This document shows positions 1-64,000 of a DNA stretch of 64,000 nt, in pieces. Numbering within the stretch: the first letter of the stretch is position 1; each line of letters opens with the position of its first letter. The translations under genes were made by a program, and so were the position numbers. Under the pieces are notes generated by a model. The model had not been told where the DNA came from, ran no database searches, and saw only the letters and a list, made by a program, of their open reading frames with translations. Origin of the DNA: a virus; IMG/VR virus record IMGVR_UViG_3300026488_000010; one strand, given 5' to 3'.

Positions 1-1208
1 CCTGTTTCTAATAAATTAAGATCTGATGCAACAGTTGCAATTGAGGATGTATTTGCAGATATTGCACTATTAGCGTCACCAATACCACTCTCTAACGATG
101 TTGTACTTGTAGAAGCAGCTGCTTCTAATGTATCAATATTACCCTTTGCTGTATCTAATTCAGTTCTTAATGCTGAAATTAAATCAGTGTGGCCAGTTGT
201 TGCCCCAGACACTACTTGTTTTAAAGCTGGAACATCTTGTTGTTCTAAAATAAATACTCTTTGGCGAACTCCAGAGTTATCATCAGTTCCTAAATCATTT
301 GAAATTCTATTTATATCTTCGGTGAATTTTTGAATTTTTGTCTCAATGATTGGAAGCTTAGGTTCCAATGTGTCTAATCTATCATCACTCAGTGCTATTT
401 CAAAATCTAAGTCTTGACGAAGAACTGCAATATCATGTAGCATACCTGAATCAGATACTGTACCAATTATTGGGATAATACCGTCAAAACCTCCACCACC
501 AAAAATACGGTTGGTATTTAAAGTTATTTCTTGAATTAACCCAGAAGATTCATTTCCAATAGTATTCTCAATTGCTGTTATTCTAGGAGGTAGTTCTGCA
601 ACAGTTCCTTGCAGAACGGTTAATGTATTTTGAAATCCTGAACTCACAGCAGCTAGATCAGTAATCCAATCTATATAACTATTAACTTGTTGCACAAGTC
701 CTGAGTTATCATCACCCACAACTGTATATAATGTTTGAACTTTTTTAGTTAAACCATAAGTTGCTGCATCGTCACCCACCGTTGCTCGGAGACTTGTTAC
801 TTCAGGTACAACACCAACAATAGTATTGTTGTTTATATCAATACCACCATCTAATTTAATAGTGAATGCTGCAATTGATTCTCTAGTTTCAGTTACTGCT
901 TCATCTGTTAATGTTACTATTTTTGCAAGTATTCCTGACTCAAGTCCTTGAACCTCATCAGATATTAACTGCATTGATTGTGATACTAAAGCATCTAAAT
1001 CAAAGGTTGCTTGCGCTAATCCACCATCTTGTAATGATTTAATATCATCAACAATATTTGCAAGATTCTGCGACATCACTTCATGATATTTATAATATTG
1101 ATAACCTAGTAATTGTATATTTAAATATTGTACTTGTTCTTTAACTGGTACAATTATATCACCAGTGGTCTGTGTGTTAACAATATATGATTCGTTTGTT
1201 AAAGCCAT
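1..1208 (-). CDS. Fibre-like/coiled-coil virion protein, runs off the left edge (partial, absent from ORF track)
   Basis: ATG at 1208 with an upstream AAGGAG RBS. My translation (MALTNESYIVNTQTTGDIIVP...) stays open to the window edge. Heptad-rich T/A/S/G composition; neighbours baseplate genes. Confidence 0.6.
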   Translation of the reverse strand, partial: MALTNESYIVNTQTTGDIIVPVKEQVQYLNIQLLGYQYYKYHEVMSQNLANIVDDIKSLQDGGLAQATFDLDALVSQSMQLISDEVQGLESGILAKIVTLTDEAVTETRESIAAFTIKLDGGIDINNNTIVGVVPEVTSLRATVGDDAATYGLTKKVQTLYTVVGDDNSGLVQQVNSYIDWITDLAAVSSGFQNTLTVLQGTVAELPPRITAIENTIGNESSGLIQEITLNTNRIFGGGGFDGIIPIIGTVSDSGMLHDIAVLRQDLDFEIALSDDRLDTLEPKLPIIETKIQKFTEDINRISNDLGTDDNSGVRQRVFILEQQDVPALKQVVSGATTGHTDLISALRTELDTAKGNIDTLEAAASTSTTSLESGIGDANSAISANTSSIATVASDLNLLET

Positions 1209-1209
1209 T

Positions 1210-2370
1210 TTAACTCCTTAGTCTATTAATTTCTTCATCTATCCATCTTAGTACTTGTACTCTAGTTACTGATGGAAATTCATTATCTAGAAAGTTTTGT
1301 ATGAGATTTGCAATTAAATTATCTGATCCTTCAAATAATTCTTGCTTTAAAATATTGAAATAACCTTCAATTATATTCTGCATATCTATTGCTATGAATT
1401 CATCTTTAAATTTTTGGAAAGATGTATTTATAGCATTTTGCATTAGTGTATTATAATTAGATGTCATATAATTTTGAACTTGTTCAATAATTAACCCATC
1501 ATAGTTTAAATCAAATATTTCATCTCGCAATTCATTAAATTTATTAATCACCATTTCATCAATTTGAATCGCAATTAAATCATCTTTAAATCTGTCAAAC
1601 ATCTCTTGAATTTTATCAGGAGTTAATGCTCTTAAAATTAGATATTTCAATTCTATTTCTTTATCGATTAATATTTTAATTTCATTAATTGAAAACACTT
1701 GTTCAATATCTTTACTATCATTATCTAATAGTACCTGAACTGCAGCGATATCATCATCACATAAAAAATCTATATATGGTTTCAATCTATGTAAAATACT
1801 CAACATTTCATCATATGTTAAAATGTGAATCATATCTTTTGGTGAATCTAATATTAATTCTGCTTTTTGAAATGATATGAATCTATGAATCTGCATTAGC
1901 TCCCATAAATAATCATCAGTGTAATTGGTAACTGTTTTATTATCAACTATCAATTCTGGATTCTCATGAATAACTTTTATAATTGAATCTAATAATCCAT
2001 TGCGCTCCAAATCAATAATATCTGGAACTTGCATTCTATATAAATAATTTTTTAATAAAAGTTGTTGTATTTCGTTCATTAAAATATAATCATATATTTT
2101 AGTCTTATCGTTTAATAATCTTTGATATTTGTAATCACTAATATATTCCATTTCCAGAGCTTGTTTAAAAAATATCTGAAATTCATAATCCGTAAAAATA
2201 TTTAACAAATCTGCTGGATTATCTATACCAGCTTTAACATGCTCTTGATTTAGAATGATATATTCACGGTCATATTTGATACGCTCATCAATTATTAAAT
2301 TAATGGAATTCTGATTATAAAATGTTACAGTATCTCTTAACTGAAAATCTAGTTCGTGTCTATATGCCAT
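1210..2370 (-). CDS. Hypothetical virion structural protein (baseplate region)
   Basis: 386-aa ORF with AAGGA RBS, helical and acidic, between the baseplate wedge gene and the fibre gene. Confidence 0.5.
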   Translation of the reverse strand: MAYRHELDFQLRDTVTFYNQNSINLIIDERIKYDREYIILNQEHVKAGIDNPADLLNIFTDYEFQIFFKQALEMEYISDYKYQRLLNDKTKIYDYILMNEIQQLLLKNYLYRMQVPDIIDLERNGLLDSIIKVIHENPELIVDNKTVTNYTDDYLWELMQIHRFISFQKAELILDSPKDMIHILTYDEMLSILHRLKPYIDFLCDDDIAAVQVLLDNDSKDIEQVFSINEIKILIDKEIELKYLILRALTPDKIQEMFDRFKDDLIAIQIDEMVINKFNELRDEIFDLNYDGLIIEQVQNYMTSNYNTLMQNAINTSFQKFKDEFIAIDMQNIIEGYFNILKQELFEGSDNLIANLIQNFLDNEFPSVTRVQVLRWIDEEINRLRS

Positions 2371-2390
2371 TAGTCATTCCTTATCTTATT

Positions 2391-4748
2391 TTATTTTATT
2401 TTGATTTCTAATGTGATTGAGTTATAATCGAAGAAGAAATATGGTGGTACGAAGTTTACAATATCTATAAGATTGATAGATGAACCTAACTCTTTATCCA
2501 TTTTATCATAAATAACTGTGGCATTGTGGGTACTAAAAACTTTAGGACTTAATACATCAATATTTTTAACCATTGAATAGTCAATAGATATTTCTTTTTC
2601 TAAAATTGTTTCATAAAACTCTGTCTCAAACCCTTCAGCTTTTCTCAACGTTTTATAAATGGTGCTTTTCAGATCAAATTCCAATTCTTCAACTGTTTCA
2701 TAATCTGATAATTGGTATTGATGTTTATCAACAATTATATCAATTATAATTTGATTTCTAGTTGTGAGTAGATCCCCATTTGCATTCTGATCAATAATAA
2801 AATCTTTGTATAATGGATCAATAAAAATAGTATTATAAAAAGATTGCGTAATTCCAATATTGAATGCAACATTTTTTACATCTTCTTGTACTCTAAAGAA
2901 CTTATCTAATTTTGTAAATAGTCTCGAAATATTTGAAAGTTTAAGATAATTAATATCTAAAAATGGTAAATGCAATATGTGTCTAATTTCATTAGTTGTA
3001 TCCAATCTATCAAGTTCCGTATAATAGAAATGATCTTGTTTAAATACTAATTGGTTATATGAACCGACTGAAAAATATGTTAGGATAGGTAATTCATTAT
3101 GTAATATTTCAACAGTAAAGTTATTAATATCTTCTTCTAATAAACAATACTCATCTAAAAAACGTTGATTGATAACTGCTTTGAACTGATTATGAATGTT
3201 TAATTCAACGTCAAATAAATTATTTGAGATTCTATAAGTGTATAATGTGTTATAATTCAATAATTCAATACGAGTTTTTCTTTCAAAATAATCATATGTT
3301 ATGTATAACCCAATCGCGTTTTTTAGTTTTAATAATCTATCAACATTTGGCGATGTTTTTAATTCTATTTTTATATCAGGTTTAACCATATATGCTGAAT
3401 AGTGATTGAACTTCTTTTTAAAATAAAAAGGAGATATTAAATCCTCACCATGATAATTTATAGTTGGCATAAATAGTTCTTTTTGAAAATCAGTCTCTTT
3501 CATATTAAAAGTACATGTTGGTACAATTTTTTGATTTTTATCTCTAATGATATTATAAATAAAAAGATGATTCTGAGAGTTAAAGAATTTTGCATCTATA
3601 AATGGTTTACCTGAATCAAGGTTATACATTACTTCAAAATCTGAAATAGTTGTAATTGAATCTCTTGTACTATTCTTTGCAATCATCTCTGATTTTATGA
3701 CTTCGATATCTTCAATATCTTGACCAAGTTCACCACCTGTTAATGATAATACTTTTAAATTTGTTTTAGAATCTGTAGTGTATCCACCTTCATCTTCAGA
3801 GATCACTAAAATATCTTCTAAGTTAAATTCTGCAGATGCAACATTTCCTTGTTCGCCTTTTGTTAATTTGGTCTCAACGATAATTTGATCACCTGGTTCA
3901 AGTTTACGACCATTGATGCCATCACCAATTGTAAATATTAATTGATTTTCTGAAATTTTTAAATATAAGTTATCTTCGAACTGACTTGCATTGAATTTAT
4001 TATATTTTATATTCATCGATTTTAAATCGATATATGAATTAATGTTATTAGTTGATAAACTATGTAGTTTGCTGATCTGTATGGGTTCTTTTAAATGAGC
4101 TTCTCTACGGATCCAGGCATTGATTTGAAATATATCATCAATTGATGGAATATCAATACTAAATGTAAAATTTTCTCCAATATTGTAGTCTGGAATATTG
4201 ACAGTTCTAAAAGCTCTTTTATATTGTCTTAGTCCAGTGTACTCCACTAGATACATATTCAATGTATCATTTAAAGGATTTTTTACTTTAGTAACTTCTA
4301 GATCATTAATCTCTGTATCCGAATATCGTTTTGCGGTAACAACTGTATTATTAACATAAATTTTGATATCTTCTTCTAATGTGTATTCAAAACCGTTCGC
4401 GTCGGCAAAATCTGTCTGTCTACCAATATCATAAGTTAATACTTCTGATTCTCTTAATCTAAATTCTGGAATCAAGAATGATATTTGCATATATGCTGGT
4501 GTTCCGAATGTGATATTGTAATTTAATATTGATGAATGAAATAGTAACGAACTAAATTCTGTTGCTGTTGCTGGATTCATTTCTCTGAGAAGTTTATTAT
4601 AATAAATAGCATTATCATATTTTATATTTGCAAAAATATTTACAAGTGTTCCTAATGCTCCAGTCTTGAGTAATGCTGGATTAGAAACCTTCAAATGCTC
4701 TCTGAAAATCTCTTCATAATCTGTTAATGTATCAGTAATACTTTTCAT
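2391..4748 (-). CDS. Baseplate wedge subunit (T4 gp6 / baseplate J-like)
   Basis: 785 aa. N-terminal LREMNPATAT..SLLFHSSILNY...GTPA; mid-region FTIGDGINGRKL and LTKGEQGNV; GGELGQDIEDIE...RDSITTISDF are typical of gp6/J-like proteins. Confidence 0.75.
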   Translation of the reverse strand: MKSITDTLTDYEEIFREHLKVSNPALLKTGALGTLVNIFANIKYDNAIYYNKLLREMNPATATEFSSLLFHSSILNYNITFGTPAYMQISFLIPEFRLRESEVLTYDIGRQTDFADANGFEYTLEEDIKIYVNNTVVTAKRYSDTEINDLEVTKVKNPLNDTLNMYLVEYTGLRQYKRAFRTVNIPDYNIGENFTFSIDIPSIDDIFQINAWIRREAHLKEPIQISKLHSLSTNNINSYIDLKSMNIKYNKFNASQFEDNLYLKISENQLIFTIGDGINGRKLEPGDQIIVETKLTKGEQGNVASAEFNLEDILVISEDEGGYTTDSKTNLKVLSLTGGELGQDIEDIEVIKSEMIAKNSTRDSITTISDFEVMYNLDSGKPFIDAKFFNSQNHLFIYNIIRDKNQKIVPTCTFNMKETDFQKELFMPTINYHGEDLISPFYFKKKFNHYSAYMVKPDIKIELKTSPNVDRLLKLKNAIGLYITYDYFERKTRIELLNYNTLYTYRISNNLFDVELNIHNQFKAVINQRFLDEYCLLEEDINNFTVEILHNELPILTYFSVGSYNQLVFKQDHFYYTELDRLDTTNEIRHILHLPFLDINYLKLSNISRLFTKLDKFFRVQEDVKNVAFNIGITQSFYNTIFIDPLYKDFIIDQNANGDLLTTRNQIIIDIIVDKHQYQLSDYETVEELEFDLKSTIYKTLRKAEGFETEFYETILEKEISIDYSMVKNIDVLSPKVFSTHNATVIYDKMDKELGSSINLIDIVNFVPPYFFFDYNSITLEIKIK

Positions 4749-4768
4749 GAATCTCCTTTATTTTTTAT

Positions 4769-4780
4769 TTAGTATTTGTT
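4769..4780 (-). promoter_or_regulatory. Late-promoter-like motif (AACA-aatact-AA variant)
   Basis: Member of the recurrent AACA-N6-(T)A motif, 21 nt before the baseplate start codon. Confidence 0.5.
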
Positions 4781-4790
4781 CCGACAAGAA

Positions 4791-4822
4791 ATTTCCCTAA
4801 GGCTTATAAGCCTTAGGGAAAT
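4791..4822 (-). terminator. Perfect 32-bp palindrome, probable terminator of the 4.8-9.2 kb operon
   Basis: atttccctaaggctta|taagccttagggaaat, directly after the holin-like stop codon. Confidence 0.6.
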
Positions 4823-4834
4823 GTTTATATATCG

Positions 4835-5167
4835 TTATTTTCCTCGAATTGCGGCGATAGTTCCACCACCAAAATAAAAGGATGTGACAGCTAGCATAAC
4901 TAACCCAACGTTAAACGCTGTAGCTATAGTTATTAGCTCTTTTATACTAATACCGTAATATTGATATACCAACGATAAAATAATTGCAAATATGTATGTT
5001 ATTATGATGATTAGCGCCATTAGTCTTTGTGCAATTTTAAATGATGTGTACTCTTCAAATAGTGATACAATCATTTCTTCTTTTTTTTCATCTGATATTT
5101 TCAATTCCTGAATAACTTTAAGTTGTTCAGTCATATATTTTTTTGTACCAAATATTTTATTAAACAT
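4835..5167 (-). CDS. Holin-like membrane protein (3TM/GTA-holin-like)
   Basis: 110 aa with hydrophobic helices, SFKIAQRLMAL motif and C-terminal FYFGGG...IRGK, resembling the 'holin of 3TMs' family. Confidence 0.5.
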   Translation of the reverse strand: MFNKIFGTKKYMTEQLKVIQELKISDEKKEEMIVSLFEEYTSFKIAQRLMALIIIITYIFAIILSLVYQYYGISIKELITIATAFNVGLVMLAVTSFYFGGGTIAAIRGK

Positions 5168-5178
5168 TATAATCCTTT

Positions 5179-6375
5179 TTAAAATAGATAATCTAATCTA
5201 AAGTATATTTTATGGGCATATGTATTAACATCTTTTACGGAGTTACCACCTTTCAATTTTTGATAATCAAATATTGAATATTTATAATTTATAGATGCTT
5301 TAATCTTTGGAGTAATAGTGATACCAGTATAAACCTTATATGATGATCCTAAATCTCCCCATGAATATTCATTAGTTGATATTTCATCTGTTACTAATGA
5401 TACCCAGTACTTCGAGGCATAAAAGAATTCAGTACCAATAAATAATTCGTTATTTATTATATCTATATCCTTTTTTGCTCCCAATAATAATGAGTGTCCT
5501 AATCTATCATCTTCTTTTGAAATTTTAACACCTGGTGCAGATACCTCATGTCCTGATGTTAATCTTGTACCATCAAATTTTGTCTGACTCAATGCAAATA
5601 TACCATAGAATAAGTTTCCTGAATATTCACGATTATCATATACATATCCAACACCAATGTTATCCAATGTTCCTAATTCTGCATGCTCTACTGATGACAA
5701 ACTTTCAACTGTATCGTAAATTATCTTTGCATGTGATGCATTAAATCTTACAGTGTGTTTATCATAAGTTTTTGATGCAAATAAAAACGATATATCCGAA
5801 CCTTCTTGTGAGTGCTCATATCGATTAGTTGGTACCAACTCTAGCCTTGTATGTGACGCATATCCTACTTGTATTTTATAATCATTAATATATTTTGTAT
5901 AAAATATACCTGGCATGTTTATATAATATAAAGTCATTAATCCTTCTGATTGTCTTAGACCCGATTTGGTATATTCTGAAAATGCACCTTTCTTAAAAGA
6001 TAATATACCAATTGTTGCGATATCATTTTCTGTTAATTTATAATTAATAGTTGCTTCCGAAACCTCAACAAAATGTTGCTCAAGGACGGGTGCATTATAT
6101 GTTCTCGAGTATCTATCAGTAATAGCAGTAAATGCTACTGCTGATGTCATATAAAAATTATCCATATAATAATCATTATATGATGTTAGATGTATATTAT
6201 ATCCTGAACCTTCTAAGTCTTGTTCACTGTTAGTTTTATAGCAAAATTTGTTTCCAGTTGCGGAACCAGTTACAAATTCAAAATAATTTGTATTTTTATA
6301 ATCATTAGCAAAACTAATTGACGATAGAAATGTTAAGTTTGCCAAGGTTATAAAAACTAAAAATAATTTTTTCAT
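5179..6375 (-). CDS. Outer-membrane beta-barrel protein/porin (DUF3373-like)
   Basis: Signal peptide (MKKLFLVFITLANLTFLSSISFA), alternating amphipathic strands, and C-terminal beta-signal YFRLDYLF ending in Phe. Confidence 0.7.
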   Translation of the reverse strand: MKKLFLVFITLANLTFLSSISFANDYKNTNYFEFVTGSATGNKFCYKTNSEQDLEGSGYNIHLTSYNDYYMDNFYMTSAVAFTAITDRYSRTYNAPVLEQHFVEVSEATINYKLTENDIATIGILSFKKGAFSEYTKSGLRQSEGLMTLYYINMPGIFYTKYINDYKIQVGYASHTRLELVPTNRYEHSQEGSDISFLFASKTYDKHTVRFNASHAKIIYDTVESLSSVEHAELGTLDNIGVGYVYDNREYSGNLFYGIFALSQTKFDGTRLTSGHEVSAPGVKISKEDDRLGHSLLLGAKKDIDIINNELFIGTEFFYASKYWVSLVTDEISTNEYSWGDLGSSYKVYTGITITPKIKASINYKYSIFDYQKLKGGNSVKDVNTYAHKIYFRLDYLF

Positions 6376-6695
6376 TTTTTAACTCCTATCCCTCTTGTTA
6401 ATTTGTCAATGTTAAATCCTTTGCTGATTAAACATTGACCTACAATTTTTTTATCATATATTGAAATATCTTTTATATATAATGATAACTGATCATTATT
6501 TATTGTTCGCTTCCAACCTCGTATCGATCTAATTGACGGATCAATATCATATTTCTTCATCATCTTATCACATCTATTTGCAACAGCGTAATAAGATTCA
6601 ATTCTTCCATCAGCATATGAATCAGCATTTAATGTTATTGATGTCATTGATAATGTGAATATTATATTAGCGATTATAAAAAATAATTTCTTCAT
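6372..6695 (-). CDS. Small exported/periplasmic protein with two cysteines
   Basis: 107 aa; signal peptide ending LNA-D; 4-bp overlap with the porin gene. Confidence 0.6.
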   Translation of the reverse strand: MKKLFFIIANIIFTLSMTSITLNADSYADGRIESYYAVANRCDKMMKKYDIDPSIRSIRGWKRTINNDQLSLYIKDISIYDKKIVGQCLISKGFNIDKLTRGIGVKK

Positions 6696-6722
6696 TTGTG
6701 CCTCTCCTACTCCTAATTTTTC

Positions 6723-8054
6723 CTATTTTTTTATTGCTCTCTCAGCTGGTATAATAATTTCAAATACAGTACCATTTGATGAAGTTTCTCTTAATTGTAA
6801 ATCACCATTGTTTTCACGTAATAATTCTTTATTTAGATATAAGCCTACTCCACGAGCATTTTTATTTTGTTCATTTTTTGATTTAAAATTAAATGTCTTT
6901 TTAATCATTAATATTCTATCATTTAACCAACCTTGTGAATCCTGAACAAACGACTCACCCATATCATTCTTAGATGTATAATATTCTCTAAAAATATCGT
7001 TGTATTTAGATGGCTCTAATGCTAACCCTGTATCTGGGTCGCGCAATCCTGTTCCATTATCAACAATAAATATGTGTAAATTTTCAGATATATCATTATA
7101 TTTACATTGAATATTAATTCTAGTCGCAGATGCTTCTAATGAGTTTCGACAATGATTTGAAACAACATTTAATAAATCGCCATTTTTTAAATTATTTAAT
7201 CCATGTTTAAGTTTGAAGTTTTTAAAAGAATTATCAATATCAATTTTAAAATTTGAGGCTTTATATATAGACATTGAATTTGCACTATAACTAATAATAT
7301 CCATTATTGTTTTATTGCCATTACTATATTTAAGATTCTTAAAATTACTCATACGCTGCAACACTGTATCTATCTGTTCAATACTTGAATATATTAATCC
7401 AAAATCAAAATAATAATAATTTGAACATTTTTCACATGGTATAACTTGTTCTTCCATTAATATTTCTAATTGTTTTATATTTCCTTGAATGATTGCAACA
7501 GGTGTATTTAATTCATGGTGTATGTTTTCAGTCAGTATTTGCATATTCTTTTCTCTTAGCGAATTTGATGTGCTCATCATATCCAACATCTTGCGTTTAC
7601 GCTCTTTGAAATCTATCATTATATATGCTAATGTAAACACTATTAAAAATAGGCCTATAATTCGCACATAACCCATCAATACTTCGCTGATCAACTCAGA
7701 GGTGTCTAAGACTGCGAATATATTATACTCTACTTCATACGCGACGATATTAAAGTCATCTGTTATAAATTCAGCTGGTACAATATAATCTGATCGTTTT
7801 AATATGCCATCTTGTAACACATATCGTGAATCATTAATTATACCAATTTCAGTACAAGAAACTACAGCACATAAGTGCTGTAAATCCAATTCATTATATT
7901 CTTCAATTGTTTTAGTAATCGTTTTACTTGCATTTTCTTGATGAATTTTGTTGATCGTGTAAAAGTTTTTATATAATACGAAACATATTAAACATATATA
8001 AAAGATAGTAAGAGTAAGATATTTTAGAATTGATCGTTTATTTAGATCACTCAT
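6723..8054 (-). CDS. Membrane sensor histidine kinase
   Basis: Two TM segments; H-box ENIHHELNTPVAIIQG; N-box NHCRNSLEA; G1 IVDNGTG; F-box IFREYYTSK; G2 RGVGLYLNKELL; terminal GTVFEIIIP. Confidence 0.9.
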   Translation of the reverse strand: MSDLNKRSILKYLTLTIFYICLICFVLYKNFYTINKIHQENASKTITKTIEEYNELDLQHLCAVVSCTEIGIINDSRYVLQDGILKRSDYIVPAEFITDDFNIVAYEVEYNIFAVLDTSELISEVLMGYVRIIGLFLIVFTLAYIMIDFKERKRKMLDMMSTSNSLREKNMQILTENIHHELNTPVAIIQGNIKQLEILMEEQVIPCEKCSNYYYFDFGLIYSSIEQIDTVLQRMSNFKNLKYSNGNKTIMDIISYSANSMSIYKASNFKIDIDNSFKNFKLKHGLNNLKNGDLLNVVSNHCRNSLEASATRINIQCKYNDISENLHIFIVDNGTGLRDPDTGLALEPSKYNDIFREYYTSKNDMGESFVQDSQGWLNDRILMIKKTFNFKSKNEQNKNARGVGLYLNKELLRENNGDLQLRETSSNGTVFEIIIPAERAIKK

Positions 8055-8710
8055 AATAAATCTTTGTCCATAAATTCTTGAATAGTTGAACCTAATGCTT
8101 CAACTCTATTACCATTTTTATTTATCACATGTTTATATACATGTTGTTCTTCACCCTTGTGTATCAATAGTTTTGTTTCATCTATTTTTACATCGAAAAA
8201 ACTTTCAAACTTTTTAATAAATTTAAATATTTCAGGATTATGTCGATTCAAGGTATGTCCGGTTACGAATCTGATTACACAATCAGGATTATATTTCTTT
8301 AAAATTATAGCAATATCAACTCCATCATATTCAACGCCTTCGATAACACCACCAAGTGTTATATCAAGTAATGCTATATCAATTTTTATATCTTCATTTT
8401 CTAAAAATTGTTTTACAGTAAACCCTGCAAATGATCCAGTACTCAATATAATATTAAATGTTTTATCTATGTCACAACATTGAACGCGTTTTAATTCATC
8501 TTTAATCAGTAAAGCCATTCCTTCAAAATCATCCATGATTAGAATGTTTTTTTTGCTTGGATCATATGTTAATTTAGTAACTTCTGGAATAACAGTTTTA
8601 TAATCAACTTCCCCTAAATCAATAGGTGAATCATATGTCATTGCAGGATTACATAACTCTTTTGTTGTAAATAAACATTTAAATTTTCCAAATATTTTTT
8701 TAAAATTCAT
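8051..8710 (-). CDS. Response regulator receiver protein with no obvious output domain
   Basis: ILIMDD acidic pocket, IALLDITL phospho-acceptor Asp, FVTGH Thr; overlaps the kinase start by 4 bp. Confidence 0.8.
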   Translation of the reverse strand: MNFKKIFGKFKCLFTTKELCNPAMTYDSPIDLGEVDYKTVIPEVTKLTYDPSKKNILIMDDFEGMALLIKDELKRVQCCDIDKTFNIILSTGSFAGFTVKQFLENEDIKIDIALLDITLGGVIEGVEYDGVDIAIILKKYNPDCVIRFVTGHTLNRHNPEIFKFIKKFESFFDVKIDETKLLIHKGEEQHVYKHVINKNGNRVEALGSTIQEFMDKDLL

Positions 8711-9174
8711 TATTTTCCCTTTAAACTTTTTTGCACAGATTCTAATACTGATCCAGTATCTTTTGAGATCGCAGAATACGCTTCTTTATCAATCTCATAT
8801 ATACCAAACATGATAGTTATAATAAATAACCATACTCCCAATATTCTAACAGTATTCTTCCATGTCATAGCATTATATAATTTAGTGCTCCAGGTACTAT
8901 GCTTCTTATTCTCAATTATCATTTTATTAATTGTTTCTGTTTTGATTTGTAATGCTTTATCAAGCATCTGAACAAACTGTTTTTTATTATGTTTATTCGT
9001 CATTTGAAATTCATTATATATCAGTACTAACAATTCATATGTGCTTTCGTCATGTTCTTTTACTTTAATGAAATAGCTCATTAAATCTTGTTGTTCAAAA
9101 TTTGAATTTGTATAATTAAGTATTTCTTGACGTAGCTCAATTAACATTTGTTTCATTCTAATATAGTCTTCCAT
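8710..9174 (-). CDS. Hypothetical membrane protein (N-terminal helical domain, C-terminal TM helix)
   Basis: 154 aa, TM ILGVWLFIITIMFGIYEI, AAGGAG RBS; first gene of the operon. Confidence 0.6.
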   Translation of the reverse strand: MEDYIRMKQMLIELRQEILNYTNSNFEQQDLMSYFIKVKEHDESTYELLVLIYNEFQMTNKHNKKQFVQMLDKALQIKTETINKMIIENKKHSTWSTKLYNAMTWKNTVRILGVWLFIITIMFGIYEIDKEAYSAISKDTGSVLESVQKSLKGK

Positions 9175-9186
9175 GAATCTCCTTTA

Positions 9187-9198
9187 TAATATTTTGTT
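9187..9198 (-). promoter_or_regulatory. Late-promoter-like motif AACA-aaatat-TA
   Basis: Exact AACA-N6-TA, 13 nt upstream of the ATG at 9174. Confidence 0.55.
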
Positions 9199-9262
9199 TT
9201 AAATTGTATATTATATGGATTATAATATACAATTTAAAACAAGATGCATCTTGTTTTAAATT
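9194..9262. terminator. Two overlapping inverted repeats (22-bp stem hairpin and 32-bp perfect palindrome)
   Basis: 9194-9215 pairs perfectly with 9221-9242 (5-nt loop). 9231-9262, aatttaaaacaagatg|catcttgttttaaatt, is a perfect palindrome sharing 9231-9242. Confidence 0.65.
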
Positions 9263-10188
9263 TTACCGTTTCGAACATTCTTCATATCACGCATGAACTC
9301 TTCAAAAAAATTACACTTATCTTGATCAGAATCATTTTCATAAAATTTATAAATCATATCATTTGATTTATAACTTTGATTAATTGTTGTTAATGCATTT
9401 TTACCTCTATCACCAATTATCTGCTTAAATGGTAAATTGATCGGAGATACACCCATAATCTTAATTAACAATCTAATGTTTGTTGTAAAAGGAGCATACA
9501 CTGCTACCCATACAGCATTAAAATATGGTACTTCAATAAAGTCATCTGCATCATGATTCTCATCTTGTTGAATAGGAGGCATTTTAATGAATCCTTTTTT
9601 CAAAGCATCTATATATTTGAACCAGGCTTCATGATATCTAAAGATATCATTATTATAATTCTCTAAAAAATTGATACTAAAATCACCAGCGAAGTGAACC
9701 TTAGATGCATAATTCAAGTTCCGATTCTTTCCAGATACTGATTCATATTCAATGTTTATTTGTGGTATGTCTATATCTGTTGCTAATTGGCCAAATTGTA
9801 GAAGCACACGTTTAAATCCTGTTTCTTTGAATGTGCTCAAATCACTGTTTTTATAAGTATATGAATCATCTAATTTTGCAATATCTTTATCTTCAATTTC
9901 CGATAATGTTTGTACCCATGGGCCAGACACCATATGAATATAATAGTAACCATTAATATGTGGCGACATTTCGCCATATTTTGTAGTTACCTGTTCATTC
10001 ATAAATTTTAAGATATCAGAATTTCTAAGGCCATCAACCTTAGAATCCATCATTTTGTTAATTAATTTTTTATGAGTATTGTTCTCTACTGTTTTTGCTT
10101 CTGGTGAATCAGGTAATTCAATGTCTGAAATATTTCCTGATTTTGATACTCTTAATTTTTGCTGGTCTGTAGACTCAATTGTTTTCAT
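9256..10188 (-). CDS. Tail-tube-fold protein (tube paralog / baseplate-tube junction)
   Basis: HINGYYYIHM...ATDIDIPQINIEYE...FSINFLENYNNDIFRYHEAW parallels motifs in the tube gene at 18333-19112. Confidence 0.55.
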   Translation of the reverse strand: MKTIESTDQQKLRVSKSGNISDIELPDSPEAKTVENNTHKKLINKMMDSKVDGLRNSDILKFMNEQVTTKYGEMSPHINGYYYIHMVSGPWVQTLSEIEDKDIAKLDDSYTYKNSDLSTFKETGFKRVLLQFGQLATDIDIPQINIEYESVSGKNRNLNYASKVHFAGDFSINFLENYNNDIFRYHEAWFKYIDALKKGFIKMPPIQQDENHDADDFIEVPYFNAVWVAVYAPFTTNIRLLIKIMGVSPINLPFKQIIGDRGKNALTTINQSYKSNDMIYKFYENDSDQDKCNFFEEFMRDMKNVRNGKI

Positions 10189-10197
10189 AAAATACCT

Positions 10198-11373
10198 TTA
10201 TTTTTCAAATTCTGCTTTACAAAATGCGCCCTTACCTCTTAAAGTGATAATAAGTAATAATACCTTTCTTAACTTTAATTTATTAGATGAACTACCGGTC
10301 TTCATAAGACCTTTATACATTCTCTCAAGCATTTTGTCAATATATGATTTTAAATTTTGTACTTTTGTATCAGTACCTTTTGATGATGTTATCTTAGAGA
10401 CTGTTTGAACAACATTTAATCCACACATTTTAGATTCTTCTGTTTTTGTGATACTAAATAACAATTCATATATATTTTTTAAATCTTCTTCATTTTTATA
10501 ATCATCCAAAAATGTTTTTACACCATCTAAAAATTTATCAGACACTGCAAATGGTTCAGCTTTGAGATATTTTCTATCTTTATCAGTAAGTTTTAATTGA
10601 TGATTAATTAAATTCTTTTGTAATTTATCAACTAAAGTCACAACTTTAGTTGCATCAATTTCTGATACCTCTCTACCGTTTCCCTCAGACCCTGCTGACA
10701 TAATTGAACGATTCCCATTATTATGTGCTTCATAATAATGATCTTTTACGCCTCTAAATATTTGATCCATTCTTCCCCAAGATTGCATTAATAATACAAC
10801 TAGTCCCATCGTAGGATGTGCTGGATCTTTTTCAATATATGAAAAATATTTATTATCTAATGTTGGTGCAAAATAGTTAGCAATAGCATTAAATGGATTT
10901 GGATGTTTTTTAAAAGTATGTGAACTTCTAAAAACTGATTGTATCAAATATTGAGCAATTTCTTCTTGACAACCATTTGGCATGTATTTATATTGTCTAC
11001 CATTAAAAACTTTAACATATATAAGGGCAACAGCAAACTGACGTAATACATCATCTTTTGATCGAACTCCAATATAATATACTAATGATAATGTTTGATA
11101 ATATAAAGAACTATACATTCTAGATTCTGGGTGAAATCCAATTTCTGCGAATGCTGCAATCATCTGTCTATCAGATATACCGAAGATTTTTAAAAGTTTT
11201 TTATCTATTCCATTTGGTGTACGTAAAGCGTTACAAAAACTAGAATGGCCCAATGAGTCATTATTTAGCTTTGATACTACTGCGATGAGAATCTTTTTGA
11301 TCTCATCATATAGATTTTTATTAGCAAGTATTTTATCTGCAACAAACTCTATCTCTTTCGGCATTTTATGCAT
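10198..11373 (-). CDS. Putative sigma-like promoter-specificity subunit of a phage non-virion RNA polymerase (AR9 gp226-like)
   Basis: The segment QYKYMPNGCQEEIAQYLIQSVFRSSHTFKK...GRMDQIFRGVKDHYYEAHNNG resembles my recollection of the gp226 family. The matching promoter motif occurs throughout the region. Not confirmed by search. Confidence 0.5.
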   Translation of the reverse strand: MHKMPKEIEFVADKILANKNLYDEIKKILIAVVSKLNNDSLGHSSFCNALRTPNGIDKKLLKIFGISDRQMIAAFAEIGFHPESRMYSSLYYQTLSLVYYIGVRSKDDVLRQFAVALIYVKVFNGRQYKYMPNGCQEEIAQYLIQSVFRSSHTFKKHPNPFNAIANYFAPTLDNKYFSYIEKDPAHPTMGLVVLLMQSWGRMDQIFRGVKDHYYEAHNNGNRSIMSAGSEGNGREVSEIDATKVVTLVDKLQKNLINHQLKLTDKDRKYLKAEPFAVSDKFLDGVKTFLDDYKNEEDLKNIYELLFSITKTEESKMCGLNVVQTVSKITSSKGTDTKVQNLKSYIDKMLERMYKGLMKTGSSSNKLKLRKVLLLIITLRGKGAFCKAEFEK

Positions 11374-11397
11374 ATTAGATTCCTTATCCTCTTTAGT

Positions 11398-12162
11398 TTA
11401 TACGAGGGCTCTAGAGATCCCCGCAAATTTATCACAACCTGATTCTTTTAACCCTGTTGATTCTTCAAATAGTTTTGGTGCAACCATTGAAACCATTGCA
11501 ATAACTGATTCTTGAATTTCATCTTTAAGTACTTGAGCATTTTTAGTAAACACATCAAAATATTCAGCATCTTGTTGATTGATGAATGCATCAGTTCTTT
11601 CTTCAAGTACTTCTGGAAGAATAATATGTTTACAATTTTGAACTAAAGTGTTCTCAAATAGTGCATATTTTAAAAATAGTTCCGTATCAACTTCAGATGT
11701 AACACCAGCAGCGATTGCAGCTTCAGTTAATAGACGAGCTTCTGATTTATAAACTTCTAAAAGTGTTCCCTCAAATAATGGCAGGGCAAAATCTTTATTA
11801 ACAGCGTCTGTAAAATTCTTAGAATAAATTTCAGAAATTGTAGACTCAGTTAGTTCTTGAGTATCAACTGCTTGTGAACAAGTACGAGGTTTCATATTAA
11901 CTTCTTTAAATATTCCCATAGTCGATTCAAGTAATAGACCAAGCTTTTCAAAATATGCTTCTTTCTCTGATTCTTCTAATACTGAAGTTAATCCAGCGAA
12001 AAATCTACCATCATTTTCTAATTTTGCTTCAAGTTTATCAGCATTAAATACATCTGCACCAATTGTTGGTTGATTATATTTTGTAGACTCTTCTAAAAGG
12101 TCAAGACTCTTTCTACCTGCATTAGCAGCTTCGAACATAAATTGATTAGTTCCTAAATTCAT
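11398..12162 (-). CDS. Probable internal head protein with prohead-protease sites
   Basis: 254 aa, many hydrophobic-x-E sites (MFE, LLEE, VLEE, LLES, LFEG, LFEN, LFEE); preceded by the late motif. Confidence 0.5.
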   Translation of the reverse strand: MNLGTNQFMFEAANAGRKSLDLLEESTKYNQPTIGADVFNADKLEAKLENDGRFFAGLTSVLEESEKEAYFEKLGLLLESTMGIFKEVNMKPRTCSQAVDTQELTESTISEIYSKNFTDAVNKDFALPLFEGTLLEVYKSEARLLTEAAIAAGVTSEVDTELFLKYALFENTLVQNCKHIILPEVLEERTDAFINQQDAEYFDVFTKNAQVLKDEIQESVIAMVSMVAPKLFEESTGLKESGCDKFAGISRALV

Positions 12163-12175
12163 TATACTTTCCTTC

Positions 12176-12198
12176 GGTAGCTAAGCTACCAATTTGTT
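12176..12198 (-). promoter_or_regulatory. Late-promoter-like motif AACA-aattgg-TA overlapping a short hairpin
   Basis: Motif at 12187-12198; hairpin ggtagc-taa-gctacc at 12176-12190. Confidence 0.55.
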
Positions 12199-12227
12199 TT
12201 AATTTTATCGATCAGATTGACCGTTAT

Positions 12228-15023
12228 TTAATAAGGTTTTTTATAACCATTATTTCTATCATTTCTATCATTACCTCTATAACCATTTCTACCATTTCTA
12301 TCATTTCTATCATTTCGATAATTTGGTTTACTATGCTTATGTTTATTGTATTTGCTATCTTTAGATTCATTATCTTTTTGATTATTATACACTTTTTTAT
12401 CTTTATCATTTTTATCATTTTTATTGCGTTGTTCTACTTGAGGTTGATATGATGATGTACCATATTGTTGGGTTCTTAGAATTTCTTCATCCCCGCCAAG
12501 TTTTTTAAAATTATCATCATATTCTTTCACTTTGCTTGCATGTGCTTTTAATGATATATTCATAGCAGATTTTACTTTTTTCAAATCATCTTCTGCTTTT
12601 CGTTTATCTTCATAAGATGTTTTCTTATTCTTGATTGTATTTTCAAGAACCTTAATTGCAGTTCTATGATTTTTCAGATTCTGTTCGATTGCTACAAATA
12701 ATTTTCTATAATCATTATTATTAACTTTAATTGCGTCTCTAGTAGCTTGTTTAAACATTTGATTATTGTTCCATAAGTCGCGACCATAATCAATTTCACA
12801 TATATTTTTTAGAGCTGACATTTCAATTTTGCTAAAAATTGATGTTCCAGTTAATGATAAAAAATCTGGTTGAGATAATATAACAGATCCATTACTAACT
12901 ATAAATACTGGATTGTTTTCCAATCCTAATCTTTTGATAATGTATTTAATTTTATTTAAATCATTACCAATCTTAGATGGAGGATAAGCAATTAGTCCAG
13001 CAATATATTTTTGAGTATCAACATGATTTAACATATCATATAAGTTTGTCATCACTTCTTCTGATAAAATATAAGTTTTAAAATTATCATTATTTGTAAC
13101 AGTTTTTCTAATAATAGGATTCTTTTCTGTTCTAAGGTTTGCATATTGTTGAGATTTAATTAATGATTCATCACCAAAATCTCTACCAAAGCGTTTGAAC
13201 ATTAAAAATAATTGATTATCAATTACTAATTTAATTTCTGTTTCGATTTTTCTACGATTAGCTGAGAACCATTCGGGTACATCAGAACTATAATCAATTG
13301 CATCTGATCCGAATGTATTATTCGTTGCATCTATTTTAGATAAAATAGTGTCTTGTAATGAATCATATATTTGTGCAAGTAATTGATCACTTGCAATCGT
13401 TAACATCTGATTTTGTCTAAATAAATCTTGTAATTCAGAAATTGTAAAATTTCTTTTATTGCCAACAATATCAAAAATGTTTTGTAACTTTTTAGGATCA
13501 TATAATGATGATTCTATATCAAATAATACTCCTGTTAACTCATTTTGAATACCTTCAATATTATAAGTTAAATTAGTAGTTAATGCTTCATTTTCGATGC
13601 GTTTTTTATCAGCAGCTTGTTGAGATACATCAGAAAACATCATCATTTGTCTCGCCTGATTTAACCCTTGTTGTAGCGTATTTTTATCAGCAGTTAATCT
13701 ATCAACTTCTGCACGAGCATCTGGTGTTGCTCCTTCAGAGTTATTAATAATTCGATTAATTTCCATATCTTTAGAAGCAATCTCTAAAGAATAATACTCA
13801 ACTGATTCAGCAGGGCTAACTGAATCTTTTTTCGCCTGTTTTCGTCTACCCATTACTTTATTTTCATAACCATCTTGCATGTTATTTAACTTTTGAACCA
13901 AGTTTACAACAAATGCTTCAAAATATTCATTACGAAGACGTTCAATCATTTTATCATAATTAACATCAATATCAACATCTTGATTATTTGAATCTTTAAG
14001 TTTTACAACTGAATCAGATATAGCTGAATCAACATCTTTCATTATATCAGTACTCTTATTAAAGTTAATTAATGAATCAACCATTGATAATATTTTATTA
14101 TAATTTTGGGTCTTTTGTGCCATGTACTGTCTCTCAACTGTACTTGATACATCATCAACTGAATTAATTCCGTTTCTACCAACATGTGAAAATTTATTAT
14201 TTATGTGTTGATCGTCGAAGAAGTCTGCAATATCTAAATGTTTAATTTCATTTAAAAGAAAATTAATATCTTTGATTTCACCGTTCTTTCTATCTCCACC
14301 AAATAATTTAAAAAACTTTGATGATACTGATTGATTCAATGCTTTATTTTGAGTTACAAATGATTGCAATCCATTATACTTTGTATCACCATTCTTCTTT
14401 TTAAGACCAGCAATCTTAATAAGTTTTATCATTGCTGATATAGGATCAGTATTATTTGATTTACTAAATTCTATAAATTTAGCAATATCGCTTCTAATTG
14501 TAAATGAATCATTATTTCCAATTTGTGATAATGGTACTCTAGGGTATAGCATATCTTTAATAAATAAAAACGTTAAAGATAACGTATCATCATATTTGAT
14601 TTCATCTAACATCTGCTGCTGAACTAAATCATTTGCTAATAAAATAAAATCATAATCATGTGAATTGTTTTTATTTTGGTGCTCAATGTAAATTGGATAT
14701 GTTACTTTATCTTTATAGAATGGATTACCTGCGATTGTCTTTGAAAAATTCTGCAAAGATTTAAATGCTCGTTTCATAGTTAAGCTTTTATCTTTTACGT
14801 CTGGGTTTGTTCTAGCAGGTAGATTATCAATTCTATTTGATTTAAAATATTTTAGTATAACATCTGGTGTGATATATTTTTCTAGATCTGATTGAGTGCT
14901 TTTCATCTGTGTATTCATTGTAATTAAATCAGCAAATGATTTAATACTATATGTATCAATACAGTGTCTATTAGATTGTGACATATCAATTAGTGGAAAG
15001 CTTCCAAAACTAATTTTTTTCAT
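12228..15023 (-). CDS. Large hypothetical virion-associated protein with a low-complexity N/D/R/K tail
   Basis: 931 aa, helical/coiled-coil; the C-terminus RNDRNDRNGRNGYRGNDRNDRNNGY is encoded by 9-bp tandem repeats. Confidence 0.55.
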   Translation of the reverse strand: MKKISFGSFPLIDMSQSNRHCIDTYSIKSFADLITMNTQMKSTQSDLEKYITPDVILKYFKSNRIDNLPARTNPDVKDKSLTMKRAFKSLQNFSKTIAGNPFYKDKVTYPIYIEHQNKNNSHDYDFILLANDLVQQQMLDEIKYDDTLSLTFLFIKDMLYPRVPLSQIGNNDSFTIRSDIAKFIEFSKSNNTDPISAMIKLIKIAGLKKKNGDTKYNGLQSFVTQNKALNQSVSSKFFKLFGGDRKNGEIKDINFLLNEIKHLDIADFFDDQHINNKFSHVGRNGINSVDDVSSTVERQYMAQKTQNYNKILSMVDSLINFNKSTDIMKDVDSAISDSVVKLKDSNNQDVDIDVNYDKMIERLRNEYFEAFVVNLVQKLNNMQDGYENKVMGRRKQAKKDSVSPAESVEYYSLEIASKDMEINRIINNSEGATPDARAEVDRLTADKNTLQQGLNQARQMMMFSDVSQQAADKKRIENEALTTNLTYNIEGIQNELTGVLFDIESSLYDPKKLQNIFDIVGNKRNFTISELQDLFRQNQMLTIASDQLLAQIYDSLQDTILSKIDATNNTFGSDAIDYSSDVPEWFSANRRKIETEIKLVIDNQLFLMFKRFGRDFGDESLIKSQQYANLRTEKNPIIRKTVTNNDNFKTYILSEEVMTNLYDMLNHVDTQKYIAGLIAYPPSKIGNDLNKIKYIIKRLGLENNPVFIVSNGSVILSQPDFLSLTGTSIFSKIEMSALKNICEIDYGRDLWNNNQMFKQATRDAIKVNNNDYRKLFVAIEQNLKNHRTAIKVLENTIKNKKTSYEDKRKAEDDLKKVKSAMNISLKAHASKVKEYDDNFKKLGGDEEILRTQQYGTSSYQPQVEQRNKNDKNDKDKKVYNNQKDNESKDSKYNKHKHSKPNYRNDRNDRNGRNGYRGNDRNDRNNGYKKPY

Positions 15024-15055
15024 TAATTCTCCTTAGTTATATTTTATTGCATTTT

Positions 15056-15748
15056 TCATATCTTATTGCATGTACTATTGAATTCACAGTACATGCAATG
15101 CTTAAGATTTGGCTGCAATAATTCTAATTTTTTTGTTGGTTTTATATCTCTTATCAATTGTTGGATATTTAATAGTTGAATATACTTAATATCAAGATCA
15201 ATATTATTTAAAATAAAATCTATAATATTATCATATGCTTCAGGTATAAACACTGTTGAATCTTTATGATATAAGGTTCCTTCTAATATGTGTGATGATA
15301 TTTCCATATCACCTTGAATAGATACATTCAATTTAAACGATGCAATGTTATAATTACATTTCTTTAAATAATCCAATAAGTTATGAATTGATGATAAACT
15401 ATTCACTCTATGAATTTGTTCTAGTTCAGTACTAAAATGATTCAAATATTTTTTATCTAATTTTACAAGATTAGAATTATGTTTAATATATAAATTACAC
15501 ATCGGGTAAAATTCCAATATTGTAAAATTGTTTGTTATTTCTGATACTTCTAACGTGTCAAGATTTATAACACTTTTTGAAGTAGGATTAGGAACATCAG
15601 AAACTTTTTTGAGTGTTTCTGATGTTTCTGATGTTTCTGATGTTTCTGATAGTTGCTCAGAAACTGATATATCAACAACAGGTGCTTTAGCAACAACTTC
15701 TAAATTATTAACTGTTTTTTTTGGCTTAATCTGTTGCAATATATTCAT
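15056..15748 (-). CDS. Hypothetical protein with (SET)4 repeat and C-terminal PxxxxCxxCxFxxxC motif
   Basis: Tandem tgtttctga x4 at 15614-15649. The C-terminal Cys pattern resembles the Cas4/AddB-type Fe-S staple. Confidence 0.55.
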   Translation of the reverse strand: MNILQQIKPKKTVNNLEVVAKAPVVDISVSEQLSETSETSETSETLKKVSDVPNPTSKSVINLDTLEVSEITNNFTILEFYPMCNLYIKHNSNLVKLDKKYLNHFSTELEQIHRVNSLSSIHNLLDYLKKCNYNIASFKLNVSIQGDMEISSHILEGTLYHKDSTVFIPEAYDNIIDFILNNIDLDIKYIQLLNIQQLIRDIKPTKKLELLQPNLKHCMYCEFNSTCNKI

Positions 15749-15756
15749 TGTACTTC

Positions 15757-16029
15757 CTATTTTGGTTTATTATCAGGCGTATTTTTAGGAGCTTTTGCAG
15801 GCTTAGCTGCATTCGGAATAGTTCCTTGTTTCTTAGTCCATGCTACTTTTGCACGAGGACCATACTTTCTAAGAATTGCTTCTTTTGCCGCTAAGAATAA
15901 TTTTTTAAATCTTGCAGCTTTCTTTTGTTGAATATCATCTGCATCTTTTGCTAATTTCATCGCGATAACTGCAACAGCTGCATTCTTTTTAGCTTCTCTA
16001 GATCTTCGAACCATTGATGTTTGTGTCAT
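15757..16029 (-). CDS. Small basic K/A-rich protein, possibly DNA-binding or an internal protein
   Basis: 90 aa, strongly basic, AAGGAAG RBS. Confidence 0.55.
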   Translation of the reverse strand: MTQTSMVRRSREAKKNAAVAVIAMKLAKDADDIQQKKAARFKKLFLAAKEAILRKYGPRAKVAWTKKQGTIPNAAKPAKAPKNTPDNKPK

Positions 16030-16231
16030 GTGTTCTTCCTTTATAAATTTTTGATTTAATTTTTGTACGTGTCATAAATTCTTTAATGATTGAATATAAA
16101 TATTGATCGTAAAAATCAATTATGCATTCATTAAATTTGCATTCAAACATCATATCTAATTCTTGAATATGATGTTTAATAATTGCACAGTCCTGATCAT
16201 TTTGTATAATGATCGATTTAAAGACTTTCAT
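15998..16231 (-). CDS. Hypothetical protein
   Basis: 77 aa, abuts the stop of the upstream gene and fills the gap. Confidence 0.45.
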   Translation of the reverse strand: MKVFKSIIIQNDQDCAIIKHHIQELDMMFECKFNECIIDFYDQYLYSIIKEFMTRTKIKSKIYKGRTHDTNINGSKI

Positions 16232-17620
16232 TTAATTTACTTTATCAGATGTCCCGAATAAATTTCTTTTAAGATTTCTATCTGGAATTTTGTTATGTTT
16301 AAAATCTTTTCGTCTGAAGTCATCATGTGATTCAAATGCTGTTTCGATTCGTTTCTGATTTTTAGATAAATAATCTTCTATCTCATTATCTACTTGTGAT
16401 AATCGTTGAGTAAGATATATACTTGCTTCTCTATCAACATCAAATGTGCCTTTTTTAAGATCAGCTGCCATTTCATCCAAAAATAATCTAAACTTCATTA
16501 ACGTTATAATATTTTCTTTATTGATTTGATCTGACTCAGTATCAGTATGTATAAATGTTAATAGTTGTTCAGGATTCGTATGAAACCCTTTTTTCATAAC
16601 TCTAATGATTTTTTTATATTCTTTTGATTGACTGATATTTGCAATCATTAAAAATTTGTACATATCTACTAATTTCTCAGATAAACATCTACGATATTTA
16701 ATTAATGTTCCAAATTCCTCATCTGATTTAGATGCTGATTTTTTGAATAATGATTCAACGAATACTGTAAATACTGAATTATTTTTAGGAGAATATTGAC
16801 CTCTAAAATAACCTGCCTGTGAAGGATCTATATCACCAGCTTCTAACGCATTATTATTTTCTAAACAATTAGCAACGATTGTATTGATGCCATCAATTGG
16901 TGCTTTCTTATTATTTGATCTAGCTAATGTATTAAATAGTTTTCTAACATCTGGATTAACGTCAATGTTATCAAAATTTAAAATATTGTTATTACTTGCA
17001 GCCAATGATGTATTACCCATCGATAATAGTGATTTGGTTCCAAACACTGCTGTACCTAATAATCCTAACGATTTTTCAAAGAACATATCAGATGCTCTTG
17101 CGTATCTACTTGGAAATAATAAATTCATTCCAAGAAAAGTTATACCAGCGAATGCTGTTGCAGGTAAAGCTCCAAACATTGCGCCAACACCCAATGTTGC
17201 ACCAATTCCAGCTAAGCTGAATTCCTCAATAATATCAACATTATTATCATTATTAGCATTATCACCTTTATATCTTACACCAAATTGCTCTTGTGTGTTC
17301 TCTAGAATAATTTGCTGAGAAAAAGATAATTCATTATCTGTTGATTCAAATATTAAATGATCATAGGTGCTAGTATAAATATCACTAAGCACTTCATTTT
17401 CAATAAATGATTTAATAACTTTATTCTTTTCATATGTTGATGATTCTTGAAAGAATAACTTAGAGTATTGTGACTCCATAAACTCGCTATAATGTGTTTG
17501 TACTTGTTCAGCGATAGAAACATCGCTGAAGATAGTTTCTGTTGATTCTTCTATCTTATTACTCATTTTAACGTATAGGTCGTTAAACAGTTCTTCTGAT
17601 TCTGATTTTGTAATTTTCAT
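16232..17620 (-). CDS. Probable head-associated protein with a processed N-terminal region
   Basis: N-terminal ~130 aa dense in hydrophobic-x-E sites (IEES, FMES, FQES, IFES, ILEN, IIEE), followed by a Gly/Ala-rich hydrophobic segment. Confidence 0.5.
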   Translation of the reverse strand: MKITKSESEELFNDLYVKMSNKIEESTETIFSDVSIAEQVQTHYSEFMESQYSKLFFQESSTYEKNKVIKSFIENEVLSDIYTSTYDHLIFESTDNELSFSQQIILENTQEQFGVRYKGDNANNDNNVDIIEEFSLAGIGATLGVGAMFGALPATAFAGITFLGMNLLFPSRYARASDMFFEKSLGLLGTAVFGTKSLLSMGNTSLAASNNNILNFDNIDVNPDVRKLFNTLARSNNKKAPIDGINTIVANCLENNNALEAGDIDPSQAGYFRGQYSPKNNSVFTVFVESLFKKSASKSDEEFGTLIKYRRCLSEKLVDMYKFLMIANISQSKEYKKIIRVMKKGFHTNPEQLLTFIHTDTESDQINKENIITLMKFRLFLDEMAADLKKGTFDVDREASIYLTQRLSQVDNEIEDYLSKNQKRIETAFESHDDFRRKDFKHNKIPDRNLKRNLFGTSDKVN

Positions 17621-18157
17621 TTAATACCCTTCTAATTTTAATTGTTCTTTAACAGAATCTAACAATACAGGACTACTTCCTGGGGACTGTGTCTGTGTAT
17701 TTATTAGTTCATGCATTTGACCCATAAGTTTTTCATATGAATCTTCATTTTTATTATCTTCTTTCTTAGCATTCGTTAATTTAACGTGTGCATTGATTTT
17801 ATGATTTTCTATATCAATTGTCATCTTAATATATTTTTGTATCATATCTTCATATTTGATTAACATCTCTTGTACTTGAGCTAATGTTTCAAATTGTGTT
17901 AAAATGTGTGAGGAATGGATTCCTGCTAATTTAAAATTCTTCTCAGCTGTATAATGTTCAACTGATTCATTACTTCGAACAATCATATCATCTATAATTT
18001 TTTCTTTAGTTTTTAATGAAGTTATTTTAATCTCTGCAGCTTTAATTTTATCAGATATATAATTTAATTGTTTATTTAAATTAAAACCATAGTTGATAAT
18101 ATTAAATTCTGAATCGCTTGTGATAGTTTCATGATCTACTACTTTTCCTGTTGCCAT
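17621..18157 (-). CDS. Coiled-coil hypothetical protein (start reassigned)
   Basis: The ORF track starts at 18421, but the ATG at 18157 has an AAGGAG RBS and a promoter motif. The track's extension overlaps the tube gene and a repeat element. 178 aa. Confidence 0.6.
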   Translation of the reverse strand: MATGKVVDHETITSDSEFNIINYGFNLNKQLNYISDKIKAAEIKITSLKTKEKIIDDMIVRSNESVEHYTAEKNFKLAGIHSSHILTQFETLAQVQEMLIKYEDMIQKYIKMTIDIENHKINAHVKLTNAKKEDNKNEDSYEKLMGQMHELINTQTQSPGSSPVLLDSVKEQLKLEGY

Positions 18158-18168
18158 AATAATCTCCT

Positions 18169-18180
18169 TGAATATTTGTT
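18169..18180 (-). promoter_or_regulatory. Late-promoter-like motif (AACA-aatatt-CA variant)
   Basis: 12 nt upstream of the ATG at 18157. Confidence 0.45.
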
Positions 18181-18198
18181 CTCTGTATAATAATTTGA

Positions 18199-18257
18199 CT
18201 ATTTCTATACTAACTATCTTTATCGATAAAGATCGTTTTGAGTTAACATAGAAATAG
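18199..18257. repeat. Palindromic repeat element (A-B'-A inverted)
   Basis: ctatttctatactaact-atctttatcgataaagat-cgtttt-gagttaacatagaaatag; nearly the same element as 44545-44607. Confidence 0.85.
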
Positions 18258-18332
18258 TATGATTTTATTGATTTTTGATTTTGCGAACAAGAATATCTAA
18301 GAGCAATTGCTCTTAGATATTTATTTTTCCAT

Positions 18333-19112
18333 TTATACTGGAATTGATGTTGTAGATGTTGCGAAATTGTCATATAACGTTTCAACATTTTTAAATGTAT
18401 TTGCTCCGTTAAGAATAACAACTGCTTTATCCATTACTTGTTGGTTAGTCTCATCAAGAGGGAAACCGTCAAATTTATATTGAACTGTTGGTTTAACAAA
18501 AGAGTTATCTGTAATGTTCGCATCATATGCTGACTTGAGGTCAGTTGTTGGTTGAACACCATCAAAGTAATCGATTTTGATAATATCATCAGGACTCCAT
18601 TCTCTATTAGCATCACCTACTTGTCGTACAACTGGTTTTGTTTGGATAACCATACAAGCACCTTTGTATTCAGAAGCTGAGAATTTATCAGCCATAGTAG
18701 ATCCACCTAAGAATGGATTGATATAGTTTGTCCACTGACGATGAACTCTAAAAATAGGAGCTCCCCAATAATCTTTGTATTGAATACTAAATTCTCTAGA
18801 GATTGTTTGACCAGTGATAAATGATGCATCAACACCACCTTGACCTTGTACATCTTGTAAATTGATCTGACGATCACCTGGTGGAGTATAAGACTCCGCT
18901 GAAACTAAAAGAAAATCTTTAGCTTGTGTTCTAGTGATATTTGAATTAACGTCACTAAAAATTGTAGACGGTACACCAAAGAATACATAGAAGTAACCTT
19001 TTACGAACGGGTGATCACCTTCAATTCTTGAAGATCCGCCTACATATCTAGAGGCATCGACTCCCGTCCCTACCCCTTTATTTTTTAAACTTATTTTATC
19101 CATAAATGCCAT
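18333..19112 (-). CDS. Tail tube protein
   Basis: 259 aa directly downstream of the sheath gene; tube-like pattern (AESYTPP...TISREFSIQYKDYWGAPIFRVHRQW...KPTVQYKFDG). Confidence 0.75.
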   Translation of the reverse strand: MAFMDKISLKNKGVGTGVDASRYVGGSSRIEGDHPFVKGYFYVFFGVPSTIFSDVNSNITRTQAKDFLLVSAESYTPPGDRQINLQDVQGQGGVDASFITGQTISREFSIQYKDYWGAPIFRVHRQWTNYINPFLGGSTMADKFSASEYKGACMVIQTKPVVRQVGDANREWSPDDIIKIDYFDGVQPTTDLKSAYDANITDNSFVKPTVQYKFDGFPLDETNQQVMDKAVVILNGANTFKNVETLYDNFATSTTSIPV

Positions 19113-19122
19113 TTAGTTCTCC

Positions 19123-21276
19123 TTATACAACAATAATTGGAATATCAATTGATTCTAATGTTCCAACCGGATTAACCGTAATTGTTAAACGTAGTTTATA
19201 AGTTTCCTCATTAAACGTTGCTTTAACATCTGCGCTTTGGAAAATACCATCAATTTCATTTTCTGGTGTGATTACCCATTTCGCTAACTCTGTTTCTGTA
19301 CGAGTAACTGCTGTATCAATAACTGATCCAACTGCTTTCGTTTGTAATAGATCTTTCAATAGTTTTGGAAGATTTTTACGAATACGGTGTAAAACTTTTA
19401 CAACATTTATGCGACTAAGTTTAGAAGCTTTCTTATACATTGTTAATTGATCAATGATATAAGTACCATCTGGTTCAACAATAACCGTATTAACTTGTTG
19501 GTTACGAAGTTTCTCAATCTCTAACGATGTAGGTGCATAAGTTAAATTAAGTTCTGTACTAGCTAGAGTACCTTTTAACATATTAGCAACTGGTTCAGTA
19601 ATTGAAATTTGATTATCAATTCTAAGGTGTGCTACCATAGCATAGTATGATAACGGCATATATAATCTTAAATTATTAGCAGTTCTATGAGTCTTATTCA
19701 TTTGTCCAGAATACATTGCAGAGTTATAACTTGATTGGAATAATTTCTCTTTACGAGTTTTTAAATCTTTATCAGTTAAATCTTTAGTTACTATTGTAGG
19801 GTTGTATTCAAGTGGTAAACTAAGAATTGGCATAGTTAAACCAATATCATCAGCTAAGTCAATAATAGATACTTGTACTTGGGCATTACCTGTCCAATCA
19901 GGGATATAATCAAAATCATATTTAGGATATAATACTTCTCTGAGAGACTCAGTATTGTTGTAAAAATCTAGTAACAATTCTTTACCATTTTGTTTACCTG
20001 GTTCAGATGTCCCCATAAGATTAAATGTGTTATTGATGTGCATATTCATACCATCAGACCCACTATATAATTTCATAGAATAATCCATAAGTTGTTGGTA
20101 AATTTTTTGACGAAGTACTTGTACTTCTGCAAGTTTAATATTACCTGTTACACCATCAACAATAAGTTCAGGATCATATGAGATTTCATAGAACGCTTCT
20201 TCACCATCAACTTTATAAGTATTTGGATGTGCAGCATCAAAAGCAGCATCAACAAAAGTAATTACACTTGAGTTAACAACGATACGTTTAGCTAAATCTG
20301 GAAGATCATCAGCATCAGAACCATCATAGTTGAGAACACCTGTCATATCTGCAGATGGGCGATCAGTTGTAATAATTGCAGATAATCTTTGAGCAGGAAC
20401 TCTTTGTTTAACACCATTAGCATCAACAATAATACGATCATATGTTTCAACTTTAATTTCATAAAATTTATCATCAACTATTTCGTCTTTAACAATTAAT
20501 CTTTCATATACTAAATCATCAATAGTTGCATATTTTGCAAGCTCTTCTGTAATAGTAGGGTTAATATTAATAGTTGCAAAATCATTAGCATCTTTGAAAA
20601 TACTATTTACAAATAAATCTTGACCAGAAATTTTATCAGTGATTGGTTCATTTGTTTTTTCATCAACTTCAATTAATGAGAATACTACTGGGTCACCAAG
20701 CGATTTAATACCAGTGTTTGTTTCTTCAAATACTTCTGCTTGAACAAAGTTAAATTTATAATTTGTCTCGCCATTGATATCTGAATCCATTTTCTCATGA
20801 GCTGATGCTGGAGTAAATGTTACAAAGATTGAATTATATCCTTCACCACGTGCAGATGCAAGTGCAGATAAAACAATATTATCATCAACAATTGATTGTG
20901 CTCCGAGATAAGTCATATCAGCTTTAGAATAAATTCCAGCATATGTTTTAAAATCTACTACTGGTTCATCAGTAGTTCCTACATTACGCATAACATTATT
21001 TGCATAAGTTGCATCATCTGGTAATAGTCTATAAGTTAAAACATTATCAGTTCTTGCAGCTGCTTCACCATAAAGATAAGCATTACCATATTTTTTAATA
21101 TCTTGACGACCAAGATTATATCTAAACTCGTCTACTGATTCGTGTCTAACGAATCTTTCTCTACCGTATTTTGAAAATATTGGTAATAGAATTGTTCTTG
21201 ATCCATTTAATTGAATCTCAATTGAACTACGATCAATTACTGATGTAGTTACACTTGGAATAATTGGAGTGTACAT
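19123..21276 (-). CDS. Contractile tail sheath protein
   Basis: 717 aa; N-terminal PSVTTSVIDRS; C-terminal sheath domain (LRNQQVNTVI, DQLT, LSRINVVKVLHRI, LTITVNPVGTLESIDIPIIVV). Confidence 0.9.
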   Translation of the reverse strand: MYTPIIPSVTTSVIDRSSIEIQLNGSRTILLPIFSKYGRERFVRHESVDEFRYNLGRQDIKKYGNAYLYGEAAARTDNVLTYRLLPDDATYANNVMRNVGTTDEPVVDFKTYAGIYSKADMTYLGAQSIVDDNIVLSALASARGEGYNSIFVTFTPASAHEKMDSDINGETNYKFNFVQAEVFEETNTGIKSLGDPVVFSLIEVDEKTNEPITDKISGQDLFVNSIFKDANDFATININPTITEELAKYATIDDLVYERLIVKDEIVDDKFYEIKVETYDRIIVDANGVKQRVPAQRLSAIITTDRPSADMTGVLNYDGSDADDLPDLAKRIVVNSSVITFVDAAFDAAHPNTYKVDGEEAFYEISYDPELIVDGVTGNIKLAEVQVLRQKIYQQLMDYSMKLYSGSDGMNMHINNTFNLMGTSEPGKQNGKELLLDFYNNTESLREVLYPKYDFDYIPDWTGNAQVQVSIIDLADDIGLTMPILSLPLEYNPTIVTKDLTDKDLKTRKEKLFQSSYNSAMYSGQMNKTHRTANNLRLYMPLSYYAMVAHLRIDNQISITEPVANMLKGTLASTELNLTYAPTSLEIEKLRNQQVNTVIVEPDGTYIIDQLTMYKKASKLSRINVVKVLHRIRKNLPKLLKDLLQTKAVGSVIDTAVTRTETELAKWVITPENEIDGIFQSADVKATFNEETYKLRLTITVNPVGTLESIDIPIIVV

Positions 21277-21335
21277 TTAAGTTCCTTTTTGTTTTTTCCA
21301 TAATAAAATTTTTAGATTCCATTAAAATCTTTTTC

Positions 21336-21347
21336 TAATTATTTGTT
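21336..21347 (-). promoter_or_regulatory. Late-promoter-like motif AACA-aataat-TA
   Basis: 60 nt upstream of the sheath start. A degenerate repeat A half-site (atttctatatgaattc) lies at 21361-21376. Confidence 0.6.
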
Positions 21348-21386
21348 CTCTGTATGTTAAATTTCTATATGAATTCAACCACAAGA

Positions 21387-21406
21387 TAAGAAGCCTTAGC
21401 TTCTTA
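21387..21406 (-). terminator. Hairpin at the end of the baseplate operon
   Basis: taagaagc-ctta-gcttctta, overlapping the stop codon at 21404. Confidence 0.5.
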
Positions 21407-22234
21407 TACTAGAATATACCATTCGATTCTGAGTGAATCATTTATTTCTAACCATTTAGTTAGAGTTGTGAATCTTGCAAACATTCTAGAATTTGCAGTG
21501 TATCTTGATACAGCAGTACCAGCTGAACCTTTAGGTACAGAATATTCGATACCATCTGAAATAATATCTTCATACTCAACAGCATATAATGCTGCTTCAT
21601 TGAATGCGAATGGACCTTCTTCATCAACTTCTTTATACAATTCATCTTTACGAACAATCATTGTATATTTTACAGTTGTATATGCTTGAACCGTAATTGT
21701 CTGACCATTGATAACAATATCATGATCTTCTTTTATAATCTCAATTGAACCACCAGTGTCTGATTGAATCTTTTTATATTTACCATCATGAATATATTGA
21801 AATCTTTGGTTATAATCAGGTGATGTATCCGTATCAGAACTATCATCAGCAAATTTTCCAGGAAGTCTTAAATCTAAATCATTATCAAATGGTCCAACTT
21901 TATTTGGTTGCTCAGCTGTATCAGCTCCACCTGTTCCGACTCCAAAATATCTAATCTTATATTTAGTTAAATCATCAGTGCTTGATGGTAATAAAGATTG
22001 ACCAGCAGTGTCTGCTAATTTTTGAGCTAGAAATTCTCTACCTGATAATAATACAAGGTTTGGAGTTTCTAATACTTCACCTGTTTCATTATCTGTAATT
22101 ACAGCATAACCTCTTACAGGTTTAGCATAATGTTTTCCAATATCAGCAGGGGATAATCCTCCCTCGCCTAATTGTACAGTTTGAGCTTCATCACAAACTG
22201 TTTTTTCATCAACATGTGCAATTGTTTTTATCAT
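21404..22234 (-). CDS. Baseplate/tail-fibre attachment protein (tail-collar-like)
   Basis: NLVLLSGREFLAQKL, FGVGTGG, FNEAALY and MFARFT...LRIEWYI motifs typical of myophage baseplate periphery proteins. Confidence 0.6.
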   Translation of the reverse strand: MIKTIAHVDEKTVCDEAQTVQLGEGGLSPADIGKHYAKPVRGYAVITDNETGEVLETPNLVLLSGREFLAQKLADTAGQSLLPSSTDDLTKYKIRYFGVGTGGADTAEQPNKVGPFDNDLDLRLPGKFADDSSDTDTSPDYNQRFQYIHDGKYKKIQSDTGGSIEIIKEDHDIVINGQTITVQAYTTVKYTMIVRKDELYKEVDEEGPFAFNEAALYAVEYEDIISDGIEYSVPKGSAGTAVSRYTANSRMFARFTTLTKWLEINDSLRIEWYILV

Positions 22235-22243
22235 TGTATTCTC

Positions 22244-24745
22244 CTATGGTTTCGTGCCATAATAGGCATCATTTGTTTCTGTAAACTCTGTTACAGTATT
22301 ATCATTTATTATTTGAATATTAAAATTATCAGTTACCTGAACAGTACTATCAACATCAAATTTAATGTCCATTTTTTGATCATCTTTAATGGTTATTTCT
22401 GCAAATATACCGGAAGTGCTCATCTCGAATGATACATCATCACCCGCGGTTACTTGTTGCATCTTATCTCGAATAATCTGAATCGTTGCATCAGTATTTT
22501 GATAACTTAACTCTGCTTTGAAAAAATACTTTTGAAATAAATCAACAACTGGATTAAAAAATTCATCTTTAAATGTACTAGCCAATAGAAATCTTTTAAA
22601 GGTATCATTAACAAAATATGTAATGAAGTTATCCATCTTAACAACTTCAACTAGCATCCGTTTATAATTTTCTAAAAATAATTCTACAAATTTTGCAGGC
22701 TCAGTTATATTTTCAATTTTATCAACTATTCTTGGAAATCTATCAATAAAATGTAATTTTAACATATCATATAAACCATTATTTAATTCAACATATTCAT
22801 CATCATTTAAAGCAATAATATTAAATAATTCTTTAGGTGTAGATGGTTTATATGAATCATAAAATACTTTGATCTTTTCTTTCATGATTAGATTCTGATC
22901 CTTACCAGCAATTACTAAATAGTTATCTTCTTGTAAATTAATAGAACCTGTTGGAGCGTTCGGATAAAACTCGTCCAATTTCTCAAAAAATTCATCAAAT
23001 GTTAAAGGTATGTTACCTGCTAAGTACTCATGGAATTGTGCAATATTAAATATTTTAGTTTCTTGTAATTGATTAGCTGAACCTAATAATATATTTAAAC
23101 GTTTCTTAAATTCTAAAAACACTTTATGATCATGTTTCATATCTTTATAATATAATATCAGTTTATATATTTCATCTAATTGTGACTCTGGGAACAACAA
23201 TGAATTATAATTCATTGTTGTTGCACCTTCAAATCTCCAACCAGGTGTTTTTACTTCTAATTCTTTTAATTTTACAAACATTAACATATTCATATAGTCA
23301 GACATTGTTAGTTTAACAACTACTCCATCAATACTAAAAGTGAATATATCGTTTTGAGTTTTAGTCATTGCAAACATTCGAACCAGGTCTGGTAAATATT
23401 CCATATTATCCATTGTTTCAGATGTCCCGAATTGAATATATAAAACATTAGTAGCAATTGGGAACACGTTTTTTGGTCCCTGGTTTCTGATATCTGTATC
23501 AAAGAAATCGAATCGTCTCATTAAATATTTAGAAGTTCTTAAATCACTAGCATCAATTTCGTCCATTATTGCTAAAGGATCATTTATTAAAACTGGCTCT
23601 AACATATAACGTAATTCATATTCTGAACGCTGCGTAAGATTATAGTTTCTAATTTCTAAAGAAACAGTTGTAGTTGGTTCACCGTCTGTTTCTTTAGAAA
23701 TAAAATATTCTAAATTGTTTAAAACGATTCTTACATCATCAGTTATAGAATCTGGAAAATCCATTCTATAATTAATAGTATCTGTTTTGTTATCATGCAC
23801 TGGAGTTAGTCTAAAAGTTCTTTTAGGCACACCTGTACTAGTATTTATAAATTCTTGATCAATAAATGTTTTAAATTCTGCATTACTTAAACCATAAGAT
23901 GCTAAAGGAATTTGATCAGAATCAACATAATACATAGATTCAATGATCGCATTATTAACATCCAAGTATTCATTAATCTCAGCGTATGTTAGTTTTCTAT
24001 CAACATTTGTACTGAGAATATCATATTTCTTTTCAGATATTAAATATTCTGATTCACCTTTATTAATAGTTATTTCTTTTGAATAGTCCAGTTGTAATCT
24101 AATAGGTTGATCAGCAGGCTCGAATAATCTTACTAAAAATTCAACTCTATTTTCAGTCTCAAATATTTTAGGGAATATTTTATAACCAATATCACCATCT
24201 TTTAAATTTGATGTATCAATACCTTCTGGATATTTATTGGATGTGTCTCCATCTATATCTAAATAATATATTTTAATAGTTGTTGGGGAATTGTATTTAG
24301 ATATAAATTGTCGCTGCTCTATTCGAACATTATAAAAATTTAAGTTATGATAAAATTCACTAATTATATCATTAAAGAATGCAAATGATTTATTTGATCC
24401 TTTTGTTTCAAATAATTGAGCAAGTAAGTATGCAGTTTTTGTTTTTAACATATCTGGAAACGCTTTACTTATTCTTCTAGAAATACCAAACTGATCAAAT
24501 AAATTATTAATTAACTTTTTACTAGGTTTTTGATTTACAAAGTTGATTACCTCTTCAGGTTCTTTAATATATAAATCTTCTAAAAATGTATATAATAGAC
24601 TTTTTATGTCTTCAGTATTATTGTTATGATTGAACATTGGGCTAGAAACTATAATATCTGCATACTCTTTGAGGGCACCTTTTAAAACTTTTACGTCTGG
24701 TGCATCTAATTGATTCGATACTGATACTTTAACAGAACCTGCCAT
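22244..24745 (-). CDS. Baseplate wedge protein (T4 gp7 / P2 gpI-like N-terminus)
   Basis: 833 aa; LFDQFG...LAQLFETKGSNKSFAFF matches the gpI/gp7 'KG(T/S)' motif region. Confidence 0.6.
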   Translation of the reverse strand: MAGSVKVSVSNQLDAPDVKVLKGALKEYADIIVSSPMFNHNNNTEDIKSLLYTFLEDLYIKEPEEVINFVNQKPSKKLINNLFDQFGISRRISKAFPDMLKTKTAYLLAQLFETKGSNKSFAFFNDIISEFYHNLNFYNVRIEQRQFISKYNSPTTIKIYYLDIDGDTSNKYPEGIDTSNLKDGDIGYKIFPKIFETENRVEFLVRLFEPADQPIRLQLDYSKEITINKGESEYLISEKKYDILSTNVDRKLTYAEINEYLDVNNAIIESMYYVDSDQIPLASYGLSNAEFKTFIDQEFINTSTGVPKRTFRLTPVHDNKTDTINYRMDFPDSITDDVRIVLNNLEYFISKETDGEPTTTVSLEIRNYNLTQRSEYELRYMLEPVLINDPLAIMDEIDASDLRTSKYLMRRFDFFDTDIRNQGPKNVFPIATNVLYIQFGTSETMDNMEYLPDLVRMFAMTKTQNDIFTFSIDGVVVKLTMSDYMNMLMFVKLKELEVKTPGWRFEGATTMNYNSLLFPESQLDEIYKLILYYKDMKHDHKVFLEFKKRLNILLGSANQLQETKIFNIAQFHEYLAGNIPLTFDEFFEKLDEFYPNAPTGSINLQEDNYLVIAGKDQNLIMKEKIKVFYDSYKPSTPKELFNIIALNDDEYVELNNGLYDMLKLHFIDRFPRIVDKIENITEPAKFVELFLENYKRMLVEVVKMDNFITYFVNDTFKRFLLASTFKDEFFNPVVDLFQKYFFKAELSYQNTDATIQIIRDKMQQVTAGDDVSFEMSTSGIFAEITIKDDQKMDIKFDVDSTVQVTDNFNIQIINDNTVTEFTETNDAYYGTKP

Positions 24746-24756
24746 CTATTCTCCTT

Positions 24757-25794
24757 TTATGTATTAATTACGTTACCATCCAAATCTCTAATAATTTGTG
24801 TAGCATCTTCATCAAATACTTTTTCTTTTGTTGTATGTGGATGACCATCCACAGGTGGTATATAATTTACAAATTTTAAATACGTGTTTTGTAAATCAAA
24901 AACTTTTTTCATAATATTCGATTGAACTTGTCCAGCATATTGATCATAAGGAACACTTGGATCATATGGTGGCGCAACATATCCTTCTATAGGCATATAT
25001 GTATCCTGCTCAGTCATAGCATTTAAAGGCACAAATGTTTTTACATCTAATGGGTAATTCATAATTATCTTAATAGGTAATTTTACTATAGTGTTTAGAT
25101 AAATAAGTGTCTCATTCAGCTTCGCTATTTTAGGATCAGTTAATTCTAATTCATAATCAATGTATCGACATTTAATACAATCATATGATTTATTAATATC
25201 TTCTAATATTGTATTTCTATCTTCTAATAACATAGCGTAATCTTCATATAACTCAGAGCTATAGAACTTTCTAAACTCTTTCATATAGTAGTAGTGTTCT
25301 ACTATATTGAGCTGTTCTACTGAACTACGAGACCAGTTTGCTGTTTCAAATGTTATTTGATATATATTGAGATCTTTAACTGAATGCACAAAATTTACTT
25401 CTTGAACTTCAAAATATTCATTAGTGCTACCATGTTGATAAAAATTTAATATATCACCAGGCAATGGTTCAACAACTGCTAATAGAGTTAATACCCCATT
25501 AGTCTTTCGAATAACACCTTGAGTTGATTCATCATTCATATTTTGATAAGTTAATGGTTGCATCTCAAGCACTGGTGAAAAATCGAAAATATCATATGCT
25601 CGATTATACCACGCAGTTGATATAACATCTAGCTCATCATGTATACCTTTAGTTAAAGGTATATTTTGTTTATAATATCTAACACTTAATGCATTAATTG
25701 TTGAGTTTAATGCATAGTGTTCAATCTTATTTAAATATTCAGCATATACATCATAAACGTACATATCCTGATGTAGTGTATCTGCTACCATCAT
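24757..25794 (-). CDS. Probable neck/head-completion protein
   Basis: 345 aa; EPLPGDILNFY...YFEVQEV...YQITFE beta-barrel pattern resembling head-closure (gp14/SPP1 gp16-like) proteins. Confidence 0.4.
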   Translation of the reverse strand: MMVADTLHQDMYVYDVYAEYLNKIEHYALNSTINALSVRYYKQNIPLTKGIHDELDVISTAWYNRAYDIFDFSPVLEMQPLTYQNMNDESTQGVIRKTNGVLTLLAVVEPLPGDILNFYQHGSTNEYFEVQEVNFVHSVKDLNIYQITFETANWSRSSVEQLNIVEHYYYMKEFRKFYSSELYEDYAMLLEDRNTILEDINKSYDCIKCRYIDYELELTDPKIAKLNETLIYLNTIVKLPIKIIMNYPLDVKTFVPLNAMTEQDTYMPIEGYVAPPYDPSVPYDQYAGQVQSNIMKKVFDLQNTYLKFVNYIPPVDGHPHTTKEKVFDEDATQIIRDLDGNVINT

Positions 25795-25799
25795 ATCTC

Positions 25800-26618
25800 C
25801 TATTTTAACACAAACGTTATTGGGTCTTCATCATTTGCTTGTAAAGTAATTTTAATAATAATCTTTACAGCTATTCCAACTTCTTCTTTATAATCTATCC
25901 CAACTAAACTAAAATTATCACTATATATATTTGATAATGATACAACAAAATCTGTAATCTCTTCTAATATAATTTTCTTAGAAAAGAATGTTGCTTTTGT
26001 CTGCAAAGATTCTTTTATTGATGAGCCGAAATCATTTGAAAATGGTATAGCTCCTCGAGGTGTCCTTACAAATCTATCAAACATATCAGATAAAAATTCT
26101 GTCTGATTAGTAACTTTAGAAAAATAACCTTTATTAATATTAATATCAAAAAGATTATCTGTTGCTTCCACATGTTTTTTAATTGATCTAAAGTTTCTAT
26201 ATTTTGTACTAAACCAGTTTAATACAAAATCGTTTAATTGTTCAGTACTAAAAATTTCTAATACTAAAGCATCTTTAACATCAGTGGGTGCAAGATTCAT
26301 CGAACGAGTTATATAACTCATCATAATTTCAGAATCAGAAAAAATCTCAATAAATTTAGATTTCTTTAAATATATGCGACCTTCTACTTCTACAGTGAAT
26401 CCATAATATTCAAAAAATATTACACCGATTTCATTTTGTTCTTGGATTAATAATGAATCTAGTCTCAAAGATTCTTCAAAGTGTATATGATGAGAATAAA
26501 AATATTGCATCAATCTTTGAATATCTATCACATCTCGACGTGTCAATATTACTTCATTATATGATACTCTTTGATTTTTTACATCAATCATATCTTTTAC
26601 GGATATATCTAAAAACAT
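25800..26618 (-). CDS. Baseplate protein with C-terminal gp25-like (sheath initiator) domain
   Basis: FVRTPRGAIPFSNDFGSSIKESL is the gp25/GPW motif; extended N-terminal domain. Confidence 0.75.
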   Translation of the reverse strand: MFLDISVKDMIDVKNQRVSYNEVILTRRDVIDIQRLMQYFYSHHIHFEESLRLDSLLIQEQNEIGVIFFEYYGFTVEVEGRIYLKKSKFIEIFSDSEIMMSYITRSMNLAPTDVKDALVLEIFSTEQLNDFVLNWFSTKYRNFRSIKKHVEATDNLFDININKGYFSKVTNQTEFLSDMFDRFVRTPRGAIPFSNDFGSSIKESLQTKATFFSKKIILEEITDFVVSLSNIYSDNFSLVGIDYKEEVGIAVKIIIKITLQANDEDPITFVLK

Positions 26619-26687
26619 TATTCCTCCTTGGTTTTGGTTCTTCTACATGTTGTTATCTCAAATACAATTTTGAATATTACATCATAT

Positions 26688-26900
26688 TTACATCATATCT
26701 TTCATGCGCGAATTTTTCTGCTGAGCTATCTTCTTTTGAGAATCTAGCATTGCTTCGCGCATATATATTGGTAATGAAAAATATTCAGAAAAGGATAATG
26801 TTAGTCCATCATAAGCCACCGCTGACTGAAATCGAACTAACTCATACTCATAAATTGAGTGATGATCCTCATCAGTTGTAAACAGATAACGCTTTACGAA
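26688..26900 (-). CDS. Unannotated 70-codon ORF, probable +1 frameshift extension of the assembly chaperone
   Basis: Reads FVKRYLFTTDEDHHSIYEYELVRFQSAVAYDGLTLSFSEYFSLPIYMREAMLDSQKKIAQQKNSRMKDMM*. There is no ATG until codon 47. It is in the +1 frame from TTC-TTT-CGT at 26904-26896. Confidence 0.6.
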   Translation of the reverse strand, partial: FVKRYLFTTDEDHHSIYEYELVRFQSAVAYDGLTLSFSEYFSLPIYMREAMLDSQKKIAQQKNSRMKDMM

Positions 26901-27762
26901 AGAAGTCTTGTTCAGGGTTCACATTTTCCCATTTGAATACAGGTGATTCACAGTGAATATTATCACATTGGATATTTAAATAAAAATTAGGAGAATAATC
27001 AACCAATGGTTTAACTGTTGTATCTTCTAATAATTTTGATTGTAATTCAAGAGGCATCCCTTTTATAGTTGGAATAATATCTTTAATTTTATTCTCAAGG
27101 ACCAAAAGTTCATTACCTGTTTGAATCTCTAAACGTTTGATATAAACACAAAACATTTCAAGAGTGTTTAAAATATCATTGTTGTTTTCAACTGAATCAC
27201 GCATTTCAGAAGTTTCTTTTTCTAATAGAATTTGCATTCTATCTGCTTCAGTTGGCATCTTATATACCACTTTAAATCCATCAATAATAACGGATTCAAT
27301 TTCATACTTATCAAAATCAGCAGATTCATCCCAACCCTTTCCAATAGTATCTTCATGTACTAATTCAGACGGTGGTAATTCATATGTATTTTTTGTTCCA
27401 CAGCTTGGACATGTAATTACTTTTTCTGGTAATTTAGTAAACGTTGAATCAAGTAATGCGTACACAAGTAAAGCTTTATCAGGTGGTGTTAAATGATTAA
27501 TAAAATCATCAGCTGATGAAAATTGTAAAGAATCAAATGATGTATGGTTATATAATAGTTCATTGAATGCTTTGATGAACTTTGAACCTGATGTTCGCAT
27601 AGTTTTTTGAACTAAATCTTCTGCACCTGTTACTGGTGTAACTGTTGCTTTTGTCTGAAGAATTGGTAAATCAACTTCAACCTCTCGTGTGCCTGCTAAT
27701 AAAGCCAATGCTGCAATTGCATTTGAGCTACCGGTTTTCGGTGCTACAATATCGTCTAACAT
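26872..27762 (-). CDS. Baseplate hub / tail assembly chaperone (T4 gp26-like)
   Basis: LTPPDKALLVYALL...ITCPSCG and terminal IQCDNIHC...DFFR, typical of the T4_baseplate family. Confidence 0.75.
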   Translation of the reverse strand: MLDDIVAPKTGSSNAIAALALLAGTREVEVDLPILQTKATVTPVTGAEDLVQKTMRTSGSKFIKAFNELLYNHTSFDSLQFSSADDFINHLTPPDKALLVYALLDSTFTKLPEKVITCPSCGTKNTYELPPSELVHEDTIGKGWDESADFDKYEIESVIIDGFKVVYKMPTEADRMQILLEKETSEMRDSVENNNDILNTLEMFCVYIKRLEIQTGNELLVLENKIKDIIPTIKGMPLELQSKLLEDTTVKPLVDYSPNFYLNIQCDNIHCESPVFKWENVNPEQDFFRKALSVYN

Positions 27763-27802
27763 ATATATTCCTTTTAAATTGTAAATTGTTGTATAGTTTT
27801 AT

Positions 27803-27814
27803 TAATTATTTGTT
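27803..27814 (-). promoter_or_regulatory. Late-promoter-like motif AACA-aataat-TA
   Basis: 41 nt upstream of the ATG at 27762. Confidence 0.6.
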
Positions 27815-27840
27815 ATAACCTAATCAATACTATAGTTATT

Positions 27841-27995
27841 ATTTCTATAGTAACTCATAACGATCTTTAAAGATAGAAAATAAACGATCTTTAAAGATCG
27901 TTTTATAATTCGCCTTATAGTGTTGCATAATAGTCACTGTAAGAGATTCAAAATATTTTTCTATCTTTAAAGATCGTTTTTGAAACGATCTTTAA
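27841..27995. repeat. Cluster of palindromic repeats (A plus about 4 B copies)
   Basis: A atttctatagtaactc at 27841-27856. B copies at 27859-27876, 27882-27903 (perfect aaacgatctttaaagatcgttt), 27961-27981 and 27983-27995 (half). Confidence 0.85.
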
Positions 27996-27996
27996 T

Positions 27997-29526
27997 CTAC
28001 ATTGTTTTAAAATATTTATAATTACCAGAATCATAAATAACTCGATAACCGTTAATTAACATATTTTGTGTAGCAGTTTTAGATTGATCAAATATCAAAC
28101 CTAATTTTTCTATTTTATGTTTTTGATATTTGAGTCTTGATTCAACGCGATCTTTAATATAAAACATATTTGGAGGCGAGATATTAATAAATTCAAAACC
28201 TATAGTATTATATAAATTTCCTTTGCTCCATCTACGATTTGCATACGAAACCATTAAATTGTATGAATAATTATTATCATAATATTTTAACATTTTGCTT
28301 GCTCCACCTACTACAACAGTATTAAGTTTTGAACACATTCTATATAGTTCAACATCTGCATCTTTATCCATTCTCGGTTTTCCAAATGTCATTATGCTTA
28401 CTAATTCATCATTATAATATAAACCTATTTTTGTCGCAGCATTTATATATCCTTGTAAATGATTCATTTTTAAAAAATCTCTTGCTTCAGAAATAGAGAC
28501 CACTTTAGTTTGACATTTTCTAGCATGTATTTTCTTTGATAATCCAAAAGCGTTTTTTAGAATACTTTTCCATAATATCTTATTTTCTATCCATTCATTT
28601 TCAAATATATGAAATAATTGATAACCATGTTTCAAACACTCTTCCGTTTTAATTAAATGTCGCTTACTTTGATAATATTTATCACCTTGGTTCTGATTGA
28701 CGTTATTTGTTCCAAATGAATGCCAATACAAACCATTAAATTCAATTGCGATTTTATGTTCTGGAATTAATATATCAATTTCTAAAGGTTTAATTAAAGT
28801 TCTATCACTTTGGATAATATCGATTCCAAGTGATAGAATGTATTCTGCAATCTCTTGTTCATATGATGAAACCAACCTCTTTTTATATGATATCCCAAAA
28901 TATGCCATTCGTTTATTAATATTTGAACGTGATATATTAAAAAAACTGATCAACCCATTTATGTCTAAAATATCATTTTTTAAAAAATGTTTAATTATGT
29001 ACTCTTTATTATATTTATCTATATTTTTAAAATGTTTATATGTTGATGAACAGGCTCCATATTTTGACATATTTGTCGCTCTAACCTTTTTTCTAATTTC
29101 GTTATTCTTCATTGGATTGTCAACACCATATTTTATTATATTTGTTTCTTTTGTTTTTTTAACTTTTTGTTTAATTTTATTATCATCCCAAGTATTTGAG
29201 ATCTGACGTCTAATTTTAGAATCTTTGTTTCGACATCTGACAGAACAGAACATTCTAAAGATATTTTTATCATTATCAAACTTAACATTGTTTTGACATT
29301 CAACATTGTTACATTTATGTATAACTTTGCTTTCATATTTTTGAAGAATATATAAATAGATCCTTGCTTTATCTGAATATTCTGCCGGTGTTGATATATG
29401 AATATCATTTAATAGTTTATCAGATATGTTTTTAATATTGATTTTTCGTATTTTTAAAACGGTGTCTCTTGTGTCTATACTTGATGTATAACTTCTAATT
29501 AATTGTATAATTTGTGTAATTTGCAT
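27997..29526 (-). mobile_element. Free-standing Hef-like homing endonuclease (Zn-ribbon/helical repeats, DUF559/Vsr-like nuclease, GNAT/Mom-like C-domain)
   Basis: CNNVEC...FCSVRC; TNIIKYGVDNPM repeats; YEQEI...LEIDILIP..IAIEFNGLYWHS...KTEECLKHGYQLFHIFENEW; FLKMNHLQG...GGASKML...SYANRRWS. ATG 29526 has an AAGGA RBS (ORF track starts at 29556). Confidence 0.75.
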
Positions 29527-29586
29527 ACTGGTCCTTTTGCGATTATTTTTGACCATAAACTATTCCGATACAGTTTAAAAAAGCCG

Positions 29587-29615
29587 AAAAAAAATATGAG
29601 TCCGAAGACTCATAT
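29587..29615 (-). terminator. Rho-independent terminator with C(UUCG)G tetraloop after the capsid gene
   Basis: Minus strand: atatgagtc-ttcg-gactcatat followed by a T-run. Confidence 0.85.
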
Positions 29616-29622
29616 AATTATT

Positions 29623-29661
29623 ATTTCTATAGTACGATAAACTATCTTTAAAGATAGTTTA
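29623..29661. repeat. Repeat element (A half-site plus 24-bp B palindrome)
   Basis: atttctatagta... then taaactatcttt|aaagatagttta at 29638-29661, immediately after the MCP stop. Confidence 0.8.
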
Positions 29662-31239
29662 TTAGTTTAGACCTAAAGCAGTTTCATAACCTTCAAGTTC
29701 TATTGTACCAATAGCTTCATTTCTAACAATACCAATCCAGTTACGAGATTTAATGAAAGAACGTTTTACACTATCAGTTGTCTCAGTAATCACATAAAGT
29801 GGTTTGTGAGAGATTTCAACGATTGAACTCTGAGCTAAAGACTCTGATTTCGGAATAAGGTGAATGTAAGCATCACCAACAGCGTGAGAAGTAATAACTT
29901 CTAGTTTTGAGAATGAACCCATTTCACCACTAAATCCAGTTTCACCTTCATAACCGTCAAATTTAACAGCGAAGTTTTGCATAGATTTAAGAACTGCAGC
30001 AGAATCAATACCAGTTACTAGATATTTGATTTCAAAACGAGTTGATTTACGAATTTTCTCTTGAAGAGCAATAAGTACAGGAATGATATTTTTGAAGATA
30101 TCTTGTACGCTTGCAGGTTTAGTACCATTTTGATCAACAATACCACCAACAGTAGCAAGGTTAATTTTACGATAGTGACCATATGCCTTAGCAGCTGGAA
30201 TATTAGACTCAAGTAAATCAGCGATTTCGAAATCTCTGTTAAGTTTGATTTGATCTTTAACATAACCTTTAAGTTGTGCAATGATATCTAAGTTGTAAAG
30301 AGATTTCCAATCTTGGATAACTTCTTCAATATTTTCAATTTCAAAAGAATCTTCAATATCACAGTTGATATCAAGTACATCTTGTTTTGGACGAGCTTTA
30401 GTTACAGCAAGACCATTACCAACACCCATAATACGAAGCTTAGCATCAATACTAACTGAAGCAGCAGCAACACCACTCATAGAGATAGCTGACCATGTAA
30501 TATCACCAGATTCAAAGTTAATTTGACCTTGGATTTTAAAAGTTGCAACAACTGCATCACCAGCAGTATTTTTAACAATAATATCTTCAGCAGCAAAGTT
30601 ACCACGTGCATCAGCAACAGCGATTAAAGGAACAACTGCATCTTCTGCACCATTACCATTAAAGTCACCATTAACAACAACAGAAACAACTTTGAAGTTA
30701 CGTTTATTAAGACGGAATTGACTAAAGTTAGTAGTACCTGTACCAGCAAAAAGCTCAGTAAATGCATTACCAGATTGTGCAACTGTAATTACTTCATGTC
30801 CAGTACGGATTGATTTAGTAGCAGTTGGAAATTCATACTCAGAAACATTACCTTTGTGATCGATAACTTTAGAGATCCATTTAAGACGTGGAATAGTCAT
30901 AGTTGGAACATTTGATGGGAATACAGAGATAACTTTACTTAAAAGAGGATCAGAGTAAATATCAACTAACATCGGGAATGATGTAACAGCATAAGTAATA
31001 GCATCAGGAGAACCTAAAAGACTAGCAGACTCTTCTAATAGAGACTCACGTTGACGATCGAACATAGACTTGATTCTACGAGAATCAGACTCTTCAAGAC
31101 CTTCTAAAAGTTTGTTTGCATAAGAATCATAAGTAACTTGATCAGTTACGATTGACATTGCACTTGTAGCTTCTTCGAATAGCTCACTGTTTTCTGTGAT
31201 GTATGCGTTGAAGTTTTCTAAAATAATATTTTCATTCAT
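29662..31239 (-). CDS. Major capsid protein (HK97 fold, T4 gp23-like)
   Basis: 525 aa downstream of the prohead protease; N-terminal propeptide with LE/EE cleavage sites; IEEVIQDWKSLYNLDIIAQL...IKLNRDFEI segment typical of gp23-like MCPs. Confidence 0.9.
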   Translation of the reverse strand: MNENIILENFNAYITENSELFEEATSAMSIVTDQVTYDSYANKLLEGLEESDSRRIKSMFDRQRESLLEESASLLGSPDAITYAVTSFPMLVDIYSDPLLSKVISVFPSNVPTMTIPRLKWISKVIDHKGNVSEYEFPTATKSIRTGHEVITVAQSGNAFTELFAGTGTTNFSQFRLNKRNFKVVSVVVNGDFNGNGAEDAVVPLIAVADARGNFAAEDIIVKNTAGDAVVATFKIQGQINFESGDITWSAISMSGVAAASVSIDAKLRIMGVGNGLAVTKARPKQDVLDINCDIEDSFEIENIEEVIQDWKSLYNLDIIAQLKGYVKDQIKLNRDFEIADLLESNIPAAKAYGHYRKINLATVGGIVDQNGTKPASVQDIFKNIIPVLIALQEKIRKSTRFEIKYLVTGIDSAAVLKSMQNFAVKFDGYEGETGFSGEMGSFSKLEVITSHAVGDAYIHLIPKSESLAQSSIVEISHKPLYVITETTDSVKRSFIKSRNWIGIVRNEAIGTIELEGYETALGLN

Positions 31240-31266
31240 AAATTTTTCCTTGGGGTATGTTTTTAT

Positions 31267-31278
31267 TAAGTATTTGTT
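31267..31278 (-). promoter_or_regulatory. Late-promoter-like motif AACA-aatact-TA
   Basis: 28 nt upstream of the MCP start. Confidence 0.6.
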
Positions 31279-31334
31279 ACCAGCAAGTTTTTTTTGCTAG
31301 TTCAAAACTTATTTTTTGAATTCTTTTAAAATAA

Positions 31335-32126
31335 TTATATTTTAAAAGAAAAAGTTTTAATTGTGTTTTTAGTTAATGATAAATCTATTAAGTAATCAAT
31401 TGACTCTTCAATTGTTCCTTGAATACATGAACCATCTAATGTACAAGCTCTAACCTGTTCACCATCTAGATTGAATTGTGCATAACCTGCGCCTTCAGAT
31501 TCCATAATGATTTCTGTGATTTGAGATTTGTGTTCTTTTAGTTCTTTTACAAGAGCTAAAGGGTCTGTGCTTTCATTAATGAATTCATAGATTACTGCTG
31601 AGGAGTGTGACGGATTAGAAACAACATCAAATGTTAATGCTTTTAATCCTACAGGGCTAACCATTGTAACACCAGTTGGTGATTTAGTACTTGCTCCAAA
31701 TGCTCTTAATGAAAAACCTATTGTAACTTTATCTTTTAATAAACGGAAGAAATTAATTCCTTTATCATTAGTTAATGTTTCACATTCGGCTGTGATAAAC
31801 TTACCATCATATTCAAGTTTTGTATATAATACACAAGAATCTTGAAGAGAGATGGTGCTTGATCTTTTCATTTTAGCTGCAGTGTCTCCTTGAGGAGACG
31901 GATGATCCATTTCACCTAATAGTTTTCTTTCAGAAGCTTTAGGTCCAAGTTGAGCAACAATTGTTCTGAGAACCTCATCAGAATAAGATCTACCGTTATT
32001 ATTGGTAACACCTTGTTCCTGTAGTTTAGCTTTGAACTTAATTTTTTGTTCTCCACCAAACGTCGACTCTTCTAGTAACTCTACTTGAGGAATGTAAGCA
32101 CTTTCGTGAATGATATTAAAATTCAT
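31335..32126 (-). CDS. Prohead core protease (T4 gp21-like)
   Basis: NNNGRSYS, LLGEMDHP (catalytic His), GFSLRAFG (Ser), FDVVSNPS. Confidence 0.9.
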   Translation of the reverse strand: MNFNIIHESAYIPQVELLEESTFGGEQKIKFKAKLQEQGVTNNNGRSYSDEVLRTIVAQLGPKASERKLLGEMDHPSPQGDTAAKMKRSSTISLQDSCVLYTKLEYDGKFITAECETLTNDKGINFFRLLKDKVTIGFSLRAFGASTKSPTGVTMVSPVGLKALTFDVVSNPSHSSAVIYEFINESTDPLALVKELKEHKSQITEIIMESEGAGYAQFNLDGEQVRACTLDGSCIQGTIEESIDYLIDLSLTKNTIKTFSFKI

Positions 32127-32186
32127 TTGAGTCCTTTGTTTGTTAGATCTGCAGATTTAACAGAGTTCGTAGATGTGATTTCTACT

Positions 32187-32198
32187 TAATTATTTGTT
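32187..32198 (-). promoter_or_regulatory. Late-promoter-like motif AACA-aataat-TA
   Basis: 61 nt upstream of the protease start. Confidence 0.6.
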
Positions 32199-32220
32199 AC
32201 TGCCGTTATTTTTTACAGTA

Positions 32221-32418
32221 CTATATTACGTTTGTTTCGTGTTCATCGGATACTTTGAACGCATCGTCAGATTTTTTATTTTTATTTTTAGATAAAATAA
32301 TATAATCTTTGATTGTATTTATGACTGTATTTTTGACTGTATTTATGACTGTATTTATCTGATTTTTTAAACAATCGTACATATATAAATATGCGTATTT
32401 ATAATTAATACTAAACAT
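32221..32418 (-). CDS. Small hypothetical protein with (I/K)NT(V/I) x4 repeat
   Basis: ATG 32418 with AAGGAGG RBS; 12-bp tandem repeat at 32314-32358. Confidence 0.5.
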   Translation of the reverse strand: MFSINYKYAYLYMYDCLKNQINTVINTVKNTVINTIKDYIILSKNKNKKSDDAFKVSDEHETNVI

Positions 32419-32419
32419 A

Positions 32420-32620
32420 TCAACCTCCTTTAAAAATATAAGCATCTAAGTGATAAAATATAAATGCACCAACAACTTGCACCATAACTAAATGTAAGTA
32501 TTCGTTTTTAATTTTTGTGAAGGTTTTAATCAAGTACAGGGGTACCATCATAACAAACGCTGACAATAACCATCGACCAACATACAAGGCGAAGTGCCAA
32601 GATAAGTAATCATATTCCAT
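32420..32620 (-). CDS. Small two-TM membrane protein
   Basis: 66 aa, two hydrophobic helices (YVGRWLLSAFVMM..., LVMVQVVGAFIFY). Confidence 0.6.
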   Translation of the reverse strand: MEYDYLSWHFALYVGRWLLSAFVMMVPLYLIKTFTKIKNEYLHLVMVQVVGAFIFYHLDAYIFKGG

Positions 32621-32639
32621 TTATAACCTTTTATTGTTT

Positions 32640-32957
32640 TTAGTTTCCAAAGTTTAAATATGCACCTGAATATTTAACAGAATAATCAGTATTGACTTTC
32701 ATAAATTCTTCTTGTGTTATAACTTTGAGTTCATTGTATTTAACTTCTGATGTTGCATTATGTTTGAGTTTAATCAAATATGTTCCAACTTCAGAAAATG
32801 TCTTTTCTATAGTATATAGAGAATCTCCTAAAAATATCTTAGGCTCTGTAATTTCTATAAATTCTGATGTCCCAGCAATCATATAATATAAAGTAAAGTC
32901 AGGAGAATCTGATATGACTTTAAGATTTTGTGGGACGTTTTTTAACCAGAAACTCAT
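32640..32957 (-). CDS. Small Ig-like virion protein
   Basis: LYTIEKTFSEVGTYLIKL Ig-type strand motif shared with neighbours. Confidence 0.5.
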   Translation of the reverse strand: MSFWLKNVPQNLKVISDSPDFTLYYMIAGTSEFIEITEPKIFLGDSLYTIEKTFSEVGTYLIKLKHNATSEVKYNELKVITQEEFMKVNTDYSVKYSGAYLNFGN

Positions 32958-32969
32958 ATCTCTCTCCTA

Positions 32970-33503
32970 TTAAATAAATGACTTTTGTTTAGACTTATCT
33001 ATAATATCTTGGGTTGAATAATCAACAACTTCAATTGCGATTGGTGTATTCTGCATATTGATTGCTTTATTAGAAATCATAGCAGTATATAAACCAGTTG
33101 GTAAGTTCATTAGAACTTTATATATTCCAGTGTTTCCAACTTGTGTTACAGTATTACCTGATGTATGACCAGCAGACTCTTCTTTTGTTGTTAAAACATT
33201 TCCAACAATTGATTCAACATAATAATATGCAGAATCAATATTAATTACATCACCATCTTGAAATTGCGTCCCATCAGATACAGGAACAAACTTCGAACCC
33301 TGTGGGATATCGCCAGATAGTGTTGAAGTATTCCCATCAACAGTTAGCATAATCTCTGAGAATGTGTTAGAAATTATAGACGATGTACCATCAGCTTCAT
33401 TTATAACCATTCCTTTGAATTGAGCAGTTGGAATATTGTACATGTTACTTGTTGAACCAATTTTTAAATAAAAATCAGTATTTGCTTTTTTAGTTACTTG
33501 CAT
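32970..33503 (-). CDS. Ig-like virion appendage protein (paralog of 33513-34034)
   Basis: GIYKVLMNLPTGLYTAMISN motif plus a small beta-barrel insert. Confidence 0.5.
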   Translation of the reverse strand: MQVTKKANTDFYLKIGSTSNMYNIPTAQFKGMVINEADGTSSIISNTFSEIMLTVDGNTSTLSGDIPQGSKFVPVSDGTQFQDGDVINIDSAYYYVESIVGNVLTTKEESAGHTSGNTVTQVGNTGIYKVLMNLPTGLYTAMISNKAINMQNTPIAIEVVDYSTQDIIDKSKQKSFI

Positions 33504-33512
33504 TTAATACTC

Positions 33513-34034
33513 CTATACTAGTACTTGAAAGTTCGTAGCCTGTGCTTTCGGACTCACAACTTTAATAGCATCTGTTCTCTGAAGACCAAATGCCGAATCT
33601 TTTGCCTTGATCATAAAAGTACCTTCATCAGGCATAGTTAAATTATAAAAATATAATCCTAGCGCTCCTGAACGATCAACAGTTGTATTTAAATCAACTG
33701 CTGTTTTTAAACCTTTATGAATACCTATTTCGTTGCCTGTACTATCAACAGATACAACTCTATATGTATCTCCTGTTGATAATAATATACGATCATTCAC
33801 ATTATAACCTGTAGTATCCAACACTTTAATACTTTGCATACCTAAATCTCTTGCTTCATCGATCGTTGTTTGTAGCGCAGTTATAGGCTCTGAACTTTCT
33901 TGCATCTGGAGATTCTGATAAACATAATCGCCAGTGTCCTGATTAAAAACATCTAATTTAAAATCAGCACCATAATAATTTAACGCAGATAAAGTTACTT
34001 TATCTTCTACATTTTTAATGAGTAAACCCTTCAT
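33513..34034 (-). CDS. Ig-like virion appendage protein
   Basis: GLYFYNLTMPDEGTFMIKAKD motif; C-terminal ATNFQVLV. Confidence 0.5.
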   Translation of the reverse strand: MKGLLIKNVEDKVTLSALNYYGADFKLDVFNQDTGDYVYQNLQMQESSEPITALQTTIDEARDLGMQSIKVLDTTGYNVNDRILLSTGDTYRVVSVDSTGNEIGIHKGLKTAVDLNTTVDRSGALGLYFYNLTMPDEGTFMIKAKDSAFGLQRTDAIKVVSPKAQATNFQVLV

Positions 34035-35428
34035 TATAGCTCCTTATTTACATCAGGGAAAATAAAATATATTTCCTCTAATTTAGCTTGTTCATAACTT
34101 TCATCAGAACACTCTGTTAATTCAATATCGAATTCAATTTCGTCGTTTGCGATACCATTCGGCTGATATACTAAATCATTAGCATTATCTCGAACTTCTA
34201 ATACCGTCTTATAATGACCATTTTGTGCAAATTCAATTTCTAAAGCATCTGTTAATGATATACCGTTATGATTATCTTCTTGAACTAAAGTCCATCCTGC
34301 TCCAAAAGGCATAAGCAAATATGTTTTATAATTTGCATCTGTGATTGAACCATCAACATCGGTTGTTAAATGATTAAATCTTTGAATTCTAGGAGTCAGC
34401 TGAGTTTTTGATAATTCAGTTATAGGTAATGTATTGGTTACTTCATGTGATTCTTTAATTGTAAATGATAAATCATTCCATCCATCATTCCAATGAACTA
34501 ACATTTCACCTTCAATTTTATTAAGAGCTGTGATGTTATGAGTAATTGTTACATCAGATGCATTAGCAGTGCTTGAATGATCTGTCGAATCAATTGTGCC
34601 ATTCTTCAATTTAAAATTGAGTTTAGTATCGATACCAGTTACTCTTGAATCTTCATCGTATCCTCCATAAGCATGGAAAAATACATCAATATCATCACCG
34701 TGATAAAATTTACTTAATATTCCGTCTGGACTAAATACTATATCAGGTAATGGTACATGATAATGAGATTTAACTGATTTATCACATATGTTAAATAAAC
34801 TGTAAGCGTTAGTTGCTTTATGTCTAGCAGTAAAATCAGCTATTGATGCATATGTGTGAATATTTGATGATTCAAATGTTCCTGAACTTTCAAAATCATA
34901 TTCATCAGTTATTAATCCTACTTGATCGAAGATTAACGTTGAGTAATATAATCGTCTATGATAAAAAGTGTTTTCATTATATATCCAAGAATCTTCATCA
35001 TCAGATAAAGGTGTGGCAGTATATGATTCATTAATCACTGGGTCAAGTTCGAATGACCAATCACAAGTTGGTACCATTTTAGGCATCAATTGTGGATCAA
35101 TAACATATATATTTGAAGTACCATCATGTACAATACTAAATGTTGTAAACCGCGTTTTTAAACCAGATGTGTTATCTGATGTGGAACCACCATCCAATTC
35201 ATCTTGCCATAGACAAATAATAACAACATCATTTGCTTTTAATTCACCAGTTTGTGATAAAGAATCTGCATCACCAGCGCTGAAGTTAAATTGTTGTTGA
35301 TCCGAGGTTCTGGTATTATTCCATACACCTTGTCGAACATAATATGCCTTATAATTACAATCGATAGGATTTTCATTTTCATCAACTATGGAATTTGCAT
35401 TACATGTGAATGTTACATTTAAAGCCAT
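34034..35428 (-). CDS. Beta-rich multi-Ig/PKD-like virion protein
   Basis: 464 aa, acidic and beta-strand rich; DVDGSI...GHYKTVLEVRD PKD-like segment. Confidence 0.5.
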   Translation of the reverse strand: MALNVTFTCNANSIVDENENPIDCNYKAYYVRQGVWNNTRTSDQQQFNFSAGDADSLSQTGELKANDVVIICLWQDELDGGSTSDNTSGLKTRFTTFSIVHDGTSNIYVIDPQLMPKMVPTCDWSFELDPVINESYTATPLSDDEDSWIYNENTFYHRRLYYSTLIFDQVGLITDEYDFESSGTFESSNIHTYASIADFTARHKATNAYSLFNICDKSVKSHYHVPLPDIVFSPDGILSKFYHGDDIDVFFHAYGGYDEDSRVTGIDTKLNFKLKNGTIDSTDHSSTANASDVTITHNITALNKIEGEMLVHWNDGWNDLSFTIKESHEVTNTLPITELSKTQLTPRIQRFNHLTTDVDGSITDANYKTYLLMPFGAGWTLVQEDNHNGISLTDALEIEFAQNGHYKTVLEVRDNANDLVYQPNGIANDEIEFDIELTECSDESYEQAKLEEIYFIFPDVNKEL

Positions 35429-35437
35429 CTAATCCTC

Positions 35438-36235
35438 CTATACAATTGACCAGTCATAGACTAGTTCTGAACCACTATAATTTTTTGTTTTAATCCAAAA
35501 ACCTATAATTTCATCATTATCTGTTGAGTCCACCATTTTAAGTGGAAAATTATGTTTCGTTAAAGGTGATGTTACACCTGGAATATATGATAAGAATTCC
35601 GATGATTGTGTATCAGTTGCTGGATAAGCATTGAACACTTCAAATATATCTGAACCAACTACTGAGTATTTATTTTCAATATATTGTACAAAATCTTCAT
35701 GTATCTTACCATCAACTGGAACAGCACATAACATCCATTTATCTTTTTGAAGTAAAATACTTCCAGATAAAGATCCAGCAACAGTTCCTAGATAAGGTAC
35801 TTGCATTAGATGACTTTCACCATCTATCATATAAATACTTAAACCTAAATCTGACGGTACATGATAATAAAAACCGTTTCCAAGTTCAGTTAAAGTTCCA
35901 GTTTCAACGATTGTACCATCATCTTTCATTCTTTCAATAGAGATAGTTTTTCCAGTTTTGCCATGATAGTGAATGAATTTTACTTCTGGTTGGCCAACAT
36001 TGAAGATTACCGGATATTCATTGAATTTACCCATAATGATACAATCTTCATCAGGTGTATCAATTAATGTTTTTTTGTGACCATTTCCAATATTTGAAAT
36101 CGTTGGAGATGCTGGACTAATATCAGTAAATGATAAATCATTGCCGAATTTATAAAGACTTAATCCTTCAGCTTCCGAAGATGTTGAAAATATAGGATAT
36201 TGTGAGTTACGATTTTTGAGCGCAGATGTTCTCAT
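35438..36235 (-). CDS. Hypothetical virion appendage protein
   Basis: 265 aa, ELGNGFYYH Ig-like segment, preceded by promoter motif and AAGGAG. Confidence 0.5.
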   Translation of the reverse strand: MRTSALKNRNSQYPIFSTSSEAEGLSLYKFGNDLSFTDISPASPTISNIGNGHKKTLIDTPDEDCIIMGKFNEYPVIFNVGQPEVKFIHYHGKTGKTISIERMKDDGTIVETGTLTELGNGFYYHVPSDLGLSIYMIDGESHLMQVPYLGTVAGSLSGSILLQKDKWMLCAVPVDGKIHEDFVQYIENKYSVVGSDIFEVFNAYPATDTQSSEFLSYIPGVTSPLTKHNFPLKMVDSTDNDEIIGFWIKTKNYSGSELVYDWSIV

Positions 36236-36245
36236 ATAATCTCCT

Positions 36246-36323
36246 TTAATATTTGTTTCTTGTAAATGAAATTTATTACATGAATTTTTGCATGAATTTT
36301 TGCATGAATTTTTGTATGAATTT
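36246..36323 (-). promoter_or_regulatory. Late-promoter-like motif (AACA-aatatt-AA) preceded by 12-bp tandem repeats
   Basis: Motif at 36246-36257; catgaatttttg x~3.7 at 36279-36323. Confidence 0.45.
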
Positions 36324-36385
36324 CACGACAAGAAAATTCTATTGGAATAAAAATTCCAATAGAATATAGTACTAAAAGTATTAGC

Positions 36386-37390
36386 TTACGCGAATACTTT
36401 AAATGAAGTAGCAGAACTACCAGCGTCAACTTTACCTTCAATAGTTAAAAGTTTAGCATCAACAGAATCAAAACGAGAAACAAGTTCAGTTTTAATTGCA
36501 ACAAGACCATTTGCAGCATCATTAAGAACATTAAGAATGTTTGTTTCACCATCAGTAACAGCTGTATTAACACCATCGATTAATGCTTTAAGTGCTGCAA
36601 GACCGAAGCCGGCATCTTCTAAAGTTGCCTTATTTGCATCAACAACAATTTGAAGAGCATCTGTTTTTCCAGTAATTACACCTTCAGATGTAGTGATTGC
36701 ATCAGTTACTGCTGTTTGCGCTGAACTAATATTACCTTGAAGAGTAACAAGAGCCGCAGCTAAGCTAGATTCTTTAGCAACACCTGGGTTAGTTGCATCA
36801 TAGAATGGATTAGCAGTTGTACCATCAGCTAAGAATTCTGTACCAAGAAGCATGTTCTCAATATCATCAGTATACCCTTCTAGTGCAGAAAGGCCTGAAC
36901 CAGAGTTAAGCGCATCATTAATTTGTGTAACAAAATCAAGTACTGTTGTAGCAGTACCAGAAGTATCACCATCATCAATTAGTGCAGAAATCGCTGCAAT
37001 ATCATTTTTAAGTGTTACAAGAGTATCACCATTAAGACCATCAACATCAGCAGCAACTGTTGCTAAAGTAGTAGTAAGATCATCAACAACAAGTTTAACA
37101 TCATCAATTGTAGCATCAACTACAACAACTGGGGCTTCGTGATTTCCCATACCAATTGTTGCATTATTGATTACGATAGTGTAATCACCTTTTGCCGCAA
37201 TAGTCGTTTCAACCATATAAAGACCTGCAGTATTTGCATCTTCTGTAAACGCGTTAGCGATGTCTGTTTTAGCACCTGTAGCATCATTAATATAGTAAGC
37301 GCTGAAGTTAGCAGCTTGACCTGTTAAATCTGCGTTTGTTCCGAGTTTTGTTTTGAAAGCAACTCCTGCTTTTTTTACTGAATAGCTCAT
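36386..37390 (-). CDS. Ig-like domain plus long coiled-coil fibre/whisker protein
   Basis: N-terminal GLYMVETTIAAKGDYTIVINN, then Ala/Thr/Asp heptads; C-terminal ATSFKVFA. Confidence 0.6.
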   Translation of the reverse strand: MSYSVKKAGVAFKTKLGTNADLTGQAANFSAYYINDATGAKTDIANAFTEDANTAGLYMVETTIAAKGDYTIVINNATIGMGNHEAPVVVVDATIDDVKLVVDDLTTTLATVAADVDGLNGDTLVTLKNDIAAISALIDDGDTSGTATTVLDFVTQINDALNSGSGLSALEGYTDDIENMLLGTEFLADGTTANPFYDATNPGVAKESSLAAALVTLQGNISSAQTAVTDAITTSEGVITGKTDALQIVVDANKATLEDAGFGLAALKALIDGVNTAVTDGETNILNVLNDAANGLVAIKTELVSRFDSVDAKLLTIEGKVDAGSSATSFKVFA

Positions 37391-37430
37391 ATAATTTCCT
37401 TTAATTTTATTTCCATAATAGTATTTTTGA

Positions 37431-37442
37431 TATTAATTTGTT
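37431..37442 (-). promoter_or_regulatory. Late-promoter-like motif AACA-aattaa-TA
   Basis: 41 nt upstream of the ATG at 37390. Confidence 0.55.
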
Positions 37443-37463
37443 CGCTGCTTTTTACATTATATT

Positions 37464-38708
37464 CTAGATTGTAATTGTAAAACCAGTTTCTTGAATAAGT
37501 GTTTGGTTCTCATTAACTTCATCAACAACATTTGCGATTACTTGTCGTATACCAGAATCAATATTTGTCAATTTAGCAGATATTGCATCTTGTGCCTCAG
37601 TAATTCTTGCTAAGATTGCAGCGTCATCACAATTTCCCTCTGAGCTAACATCGTTAGAAATAAATAAAGGTATATCAATTAATGCTTTATCCATTTGAAA
37701 ACTTCTTGTCATACTAAGATTATCTTTTGTTATAGTCATGGTATATGGTGCAAGTGTTTCGTTGATGCCATTGCGTAAACTTTTATAATATGTTACTTTT
37801 TGGTCAATGCTTCCATATTGATTAGTTGTTTCATCAAATGCAATATCTCCATTTTTATCCCTAGCGATAATTCTTACACCTGCTAATCTAGAACCGTCAG
37901 ATGCACGACATATAGGGTTAAAAGTATATTGAATAAAAACATCAACGTTGTTTGATTCACGTTCAAATTCATAATTTCCCCTAATTTCAGAGTCTATAAA
38001 CTTTAAAGTATCTCCACCCGCATTTGATTCAATATATGCTAATTTATTATAACCATCGTATATTCCACCAATAATCGTTAGATTATTTGCAAACTCAGGG
38101 TTATGATAAACTGAACATTTAAATGATCCATCAACCTTCGAATCAAATACACTAAGATTTTGCATAGTTCTTAATTCGCCTTTTGGGCTAAGGATTCCAT
38201 ACTTACCATGACTCTGTTTAAATATTATATTTTTTAAAATAGAGTTCGTTCCAGCAATCCTTCCAAAACCATTGACGAAACAATCAATAACTTCAACATG
38301 ATTGGTTCCTTCAAAGAATCCCCAAAAACCGAAAACATCAATTGTTGAATTATATAAAAATAAATCGCCTGATGAGTTAATAGAGGTATGTCCGAAGCCA
38401 TACGCAATTTTTATGTTTGGTGCTTTAAGTGTACATGATCCATAAGTACTGCCATTTGAACGTTTGATACCTAATTTTAGATACGCACCTTTATATACTT
38501 GTATAAGATCACCTAAAATTGTTACATGTACTTCTGAATCTTCCACCGCACCTGATTCAATTATCAGATCATTTTTTAATTCATATGATGTACCTAAATT
38601 TTTTACATATGATGTTTTATTATTATCAACAGCATATTGATATATATCTGCAAATGTATATACATTATCAGTAATTTTTACTCTTGAACTTGTTATACTA
38701 ATTGCCAT
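37464..38708 (-). CDS. Beta-helix (tailspike-like) + Ig + coiled-coil virion protein
   Basis: Repeating beta-helix-like strands (LFLYNSTI, HVEVIDCFV, LTIIGGIY, LKFIDSEI); GVRIIARD...TTNQYG Ig segment; C-terminal ETGFTITI. Confidence 0.5.
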   Translation of the reverse strand: MAISITSSRVKITDNVYTFADIYQYAVDNNKTSYVKNLGTSYELKNDLIIESGAVEDSEVHVTILGDLIQVYKGAYLKLGIKRSNGSTYGSCTLKAPNIKIAYGFGHTSINSSGDLFLYNSTIDVFGFWGFFEGTNHVEVIDCFVNGFGRIAGTNSILKNIIFKQSHGKYGILSPKGELRTMQNLSVFDSKVDGSFKCSVYHNPEFANNLTIIGGIYDGYNKLAYIESNAGGDTLKFIDSEIRGNYEFERESNNVDVFIQYTFNPICRASDGSRLAGVRIIARDKNGDIAFDETTNQYGSIDQKVTYYKSLRNGINETLAPYTMTITKDNLSMTRSFQMDKALIDIPLFISNDVSSEGNCDDAAILARITEAQDAISAKLTNIDSGIRQVIANVVDEVNENQTLIQETGFTITI

Positions 38709-38717
38709 ATATTCTCC

Positions 38718-39047
38718 TTATTTATTTAAAATTAGGTAATTGAGTTTATCATCTCGATGTATATCCATATATAATTGGATGATATTTACCAATTTATGAA
38801 TTTCTTGTGCATCTGTATATTTAATAAACAGTACCTTTTCATTAAACATTTGTTCTACGGATACATTATTATCATCTGTATCAAAACCAGCGAAGCAGTT
38901 AAAATTCTCAATATTATTTTCACTAATGATATTGAATAATTTATAATCTATAAATACAAAAACGTTCCCTGATATATCAAATAGTTGTTTATTTATTAGA
39001 CCATTCTGTAAAATATCTATTTTATTATTGTTACGAATTACATACAT
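38718..39047 (-). CDS. Hypothetical protein
   Basis: 109-aa ORF with AAGGA RBS. Confidence 0.5.
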   Translation of the reverse strand: MYVIRNNNKIDILQNGLINKQLFDISGNVFVFIDYKLFNIISENNIENFNCFAGFDTDDNNVSVEQMFNEKVLFIKYTDAQEIHKLVNIIQLYMDIHRDDKLNYLILNK

Positions 39048-39067
39048 AACTATCCTTTAAATTATGA

Positions 39068-39087
39068 GTAGACTCCGAAGAGTCTAC
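39068..39087 (-). terminator. Hairpin with C(UUCG)G loop
   Basis: Minus strand gtagactc-ttcg-gagtctac after the fibre gene stop; weak U-tract. Confidence 0.6.
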
Positions 39088-39108
39088 CTTAATCTAAAAT
39101 CTTAACGA

Positions 39109-40518
39109 TTAAAGACCTCCACCTGCTGGTGCACCATCACATGTACTATCAGCTAAACCTAGAGCTTGTCTAAATTTATTACCAACTGCACAAATATCCA
39201 TTGAAGCCGCTTTTAAATCACGAGCATCTGAATATGCTTTAAGATCAGTATCAAGTTGAGCAATAGCTGCAACTGAAGACGCATCTAATGATACAATAGC
39301 ATCAGCATTATCTTGAACTTTAGATTTAAGACCTTTAACTAGGTCACCATTTCCATCAACACCATCATTGATGTCGCCTTCAACTACGTCTAAACGAGTT
39401 TCAACATCACCAAGTGATCCAGAACCACTTCCACCAAGAGCATCAATTTGATCTTGTAAAGACGTATCAGCTGCTGTACGAGCTGCTGTTTCTGCAATTA
39501 CTTTATTATCAACTACTACTGTTGCTGCAGTGTTTGCTTGCTCAGCGGCTGTTGCACGAGTAATCTCAGATGCTAGATCTGCAGCAATTGCTGAAGTTGC
39601 TGCTTCTGTTGCATCAATACGAGCACCAAGTGCTTGATCTGCTGCTTTAGATTTGCGAGCAACTTTACGAATTGCTTTACGAAATGTATTTGCATCACCT
39701 GCAACATCTTGAATATACTCTTCTAAAGTATCTGCACCATCTACTGGAGTAAATGAACCATCAGTGTTAAGACCAATAGCTGCTTGAGTTGCATCTAGTT
39801 CAGCTTGAGCAGCTGTAATAGCTGCTTCTGTAGCAACACCTGCAGTACCAAGAGCATCAATTTGTGTTTGAAGAGCTGCATCACCTGCTGCACTTACTAC
39901 ACCAGATGCATCAATTGCTTCTTGTTTAGCTGTAGCAATAGCTGCTGTTGCTGCACTAGCATTAGCTGCTTCTGCTGCTTGAGCTCTTGAAGTTTCTGTA
40001 GCAACTGCCGTTGAGATAGCTGCTGGAACTGCTGCGATATCAGTTTCGTTTTGAGTTACACGAGCATCTAATGCTGTGTCTGCTGCTTCTGAGGCTGACT
40101 TATTAGCCGCAACTGTTGTAGCTAAGTTTGATTGACCAGATTGAAGACTAGCAATATTTGTGTCTTGAGTTGCTTGAACTGCATCATTTGCAGTTTTATA
40201 ATCAGTAAGTTCAGTTTGAACTGCACCAATTGCTGTTGTATTAGCAGCAATACGATTAAGAACATCTGTTGCAAGATCACCATTTTCTGTAAAGATTGCA
40301 TTTAAAGCAATAACTTTTTCAGCTAATGTTTCTACGCCATCTGCACCATCAATAATATCAAGAGCGTCTAAACGAGCAGTGATTGCCGCTTTATCTGCAC
40401 CATAAGTTGTTAGGTCAAGAAAACCACCTTCTACATATTCCTTAACTGAAAGACCTAAACCTTCTGCTAAATCCTGTAATGCTGTTTCTAATTCCTGAGT
40501 TGTAACGTTTGAAGCCAT
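39109..40518 (-). CDS. Ala-rich coiled-coil fibre protein (fibritin/whisker-like)
   Basis: Long heptad repeats (ETSRAQAAE, EITRATAAE, ETAARTAAD). ATG 40518 has an AAAGGA RBS (ORF track starts at TTG 40524). Confidence 0.7.
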   Translation of the reverse strand: MASNVTTQELETALQDLAEGLGLSVKEYVEGGFLDLTTYGADKAAITARLDALDIIDGADGVETLAEKVIALNAIFTENGDLATDVLNRIAANTTAIGAVQTELTDYKTANDAVQATQDTNIASLQSGQSNLATTVAANKSASEAADTALDARVTQNETDIAAVPAAISTAVATETSRAQAAEAANASAATAAIATAKQEAIDASGVVSAAGDAALQTQIDALGTAGVATEAAITAAQAELDATQAAIGLNTDGSFTPVDGADTLEEYIQDVAGDANTFRKAIRKVARKSKAADQALGARIDATEAATSAIAADLASEITRATAAEQANTAATVVVDNKVIAETAARTAADTSLQDQIDALGGSGSGSLGDVETRLDVVEGDINDGVDGNGDLVKGLKSKVQDNADAIVSLDASSVAAIAQLDTDLKAYSDARDLKAASMDICAVGNKFRQALGLADSTCDGAPAGGGL

Positions 40519-40550
40519 TTTCAAATCCTTTATATATTATATATTATTCA

Positions 40551-40570
40551 GTTCAAATTCTCATTTGAAC
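40551..40570 (-). terminator. Short hairpin between accessory and fibre genes
   Basis: gttcaaat-tctc-atttgaac. Confidence 0.4.
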
Positions 40571-40601
40571 CCGCCTGCTGTTTTTGAAGTATAGTAATGA
40601 A

Positions 40602-41000
40602 CTAGTCATTTTCATTACTATATTTTGGTTTTGAGATTGTATAATACTCATACACTCCATGATTATTGCGTCTGTAATATTTCCATGTACTACCATGTTT
40701 ACATACAGTTTTGAATAGATCATGTTCGGTAAAAGATTTTAAACCTGATTTCTCAGGTTTAATTATTATCTTCTCTACGATAATTTGTTTAGGGGATTGT
40801 TTAATACTTTGCAAAGATTTTGTAGAAAAAATTCCATATATTAATGTAAGGATTAAAAGAACTATTAGTCCAAATGTACCTATAATTAATTTAATAGTTG
40901 AATATAATTCTGAATTAGTATGTTTTATTTTTTCATTTGTAGCTGAACCTATAATCTGCATTAACTCTTTCATATTTTTTTCGTCTATTTTTTCGTTCAT
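40602..41000 (-). CDS. Single-TM hypothetical protein
   Basis: 132 aa, TM LIIGTFGLIVLLILTLIYGIF. Confidence 0.55.
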   Translation of the reverse strand: MNEKIDEKNMKELMQIIGSATNEKIKHTNSELYSTIKLIIGTFGLIVLLILTLIYGIFSTKSLQSIKQSPKQIIVEKIIIKPEKSGLKSFTEHDLFKTVCKHGSTWKYYRRNNHGVYEYYTISKPKYSNEND

Positions 41001-41004
41001 TGTA

Positions 41005-41784
41005 TTATCCTATCTTTTTATTATACTCTTTTAAGAATTTTAATAATTCATGATCTTTAAAATTATCCCATGCTCGTATATCTTTATCCAAACACGCGCT
41101 AAAGTTTGAAGCATCTTTATCATTTGATTGACCATAACCTCTATATCCATCTAATCCTGATATAGAGTTTTCAGATGCTGGTATATTAGAAAGCATATTT
41201 GCAAGCTTTCTAGAATTACCTGTTTGATCTTGAATAAATTCCCAAAACATTAAATTATATGCTTGTTTGACATTTCGTAAATATTTAAAATCAATAGCTT
41301 CTTGTGCTGTACACATTTCATACTTAACTTTGTTATTAAATTCAAAATAGTGACCATACATTTTTCTAACAAAAGATGTATGTATAGCATCTCCACCAAG
41401 CACTATATACTTTGAATTTTTAAAATCTTCTGATGCTGTTGTAGCATTTAAAAATTCGGGTGAGATAACAATTTTTAATTTAGGGTATTTAGTATTCAGT
41501 ACTTCGAGGATCGTACTATTGATTACGATAACGCCTTCATATTTTTTATAAGAAAGAGTGTCCAATATTTTGATTAAAATTGATAGATCTTGACCATCAT
41601 CTGTTGTTGGTGTAGGTACAGCTACAAATATAATATCAGCTTTCATAGCATCATTTGATGTTGCACTATTAAATGTTTTAAGTTTAGGTGATTCATCAAA
41701 ACATAGAACTGAATTTAATAAACCATCTGATACACTATTATATATTGCTGAACCTACAACACCCATTCCTATAATTGCAATCAT
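41005..41784 (-). CDS. ugd: UDP-glucose/GDP-mannose dehydrogenase family (short form)
   Basis: IGMGVVG Rossmann motif, IFVAVPTP, INSTI, SPEFL, FKYLRN, GYG...ACLDKD catalytic Cys; lacks the usual C-terminal domain. Confidence 0.85.
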   Translation of the reverse strand: MIAIIGMGVVGSAIYNSVSDGLLNSVLCFDESPKLKTFNSATSNDAMKADIIFVAVPTPTTDDGQDLSILIKILDTLSYKKYEGVIVINSTILEVLNTKYPKLKIVISPEFLNATTASEDFKNSKYIVLGGDAIHTSFVRKMYGHYFEFNNKVKYEMCTAQEAIDFKYLRNVKQAYNLMFWEFIQDQTGNSRKLANMLSNIPASENSISGLDGYRGYGQSNDKDASNFSACLDKDIRAWDNFKDHELLKFLKEYNKKIG

Positions 41785-42758
41785 TACTGTTCTCCTATAA
41801 TATGATCAAGAGATTCATTATAAGCCTCTTCACTTTCTAATACCTCTAATGGTCTAATATGATCTCTAATATTTTCAAGTATTTCTTGAACAGAATACAT
41901 CCCAATATCTGCATCAGTTCCTTCAAATTCTAAAATTCTATTTTTAATTATACCATTATCCTCATGCATTAGAGCATATTCAATATCAGTTTCGAATACA
42001 TCATTTATTAATTTTAACAGTGTTATGACATCAATAGTATTATCATCATTTTGTGAACCAATATTAAAACATTGTTTATTGTTAATATTATTTATAAGAT
42101 TAATTCCAATTGGTATTATTTGATCAATAGCATCTCTAATATCACAATAGTTTCTGATACCATTGTTTGTAATTACAACGTCTCTATTTTTAAGAGCAGC
42201 ATTAATGAATGTTGGTACAACCATTCCTGGTGTATTTTGACCCGGACCTACAACATTAAAAAATCTTACTACTGCTGATGGATATTGTCCGCTATGGAAT
42301 AGAAACTCTCCATGTACTTTTGCGGCAGCATATGACCATCTTGGTGAATCGGATGGTTTTTTAATACTAAAAGGTGTTTCATCATTAATTGATTGTTCAC
42401 CAAATACTTCAGATGATGATGCATATATGATTGGTGTATTGAATTTTCTACCAATGTAATCCAAGTTTGAATTAATTTTTGAACTAACTCTAAATGTATC
42501 TCCAGAATTTGCAATTATGTTTGATACACCAATAGGTGACGCTAAATGATATATCAGATCAAAATTTTTAAATATATCAATATCTTCTGAATACATGATA
42601 ATTAAATTAATTTTATGTATTTTAATATCTTTATTTATAATTGTTGAATCATCATTGATATCGCAACCTTCGACCATATGTCCTAAAGACGCTAATTTAT
42701 TTGCAAGATGTGATCCAATAAAACCATTAATTCCTGTTATAAAAATCTTTTTTTTCAT
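41784..42758 (-). CDS. NAD-dependent epimerase/dehydratase (UDP-glucuronate decarboxylase-like extended SDR)
   Basis: ITGINGFIGSHL, IYHLASP, YASSSEVFG, SYAAAK (YxxxK), RFFNVVGP. Confidence 0.85.
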   Translation of the reverse strand: MKKKIFITGINGFIGSHLANKLASLGHMVEGCDINDDSTIINKDIKIHKINLIIMYSEDIDIFKNFDLIYHLASPIGVSNIIANSGDTFRVSSKINSNLDYIGRKFNTPIIYASSSEVFGEQSINDETPFSIKKPSDSPRWSYAAAKVHGEFLFHSGQYPSAVVRFFNVVGPGQNTPGMVVPTFINAALKNRDVVITNNGIRNYCDIRDAIDQIIPIGINLINNINNKQCFNIGSQNDDNTIDVITLLKLINDVFETDIEYALMHEDNGIIKNRILEFEGTDADIGMYSVQEILENIRDHIRPLEVLESEEAYNESLDHIIGEQ

Positions 42759-42760
42759 AA

Positions 42761-43546
42761 TTATTCCTTTATGATATACTGCAACACTAGTGAACCTCTA
42801 GTTTGAAAACTAGGAGATAGTGCCATCAATTTTATAGTTTCCTTTTCTGTATTTCTAACAACTTCTACAACATTACTTAACTCATCAATTACCTCAAAAA
42901 CAACCTCACCTGGAAAGATTAATTGATTGATATCTCGTTTAAAATTAATAAATCCTGTTTCTAAACAATGCATTGATTTTAATTCATTATCTGGACAAGA
43001 ACACTGATTGGTTTTTTCTTTAATGAAATAATCAACTAATGATCTAACATCTTCAATTGCTTGTTCGAGTTCTCTAGAATTATTTAATGTTTGCATGCCA
43101 CTAAATTCATATGTAATACCAATCTTTCCATACTGATTAACATAGTCTTTTATAGTTCCACCTTTTGAAAAACGAGTTGCATACTCAACGCCTGACTCAT
43201 GACATATACTTGAAATTGTTGAACAATTTAAACCTTTATCGATTAAACAGAAGTTTGCACATCTATGAGAATTGTGAATATCTATAACGACATCAAATTC
43301 TGATACTTCTTCTTCGATTTTTTTGATACAATCATTATATGTTATTTCTTCGGTAAATGATCTATTTAAATCTTTTGTGTGAAGTTTTTGGACTTCTCGA
43401 GTGTTTGTCTCCAGTCCTGATTGGTTTAAAAATGGTATAACTTTTACATTTGGAGTATTTTCATAATATCCTTTTAAATATAAACCTGCTTCTACAGCCG
43501 AATGTTCATTTCCGTGAGTTCCCGAGATGATTAATACTTTTTTCAA
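42761..43546 (-). CDS. Succinylglutamate desuccinylase/aspartoacylase (M14) family hydrolase
   Basis: GTHGNE (HxxE), DLNRSF, VVIDIH, C-terminal biotinyl-like segment. Confidence 0.85.
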   Translation of the reverse strand: MKKVLIISGTHGNEHSAVEAGLYLKGYYENTPNVKVIPFLNQSGLETNTREVQKLHTKDLNRSFTEEITYNDCIKKIEEEVSEFDVVIDIHNSHRCANFCLIDKGLNCSTISSICHESGVEYATRFSKGGTIKDYVNQYGKIGITYEFSGMQTLNNSRELEQAIEDVRSLVDYFIKEKTNQCSCPDNELKSMHCLETGFINFKRDINQLIFPGEVVFEVIDELSNVVEVVRNTEKETIKLMALSPSFQTRGSLVLQYIIKE

Positions 43547-43772
43547 TTTGATTCCTTGTTATTATTGTTTTTTGTGATTCTTTTGTTATTGACCATTGAT
43601 CAATAAATTTCATTTGATTAGTCATGGGAAATGACAACTTTTTTAAAGTTGAACACATGTTCCATGATTCTTTTAATTCTTCATATATATCTTCAATATA
43701 TAATATTGAAGATTCGAATGCGCTAATATAATCTAAATCCAATTCCTGTCTTGGTATATTAATCGTAATCAT
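43506..43772 (-). CDS. Hypothetical protein
   Basis: 88-aa ORF; overlaps the downstream start by 41 bp. Confidence 0.4.
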   Translation of the reverse strand: MITINIPRQELDLDYISAFESSILYIEDIYEELKESWNMCSTLKKLSFPMTNQMKFIDQWSITKESQKTIITRNQIEKSINHLGNSRK

Positions 43773-43781
43773 ATTAATAAT

Positions 43782-44525
43782 TTATGATACAGATGATGCG
43801 AAATCAATTGCTGCTTGTTTTGCTTCATCATCAGTATTGATAATGTACTCACCTTTACCATACTCTTCTGGATACTCGTACCAATGATTTGTATCATATG
43901 CTTCTCGACCTTCTTGTTTTCCGAAGAAATCTATTCTAGTAATAATATTGATTCCTAGAATAGTTGGATCAGGATCATGATATGTTTCTTCGAGCACTGA
44001 TGGTTCTGTTAAAGTTTTATCAGAAGCATCAGAAGTATCAGAATCTGGAACATCATTATCTCCATATGTGTAATACCCATCAGGATTTGGAACATCTTTA
44101 TTAATTGATTTGATTATATAGTTCGTACCATACTCATCATCTACACCAACATCATGTGATACCCAATCCATCATAGATGATTCAAAATTTTCTTTAGTGT
44201 CTGGATAATATCCTGAGTCTCCTTTTTGCACAGAGTCTCCAATTTCGAATCCATATATTGCTCGATGACTCCAACCATAATATTTACCATCATCTGATTT
44301 TCCAAGAGAATGTGTTATTAAATCATTGATTTGATATTTTAATAGGAAATTATATGTGTCGTGAATAATATCATCATTATCCACACAAAGATAATGATTA
44401 TCTTCTTTATGCATCCAGCACATACCAAAGTCTGTTCCATATGCATCTATATAATGCACTACCTCAAAATTCTTTTCAAAAATATTTTTTAATTGTTGAA
44501 TATTTTCTTTACGTTTCTTTTTCAT
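43782..44525 (-). CDS. Hypothetical protein (YGWSHRA..GFEIGD motif, acidic insert)
   Basis: ATG 44525 with AAGGA RBS (ORF track starts at 44540). Confidence 0.55.
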   Translation of the reverse strand: MKKKRKENIQQLKNIFEKNFEVVHYIDAYGTDFGMCWMHKEDNHYLCVDNDDIIHDTYNFLLKYQINDLITHSLGKSDDGKYYGWSHRAIYGFEIGDSVQKGDSGYYPDTKENFESSMMDWVSHDVGVDDEYGTNYIIKSINKDVPNPDGYYTYGDNDVPDSDTSDASDKTLTEPSVLEETYHDPDPTILGINIITRIDFFGKQEGREAYDTNHWYEYPEEYGKGEYIINTDDEAKQAAIDFASSVS

Positions 44526-44544
44526 ATTGTTTCCTTTCATTATA

Positions 44545-44607
44545 ATTTCTATACTAACTCACTTCTATCTTTATCGATAAGGATCGTTTTTGAGTTAGTA
44601 TAGAAAT
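44545..44607. repeat. 63-bp element with perfect 16-bp terminal inverted repeats and internal B' palindrome
   Basis: atttctatactaactc ... ctatctttatcgataaggatcg ... gagttagtatagaaat. Confidence 0.9.
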
Positions 44608-44614
44608 AGGGTAA

Positions 44615-45202
44615 TTATAATATCCATTTCTTGATTTCATCGATACTTTTAATGTTTGAATTATTATAATTGTAACATATATTTTTTAATTTCATTGCTT
44701 TAAGAGTTTGGTGAATAAATTTATGTATTGTTAAATATACGATATTCTTTGAATCTAACGATTTTCCATCTTTTATAGCTTTAATTAGTCCATGATTTCG
44801 ATCTCTTGAATATACTCGAGGAATTAATAAACACACATATGATGCAGCACTATGCCGAACTTCAACTGTGCAATTCTTTTTTAATTGTTCATATCTATTT
44901 TTATGTTCCATCATAATACCTTTCGTTGATGCATAAATTAATTTTGCTTTTTGTTGATTGGCAAATGCTATACAATTTCTAGTTCCAATTTCCAAAGATT
45001 CTAATTTATGTAAATTTGAATCATTATTTGGGCTTCCGAAGTGAAAAATATAACTAAAATCGTGTTGAAAATATTTTTCAAAATTTAAAATATTTTCAAC
45101 AACTCCTTCAAATATCTCAACATCATAATCTTGAACAAGAATATCGAGCAAGTGACTACCTAAGTAACCTCTTGCTCCAATTAATAATATTCTATCTTTC
45201 AT
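44615..45202 (-). CDS. Short NAD-dependent epimerase/SDR
   Basis: LIGARGYLGSHL, IFHFGS, IYAST, YEQLK (YxxxK), IPRVYS. Confidence 0.8.
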   Translation of the reverse strand: MKDRILLIGARGYLGSHLLDILVQDYDVEIFEGVVENILNFEKYFQHDFSYIFHFGSPNNDSNLHKLESLEIGTRNCIAFANQQKAKLIYASTKGIMMEHKNRYEQLKKNCTVEVRHSAASYVCLLIPRVYSRDRNHGLIKAIKDGKSLDSKNIVYLTIHKFIHQTLKAMKLKNICYNYNNSNIKSIDEIKKWIL

Positions 45203-45647
45203 AATCTTTACCTAACTCAATATAATATATTCCATTTTTATCATCTAAGTGATTAAGCAATCTTTCTAATTCTTCTAAATTTTTAGGTGCTAAAAATTCG
45301 ATGTTCAACATTCGACATATATCTTTATTGTTATCTATTGTGTGTCCTGCACCAAGCTTAGAATAGCCTATCTTACCCGCGTTAAAAATGATTATTTTAC
45401 CTTTATCAACAAAAGGCACACATGAATATTTTAATTGCTCTATACGATGCATTATGAAGCCTGCTACACCGTAAACGTATACTGACTCTCCTTGTGATGC
45501 TAGTCCACCTGCAATATTTAAAAGATTTGCTTCACCTAATCCAGTGTTTAATACTTTAGCATCTGTTGCAAATGCGTAAATATTAAACATATCTGCATGT
45601 AATAAGTAATCATTTTCTGTTAAATGTTCTGCTATATGTCTTCGCAT
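45192..45647 (-). CDS. Transketolase pyrimidine-binding-domain subunit
   Basis: VLNTGLGEANLLNIAGGLASQG...YGVAGF...RIEQLK...LGAGHT. Confidence 0.8.
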   Translation of the reverse strand: MRRHIAEHLTENDYLLHADMFNIYAFATDAKVLNTGLGEANLLNIAGGLASQGESVYVYGVAGFIMHRIEQLKYSCVPFVDKGKIIIFNAGKIGYSKLGAGHTIDNNKDICRMLNIEFLAPKNLEELERLLNHLDDKNGIYYIELGKDYER

Positions 45648-46378
45648 AATGTTACCTCTCTAATATCTTCTAATTGTTTATAATGCCAATGTACTGGATC
45701 TTTTATCATTTCTATTACACCATCACCTTTGATAGTCTCAATTAAAAATACTATTGGTTTTTGCATATTATCTAATATGCTTTTAACGTTTGCAGCATTA
45801 AATTTTGATTCTTCAATCATAAATGGGATCCATCCAGCATTATAAAACATATCATATACACCATTTACAGTCATGCCTAAAATATCTGTCGTGTTTCCTG
45901 TGAGTTGTGTTCTATTATAATCAACTGTTAATACAATATTTTGTTTATGCTTACCAATATATTGTATTGCTTCTAATGTTGGCCCCATTTGAAGAGCAGC
46001 ATCTGATATATTACAATATGTTCGTTTCCCATTATAACTTATACCACTCGCAAACCCTAAAGCATTACCCAAAGTTTCTTCACCATAATCTACGAAGTCT
46101 ATTTCATCATGTTTGACACCATATGATAAGTTATCAATATTTAACATATAATAATAATGCCAAATGATATAATATGCTTGAGCTCCAAATGGTTTGCCGA
46201 TTACGATATTCCATTCATATGGTTCAATCACAGCGGAAGACCCTGAATCATCATATCTAAATAATTCATGTGTATAGTGAAGCATTGATAGTGCACTAGG
46301 TATATGACTCAACTTTTTATCTATAGAATATTGTAATACTCTATTTAATATTGTTTTTAATTCCATTTTATATTCCAT
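45632..46378 (-). CDS. Transketolase N-terminal TPP-binding subunit
   Basis: SHIPSALS, ETLGNALGFASG, SDAALQMG...EA...VDYN (GDG..N-like), TIKGDGV, WHY. Confidence 0.8.
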   Translation of the reverse strand: MEYKMELKTILNRVLQYSIDKKLSHIPSALSMLHYTHELFRYDDSGSSAVIEPYEWNIVIGKPFGAQAYYIIWHYYYMLNIDNLSYGVKHDEIDFVDYGEETLGNALGFASGISYNGKRTYCNISDAALQMGPTLEAIQYIGKHKQNIVLTVDYNRTQLTGNTTDILGMTVNGVYDMFYNAGWIPFMIEESKFNAANVKSILDNMQKPIVFLIETIKGDGVIEMIKDPVHWHYKQLEDIREVTLCEDI

Positions 46379-46455
46379 TATAATTTTTGTTTATATTTTT
46401 TGATTCTTCTTCGTTTTTAAAAAATATAGTGTAATCTTCATTATAGTTACATCTA

Positions 46456-47250
46456 TTATTCATATTCATCCTTTATCAATTCTAAAATTTCATCTAGGTC
46501 ATCTTCTATTTGGCACCATTCTTGTTCGTTTCTACCAATTTTATATCCAGCTAATGTTCTAGGATTTATATCTGTAAGTTTATGATGAAATTTTTGAGAC
46601 GTTGAGTATTCATATTCATAGTCATCAGCATTAAATTCAGTGTTGTCAAATAATGATTTATTTTTGAACCAACACGCTACTAGGTATTGTTTAGACTCAT
46701 CTAAAACGGCTTCACCTATCATCTTGAAATGCTCATTATAAAGCGGGCAATATGCGCATTCATATGAATATAATAGAATGTATTGACTCATATTTAAAGA
46801 GCTATAATCATTGTCTATGAGCTCTACACGAGGCACTATATAATCAAATTCTTTTTCAATATCTTTATACACTGAAAAATCTTTTATATCAAATCCAGTA
46901 ATTGAATAGATATATGTATATTTTGGATATAACTTTTTAAGTTGATGTATAATTGCTCTATTTGCAATTATAATTGAGTTGCCTTCTCTATGGTTATCTT
47001 TCAATACTTCGTGCGTTATACTATCGTTAAAATTGATTTTATAATTAGTTAAAGCGAAGCTAATGTTAATTCCACTGCTAGGTGAGTCAACAGTATTAAC
47101 TCGTCCACCGTTCCAAGAACTGCCAACAATACCATCATAAACTTTAATATCGATATCAAGCTCTTTTAATATTTTTCTATTTTTTAATTTCCATAACTTG
47201 TATTGTTTTATATATTTAAAATATGGTACTTCAATGATTAAACTGCTCAT
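46456..47250 (-). CDS. U32-family-like Fe-S protein (short)
   Basis: SWNGGRV, ECAYCP...H...CWF and GYKIGR motifs resembling the U32 Cys pattern and KxxGR motif. Confidence 0.55.
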   Translation of the reverse strand: MSSLIIEVPYFKYIKQYKLWKLKNRKILKELDIDIKVYDGIVGSSWNGGRVNTVDSPSSGINISFALTNYKINFNDSITHEVLKDNHREGNSIIIANRAIIHQLKKLYPKYTYIYSITGFDIKDFSVYKDIEKEFDYIVPRVELIDNDYSSLNMSQYILLYSYECAYCPLYNEHFKMIGEAVLDESKQYLVACWFKNKSLFDNTEFNADDYEYEYSTSQKFHHKLTDINPRTLAGYKIGRNEQEWCQIEDDLDEILELIKDEYE

Positions 47251-48092
47251 ATGAGATCCTTATAATTTTCGCGCATATATTTAGAAACGTTTTCAAAAAA
47301 CCAATAAGAGTAATATAAGTACTCAGCTGCTTCATTTGAAATATCATTATCTTTTAATCTATAAATAATTTCTTTGGGCCTAGTTTTAACTTTCATATAC
47401 ATTTTAATAAAATCTTCTTCGCTTTGTATATGTACTAAATCTTCATTATCCGCGAGTATATAGAACATATCTACATCATACGCATAAAACTGTTCAAGAG
47501 TCTTATCGTAGCGTATACTGTAGTTATTGAAGTTGTTTAGCCATAGTCCTTTATTATAACACTCAATAAGAAATTTTATAAATGATTGGATTATAAAATC
47601 ATCAAACACTAAGTTGTTGAGTTTTGATATAGTATATGGTTTAACATAAATATATTTATCATCTTGCCTATATGTTCCAAACTTCATACAAATATAGTTA
47701 TAATAATTGTCATAACCTCTTTTGTTTTTAACTTTAACATACTCGCCATCGTTATTAAAATAATTATACTCATAGTTGAAGTAATTTAATTCTTTTGTTT
47801 TGTATCCATTTTTAAAGAAATGTATCTTATCTAATGCTGTTTGTTTTTGACTGTAGTTATAAAAATTAAAACCATCTTTATATGAATCCAAATAGAAATC
47901 ATCTATTGGATCAACATTTTCTAAACGCAATGAAACTGATTGAATTAAAAATTTTTTAATGTTACTATTCAAACACATTCCTAAAACGTTCTGACAAAAT
48001 ATTGTATGATCATCAGGTATTATTTGTACCTTTTTTATTTCCATTATTTTTTCCATTTTAAACCTTTTTGATCTTTTTGTATTTATCTCCAT
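47247..48092 (-). CDS. Hypothetical protein, possibly kinase-like fold
   Basis: KGLWLNNFNNYSIRY...FYAYDVD resembles a degenerate catalytic loop/DFG region. Confidence 0.35.
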   Translation of the reverse strand: MEINTKRSKRFKMEKIMEIKKVQIIPDDHTIFCQNVLGMCLNSNIKKFLIQSVSLRLENVDPIDDFYLDSYKDGFNFYNYSQKQTALDKIHFFKNGYKTKELNYFNYEYNYFNNDGEYVKVKNKRGYDNYYNYICMKFGTYRQDDKYIYVKPYTISKLNNLVFDDFIIQSFIKFLIECYNKGLWLNNFNNYSIRYDKTLEQFYAYDVDMFYILADNEDLVHIQSEEDFIKMYMKVKTRPKEIIYRLKDNDISNEAAEYLYYSYWFFENVSKYMRENYKDLI

Positions 48093-49071
48093 AATATATG
48101 CTACAGAATTTATGATTACATGTTAAGCAATCTTTGAATTGTGTAATAGGATCAAGTGATAGATTAACATCAAACATTACATCTCTATCATATAAAAAAT
48201 CCATATCACATCTATAGACTTTTCCATTTGGTGCAAGTAGTAAAGTGTTTTTACCAGCTGAGCATTCATAACCTTTAAAGTTTAAATATCCATGCATTGT
48301 TATATATTCAAATGATACCGATTTATCACCTGTTGAATCTGTTAGGATAAATGGTGTCTCATCTGGATCAACTGTTATATATTTATAATATTTTGAACTT
48401 AAGAACCATTCTGATTCTTGCAAGATGGTTCTAACATATAAAGGAACTTCTAAACTATTAAACATCTTTATTGTTTTAACATGTTCATCAATACCTTCAC
48501 GCGTAATCATATAAGTCATTACATCCATAACTCTTAATTTCTTTAAGAAGTTTATTCTTTTAACTATACCAGCCATTTTAGTAAATTCTTTATGATATGA
48601 GAATGATATAACATATTCACAACCAGCTTCTGTTAGCTCGTCATGGTTCTTTTGGTACTCATGTAAATCCCATTTCATACCATTTGATTGGATAAGAGTT
48701 CTTACCTTCTTTGTGGGATATAATTGATTAATTTTTATAATCATCTCTGTTAGCTTAGGATGCATTGTTGGTTCACCACCATATACAAATAAGAATATTT
48801 CATCCTTTTCATCTGTTCCAAACTTATCTAACATTTTTAAATATTTATCAAATGTTTCATCTGATATATGTTTAGTACTATTATCATGGAAGCAACAATA
48901 AGAACAATCGAAGTTGCAATTATCTGTAGGTTTAAATTCAATTATAAACTTATCAGTGTACTCCAAAGGTTTTAAATAATCAAAATCTTTTACGGTAAAC
49001 TGATTTTCTATAAAGTTTACAAATACTGCATCATCTTTGTTGTCTCCGCTAAATTTATCATATAGGCTCAT
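48058..49071 (-). CDS. Radical SAM protein with C-terminal twitch/SPASM-like domain
   Basis: CNFDCSYC (CxxxCxxC), GGEPTMHP, CSAG...YRC...C..C. ATG 49071 has an RBS (ORF track starts at 49077). Confidence 0.9.
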   Translation of the reverse strand: MSLYDKFSGDNKDDAVFVNFIENQFTVKDFDYLKPLEYTDKFIIEFKPTDNCNFDCSYCCFHDNSTKHISDETFDKYLKMLDKFGTDEKDEIFLFVYGGEPTMHPKLTEMIIKINQLYPTKKVRTLIQSNGMKWDLHEYQKNHDELTEAGCEYVISFSYHKEFTKMAGIVKRINFLKKLRVMDVMTYMITREGIDEHVKTIKMFNSLEVPLYVRTILQESEWFLSSKYYKYITVDPDETPFILTDSTGDKSVSFEYITMHGYLNFKGYECSAGKNTLLLAPNGKVYRCDMDFLYDRDVMFDVNLSLDPITQFKDCLTCNHKFCSIYYGDKYKKIKKV

Positions 49072-50041
49072 GGTCAATCCTTAAATCATCACAATAAGAA
49101 CATTGCTCACACATACCACCACAATTTCTGATATATGATTTCCATTTTAGTAAATTGATTGGTCCAATTTTCTGTAATATTTTATAATCCTCATCAACTA
49201 TATCATTCATGTAATATATATTTTCTATTATGTTCATTGCTTCTTTAAAGTTTCCAGCAGTGTTTCTACCCTGCAATTTAAATATATCTAATAGTGTATT
49301 ATATTTTTTATACTCACTAAGGAATCCAGGAATTGAATTCCTTTTCATTAATAATTCCATAGGTTGATATTTGGTAGTTGGACAAAAAAGGTTCCCATCA
49401 TAATTATCTTTTTTAACAAGATTATAATGTTTTAATTTGAATGGACAAAACGTTGTACAATCAACATAGTTTGTAACTGTGCCAAATTTTCTAGAACCTT
49501 TTATATTTTGATATTTATCGAAGTTATGAATCACTTCATCATGTATATAAATCATGTCATAATCATCATATTCACCGTTTGATATCTCTTCAAATGTTGG
49601 TAAATTTATAACAGTGTTTTTTACCATAAACTTAAATTGTTTTTTGGATTCAACCAACCATTTTTTATTTGGAACAACTATTATATCAATAAGATCCTGA
49701 TATAATTCTAATGCTCTAAAAGCATGTTCTCTATCGCTTTCAGTAAGTTCAGTATCATTAAAAACTACACATATTTTAATATCTAATTTCTTTACAGCAT
49801 ATAGAAAATTAATTACTGTTGTATTATCAAAGTAATTGTGAGCATTCTCACCGTTCATATCTTTAAATTTTAACATCATAAAATCACTTGAAATATATAT
49901 CTCGTTTATTAATGTTTTGTATTTATTTAACCATTCTATATTGCAACTTTTCTTTACAAAAAACTCTTGTATGTTTATTGGGAAAGAAAATTTTTTGTAA
50001 AATGGGTTTTTTCTAATATTTTTTCCAGTATTGGTCGTCAT
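49058..50041 (-). CDS. U32-family-like Fe-S protein
   Basis: DCTTFCPFKLKHY, FCP, DIFKLQGR, C-terminal CGGMCEQCSYC. Confidence 0.65.
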   Translation of the reverse strand: MTTNTGKNIRKNPFYKKFSFPINIQEFFVKKSCNIEWLNKYKTLINEIYISSDFMMLKFKDMNGENAHNYFDNTTVINFLYAVKKLDIKICVVFNDTELTESDREHAFRALELYQDLIDIIVVPNKKWLVESKKQFKFMVKNTVINLPTFEEISNGEYDDYDMIYIHDEVIHNFDKYQNIKGSRKFGTVTNYVDCTTFCPFKLKHYNLVKKDNYDGNLFCPTTKYQPMELLMKRNSIPGFLSEYKKYNTLLDIFKLQGRNTAGNFKEAMNIIENIYYMNDIVDEDYKILQKIGPINLLKWKSYIRNCGGMCEQCSYCDDLRIDHEPI

Positions 50042-50759
50042 TGTTTATCTCCATTTGTAATACACTTTCTATGAATATTTTATATTTTTTATATAATTTA
50101 TGATCTGTGTTTTTTAACTTATAAAATGATCCTGAGTCTATCATACCATCATAATGAAATAATAATGAATCATTAAGAATGTGTTTTGGATAATATGCAC
50201 CCTTTGTTTGATCAACTAAATCAGTCATCTTTGATAATCTTCTAGAAACTTCTATATCCGAATCTTTTAAATGTTTGAATCTTAAATAGTCCATATCATA
50301 TAACCATCTATTATTTATAGTTACCATCTGGTACCAATTATAATATAGTGTATGGTTTGGTATATCAATATATTCTTTTTCTTTTTCTAGAATATGTTTA
50401 GGTACTTCTTCAATATAAATACAATCTTTATATAATGTATCTAATTTATCCAAAACTATAACATCTATATCAATATATAAAAATTCTTCTAAAATTCTGC
50501 TAAAATAATGCATAGTATAATTTCGTAAAAAATAATTTATTGAATTAGTTGTTACATTAAATTTTAAACTTTCTATAATATTAACATTATATTTTTGTAA
50601 TAATGCTTTTGTTTTTGAACTTATTTTTCTATTAGTGAATATCCCGCAATATATATTTGCAGATGGATTAGTATCTCTAATACTCTTTGCTAATAGTATT
50701 GCCATCTTTTCATAATTTGGTTCATAATCTGATGCCTCAACGCTAAATACTATATTCAT
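50013..50759 (-). CDS. Glycosyltransferase, GT-A fold (GT8-like)
   Basis: LAKSIR..NP, FLYIDIDVIVL (DxD), FHYDG. Confidence 0.7.
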   Translation of the reverse strand: MNIVFSVEASDYEPNYEKMAILLAKSIRDTNPSANIYCGIFTNRKISSKTKALLQKYNVNIIESLKFNVTTNSINYFLRNYTMHYFSRILEEFLYIDIDVIVLDKLDTLYKDCIYIEEVPKHILEKEKEYIDIPNHTLYYNWYQMVTINNRWLYDMDYLRFKHLKDSDIEVSRRLSKMTDLVDQTKGAYYPKHILNDSLLFHYDGMIDSGSFYKLKNTDHKLYKKYKIFIESVLQMEINNDDQYWKKY

Positions 50760-50768
50760 ACAATTCCT

Positions 50769-51641
50769 TTAAAAATTAAAAATGTCAAATAATCTGTCAT
50801 GTGCTTTATAATTAACATTAACTGTTGCCCCATTAATAAACATAACTGATTTTTGTAGCGCTGCTATCAATTCTTTATCTATTATTTCATCAAAGATTGG
50901 TACAAGTAATTCAAAATGATCATCATACAAATTTAATAGTTTTGTATCAATTTTTGGAATTTTTAATCTAAATAAAAGCCCTGTATGATCAATGATTTTT
51001 AATTTACCATCAATTAACAATACGTTACCTTTTATATTTGAAATCCACATATACATAATAGGTGATCCAATATCATATGATGCTAATTGTTTATATAATT
51101 TTTGTAATAAATTTTTGAATCGTGGTTTAGTTAGATCGTTAAATGTTACATCAGGACCTTGTAAATTTTCTGATATGAAATAACCGTTTTTATATTCTAA
51201 ATTATTTACAACAGGGCTTGAATTTGATAATTTTAATAGTTCTGATATATATAATTGATATTCAGTTTCCCATGAAACACCAATTTTTGATACTGCAAGT
51301 TTTTTCCACTCATAAAACGTATCAATAATAAATGATAAATCAATGTCTCGTTTTTTTTCTAATTTTTTTAATCTTTTGATGGGATTGTGTATCCAAGTAT
51401 CTAATATACTTTCTATGCACCCTTCAGAAATTGCGTTAATTCGTTGTTTATTATAATGATCAATAATATATTCTTCTGATTTATAAATATTGTTTTGATA
51501 CACAAAATAATTGCTTGTAGTGTTCTCCAATATTTCAATATTATGAACATCTTCGTCTTTTAGATCAAAAGCATCCATGAATCTCTTTAATTCTACTCGT
51601 AATTTAATATCTTCAATTTTTTTAGATTCTGTTAAAATCAT
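50769..51641 (-). CDS. Kinase-like protein (APH/choline-kinase-like C-terminal region)
   Basis: SPVVNNL..KNGYFISENLQG; SNIKGNVLL...KIIDH (catalytic loop and DFG-equivalent). Confidence 0.5.
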   Translation of the reverse strand: MILTESKKIEDIKLRVELKRFMDAFDLKDEDVHNIEILENTTSNYFVYQNNIYKSEEYIIDHYNKQRINAISEGCIESILDTWIHNPIKRLKKLEKKRDIDLSFIIDTFYEWKKLAVSKIGVSWETEYQLYISELLKLSNSSPVVNNLEYKNGYFISENLQGPDVTFNDLTKPRFKNLLQKLYKQLASYDIGSPIMYMWISNIKGNVLLIDGKLKIIDHTGLLFRLKIPKIDTKLLNLYDDHFELLVPIFDEIIDKELIAALQKSVMFINGATVNVNYKAHDRLFDIFNF

Positions 51642-51716
51642 TTAATTTCCTTTATGTTTAGTGCTTTTCTAGAATTGTCTACGTTACCTTTTTCTTTTTC
51701 GTACTTCTACCGATAT

Positions 51717-51770
51717 TTGTCCGTTCTATTCTATACAGAACGGACAATTTTTATCACATTTACTTGTAAT
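51717..51770 (-). pseudogene. Radical SAM gene remnant overlapped by an 11-bp-stem hairpin
   Basis: Minus strand 51770-51726 reads ITSKCDKNCPFCIE*, bounded by in-frame stops. Hairpin ttgtccgttct-N9-agaacggacaa at 51717-51747. Confidence 0.65.
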
Positions 51771-51857
51771 TCATCATTTATAGTTATATATTATTGGATC
51801 AAAATTTATTAGAACGTACACCATATTGTATTTTTTAAAAAATTTTTTGAATATATA

Positions 51858-52691
51858 TTAATCATTGTGAATCCAATTTTCCATTCCAAAATAACAGTAC
51901 TCATATATGCATTGAATAATTTTTGGTTCATATTTATAGTCAGATAAATATGAACCATCTATATCTCTAATCATTGATACAAAGCAGTCATATACTTTAT
52001 TATTTTGTATATGTAATGTATTGAATTGTGTCTTACATAAATAATTTTTTGAAGACATGTTATCTTTCCATATATCATAATTTGATAATTTGTCCGGCTG
52101 CTCATTATGTTGTTTTTTAAAATGATAGTCTTGTTTGATGTCGTCAAATATTTTTTGATGTTCTAATGTTCTCAAATGTTTTGTACTAGGAGCAGATGAT
52201 GTGCTAGAATTGATGATTGGGCAAAATTGAACATTTTTAAATATTTTTTTTAATTTAAAATATTCAGAATAGTCCGCATCTTCGTGACCCATATATGCTA
52301 TCTCATTCACAAGTTTTGATGACACATTTTTTACAAATTCTTTTAAAGTTGTTGATTGGGAATGATATGAATAATTGATTTTGCAATGATCATATACGGG
52401 ACTATTGAAAACTTCTGGATTTGATCCATTTGTTTGAATAATAATCTTAACTTTTGATTGCTTATATTGCTTTAAATGTTTTACAATTGAATCCAATCCT
52501 GGATATAATGTTGGTTCTCCACCATATATAAATACTTCATTATCTCGCTGATTGTGGTTATATAACTCATTTAATAAATTATCTAAACCAATCATATCAA
52601 AAGCTAATAACGCTTTTGAATTATCATGCATATCTGTACAGTAATTACAATTATAATTACAAGTTTCATTTAATCGTATTTCTATTCTCAT
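51858..52691 (-). CDS. Radical SAM protein
   Basis: CNYNCNYC, GGEPTLYP, TNGS, C-terminal Cys cluster. Confidence 0.9.
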   Translation of the reverse strand: MRIEIRLNETCNYNCNYCTDMHDNSKALLAFDMIGLDNLLNELYNHNQRDNEVFIYGGEPTLYPGLDSIVKHLKQYKQSKVKIIIQTNGSNPEVFNSPVYDHCKINYSYHSQSTTLKEFVKNVSSKLVNEIAYMGHEDADYSEYFKLKKIFKNVQFCPIINSSTSSAPSTKHLRTLEHQKIFDDIKQDYHFKKQHNEQPDKLSNYDIWKDNMSSKNYLCKTQFNTLHIQNNKVYDCFVSMIRDIDGSYLSDYKYEPKIIQCIYEYCYFGMENWIHND

Positions 52692-52705
52692 AATGTTACT
52701 AGTCC

Positions 52706-53635
52706 TTATTTTTCTTTTTTTATTTTTAATAATCCATCACATGAACAATAATCGAATGGGCATCTTTTAGGTTCAATGCTATCAATATTCTGAAAATATT
52801 TTTTAATTGGATGTTTTTCCGTATCAAAGCATAATTGACCAACTCTGCAATCCAAACCTATTTCATAATTATTATTCCAACATTTCCAGTCTTTAAACAT
52901 GTTGATTTTACTTTCAAATATTTCTGTATCTGTTTTATAAAATTCTTTTCTATCTTTATCGATAAAGATAAACTCTTTATAATCTCGTTCTTTTAAGTAC
53001 TCAAATTCTTTATAGAACTCTTTAGAATAACGAACATTCTTGTGCTGATCAATATAAATATAATGTGGATGAACTTCAATATTATCATATCTATCTAACA
53101 TCATTATCATCCGTTGAATACGTTTCCAGTACTCTTTTTTTGGATGCAACATAACATTGACTTTGATACGATAACCTTTATTTTGCATTATTAATATATT
53201 TTTGAGAAAAGTTTTATCAGATTCGTCATCAGCATATTCAACATGGTAACTAAACAGTGTATACATTTTAGAGTTAGATTTTTGACAATCTTCGAAAAAG
53301 TTTTGCTTCGAACCATTAGTTGTTATATATAATCTAGAATCTTTATGAGTTAAAACTTTTTCTTCTATCAATTTTATCAATTTATGATATCTATGATGTG
53401 ATGTTGGTTCTCCACCCAATAGTCCTAGAAATATTGGAAGTTTTGCTTTTGATAATTCTTCAATAACTTCTAACTGTTTTGTCCAATTCCCTGGACGCAT
53501 CCATGAATCTTTATACTGTTCAGTTGCATAACAATAAGAACATTTATATTCACATACTGTTGTTATATCCCAATGAATATATAATCGTTGAACTTTGTGT
53601 CCTTCTCCCAGTTGTTTTATAAACATATTTTCCAT
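52706..53635 (-). CDS. Radical SAM protein
   Basis: CEYKCSYC, LGGEPTSH, TTNGS, C-terminal CWNN...C...CPFDYCSC. Confidence 0.9.
   Translation of the reverse strand: MENMFIKQLGEGHKVQRLYIHWDITTVCEYKCSYCYATEQYKDSWMRPGNWTKQLEVIEELSKAKLPIFLGLLGGEPTSHHRYHKLIKLIEEKVLTHKDSRLYITTNGSKQNFFEDCQKSNSKMYTLFSYHVEYADDESDKTFLKNILIMQNKGYRIKVNVMLHPKKEYWKRIQRMIMMLDRYDNIEVHPHYIYIDQHKNVRYSKEFYKEFEYLKERDYKEFIFIDKDRKEFYKTDTEIFESKINMFKDWKCWNNNYEIGLDCRVGQLCFDTEKHPIKKYFQNIDSIEPKRCPFDYCSCDGLLKIKKEK
52950..52970. repeat. B' palindrome embedded in a CDS
   Basis: ctatctttatcgataaagata; 20/21 identical to the core of the 18214-18234 element. Confidence 0.6.
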
Positions 53636-54228
53636 CTTAAATCCTTGTTCAGACTCGCATCTGATATATTATCTTTACCATCTTTAGTCTGAACCCAACA
53701 ATATTTTTTAATTAATTTTGATGATTTCATATTTTGAATAATTTCAAGATACAAATTATAATCATTATCTAACGCGTTCCCTGTTGGAAATTTGGTCACT
53801 GTAGATCTCTTAAAAAATAATTGTGATAATTGAAAAGTACTATTTATTTTTGGTAACATAAACTCTTTTTTTCTCTCTTCAATAGCCTCTAAAGTATTCG
53901 ATAATTTAAAGTTTAAAAAATTAAGATCTTTTTCAAAATCAATATCGTCCCAAAAATCTAAACTAAAATCATCATCTTCCAAATACCAGACATATTTAGA
54001 TGATGATTTATCAAATAAATATTTATAAATAATAGATAAATCATCAGATTTTATATACGAATATTCTATATATAAATCTGTTAATATCTCTTCTATATCA
54101 TCACTATCATTATTAACATAAATTTTTACTTCTGCTCTTAGATGGTCAGGTATTGTATTAATTAAAGATGAAATACATCTCTTAAATAAATGTGGTCGAT
54201 TATGTGTTAGTATTAAAATATCAATCAT
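53617..54228 (-). CDS. Glycosyltransferase family 2-like
   Basis: ILILTHNRPHLFKRCISSL, VNNDSD, YVWYLEDDD. Confidence 0.8.
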   Translation of the reverse strand: MIDILILTHNRPHLFKRCISSLINTIPDHLRAEVKIYVNNDSDDIEEILTDLYIEYSYIKSDDLSIIYKYLFDKSSSKYVWYLEDDDFSLDFWDDIDFEKDLNFLNFKLSNTLEAIEERKKEFMLPKINSTFQLSQLFFKRSTVTKFPTGNALDNDYNLYLEIIQNMKSSKLIKKYCWVQTKDGKDNISDASLNKDLRWKICL

Positions 54229-55226
54229 GAATTAACCTTATAATGTAAAACATTTTTATATTTTATATCATCCTTTGGTACTAGCACAGCATCAACATTA
54301 TTAAATTCAACACCATCACAAATATATAAATCAGAACATTTAAAACATTCTGCTTTTTTTACATATGTTACTAATCTGTTATTTTTCGCGATATCAAAAA
54401 GTTCTTCCTTTGATGGAATACTCTTTGGGACACCATTAAATGTTGAAATATTCCAATCACTATCATCAAATATTTGCTGATATGTTCCATAACAATATTG
54501 TTCATAACCTCTCATAAAACATAAAGGTATATATCGAACATTAATTTTAATATCATATTTTTTTATTATATCAATAAAAGATTTTATTGCAATCGATGTT
54601 TCTAAATAATTGATATGCTCATTAGCATCTGACCATGAATTTACAGGTAATATATTTATCTGATCAGGCATTGTATCTATAATAAACTTTGAATAATTAA
54701 TCATATCATCTAAAAATAATTCATTCACTGTACAATTTATTCGAACTTCCATTTGTAATTGTTGTGCATTCTTAATGGCTTTTTTAATCTTGCAAAAAGC
54801 ATTCTTTGACTGTACAATCTCATCATGTTTATCTTCAAGATTGTGGACACTAAATAATATATCAGTCAATCCCATAAAATTCGATTTGATTATAAACTCT
54901 TCGTTGCTGAACATTGATCCATTCGTAACTGTAGATATTTTCATATGCTTTGGAATATAGTTTAATATATCAAACCAGTTAGTATGTATTGATGATTCTC
55001 CACCTGATAATTCAATCTCTGTAAATCCAGCAAGTACTATGGAATCTATATCATTTTTAATATCTTCAAAAGATTTTTTTAAATGTAATTGATCTATATA
55101 ATAACAAAAAGAACATTTATAATTACAGTTTGTACCTGTATTTAATTTTGCTCTTTTATTATGGATAAGTGCTGGTGATTCTTTAGCATCAGGTAAAAAC
55201 ATTTTATTATATAACATATTAATCAT
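54225..55226 (-). CDS. Radical SAM protein (HxsC-like architecture)
   Basis: CNYKCSFC, LSGGE, VTNG, YIPLC, C-terminal CFKCSDLYICDG. Confidence 0.9.
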   Translation of the reverse strand: MINMLYNKMFLPDAKESPALIHNKRAKLNTGTNCNYKCSFCYYIDQLHLKKSFEDIKNDIDSIVLAGFTEIELSGGESSIHTNWFDILNYIPKHMKISTVTNGSMFSNEEFIIKSNFMGLTDILFSVHNLEDKHDEIVQSKNAFCKIKKAIKNAQQLQMEVRINCTVNELFLDDMINYSKFIIDTMPDQINILPVNSWSDANEHINYLETSIAIKSFIDIIKKYDIKINVRYIPLCFMRGYEQYCYGTYQQIFDDSDWNISTFNGVPKSIPSKEELFDIAKNNRLVTYVKKAECFKCSDLYICDGVEFNNVDAVLVPKDDIKYKNVLHYKVNS

Positions 55227-56115
55227 TTAAAATATCCTTTATAATATTAATTATTTTATCATCATCTTGTAATTGTAAATCTGTATGTTCTAAATCTAAA
55301 ATACGATTTCGTAAACCTAAATCAATATCTAAATAATCTATAACTTCTTGAGTGTATTGAACATCAATTCCAAAATATTTACATTCAACAATAAATCTAG
55401 GAGAACAATCCCATTTCGCATCTATCGGTGTGTAAACATATTTATTAAATCTTTCAAATAAATTATCAACAGGTGCTCTAAGATTTTCGACATTTTTATA
55501 GTTTCCAAAATTTGATATAACTATTTTATCACCTGGAATACGATCAATAGACTCTTGACTAATATATCGACAATTTTCAGTAGCATATATTAATGTTTTA
55601 TTATCATGTCGTGTCGGCTTCTTCAATCTTTTAAGATCAATCATCTTAATATAATTTATATGTTTAGATGTTTGATATGCACTCTGGTCTAATAGAATAT
55701 GGTAGTTTGGTTTATCAATATCTATAACCTTTTTATCCCCACATGCAAACATAAAAACATTATCCATTAATAATGTACAATGTTTTTGAATATTGGTTAT
55801 CGCACCATCTGTAAAAAATATATTAGTGCCTCTCAATAATTTTGGCGAATCTAAAAAAATGGTGTTTGATAATAGTTCTTCTAATTCATTATCAGATATC
55901 AGGTACTTATCAAGTATTGCTTTTGTAAATGTTTTTTTATCTAAATCGCACATCAATATTGCAACAGAAATGTGCTTTTTCAAAAGGTTATAATAATCAA
56001 TAACTTCAAAAGTGTGCCCACATATACCGTGCTTAACGGTGCTCCAGGAATATGTTAAATATAAATTATATTCATTTAAAGTTTGTATGCTTGATTTCAT
56101 GCTTGATTTTTTCAT
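55219..56115 (-). CDS. Hypothetical protein, possibly GT-B-fold-like (paralog of 56702-57502)
   Basis: HGICGHTFEVIDYY N-terminal motif; WDCSPRFIVECKYFG C-terminal motif. Confidence 0.45.
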   Translation of the reverse strand: MKKSSMKSSIQTLNEYNLYLTYSWSTVKHGICGHTFEVIDYYNLLKKHISVAILMCDLDKKTFTKAILDKYLISDNELEELLSNTIFLDSPKLLRGTNIFFTDGAITNIQKHCTLLMDNVFMFACGDKKVIDIDKPNYHILLDQSAYQTSKHINYIKMIDLKRLKKPTRHDNKTLIYATENCRYISQESIDRIPGDKIVISNFGNYKNVENLRAPVDNLFERFNKYVYTPIDAKWDCSPRFIVECKYFGIDVQYTQEVIDYLDIDLGLRNRILDLEHTDLQLQDDDKIINIIKDILND

Positions 56116-56702
56116 ATTATCTCCGAATTAAATATGTCATTTGTGTCACCAATTAAATGTTTTATATCTTGTGGTCGTATATATCGTTTATATTCTTTTA
56201 AGATTTTAAATATATTTTTTTTACTTAAAAAACTTTTTGATCCAATATTTAATGCTGCGTCTAATCGCACATAAATGTTTTTAGATGCAGCAAAATTAAT
56301 AAAGGTTTCTAGATTTTTGATATTGTTATTATCTATTACTACAGTGTATTGTACTTTATGATCAGGATCGTCAACAATATCAACATCTATTAAATTTTCA
56401 GAACAGTGATAAATATATGAATCAATTAAATGATAATATATATTATATCTTTTAAGGAACATACCATTAGTTGTAACATTTATTATACTTTTTTTATCAA
56501 TCAATATATCAAATATTTTTCGCATTTGAGTATCATCTACTAAACCAGGTTCCCCACCTGTAATCGTAACTTTTGAATATTCTTTAATACTTTTTAATGA
56601 ATTGAGAACTTCATTATCATTGATTGATCGCTTATTGTGTGTGTCAACTATACAATACTGACACTTCCAGTTGCATTCAAATGTGATAGGAACACAATAC
56701 AT
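56112..56702 (-). CDS. Minimal radical SAM protein
   Basis: CNWKCQYC, ITGGEPG, TTNG; only 196 aa. Confidence 0.9.
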   Translation of the reverse strand: MYCVPITFECNWKCQYCIVDTHNKRSINDNEVLNSLKSIKEYSKVTITGGEPGLVDDTQMRKIFDILIDKKSIINVTTNGMFLKRYNIYYHLIDSYIYHCSENLIDVDIVDDPDHKVQYTVVIDNNNIKNLETFINFAASKNIYVRLDAALNIGSKSFLSKKNIFKILKEYKRYIRPQDIKHLIGDTNDIFNSEII

Positions 56703-57502
56703 TAGGTGCTCCTAGCAGTCATAGCAACTATCATTTTATCTGATTCATCTATTGTATAATCTTTTAGACCATTTCTTTTAATATCATTATATCTGATTAT
56801 AGTTGAGTCAATAATATCTGTTTCATTCTCTATTATTAATTTAGTATCATAATAAAATGCTTCTGGAATTATTCTATTATTTGTATCGAGCATCTGATGA
56901 ACATATAATATAGTGCAGCATTCTTCAAATATTGATATTGATTTATCAAGATGTTTTAATATAACATTTTTTAAATTATATTTTTTTGTGTACTCTTTAA
57001 TATTTAATTGTTCTGGTACTCGACTAGATATGAATGTTTTAGTTCCCGATGATTGAATATCTTTCATAATATCAAAATTTAACTTTAACTTACATTTAAT
57101 ATCAAAATCTTGATAATCATATTCACCATAAAATATTACTTGTTGTTTCTTCGGCATCATATAACTATGAGACTCATTACTATACACATGCATAGGGCAT
57201 TGTAAAAAACAATATACCTCGTGATATGTTCTGAGATCTAATATTAATGCTTTATTTATTCTGATATTATATAAAGATGTTGTCGTAGTACTTTTGAACT
57301 TTTTAAATAAGTGCTCAATGTTTTTATATTTATTAGAAAACGATCTTTTAAGATCGTTTAGATCTTGATCATTTATATTTACTAATAAAAATTCTAAGTC
57401 TGGATCGTTTTGTGATAAATATGCAAAATATTCAAAAGCATAATAGACTGAACCATTATACTTTTGATGAACATACCATTTGTATATTACTACATTTTTC
57501 AT
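56702..57502 (-). CDS. Hypothetical protein, possibly GT-B-fold-like
   Basis: YNGSVYYAFEYF and DTNNRIIPEAFYY mirror the motifs of 55219-56115. Confidence 0.45.
   Translation of the reverse strand: MKNVVIYKWYVHQKYNGSVYYAFEYFAYLSQNDPDLEFLLVNINDQDLNDLKRSFSNKYKNIEHLFKKFKSTTTTSLYNIRINKALILDLRTYHEVYCFLQCPMHVYSNESHSYMMPKKQQVIFYGEYDYQDFDIKCKLKLNFDIMKDIQSSGTKTFISSRVPEQLNIKEYTKKYNLKNVILKHLDKSISIFEECCTILYVHQMLDTNNRIIPEAFYYDTKLIIENETDIIDSTIIRYNDIKRNGLKDYTIDESDKMIVAMTARST
57338..57359. repeat. B palindrome embedded in a CDS
   Basis: aaacgatctt-tt-aagatcgttt; 21/22 match to the intergenic consensus. Confidence 0.6.
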
Positions 57503-57514
57503 TTTTTTATTTTT

Positions 57515-58120
57515 TTATTTTGAAGACGTTAACGTCTTAATGATTTCAGAATAAATCTCCAGGACCTGTTCTTGTGATGTTGCATCTTTCATATCTCTAT
57601 AAAAAGTCATGTATAACTCTTCTAAATAAGAGCTACGAGCAATAACATCACGAGCATTTAAATATTCTTCAAGTTTATCAATTAACAATTCATCTTCTGT
57701 TTCCAAGATTTGCAGATAAACTTCTTCTTTATTATCATCATGGATAAAATAACCTTTATCACATAAAGTATTATTAATATTAATATATTGATACATCATG
57801 AGACCAGAAGTGTTTGCTTGTTGGTGCGATACCATTTGGCGAGCTTTTTTCATATATATCATTTTCTGAGATGATAGATCATCAGTATCTGGTTCAATGA
57901 TAATTAAATCATGTTCCTGTACATCAATACCCTGATAATCCGAAACGATTCTTACAAGTTTATTAGCATTCATTGCGATTCTAATAGCGACATCTGCTGT
58001 TTGACTCAAACCTAAGAATCTATTATTTTTTTCAAAATCTTGTGTTAAAGAGCTACTAATATACTCAACTTCATAATATTTGCCGTGGTCAATTACCGCA
58101 GCTACACTGTATACCATCAT
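57515..58120 (-). CDS. Hypothetical protein, possible fibre assembly chaperone
   Basis: 201 aa; acidic helical C-terminus (MKDATSQEQVLEIY) resembling tail-fibre assembly proteins; directly downstream of the S74 protein. Confidence 0.4.
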   Translation of the reverse strand: MMVYSVAAVIDHGKYYEVEYISSSLTQDFEKNNRFLGLSQTADVAIRIAMNANKLVRIVSDYQGIDVQEHDLIIIEPDTDDLSSQKMIYMKKARQMVSHQQANTSGLMMYQYININNTLCDKGYFIHDDNKEEVYLQILETEDELLIDKLEEYLNARDVIARSSYLEELYMTFYRDMKDATSQEQVLEIYSEIIKTLTSSK

Positions 58121-58130
58121 TTTTTATTCC

Positions 58131-58976
58131 TTAAAAATCTAATAGATCTTTTAATAGATCATATCTTACACCGTAAAAACCAGTTACTGTTTCTACAACA
58201 TATTCTGCTAATCCTAATTCAATTAGCTCTTGAGCCATTACCCCAACTTGTTTACCAGAATCTAAAATTAATTCTGAATATTCATCTTTATATTCATACT
58301 CGTAGATTGGAACATATTTACCATCAAGTTTTCTAGTACATATATATGTAATATTTTTCTTTAATCTCATATCAGAGTAATGACACCCACAATCAGTATT
58401 ACACACACATTGAGAATTACATGAACAATCAGAATTACATAAACATTGTTTGGATATTTGTTCAAACTTTGTAATGATTTCATTGTGATAAGACATTTTA
58501 ATTTTTGTATTTCTATCAATACTTGATACATTCGATGTTACAGACATATATGTATTTAAAGTATTGATAACTTCAGCAACCGCTTGCCAATGTGATAACG
58601 ATATCTTTGAACCACTTGTTGCATTAAATGATGCTACTGTTGCATAAAAGTTGCCATTACCACCAGACATTGACCAATTCTCTTGTAAAGAATTTACTGC
58701 AAATTTTAAAGCATTAATATCTTTATGACTAATTTTGATATTAGTTCCAGATGCAAAAGATAATGAAGGCCAACCTGTGGTATTTGTACCATGATGTTGA
58801 GTACATGTAATATTAACTTCATATGTATCCTCAACATAGTTTGTACCATGTCCTTTAGTTACAGTCCAAGCTGATGCGGGACTTACTCTCCCAGCATCAA
58901 CCCTTCCTGTAACCGCACTAGGTGTTTTTGTATGTGTCGGTGTACTTGTACTTGTAATACCATCATTAAATCCCAT
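58131..58976 (-). CDS. Fibre-like protein with Cys-rich tract and C-terminal peptidase S74 intramolecular chaperone
   Basis: CLCNSDCSCNSQCVCNTDCGC (58445-58383), then YSDMRLKKNI...YEYEYK...GVMAQEL...YGVRY (S74). Confidence 0.85.
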   Translation of the reverse strand: MGFNDGITSTSTPTHTKTPSAVTGRVDAGRVSPASAWTVTKGHGTNYVEDTYEVNITCTQHHGTNTTGWPSLSFASGTNIKISHKDINALKFAVNSLQENWSMSGGNGNFYATVASFNATSGSKISLSHWQAVAEVINTLNTYMSVTSNVSSIDRNTKIKMSYHNEIITKFEQISKQCLCNSDCSCNSQCVCNTDCGCHYSDMRLKKNITYICTRKLDGKYVPIYEYEYKDEYSELILDSGKQVGVMAQELIELGLAEYVVETVTGFYGVRYDLLKDLLDF

Positions 58977-58986
58977 TATAATTCCT

Positions 58987-60117
58987 TTATTTTCGTAGTT
59001 TTAAATATCTTTGAACAGTTCTATCAATTAAACCAAAAAGTTTATACACTTCACATAAATCATCTTTAGGATCATGATAAGCTTCTTCATAACTTTTATC
59101 AGATACTTCAACATTTATAATTGGGCATTGATAACATACAGTAGCTGAACAGCCTTTACAATGTTCGGGTAATATCAATAATTCTTTATGTTTTTTGTGA
59201 GAAGTCATTACAGACTCAGCAATATTATCAACACTACCAATTATGAATTCTTCTTTTTTATCTACATATAGTGCACCATGACATACTAACATATTACCAT
59301 CTAAATCAATATTTGCAATATTGATTCCAGCTGTACACATTGCTCGATCACCTGTACCAAACCATGTGAATAAAAATTTACCATTTTCTTCAAAGTATTT
59401 AATTTCTCTTTTTGCCAATTCTGTAAAATCTTTTTCTAATTTATCTAATAACTTTTGTTCTATTAAATATTTGTTAGTGTATTCTATAGTAGGTGACCAT
59501 GAGATCCAAGGTAATTCTTTAGATAATTCATAATAATGTTCCCAATGTTTAACAATATTTGGTAACTCTTCAACAGGTAAAGTTCCTTTAATTGAGAAAT
59601 TAATTTCTGGAAAATTCGAACTTAAATATTTAATTGAGGACAATACTCGTTGTTGAGTGCCTTTACCTGAATGGTCCACTCGATACTTATCATGACCAAT
59701 ACCATCATAAGATACTTGAAATGAAAATCTCGAATCATCTATACCATATTCTCGAAATTTATAAATTATTGATGATATAGTTAAAGCATTTAATCCATTA
59801 GTGTAAAAAAAGAAATCAATAGGGTCATTTTTATATGCTTCCAATACTTCAAATATTAATTTTGTATTTAGAGTAGGTTCCCCACCCCAGAAGTCCAATG
59901 TTATTCCATTATATTCTTTTTGGAACTCTGCATCAATGAGCAAATCATTAATTATTTTAATAATATCTAGATCTTGTTTTTTTGTGTTTTGAAGTTCTTC
60001 TCCTTCAAAACAATAAGTACATGCCATATCACATTTCTGAGTAGTTGTGACTTCGAGTGCAAAATATTTTTTTGTAGGCAATGGTCCTGCTTTATTTATC
60101 ATAGGATCATTTATCAT
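58987..60117 (-). CDS. Radical SAM/SPASM maturase
   Basis: CDMACTYC, FWGGEPTLN, VSYDG, SPASM CTAG...CHG...CKGC...CYQCP...C. Confidence 0.9.
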   Translation of the reverse strand: MINDPMINKAGPLPTKKYFALEVTTTQKCDMACTYCFEGEELQNTKKQDLDIIKIINDLLIDAEFQKEYNGITLDFWGGEPTLNTKLIFEVLEAYKNDPIDFFFYTNGLNALTISSIIYKFREYGIDDSRFSFQVSYDGIGHDKYRVDHSGKGTQQRVLSSIKYLSSNFPEINFSIKGTLPVEELPNIVKHWEHYYELSKELPWISWSPTIEYTNKYLIEQKLLDKLEKDFTELAKREIKYFEENGKFLFTWFGTGDRAMCTAGINIANIDLDGNMLVCHGALYVDKKEEFIIGSVDNIAESVMTSHKKHKELLILPEHCKGCSATVCYQCPIINVEVSDKSYEEAYHDPKDDLCEVYKLFGLIDRTVQRYLKLRK

Positions 60118-60377
60118 TATTGTTCACCAAAAATATTAGCTAAAATTGTATCATATGTTTTATCATCTAATTTTGTTTTATCAATTGCTGCATTGTTTGC
60201 AGACACAGTTAATGTTTTAAATGCCTCTGTTGTAAAATTTAAAATATTTTTTGATGTTTGTTCAAACCCGGCAGCCTTAAATAATAAACCGGCCTCTAAT
60301 ACATGTTGTATCGCACCCTGAATCAACTGCTCATGAGTTACTTCTACTTCTTCTACTTCTTCTATCTCATCATTCAT
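60117..60377 (-). CDS. Small acidic hypothetical protein
   Basis: 86 aa, translationally coupled; N-terminal EEV repeats. Confidence 0.55.
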   Translation of the reverse strand: MNDEIEEVEEVEVTHEQLIQGAIQHVLEAGLLFKAAGFEQTSKNILNFTTEAFKTLTVSANNAAIDKTKLDDKTYDTILANIFGEQ

Positions 60378-60913
60378 TATATTTTTCCTCTTAATGTTTC
60401 TTGTATTAAATCTAAAGTGTATTTATCTTGTTTAATTATTATATGTTGTATATCATTAATTTCTAAGAATTGTTTAATCTTATTATCTAATTCTTTCGCT
60501 TCAACAATATCTTGACTTCTACCACCTTCAAAGAATCCATATAATGCTGAACGTTCTAAAAAAATATTTAAATTGTTATATCTATTATATTGTTCAATCA
60601 TAAAATCATTGAATTCAACATGTGCAATATGATTAGCATCACAATAATTTAGTCCCATGACAAATGGTGAATCATGAACTGCTACTTCAACGCAACGATC
60701 CAATCTCTTCATACGACGATGTTGCTCACCTGCAACATGTAACTGATCATTTAATAATTCATATGATTCATCATATATTAACTCTTTAGCATATTCTTGG
60801 GTCATATCAGCATCTATACCTTTCTTTTTTAATAAAGATGTTAACTCCATTGCAAGTGTGGATTTACCAACACCTGGACCGGCAAAGAAATTTATATGTA
60901 ACGCATTTTTCAT
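60377..60913 (-). CDS. P-loop kinase/ATPase (NadR/AAA_28-like)
   Basis: Walker A AGPGVGKST, QEYAKEL, VHDSP. Confidence 0.8.
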   Translation of the reverse strand: MKNALHINFFAGPGVGKSTLAMELTSLLKKKGIDADMTQEYAKELIYDESYELLNDQLHVAGEQHRRMKRLDRCVEVAVHDSPFVMGLNYCDANHIAHVEFNDFMIEQYNRYNNLNIFLERSALYGFFEGGRSQDIVEAKELDNKIKQFLEINDIQHIIIKQDKYTLDLIQETLRGKI

Positions 60914-60937
60914 TATTTATCCTTCTACTATCTTTTA

Positions 60938-61945
60938 CTATCTTTTACTATCTTCTACAAATAGTTTAATTAAATGTGTGCCTGTTTCTTTTAATAGTAA
61001 TTTTAACTCAGCATCAATACCTTTATATATTGTACATAATTCCGAAATTACTCCACCATTTTTTACTTGTTCAAAAATACATCCTTTATGACATGTGTTT
61101 TTAATTTTACACGAATTGCATTGATCTAAATAATCATTTCCAAAATTCTTTTTAAATTTTAAATAAACACTATCATCTCTTAAAAATCTTTCACATGGTA
61201 TTATATCTTTACTCTTTGGAGAAATCGCAAAATATTTAATACCTGCTTGACAATTAGTTTTTTGATACCCAGTATAAGAATATTCAATTATTGGACTAAG
61301 ATATGTTTTAATTAATCCAGGTAATTGATTATAAGTTGTGCATTGCTTGATCATTGGTATCATATAATTAATATAATTTCGAAAATCAATTATAAAATAT
61401 TCTGATTGTAAAGCATTCCATGTACCCATGTCACGGACAAGTGTTACATCAATAGTTAATAATTCTGAATCAAACATCTTTTGAAAACTTTTTTCTAAGT
61501 TTATAAGATAATTACTATGCAATTTAAAATCACCACCAACAACCATACAATGTATTCTAGCATTATGTGATAGATATTCTTTAGCAAAAACTTTTTTTGT
61601 ACCTCTATGAACTTCTTGATTTTCACCATCATGCGATATTGTTATATTTACTTTAGGATTATTTATTATATCAATAACCCTAGAATTATAAATTGTACCA
61701 TTTGATGTTATATTTATTTTTTTACAATTATCAATTTGTAATTTCTTGATGATATATTCAACATCATCCAAATTTAAAAATGGTTCCCCACCAAATATAT
61801 CAAATACAAATTCTTCATGTTTAATTGATAATAATAATTCATCAAAATCTGATAACGATATTTTATTTTTATTATTCACATCAATATCACAATATGTACA
61901 ATTCATATTACACTGCTCAGATAAAACATAATGATACGTCTTCAT
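60938..61945 (-). CDS. Radical SAM/SPASM protein
   Basis: CNMNCTYC, FGGEPFLN, ISHDG, SPASM CQAG...PCERF...CNSCKIKNTCHKGC...C. Confidence 0.9.
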   Translation of the reverse strand: MKTYHYVLSEQCNMNCTYCDIDVNNKNKISLSDFDELLLSIKHEEFVFDIFGGEPFLNLDDVEYIIKKLQIDNCKKINITSNGTIYNSRVIDIINNPKVNITISHDGENQEVHRGTKKVFAKEYLSHNARIHCMVVGGDFKLHSNYLINLEKSFQKMFDSELLTIDVTLVRDMGTWNALQSEYFIIDFRNYINYMIPMIKQCTTYNQLPGLIKTYLSPIIEYSYTGYQKTNCQAGIKYFAISPKSKDIIPCERFLRDDSVYLKFKKNFGNDYLDQCNSCKIKNTCHKGCIFEQVKNGGVISELCTIYKGIDAELKLLLKETGTHLIKLFVEDSKR

Positions 61946-61964
61946 GACTTTCCTTTTACTTATT

Positions 61965-62118
61965 ATTTCTATATTAACTCAAAACGATCTTTAAAGATCG
62001 TTGTATTTCTATGCTAACTTTTCTATCTTTAAAGATCATTTTGTAAACTGTCGATATACTAACGATATACAACACTATCTGAACTATAGATTTTAAAACG
62101 ATCTTTAAAGATCGTTTT
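61965..62118. repeat. Cluster of A and B palindromic repeats
   Basis: A at 61965-61980 and 62005-62020; B at 61983-62002, 62023-62037 and 62094-62119 (perfect 26-bp taaaacgatcttt|aaagatcgtttta). Confidence 0.9.
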
Positions 62119-62141
62119 ATTTGAAATCAAGGACAAGAATA

Positions 62142-62160
62142 TAAGACGCTTAGCGTCTTA
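62142..62160 (-). terminator. Hairpin at the end of the tail-fibre gene
   Basis: taagacgc-tta-gcgtctta, overlapping the stop codon. Confidence 0.55.
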
Positions 62161-64000
62161 TACTTTTACTTCTACTTCGTTACAGAATTCATCTTCTATT
62201 GAATTAGATAATGCAACTCCAACCAAATCCATTCTTTTATCAAGACTTAATTGTTTTAATTGTTTTTTATTTATACCAATAACATAACCTAGATCATCAT
62301 CATCTGGAAATATATAATCACCTTTTGATATAAATTGTTTTGTTTTAACAGGTACTCTTCCAGATAAAGCTATAAAAATATACCCATGATCTTTGAATCC
62401 ATCCCCAAACGATGTTTTATCATTAAGTTCTAAACCTGGGTTTGTACTAACAATACCAGCTAAAGGTAAATCTGGATCATACAACGTAACTTCTTTATCT
62501 CCACCAAGAGATAATAATGTTCCAGGTGCATAATCTAAATCACTTAAATAATTTTCAGCAACATCGCCATAATATGCAGATGTTGCTACACCGTTAAATT
62601 TATCAGCGGTCATTTCATAACCACCAGCATCAACATCACAATTGATATCTAATCGTGTACCATTAATTGTTTGAGACCCTGTACTAGAACCAAGAGTATT
62701 AGCCCCTTTAAGATTAGCGCCACCCTTTGATGTTAGATAACCTGTTAAATTTGTCTCATCAGTAACTGTTAACACACCTGTTACATCTAAATTACCATCA
62801 ACTGTTAAAACATCTGTAACTGTTAAGTTACCGTTTGCTGTATGATTTTGTGTCCCAGTAGTCGCAGCATCACCATATGTTATCTCACCATGCAATTCAA
62901 TGTTTCCATATACCGTTAAATTTTGTGCATCATCAGTTGCACCAATAACAACAGGCCCACCTAATAAATCAGCACCATCATCTTTAACTATGAGTTTTTT
63001 ATCAAATGTACCAGAACCCTTTACAACTAGATTCCCATCATCGGTTGTAATATCACCTTTTTTGGTATATATTGCACCCTCTGTTGTAATATTTAATCCA
63101 CCATTTTTTGTTTGGAATCCAGAATCAACAAAACAATGACCGCTTGATGAATCAATGTCTCCTGTAACTTTTAAATAACCATTTTGTGTTTCAAAATTAC
63201 CAATAGTTGCGAAATATCCAGTTGCGTCTGTATGATAACCTGCAGTACATGATATAGACCCATTTGCTGTTTCAATGTTACCAACAGTTGTTTTAATTAT
63301 ACCGTCGCCTGTTGTGATACTACCAGTATCAGCGCTAAAACCTACAGATGTTGTATGAACTCCTGTACTTGCATTAACGTGTCCGCTATCAATTTCAAGT
63401 GAACCACTAGTGCTATGAATATCCAAAGTACATTCTAATCCACCACTTGCTGTATCAAAGTCACCTGATGTTGCTTTATATCCACCACTGTCAGTGATAT
63501 ACCCAATCTTGACCGTGCTTTTACCTGCGGTGCTCACAAAGTTACCATTAATAGTTAAAGAATTTTCTGTATTAGAACTAGACGTTATTTTAGCAACACC
63601 GTTCTTAACTTCAAAATCTGTCTGTACTGTTAAATCACCTGTACAATAAACCTTCTGATAAAGATTAGAATCACCTAAAACAATAGAAGTCTTTGGAGCA
63701 TCCAAAGATAACATTGTACCATTTAAATAATTATATGATGCGTTATCATCTACAATATAAACCCATGGTCTTTCAGCTAATGTGTTTGCACCTGAATAAC
63801 CAGTTTTAAATCCTGACACACTATCAATTACAGGTGTATAAATAGGACCAGTAAAATATGATAAATATTGTAATCTTTCATTATCTATTTGATCTCTAAT
63901 AAACTGATCATTTCTTTTATAATCTTTTGTTAATGTTCCAATAACATGATAGTTATTAGCGAGCTCTGAAAATGCAAATGATTTTAGATTATCAACATCA
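62158..64000 (-). CDS. Tail fibre/spike with C-terminal peptidase G2-type autocleaving chaperone (5'-partial)
   Basis: Gly/Thr-rich beta repeats; AYYGDVAENY...GIVSTNPG...IALSGRVPVK...VEVKV. The frame stays open from the track's GTG (63819) to the window edge, so the real start lies outside the window. Confidence 0.8.
   Translation of the reverse strand, partial: DVDNLKSFAFSELANNYHVIGTLTKDYKRNDQFIRDQIDNERLQYLSYFTGPIYTPVIDSVSGFKTGYSGANTLAERPWVYIVDDNASYNYLNGTMLSLDAPKTSIVLGDSNLYQKVYCTGDLTVQTDFEVKNGVAKITSSSNTENSLTINGNFVSTAGKSTVKIGYITDSGGYKATSGDFDTASGGLECTLDIHSTSGSLEIDSGHVNASTGVHTTSVGFSADTGSITTGDGIIKTTVGNIETANGSISCTAGYHTDATGYFATIGNFETQNGYLKVTGDIDSSSGHCFVDSGFQTKNGGLNITTEGAIYTKKGDITTDDGNLVVKGSGTFDKKLIVKDDGADLLGGPVVIGATDDAQNLTVYGNIELHGEITYGDAATTGTQNHTANGNLTVTDVLTVDGNLDVTGVLTVTDETNLTGYLTSKGGANLKGANTLGSSTGSQTINGTRLDINCDVDAGGYEMTADKFNGVATSAYYGDVAENYLSDLDYAPGTLLSLGGDKEVTLYDPDLPLAGIVSTNPGLELNDKTSFGDGFKDHGYIFIALSGRVPVKTKQFISKGDYIFPDDDDLGYVIGINKKQLKQLSLDKRMDLVGVALSNSIEDEFCNEVEVKV

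Follow-up and report, generated by a model that had tools for sequence, protein, structure and literature searches.

The window analysed here, a stretch of 64,000 nucleotides of viral DNA (IMG/VR record IMGVR_UViG_3300026488_000010), carries a conserved gene cassette around a 281-aa protein with a cysteine tract and a C-terminal S74 domain (Table 1). The gene order of the cassette is fixed: rSAM335, rSAM376, the tract protein, p201, p266, p298 and rSAM333. The cassette is much larger than a preliminary description of this DNA had seen, comprising also p298, p201, p266, at least seven radical SAM (rSAM) genes and, in relatives, sugar-nucleotide genes. The C-terminal domain of the upstream tail-fibre-like gene is also conserved 5' of the cassette elsewhere among the phage loci, with similar C-termini at loci L109 and L111. 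Since a terminator-like hairpin closes this gene, the cassette appears to form a new transcription unit.

Table 1. Features of the cassette and its surroundings
Feature	Position	Strand	Description	Basis
Tail-fibre-like gene	62158..63999	-	directly upstream of cassette; extends past window edge	phrog_19602 tail fiber E 8.7e-9
Hairpin	62138..62164	-	terminator-like, at end of upstream fibre gene	
Palindrome	61983..62002	.	20 bp, AACGATCTTTAAAGATCGTT; possible regulatory site in 212-nt gap before rSAM335	
rSAM335	60938..61945	-	radical SAM/SPASM, first cassette gene	Pfam Radical_SAM E 1.4e-10
AAA_28 protein	60377..60913	-	P-loop protein, 178 aa	Pfam AAA_28 E 2.5e-9
p86	60117..60377	-	small acidic protein encoded between rSAM335 and rSAM376	no family match
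rSAM376	58987..60117	-	radical SAM/SPASM, proposed maturase, directly 5' of tract protein	Pfam E 2.7e-11
Tract protein	58131..58976	-	281 aa, Cys tract with S74 domain, proposed substrate	ORF translation, Pfam, homologue alignment
Cys tract	58383..58445	-	CLCNSDCSCNSQCVCNTDCGC, residues 178-198, 8 Cys, three C-x-x-D/Q motifs	
S74 domain	58131..58376	-	intramolecular chaperone, residues 201-281; predicted self-cleavage before Ser201 (58374-58376), partner Lys206	Pfam PF13884
p201	57515..58120	-	conserved partner directly 3' of tract protein	in essentially all loci
p266	56702..57502	-	conserved cassette protein	no family match
rSAM196	56112..56702	-	small radical SAM protein	Pfam E 2.1e-8
p298	55219..56115	-	GT-B-fold glycosyltransferase-like	phrog_24441 E 3.7e-33
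rSAM333	54225..55226	-	HxsC/viperin/MoaA-like radical SAM, non-SPASM	Pfam E 8.1e-14; NCBIfam HxsC E 9.4e-18
GT2	53617..54228	-	glycosyltransferase, 203 aa	Pfam Glycos_transf_2 E 6.8e-7
Further rSAM battery	48058..53635	-	rSAM genes with unnamed genes between	Pfam Radical_SAM
rSAM gene	52706-53635	-		Pfam Radical_SAM E 2.8e-10
rSAM gene	51858-52691	-		Pfam Radical_SAM E 2.2e-11
rSAM gene	48058-49077	-		Pfam Radical_SAM E 4e-12

Several of the accompanying genes vary in their distribution. A gene of 75-113 aa occupies the p86 position in many loci; the AAA_28 protein has homologues only in the window's own sub-clade (L011-L013, L021, L039) and hence is not a core component. rSAM196 is represented by 1-4 paralogues in relatives. 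The ESM Atlas structure of p298 resembles GT1/GT4 families (TM 0.60-0.66). None of the 40 homologues of p266 bears a functional name (six are called only "hypothetical protein") or a Pfam domain. The AF2 model of p201 (pLDDT 85.7) combines an alpha/beta N-domain with a helical bundle, and neither family searches nor structure comparison of the model returned a family or a specific fold. p201 is a conserved partner, but its earlier reading as a possible assembly chaperone finds no support, alone among the initial observations.

The Cys tract, the three helical repeats before it and the S-D-M-R-L-K sequence after it all lie where they were first described. The tract, with its motifs CNSD, CNSQ and CNTD, is encoded by 3.2-3.4 tandem copies of an 18-nt unit (58445-58383), and AF2 assigns no confident structure to it (pLDDT ~33). 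Motifs of the type (G/N)xKIxxx(H/Y/D) at residues 79-86, 121-128 and 156-163 each open a predicted helix (84-105, 127-144 and 161-176), giving three strand-helix repeats. Known S74 domains trimerise a fibre or spike and then remove themselves. The Pfam Peptidase_S74 match covers residues 201-259 (E 1.6e-8) and, at 35.1 bits, exceeds the cut-off of 22; S-D-M-R-L-K directly follows H199-Y200, which places Ser201 and Lys206 five residues apart.

Of 57 unique homologues, 42 keep SDxRLK, and a further 11 lack S74 altogether and end 0-2 residues from ...C.C[NH]Y. The S74-less chromosomal tract protein of Halobacteriovorax, for instance, ends CGCHY. This natural end, ...CGC(H/N)Y, coincides with the predicted cleavage point, and therefore the Cys tract is the predicted mature C-terminus, as had been proposed. 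Some family members carry a 12-aa stub in place of S74, others no domain at all, and the pattern of presence and absence requires at least four changes (loss or gain) on well-supported tree branches. The domain seen initially is real; within the family it is an optional accessory, not the defining follower that it had been taken for.

The tract protein belongs to a family of 430 clusters at 50% identity, whose members measure 150-830 aa, share a conserved and structured N-part and end in the tract. The family logo reads C[IL]CNSDCxCNxVCxC[HN]x[DN]CGC[NH]Y. The 55 unique four-repeat tracts share all eight Cys as well as D183, N187 and Y200 without exception, which puts the observation far beyond chance, and have either D or N at position 195; more distant members replace the fourth Cys. 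After each CxC (tract positions 4, 10, 16 and 22) Asn and His alternate, and the "acceptor" position of the second repeat is mostly Val, so that a metal site or folded knot fits these positions as well as cross-link acceptors do. Alternatively, the tract might be a metal-binding or disulfide knot that staples a trimer and undergoes no enzymatic cross-linking, with the rSAMs acting elsewhere (on sugars, nucleotides or a cofactor) or using the Cys protein as their metal/Fe-S scaffold. Asn/His interchange is expected of ligand or hydrogen-bond roles, and the CxC repeats, with their many Ser, Asn, Asp and Gly residues, recall the CxC clusters of metallothioneins. In phage fibre tips, iron is bound by the HxH motifs of T4 gp37 and of spikes. 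The presence of at least seven rSAMs, glycosyltransferases and sugar-nucleotide genes points the same way, as does the resemblance of rSAM333 to nucleotide-acting enzymes; with so many other rSAM and sugar genes nearby, rSAM376 could have another substrate. We nevertheless regard such a knot as rather unlikely to account for the cassette, in view of the enzymes next to it.

Both upstream rSAM/SPASM genes are as first described. In rSAM335 and rSAM376 alike, CX3CX2C is joined by seven more conserved Cys at SPASM distances: CX3CX2C at 12-19 and Cys 232, 251, 276, 279, 285, 289 and 304 in rSAM335 (kept in 14 orthologues), and Cys 29, 33 and 36 with 261, 279, 320, 323, 328, 331 and 355 in rSAM376 (invariant in 18 orthologues). 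The best NCBIfam match of both is PapB (rSAM376, full length, E 5.8e-27; rSAM335, E 6.5e-18), followed for rSAM376 by QhpD (E 1.3e-18) and the CXXX-repeat maturase; the SCIFF maturase is also among the best family matches of the two enzymes. In a PDB profile search the best solved relative of rSAM376 is CteB (5WGG, E 3.2e-19), ahead of anSME. The nearest characterised relatives, PapB, QhpD and CteB, all form Cys thioethers, in line with the proposal that the enzymes are Cys-thioether maturases. All family scores lie far under the NCBIfam equivalog cut-offs (PapB, 94.8 versus 340 bits), so that the reaction type is an analogy only. The radical SAM motifs begin at residue 12 (rSAM335) and residue 29 (rSAM376), and both enzymes lack the N-terminal RRE-bearing extension of ~100 residues present in CteB and many RiPP maturases. 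A RiPP-leader function of the helical repeats finds no support.

The tract protein could also be the substrate of a different chemistry: formylglycine formation (anSME-like), epimerisation, C-C or other links, or glycosylation of Cys, Asn or Ser by the GT-B/GT2 enzymes with rSAM-tailored sugars. The enzyme anSME aligns full length (NCBIfam E 5.5e-14; PDB 4K37 E 2.5e-11), acts on folded or large proteins and, like the SPASM enzymes here, has no RRE-bearing N-terminal extension. Glycosylation would suit the GT-B fold of p298, the GT2 gene and the sugar-nucleotide genes that accompany the cassette in Halobacteriovorax and phage CP220. Yet the thioether formers PapB, QhpD and CteB rank well ahead of the other matches, ranthionine precedents agree with the invariant Asp and with the spacing of C-x-x-D/Q, and sequence inspection of the tract reveals no sulfatase-type C/S-x-P-x-R motif. 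Altogether, we judge a chemistry other than thioether formation unlikely.

The association of tract proteins with SPASM genes was followed across 14 viral, 59 metagenomic, 3 genomic and 10 assembly loci. Wherever the DNA upstream of a tract protein could be read (~80 loci), an rSAM376 homologue lies directly 5', long forms of the tract protein (438-832 aa, those of 672-832 aa among them) included, and the pairing persists where the rest of the cassette varies. In a reverse search from four distant rSAM376 homologues (31-33% identity), a tract protein is next in two with DNA, one of which continues with a p201-like gene; in the remaining two this position is taken by an S74 protein or by a small gene. 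The neighbourhood noticed in the window thus proved to be an obligate pair. A metal or disulfide knot gives no reason for a SPASM enzyme from the clade of peptide maturases to stand directly 5' in every locus and to be retained when the remaining cassette varies. Moreover, Cys-repeat ORFs 5' of rSAM/SPASM genes recur in other phages, unrelated ones included: a CxxxC-repeat ORF in Erwinia phage Asesino, an ORF for a SCIFF-like 47-aa peptide in a gut phage and a Cys-heptad ORF in CP220. Metal binding and cross-linking of the tract are not mutually exclusive.

Besides a giant phage from a hydrothermal vent, the cassette occurs in many phages related to it and in a few predatory bacteria (Halobacteriovorax). 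Chromosomal copies occur in 4 of 81 Halobacteriovoraceae genomes; the Halobacteriovorax cassette adjoins aro genes and is accompanied by sugar genes (DegT, epimerase, UDP-glucose dehydrogenase and deacetylases). Given these chromosomal copies, the product need not be part of a virion, and the original identification of the 281-aa protein as a virion fibre is not supported.

Among isolate phages, homologues of rSAM376, p298 and p201 are confined to the Campylobacter phages CP220, CPt10 and IBB_35, which are known to harbour radical SAM genes (Timms et al. 2010, PMC2853527). The rSAM376 homologue is 30% identical and retains all ten Cys. These phages possess 11-12 rSAM genes, dispersed with the other genes in three blocks rather than one cassette, together with sugar-nucleotide genes in CP220. 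Their Cys protein, 2.2 kb from the SPASM gene, comprises 534 aa with (CDCNYCT)x6 and no S74, and its homology to the window protein is borderline (hhalign probability 49%). This Cys-heptad protein (IBB_35 gene 3-9) appears in a published virion MS list, which, together with the fibre gene before the cassette, suggests a possible virion location. A role of the tract protein as virion fibre tip is plausible.

We infer, with a probability of roughly one half, a conserved protein-maturation cassette, in which S74 exposes the tract, SPASM rSAMs cross-link it and the product is a virion fibre-type protein. The 281-aa protein would be made with its C-terminal S74 domain, which would trimerise it and, through the Ser201/Lys206 dyad, cut itself off before Ser201, leaving the free C-terminus ...C-L-C-N-S-D-C-x-C-N-x-x-C-x-C-N-x-D-C-G-C-H-Y. 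rSAM376, probably together with rSAM335, would modify the tract. The CNSD, CNSQ and CNTD motifs and the CrpA precedent of C-X-X-Q/D ranthionine (see below) suggest a thioether substrate; the likeliest products are non-reducible ranthionine-type thioethers from Cys sulfur to Asp/Asn/Gln side-chain carbons (C-x-x-D/Q/N motifs). p298, p201, p266, the other rSAMs and the sugar genes probably serve extra modification or substrate handling. In phages the product is probably particle-associated and fibre-type, with a chemically hardened tip. Comparative genomics gives good support to a predicted RiPP-like modification of a protein, with thioether cross-linking as its likeliest form. What the sequences show directly is the anatomy of the parts, their conservation and their linkage; the relation of enzyme to substrate, the cleavage, the thioether chemistry and the location in virions are deduced from these.

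The kinship of the SPASM enzymes with RiPP maturases, and the SCIFF-like 47-aa peptide beside such an enzyme in the gut phage, could instead suggest that the tract is excised and exported as a toxin or signalling peptide, as the preliminary description had considered. This is highly improbable: the tract closes proteins of 150-830 aa whose N-part is structured and conserved, and it would stay on the protein body after S74 cleavage. Family searches and locus comparison revealed no conserved exporter in the cassette and, besides S74 with its predicted cut C-terminal to the tract, no conserved protease. With the enzymes locked next to a Cys-tipped protein, RiPP-type maturases probably modify a full-size, probably virion, protein, an activity of SPASM rSAMs for which we found no account in papers on viruses.

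Among known systems, the nearest precedent is found in Methanococcus voltae with CrpC/CrpA (TIGR04463 family), where CrpC installs ranthionine thioethers, identified by MS, in C-X-X-Q/D motifs at the C-terminal end of CrpA (Dieter et al. 2026, PMC13692751). This work, whose authors also suspect metal binding by CrpA, supersedes the earlier statement that no example was characterised. As in the cassette, the SPASM rSAM gene adjoins that of a Cys-repeat protein, not a short peptide. However, rSAM376 scores 39 bits against TIGR04463 (cut-off 525), CrpC has an RRE, for which the window enzymes lack the N-terminal extension, and CrpA consists of ten 17-residue repeats, in contrast to four 6-residue CxC units. 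The CrpA system also lacks S74, a second SPASM enzyme, glycosyltransferase, p201 and p266 partners and a link to viruses.

PapB/PapA (freyrasin) and CteB/CteA (SCIFF) provide the best family and the best solved-structure match for both window enzymes. PapB makes Cys-to-Asp and CteB-type enzymes Cys-to-side-chain thioethers in repeated Cys motifs. Their substrates are leader-core peptides of 40-50 aa recognised via an RRE, whereas the substrate proposed here is a 160-830 aa protein, the enzymes have no RRE extension and the equivalog cut-offs are far above their scores. QhpD, the second-best family match, is a SPASM rSAM that forms Cys-Asp/Glu thioethers in a protein subunit (QhpC, of quinohemoprotein amine dehydrogenase) remaining in a larger assembly. 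Here, dehydrogenase subunits and a QhpE-type protease are absent, and the match begins at model position 95, the N-terminal extension of QhpD being missing. Finally, the S74 domain scores above the PF13884 gathering threshold and shares with endosialidase tailspikes and the T5 L-shaped fibre a Ser/Lys pair five apart at the domain start. In those proteins S74 follows a beta-helix or coiled-coil stalk, whereas in the window family it follows a Cys tract and is dispensable.

Genes for a tail sheath and a major head protein lie in the window, whose contig measures 286,633 bp; the source therefore is a divergent jumbo myovirus. The DNA is AT-rich (about 28% G+C), every listed ORF of at least 113 aa with an ATG or GTG start lies on the minus strand, and the sole full match among sequencing runs is a hydrothermal-vent metagenome, probably the source sample; the runs listed include no RNA dataset containing the window. 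For the genes studied here, the nearest isolate relatives are Campylobacter phages of the CP220 group.

The candidate substrate, termed the tract protein, harbours a Cys tract whose DNA repeats an 18-nt unit in tandem 3.2-3.4 times. The tract is followed by H-Y and then by S-D-M-R-L-K, which places Ser201 and Lys206 at the dyad spacing of the self-cleaving intramolecular chaperone domain Peptidase_S74 (S74). Three (G/N)xKIxxx(H/Y/D) motifs are located at residues 79-86, 121-128 and 156-163, each at the start of a predicted helix. Translation of the ORF thus recovers the protein, tract coordinates, repeats and S-D-M-R-L-K of the preliminary description. The protein yielded no megablast or tblastn match among 50,697 phage records and no match among PDB sequences, and its N-terminal part matched no fibre family or fold. 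AlphaFold2 modelled the protein poorly (pLDDT 58.8, and about 33 in the tract), and Foldseek gave no match for the model at E<=0.001, the sole recognisable hit being the S74-related MyRF ICA domain (7dc3) at rank 33 (E 1.3).

Coordinates of the features discussed (window positions unless a locus or accession is given)
Feature	Location	Strand	Remark
Tract protein	58131-58976	-	281 aa
Cys tract	58445-58383	-	residues 178-198, CLCNSDCSCNSQCVCNTDCGC
rSAM376	58987-60117	-	radical SAM/SPASM enzyme
rSAM335	60938-61945	-	radical SAM/SPASM enzyme
p86	60117-60377	-	
p201	57515-58120	-	
p266	56702-57502	-	
p298	55219-56115	-	
rSAM333	54225-55226	-	
Palindrome	61983-62002		perfect, 20 bp, AACGATCTTTAAAGATCGTT
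Terminator-like hairpin	62138-62164		12-bp stem
Fibre-like genes with the recurring C-terminal domain	62158-63999; L109:1426-2643; L111:3365-4696		upstream of cassette
CP220 blocks L102, L103	NC_027997.1 6138-18314 and 113619-130281		hold p201 (gp015) and p298 (gp184) homologues
Asesino Cys-repeat ORFs	L099:3112-3492 and L099:3507-3902		5' of two radical SAM genes (gp181, gp180)
Gut phage 47-aa ORF	L100:5486-5626		radical SAM/SPASM match at 6001-6846; record without annotation
Pilin-like S74 protein, Halobacteriovorax sp. CON-3 (G001:C1)	L098:10487-12067	-	526 aa

The tract is retained in four homologues from metagenomes (78-30% identity), each of which has a homologue of rSAM376 directly 5'. 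Pattern searches based on alignments extended this set to 14 viral, 59 metagenomic and 3 genomic loci. Wherever the upstream DNA is readable, the gene order is rSAM335, rSAM376, tract protein, p201, p266, p298 and rSAM333, followed by one to four small radical SAM genes and several of about 300 aa. When 1.84 billion representatives were searched with a profile restricted to the mature part, 430 clusters at 50% identity came up, including proteins of 438-832 aa that bear the tract unit at the C-terminus; in the three loci of this long form examined, a SPASM gene is directly 5'. In the reverse direction, four rSAM376 homologues of 31-33% identity were inspected. Two are followed by a tract protein, and in one of these cases a p201-like gene comes next, while an S74 protein or a small gene occupies the corresponding place in the other two. 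Tract proteins that follow distant rSAM376 homologues occur with or without S74. The preliminary description would have fallen if homologues commonly occurred without radical SAM neighbours; among loci with readable upstream DNA no tract protein without the enzyme was found, the latter being directly 5' throughout. As far as gene neighbourhoods can tell, the enzyme class is tied to the full-size protein family as tightly as comparative genomics allows.

The 55 unique four-repeat tracts yield the logo C[IL]CNSDCxCNxVCxC[HN]x[DN]CGC[NH]Y, without any variation at the eight Cys residues, D6, N10 and Y23; tract proteins further removed can have another residue in place of the fourth Cys. A Cys donor close to a conserved acceptor (C-Xn-D/E/N/Q/T), as in RiPP substrates, is found here: acceptor position 6 is an invariant D, position 18 is D or N, and V prevails at position 12. 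A second Cys/His motif, MACSGSHCxxHxxGTxTCxxHRxxCxTN (alignments A2 and A5 of the family), is present at the N-terminus of most family members and may represent a second target or a metal site. The sub-clade of the window has largely lost this motif and features a 40-aa extension instead; residues 58-65 keep only C58, H61, H62 and N65, and the sub-clade retains both SPASM enzymes despite the reduction.

Both enzymes belong to the radical SAM superfamily (PF04055 above the Pfam cut-off) and possess a CX3CX2C motif near the N-terminus, C29/C33/C36 in rSAM376 and C12/C16/C19 in rSAM335, that is conserved in orthologues. SPASM domains were recognized by seven Cys for two auxiliary 4Fe-4S clusters, in the arrangement C..G-x4-C ... 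CX2CX5CX3C ... C. In rSAM335 these are C232, C251, C276-x2-C279-x5-C285-x3-C289 and C304, in rSAM376 C261, G274-x4-C279, C320-x2-C323-x4-C328-x2-C331 and C355; the spacing in rSAM376 departs slightly from the pattern and was counted as an instance of it. All these residues are invariant across orthologues, and the two SPASM-type genes proposed 5' of the tract protein are thereby borne out, while the Pfam SPASM model reported neither enzyme at E<=0.01.

Profile matches place the enzymes among peptide maturases in a general manner, every NCBIfam score being well under the equivalog cut-offs. The best match of both is the ranthipeptide maturase PapB (E 5.8e-27 for rSAM376, 6.5e-18 for rSAM335), which appears to be a superfamily-level relative only, as the scores of 94.8 and 65.0 bits lie below the NF047865 cut-off of 340 bits. 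Next in line are QhpD and the CXXX-repeat, GG-motif (“samocin”) and SCIFF peptide maturases for rSAM376, and the streptosactin maturase GggB, QhpD and HxsB for rSAM335. TIGR04463, the CrpC-type maturase of Cys-rich proteins, gave 39.4 bits (E 3e-10) with rSAM376 against a cut-off of 525 bits. Among solved structures, a profile of 16 rSAM376 orthologues matched CteB (5WGG) first (E 3.2e-19), followed by 8VPO and anSME. Since the alignments to CteB, QhpD and the SCIFF maturase begin about 95-103 residues into the known enzymes, the phage enzymes, whose radical SAM motifs begin at residues 29 (rSAM376) and 12 (rSAM335), lack the N-terminal extension bearing the RiPP recognition element (RRE). The small neighbours p86 and p201 did not match PqqD/RRE models either. 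A short leader-bearing precursor together with an RRE in or beside the maturase, as customary for RiPPs, was thus not found; the tract proteins range from 150 to 830 aa. A role in defence was considered and dropped, as the PADLOC models gave just partial pVip matches on the generic, viperin-like radical SAM core of four enzymes.

The Peptidase_S74 match covers residues 201-259 (E 1.6e-8; 35.1 bits versus a Pfam gathering score of 22). The catalytic Ser of S74 domains is located at the domain start and the Lys five residues later, a spacing shown by S201 and K206. SDxRLK continues the tract in 42 of 57 unique tract proteins, mostly into a full S74 domain; 11 of the 57 end 0-2 residues past ...C.C[NH]Y, and several keep just a conserved stub of 12-14 aa, SDxRLKKEIxYC. 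Four proteins of 166-196 aa (loci L071, L073, L075 and L076) have only the 12-aa remnant, followed by a stop. This remnant seems to be under selection, because it is kept between different sequences though the rest of the domain is gone. The Halobacteriovorax protein stops at ...CGCHY, which is the predicted cut point of the window protein, and natural homologues that end there without S74 provide strong, albeit indirect, evidence that the tract forms the mature C-terminus. When the presence of S74 is mapped on a tree of 46 orthologues of rSAM376, the well-supported branches alone require that its state changed at least four times. The proposed S74 follower is therefore a genuine domain, yet an optional one, and an accessory rather than part of the core system.

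The reading we favour, at a probability of about one half, is a RiPP-like maturation at the protein level: rSAM376 and rSAM335 would cross-link the Cys tract, which would be exposed either by S74 cleavage or by a natural stop. Release of a peptide is very improbable; S74 cleavage at the predicted site would leave the tract on the protein. Alternatively, the tract might form a metal or disulfide knot with the radical SAM enzymes acting elsewhere. Such a knot would leave the SPASM gene next to the tract protein unexplained, and we consider it unlikely.

The remaining cassette bears on a further alternative, namely other chemistry or glycosylation on the same tract protein. The p298 product adopts a GT-B glycosyltransferase-like fold, a GT2 gene follows, and the 14 kb from 48058 to 61945 contain seven radical SAM genes or more. 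Relatives contain up to about ten radical SAM genes in a row, including one to four paralogues of a form of about 200 aa and several of about 300 aa. The top matches of the two enzymes 5' of the tract protein (PapB, QhpD and CteB) are thioether formers, and we regard other chemistry or glycosylation as rather improbable. None of the 40 homologues of p266 has a functional name or a Pfam domain, and p266 shows no similarity to p298. The structure of p201 is predicted confidently (pLDDT 85.7), but the searches gave no match in the ESM Atlas or Foldseek, and VIA-align returned generic helical bundles only (Z 9.5 or less); evidence identifying it as the suggested assembly chaperone was not obtained.

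The fibre gene upstream is closed by a terminator-like hairpin overlapping its stop codon, and the gap preceding rSAM335 contains a palindrome; the cassette therefore looks like a transcription unit of its own. The C-terminal domain of this fibre-like gene product (...IGVAL.NS...V.V) recurs 5' of the cassette in distant phage loci and matches no Pfam family, only phrog_19602/6427.

The cassette is not confined to phages. In the chromosome of Halobacteriovorax sp. CON-3 it directly follows chorismate synthase and an AroB-AroA fusion, and it is also found in another Halobacteriovorax and a Bdellovibrionales MAG. Of 81 sampled genomes of the Halobacteriovorax family, only 4 have it. On the 3' side are genes for DegT, PIG-L, a polysaccharide deacetylase, an epimerase, UDP-glucose dehydrogenase and a pilin-like S74 protein, and thus the radical SAM battery and sugar genes appear to travel together in bacteria, too. 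A prophage was rejected in view of the 5' aromatic biosynthesis genes and 18 kb of 3' DNA with sugar and other genes and no phage family. The pilin-like protein of this island, which has no Cys tract, shows a methylation motif of type IV pilin-like character (Pfam N_methyl) at the N-terminus, contains repeats rich in Asn and Thr and ends in a Peptidase_S74 domain (E 6.9e-16); it represents a pilin-anchored, putatively self-cleaving fibre of a predatory bacterium.

Other phages offer parallels. CP220 gp136 is 30% identical to rSAM376 with all ten Cys kept, and gp140 (534 aa), which contains (CDCNYCT)x6 and further CxC(N/D) motifs, is encoded three genes upstream of gp136 in CP220 and five in phage F379. 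As BLASTP between the tract protein and CP220 gp140 is not significant (E 0.057) and hhalign gives a probability of only 49%, the two are best called analogous and possibly homologous. The p298- and p201-like genes of CP220 are elsewhere in the genome, each in a small block adjoining radical SAM or UDP-glucose dehydrogenase genes; radical SAM genes are present in both blocks and a UDP-glucose dehydrogenase gene in the gp015 block, and gp015 directly follows tail-assembly and baseplate-hub genes. In phage IBB_35 the gp140 homologue (gene 3-9, 60,318 Da) was among the virion proteins found by mass spectrometry at 2.6% coverage (PMC3322345 supplement); the absence of the p201-like gene (2-36 by count) from that list was given no weight. 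Erwinia phage vB_EamM_Asesino (KX397364.2) has two CxxxC-repeat ORFs with 20-21 Cys each just 5' of radical SAM genes, and in gut phage scaffold MT835472.1 a radical SAM/SPASM gene is directly preceded by an ORF of 47 aa that bears the SCIFF-like motif GGCGECQTSCQSACKTSC; judged by gene arrangement, both appear to follow the same logic with different repeats. The first Asesino ORF is unannotated and overlaps the annotated gene gp186 on the opposite strand.

The fibre gene nearby, the existence of long forms, the S74 domain and the virion proteome of IBB_35 make a virion location of the phage tract protein plausible; given the bacterial chromosomal copies, it is not obligatory. Tentatively, and with doubt prevailing, a dedicated pathway common to phages and predatory Halobacteriovorax might staple the tip of a surface or virion protein by thioethers, possibly with glycosylation and metal binding, so that it engages the envelope of a Gram-negative prey or host; a removable S74 domain would help in assembly where present, and the chemistry would come from as many as about ten radical SAM enzymes. 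If so, this would be the first case of a viral structural protein cross-linked by enzymes, and RiPP chemistry would have a new role beyond natural products.

The tract family spans large phages from vents, fresh water and the sea as well as predatory bacteria. Cross-linking of the tract, if it takes place, would mean that phages harden or functionalize one of their own proteins by chemical means. This would be a new kind of virion maturation, and the 11-12 radical SAM genes of Campylobacter phages, unexplained since 2010 (PMC2853527), would acquire a function. The system lends itself to direct tests: phages of the CP220 group and strains of Halobacteriovorax can be cultivated, and the forms naturally devoid of S74 are ready-made mature substrates. 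A literature search for a phage or Halobacteriovorax version of such a system returned no paper. The known substrates of radical SAM thioether chemistry are small antimicrobial peptides and very few proteins, namely QhpC and, in 2026, CrpA. CrpA, a Cys-repeat protein of 28.8 kDa, receives ranthionine links from the SPASM enzyme CrpC (Dieter et al. 2026, PMC13692751). The repeats of CrpA bear C-X-X-Q/D motifs (PMC13692751), and the window tract likewise contains three C-x-x-D/Q motifs (CNSD, CNSQ and CNTD).
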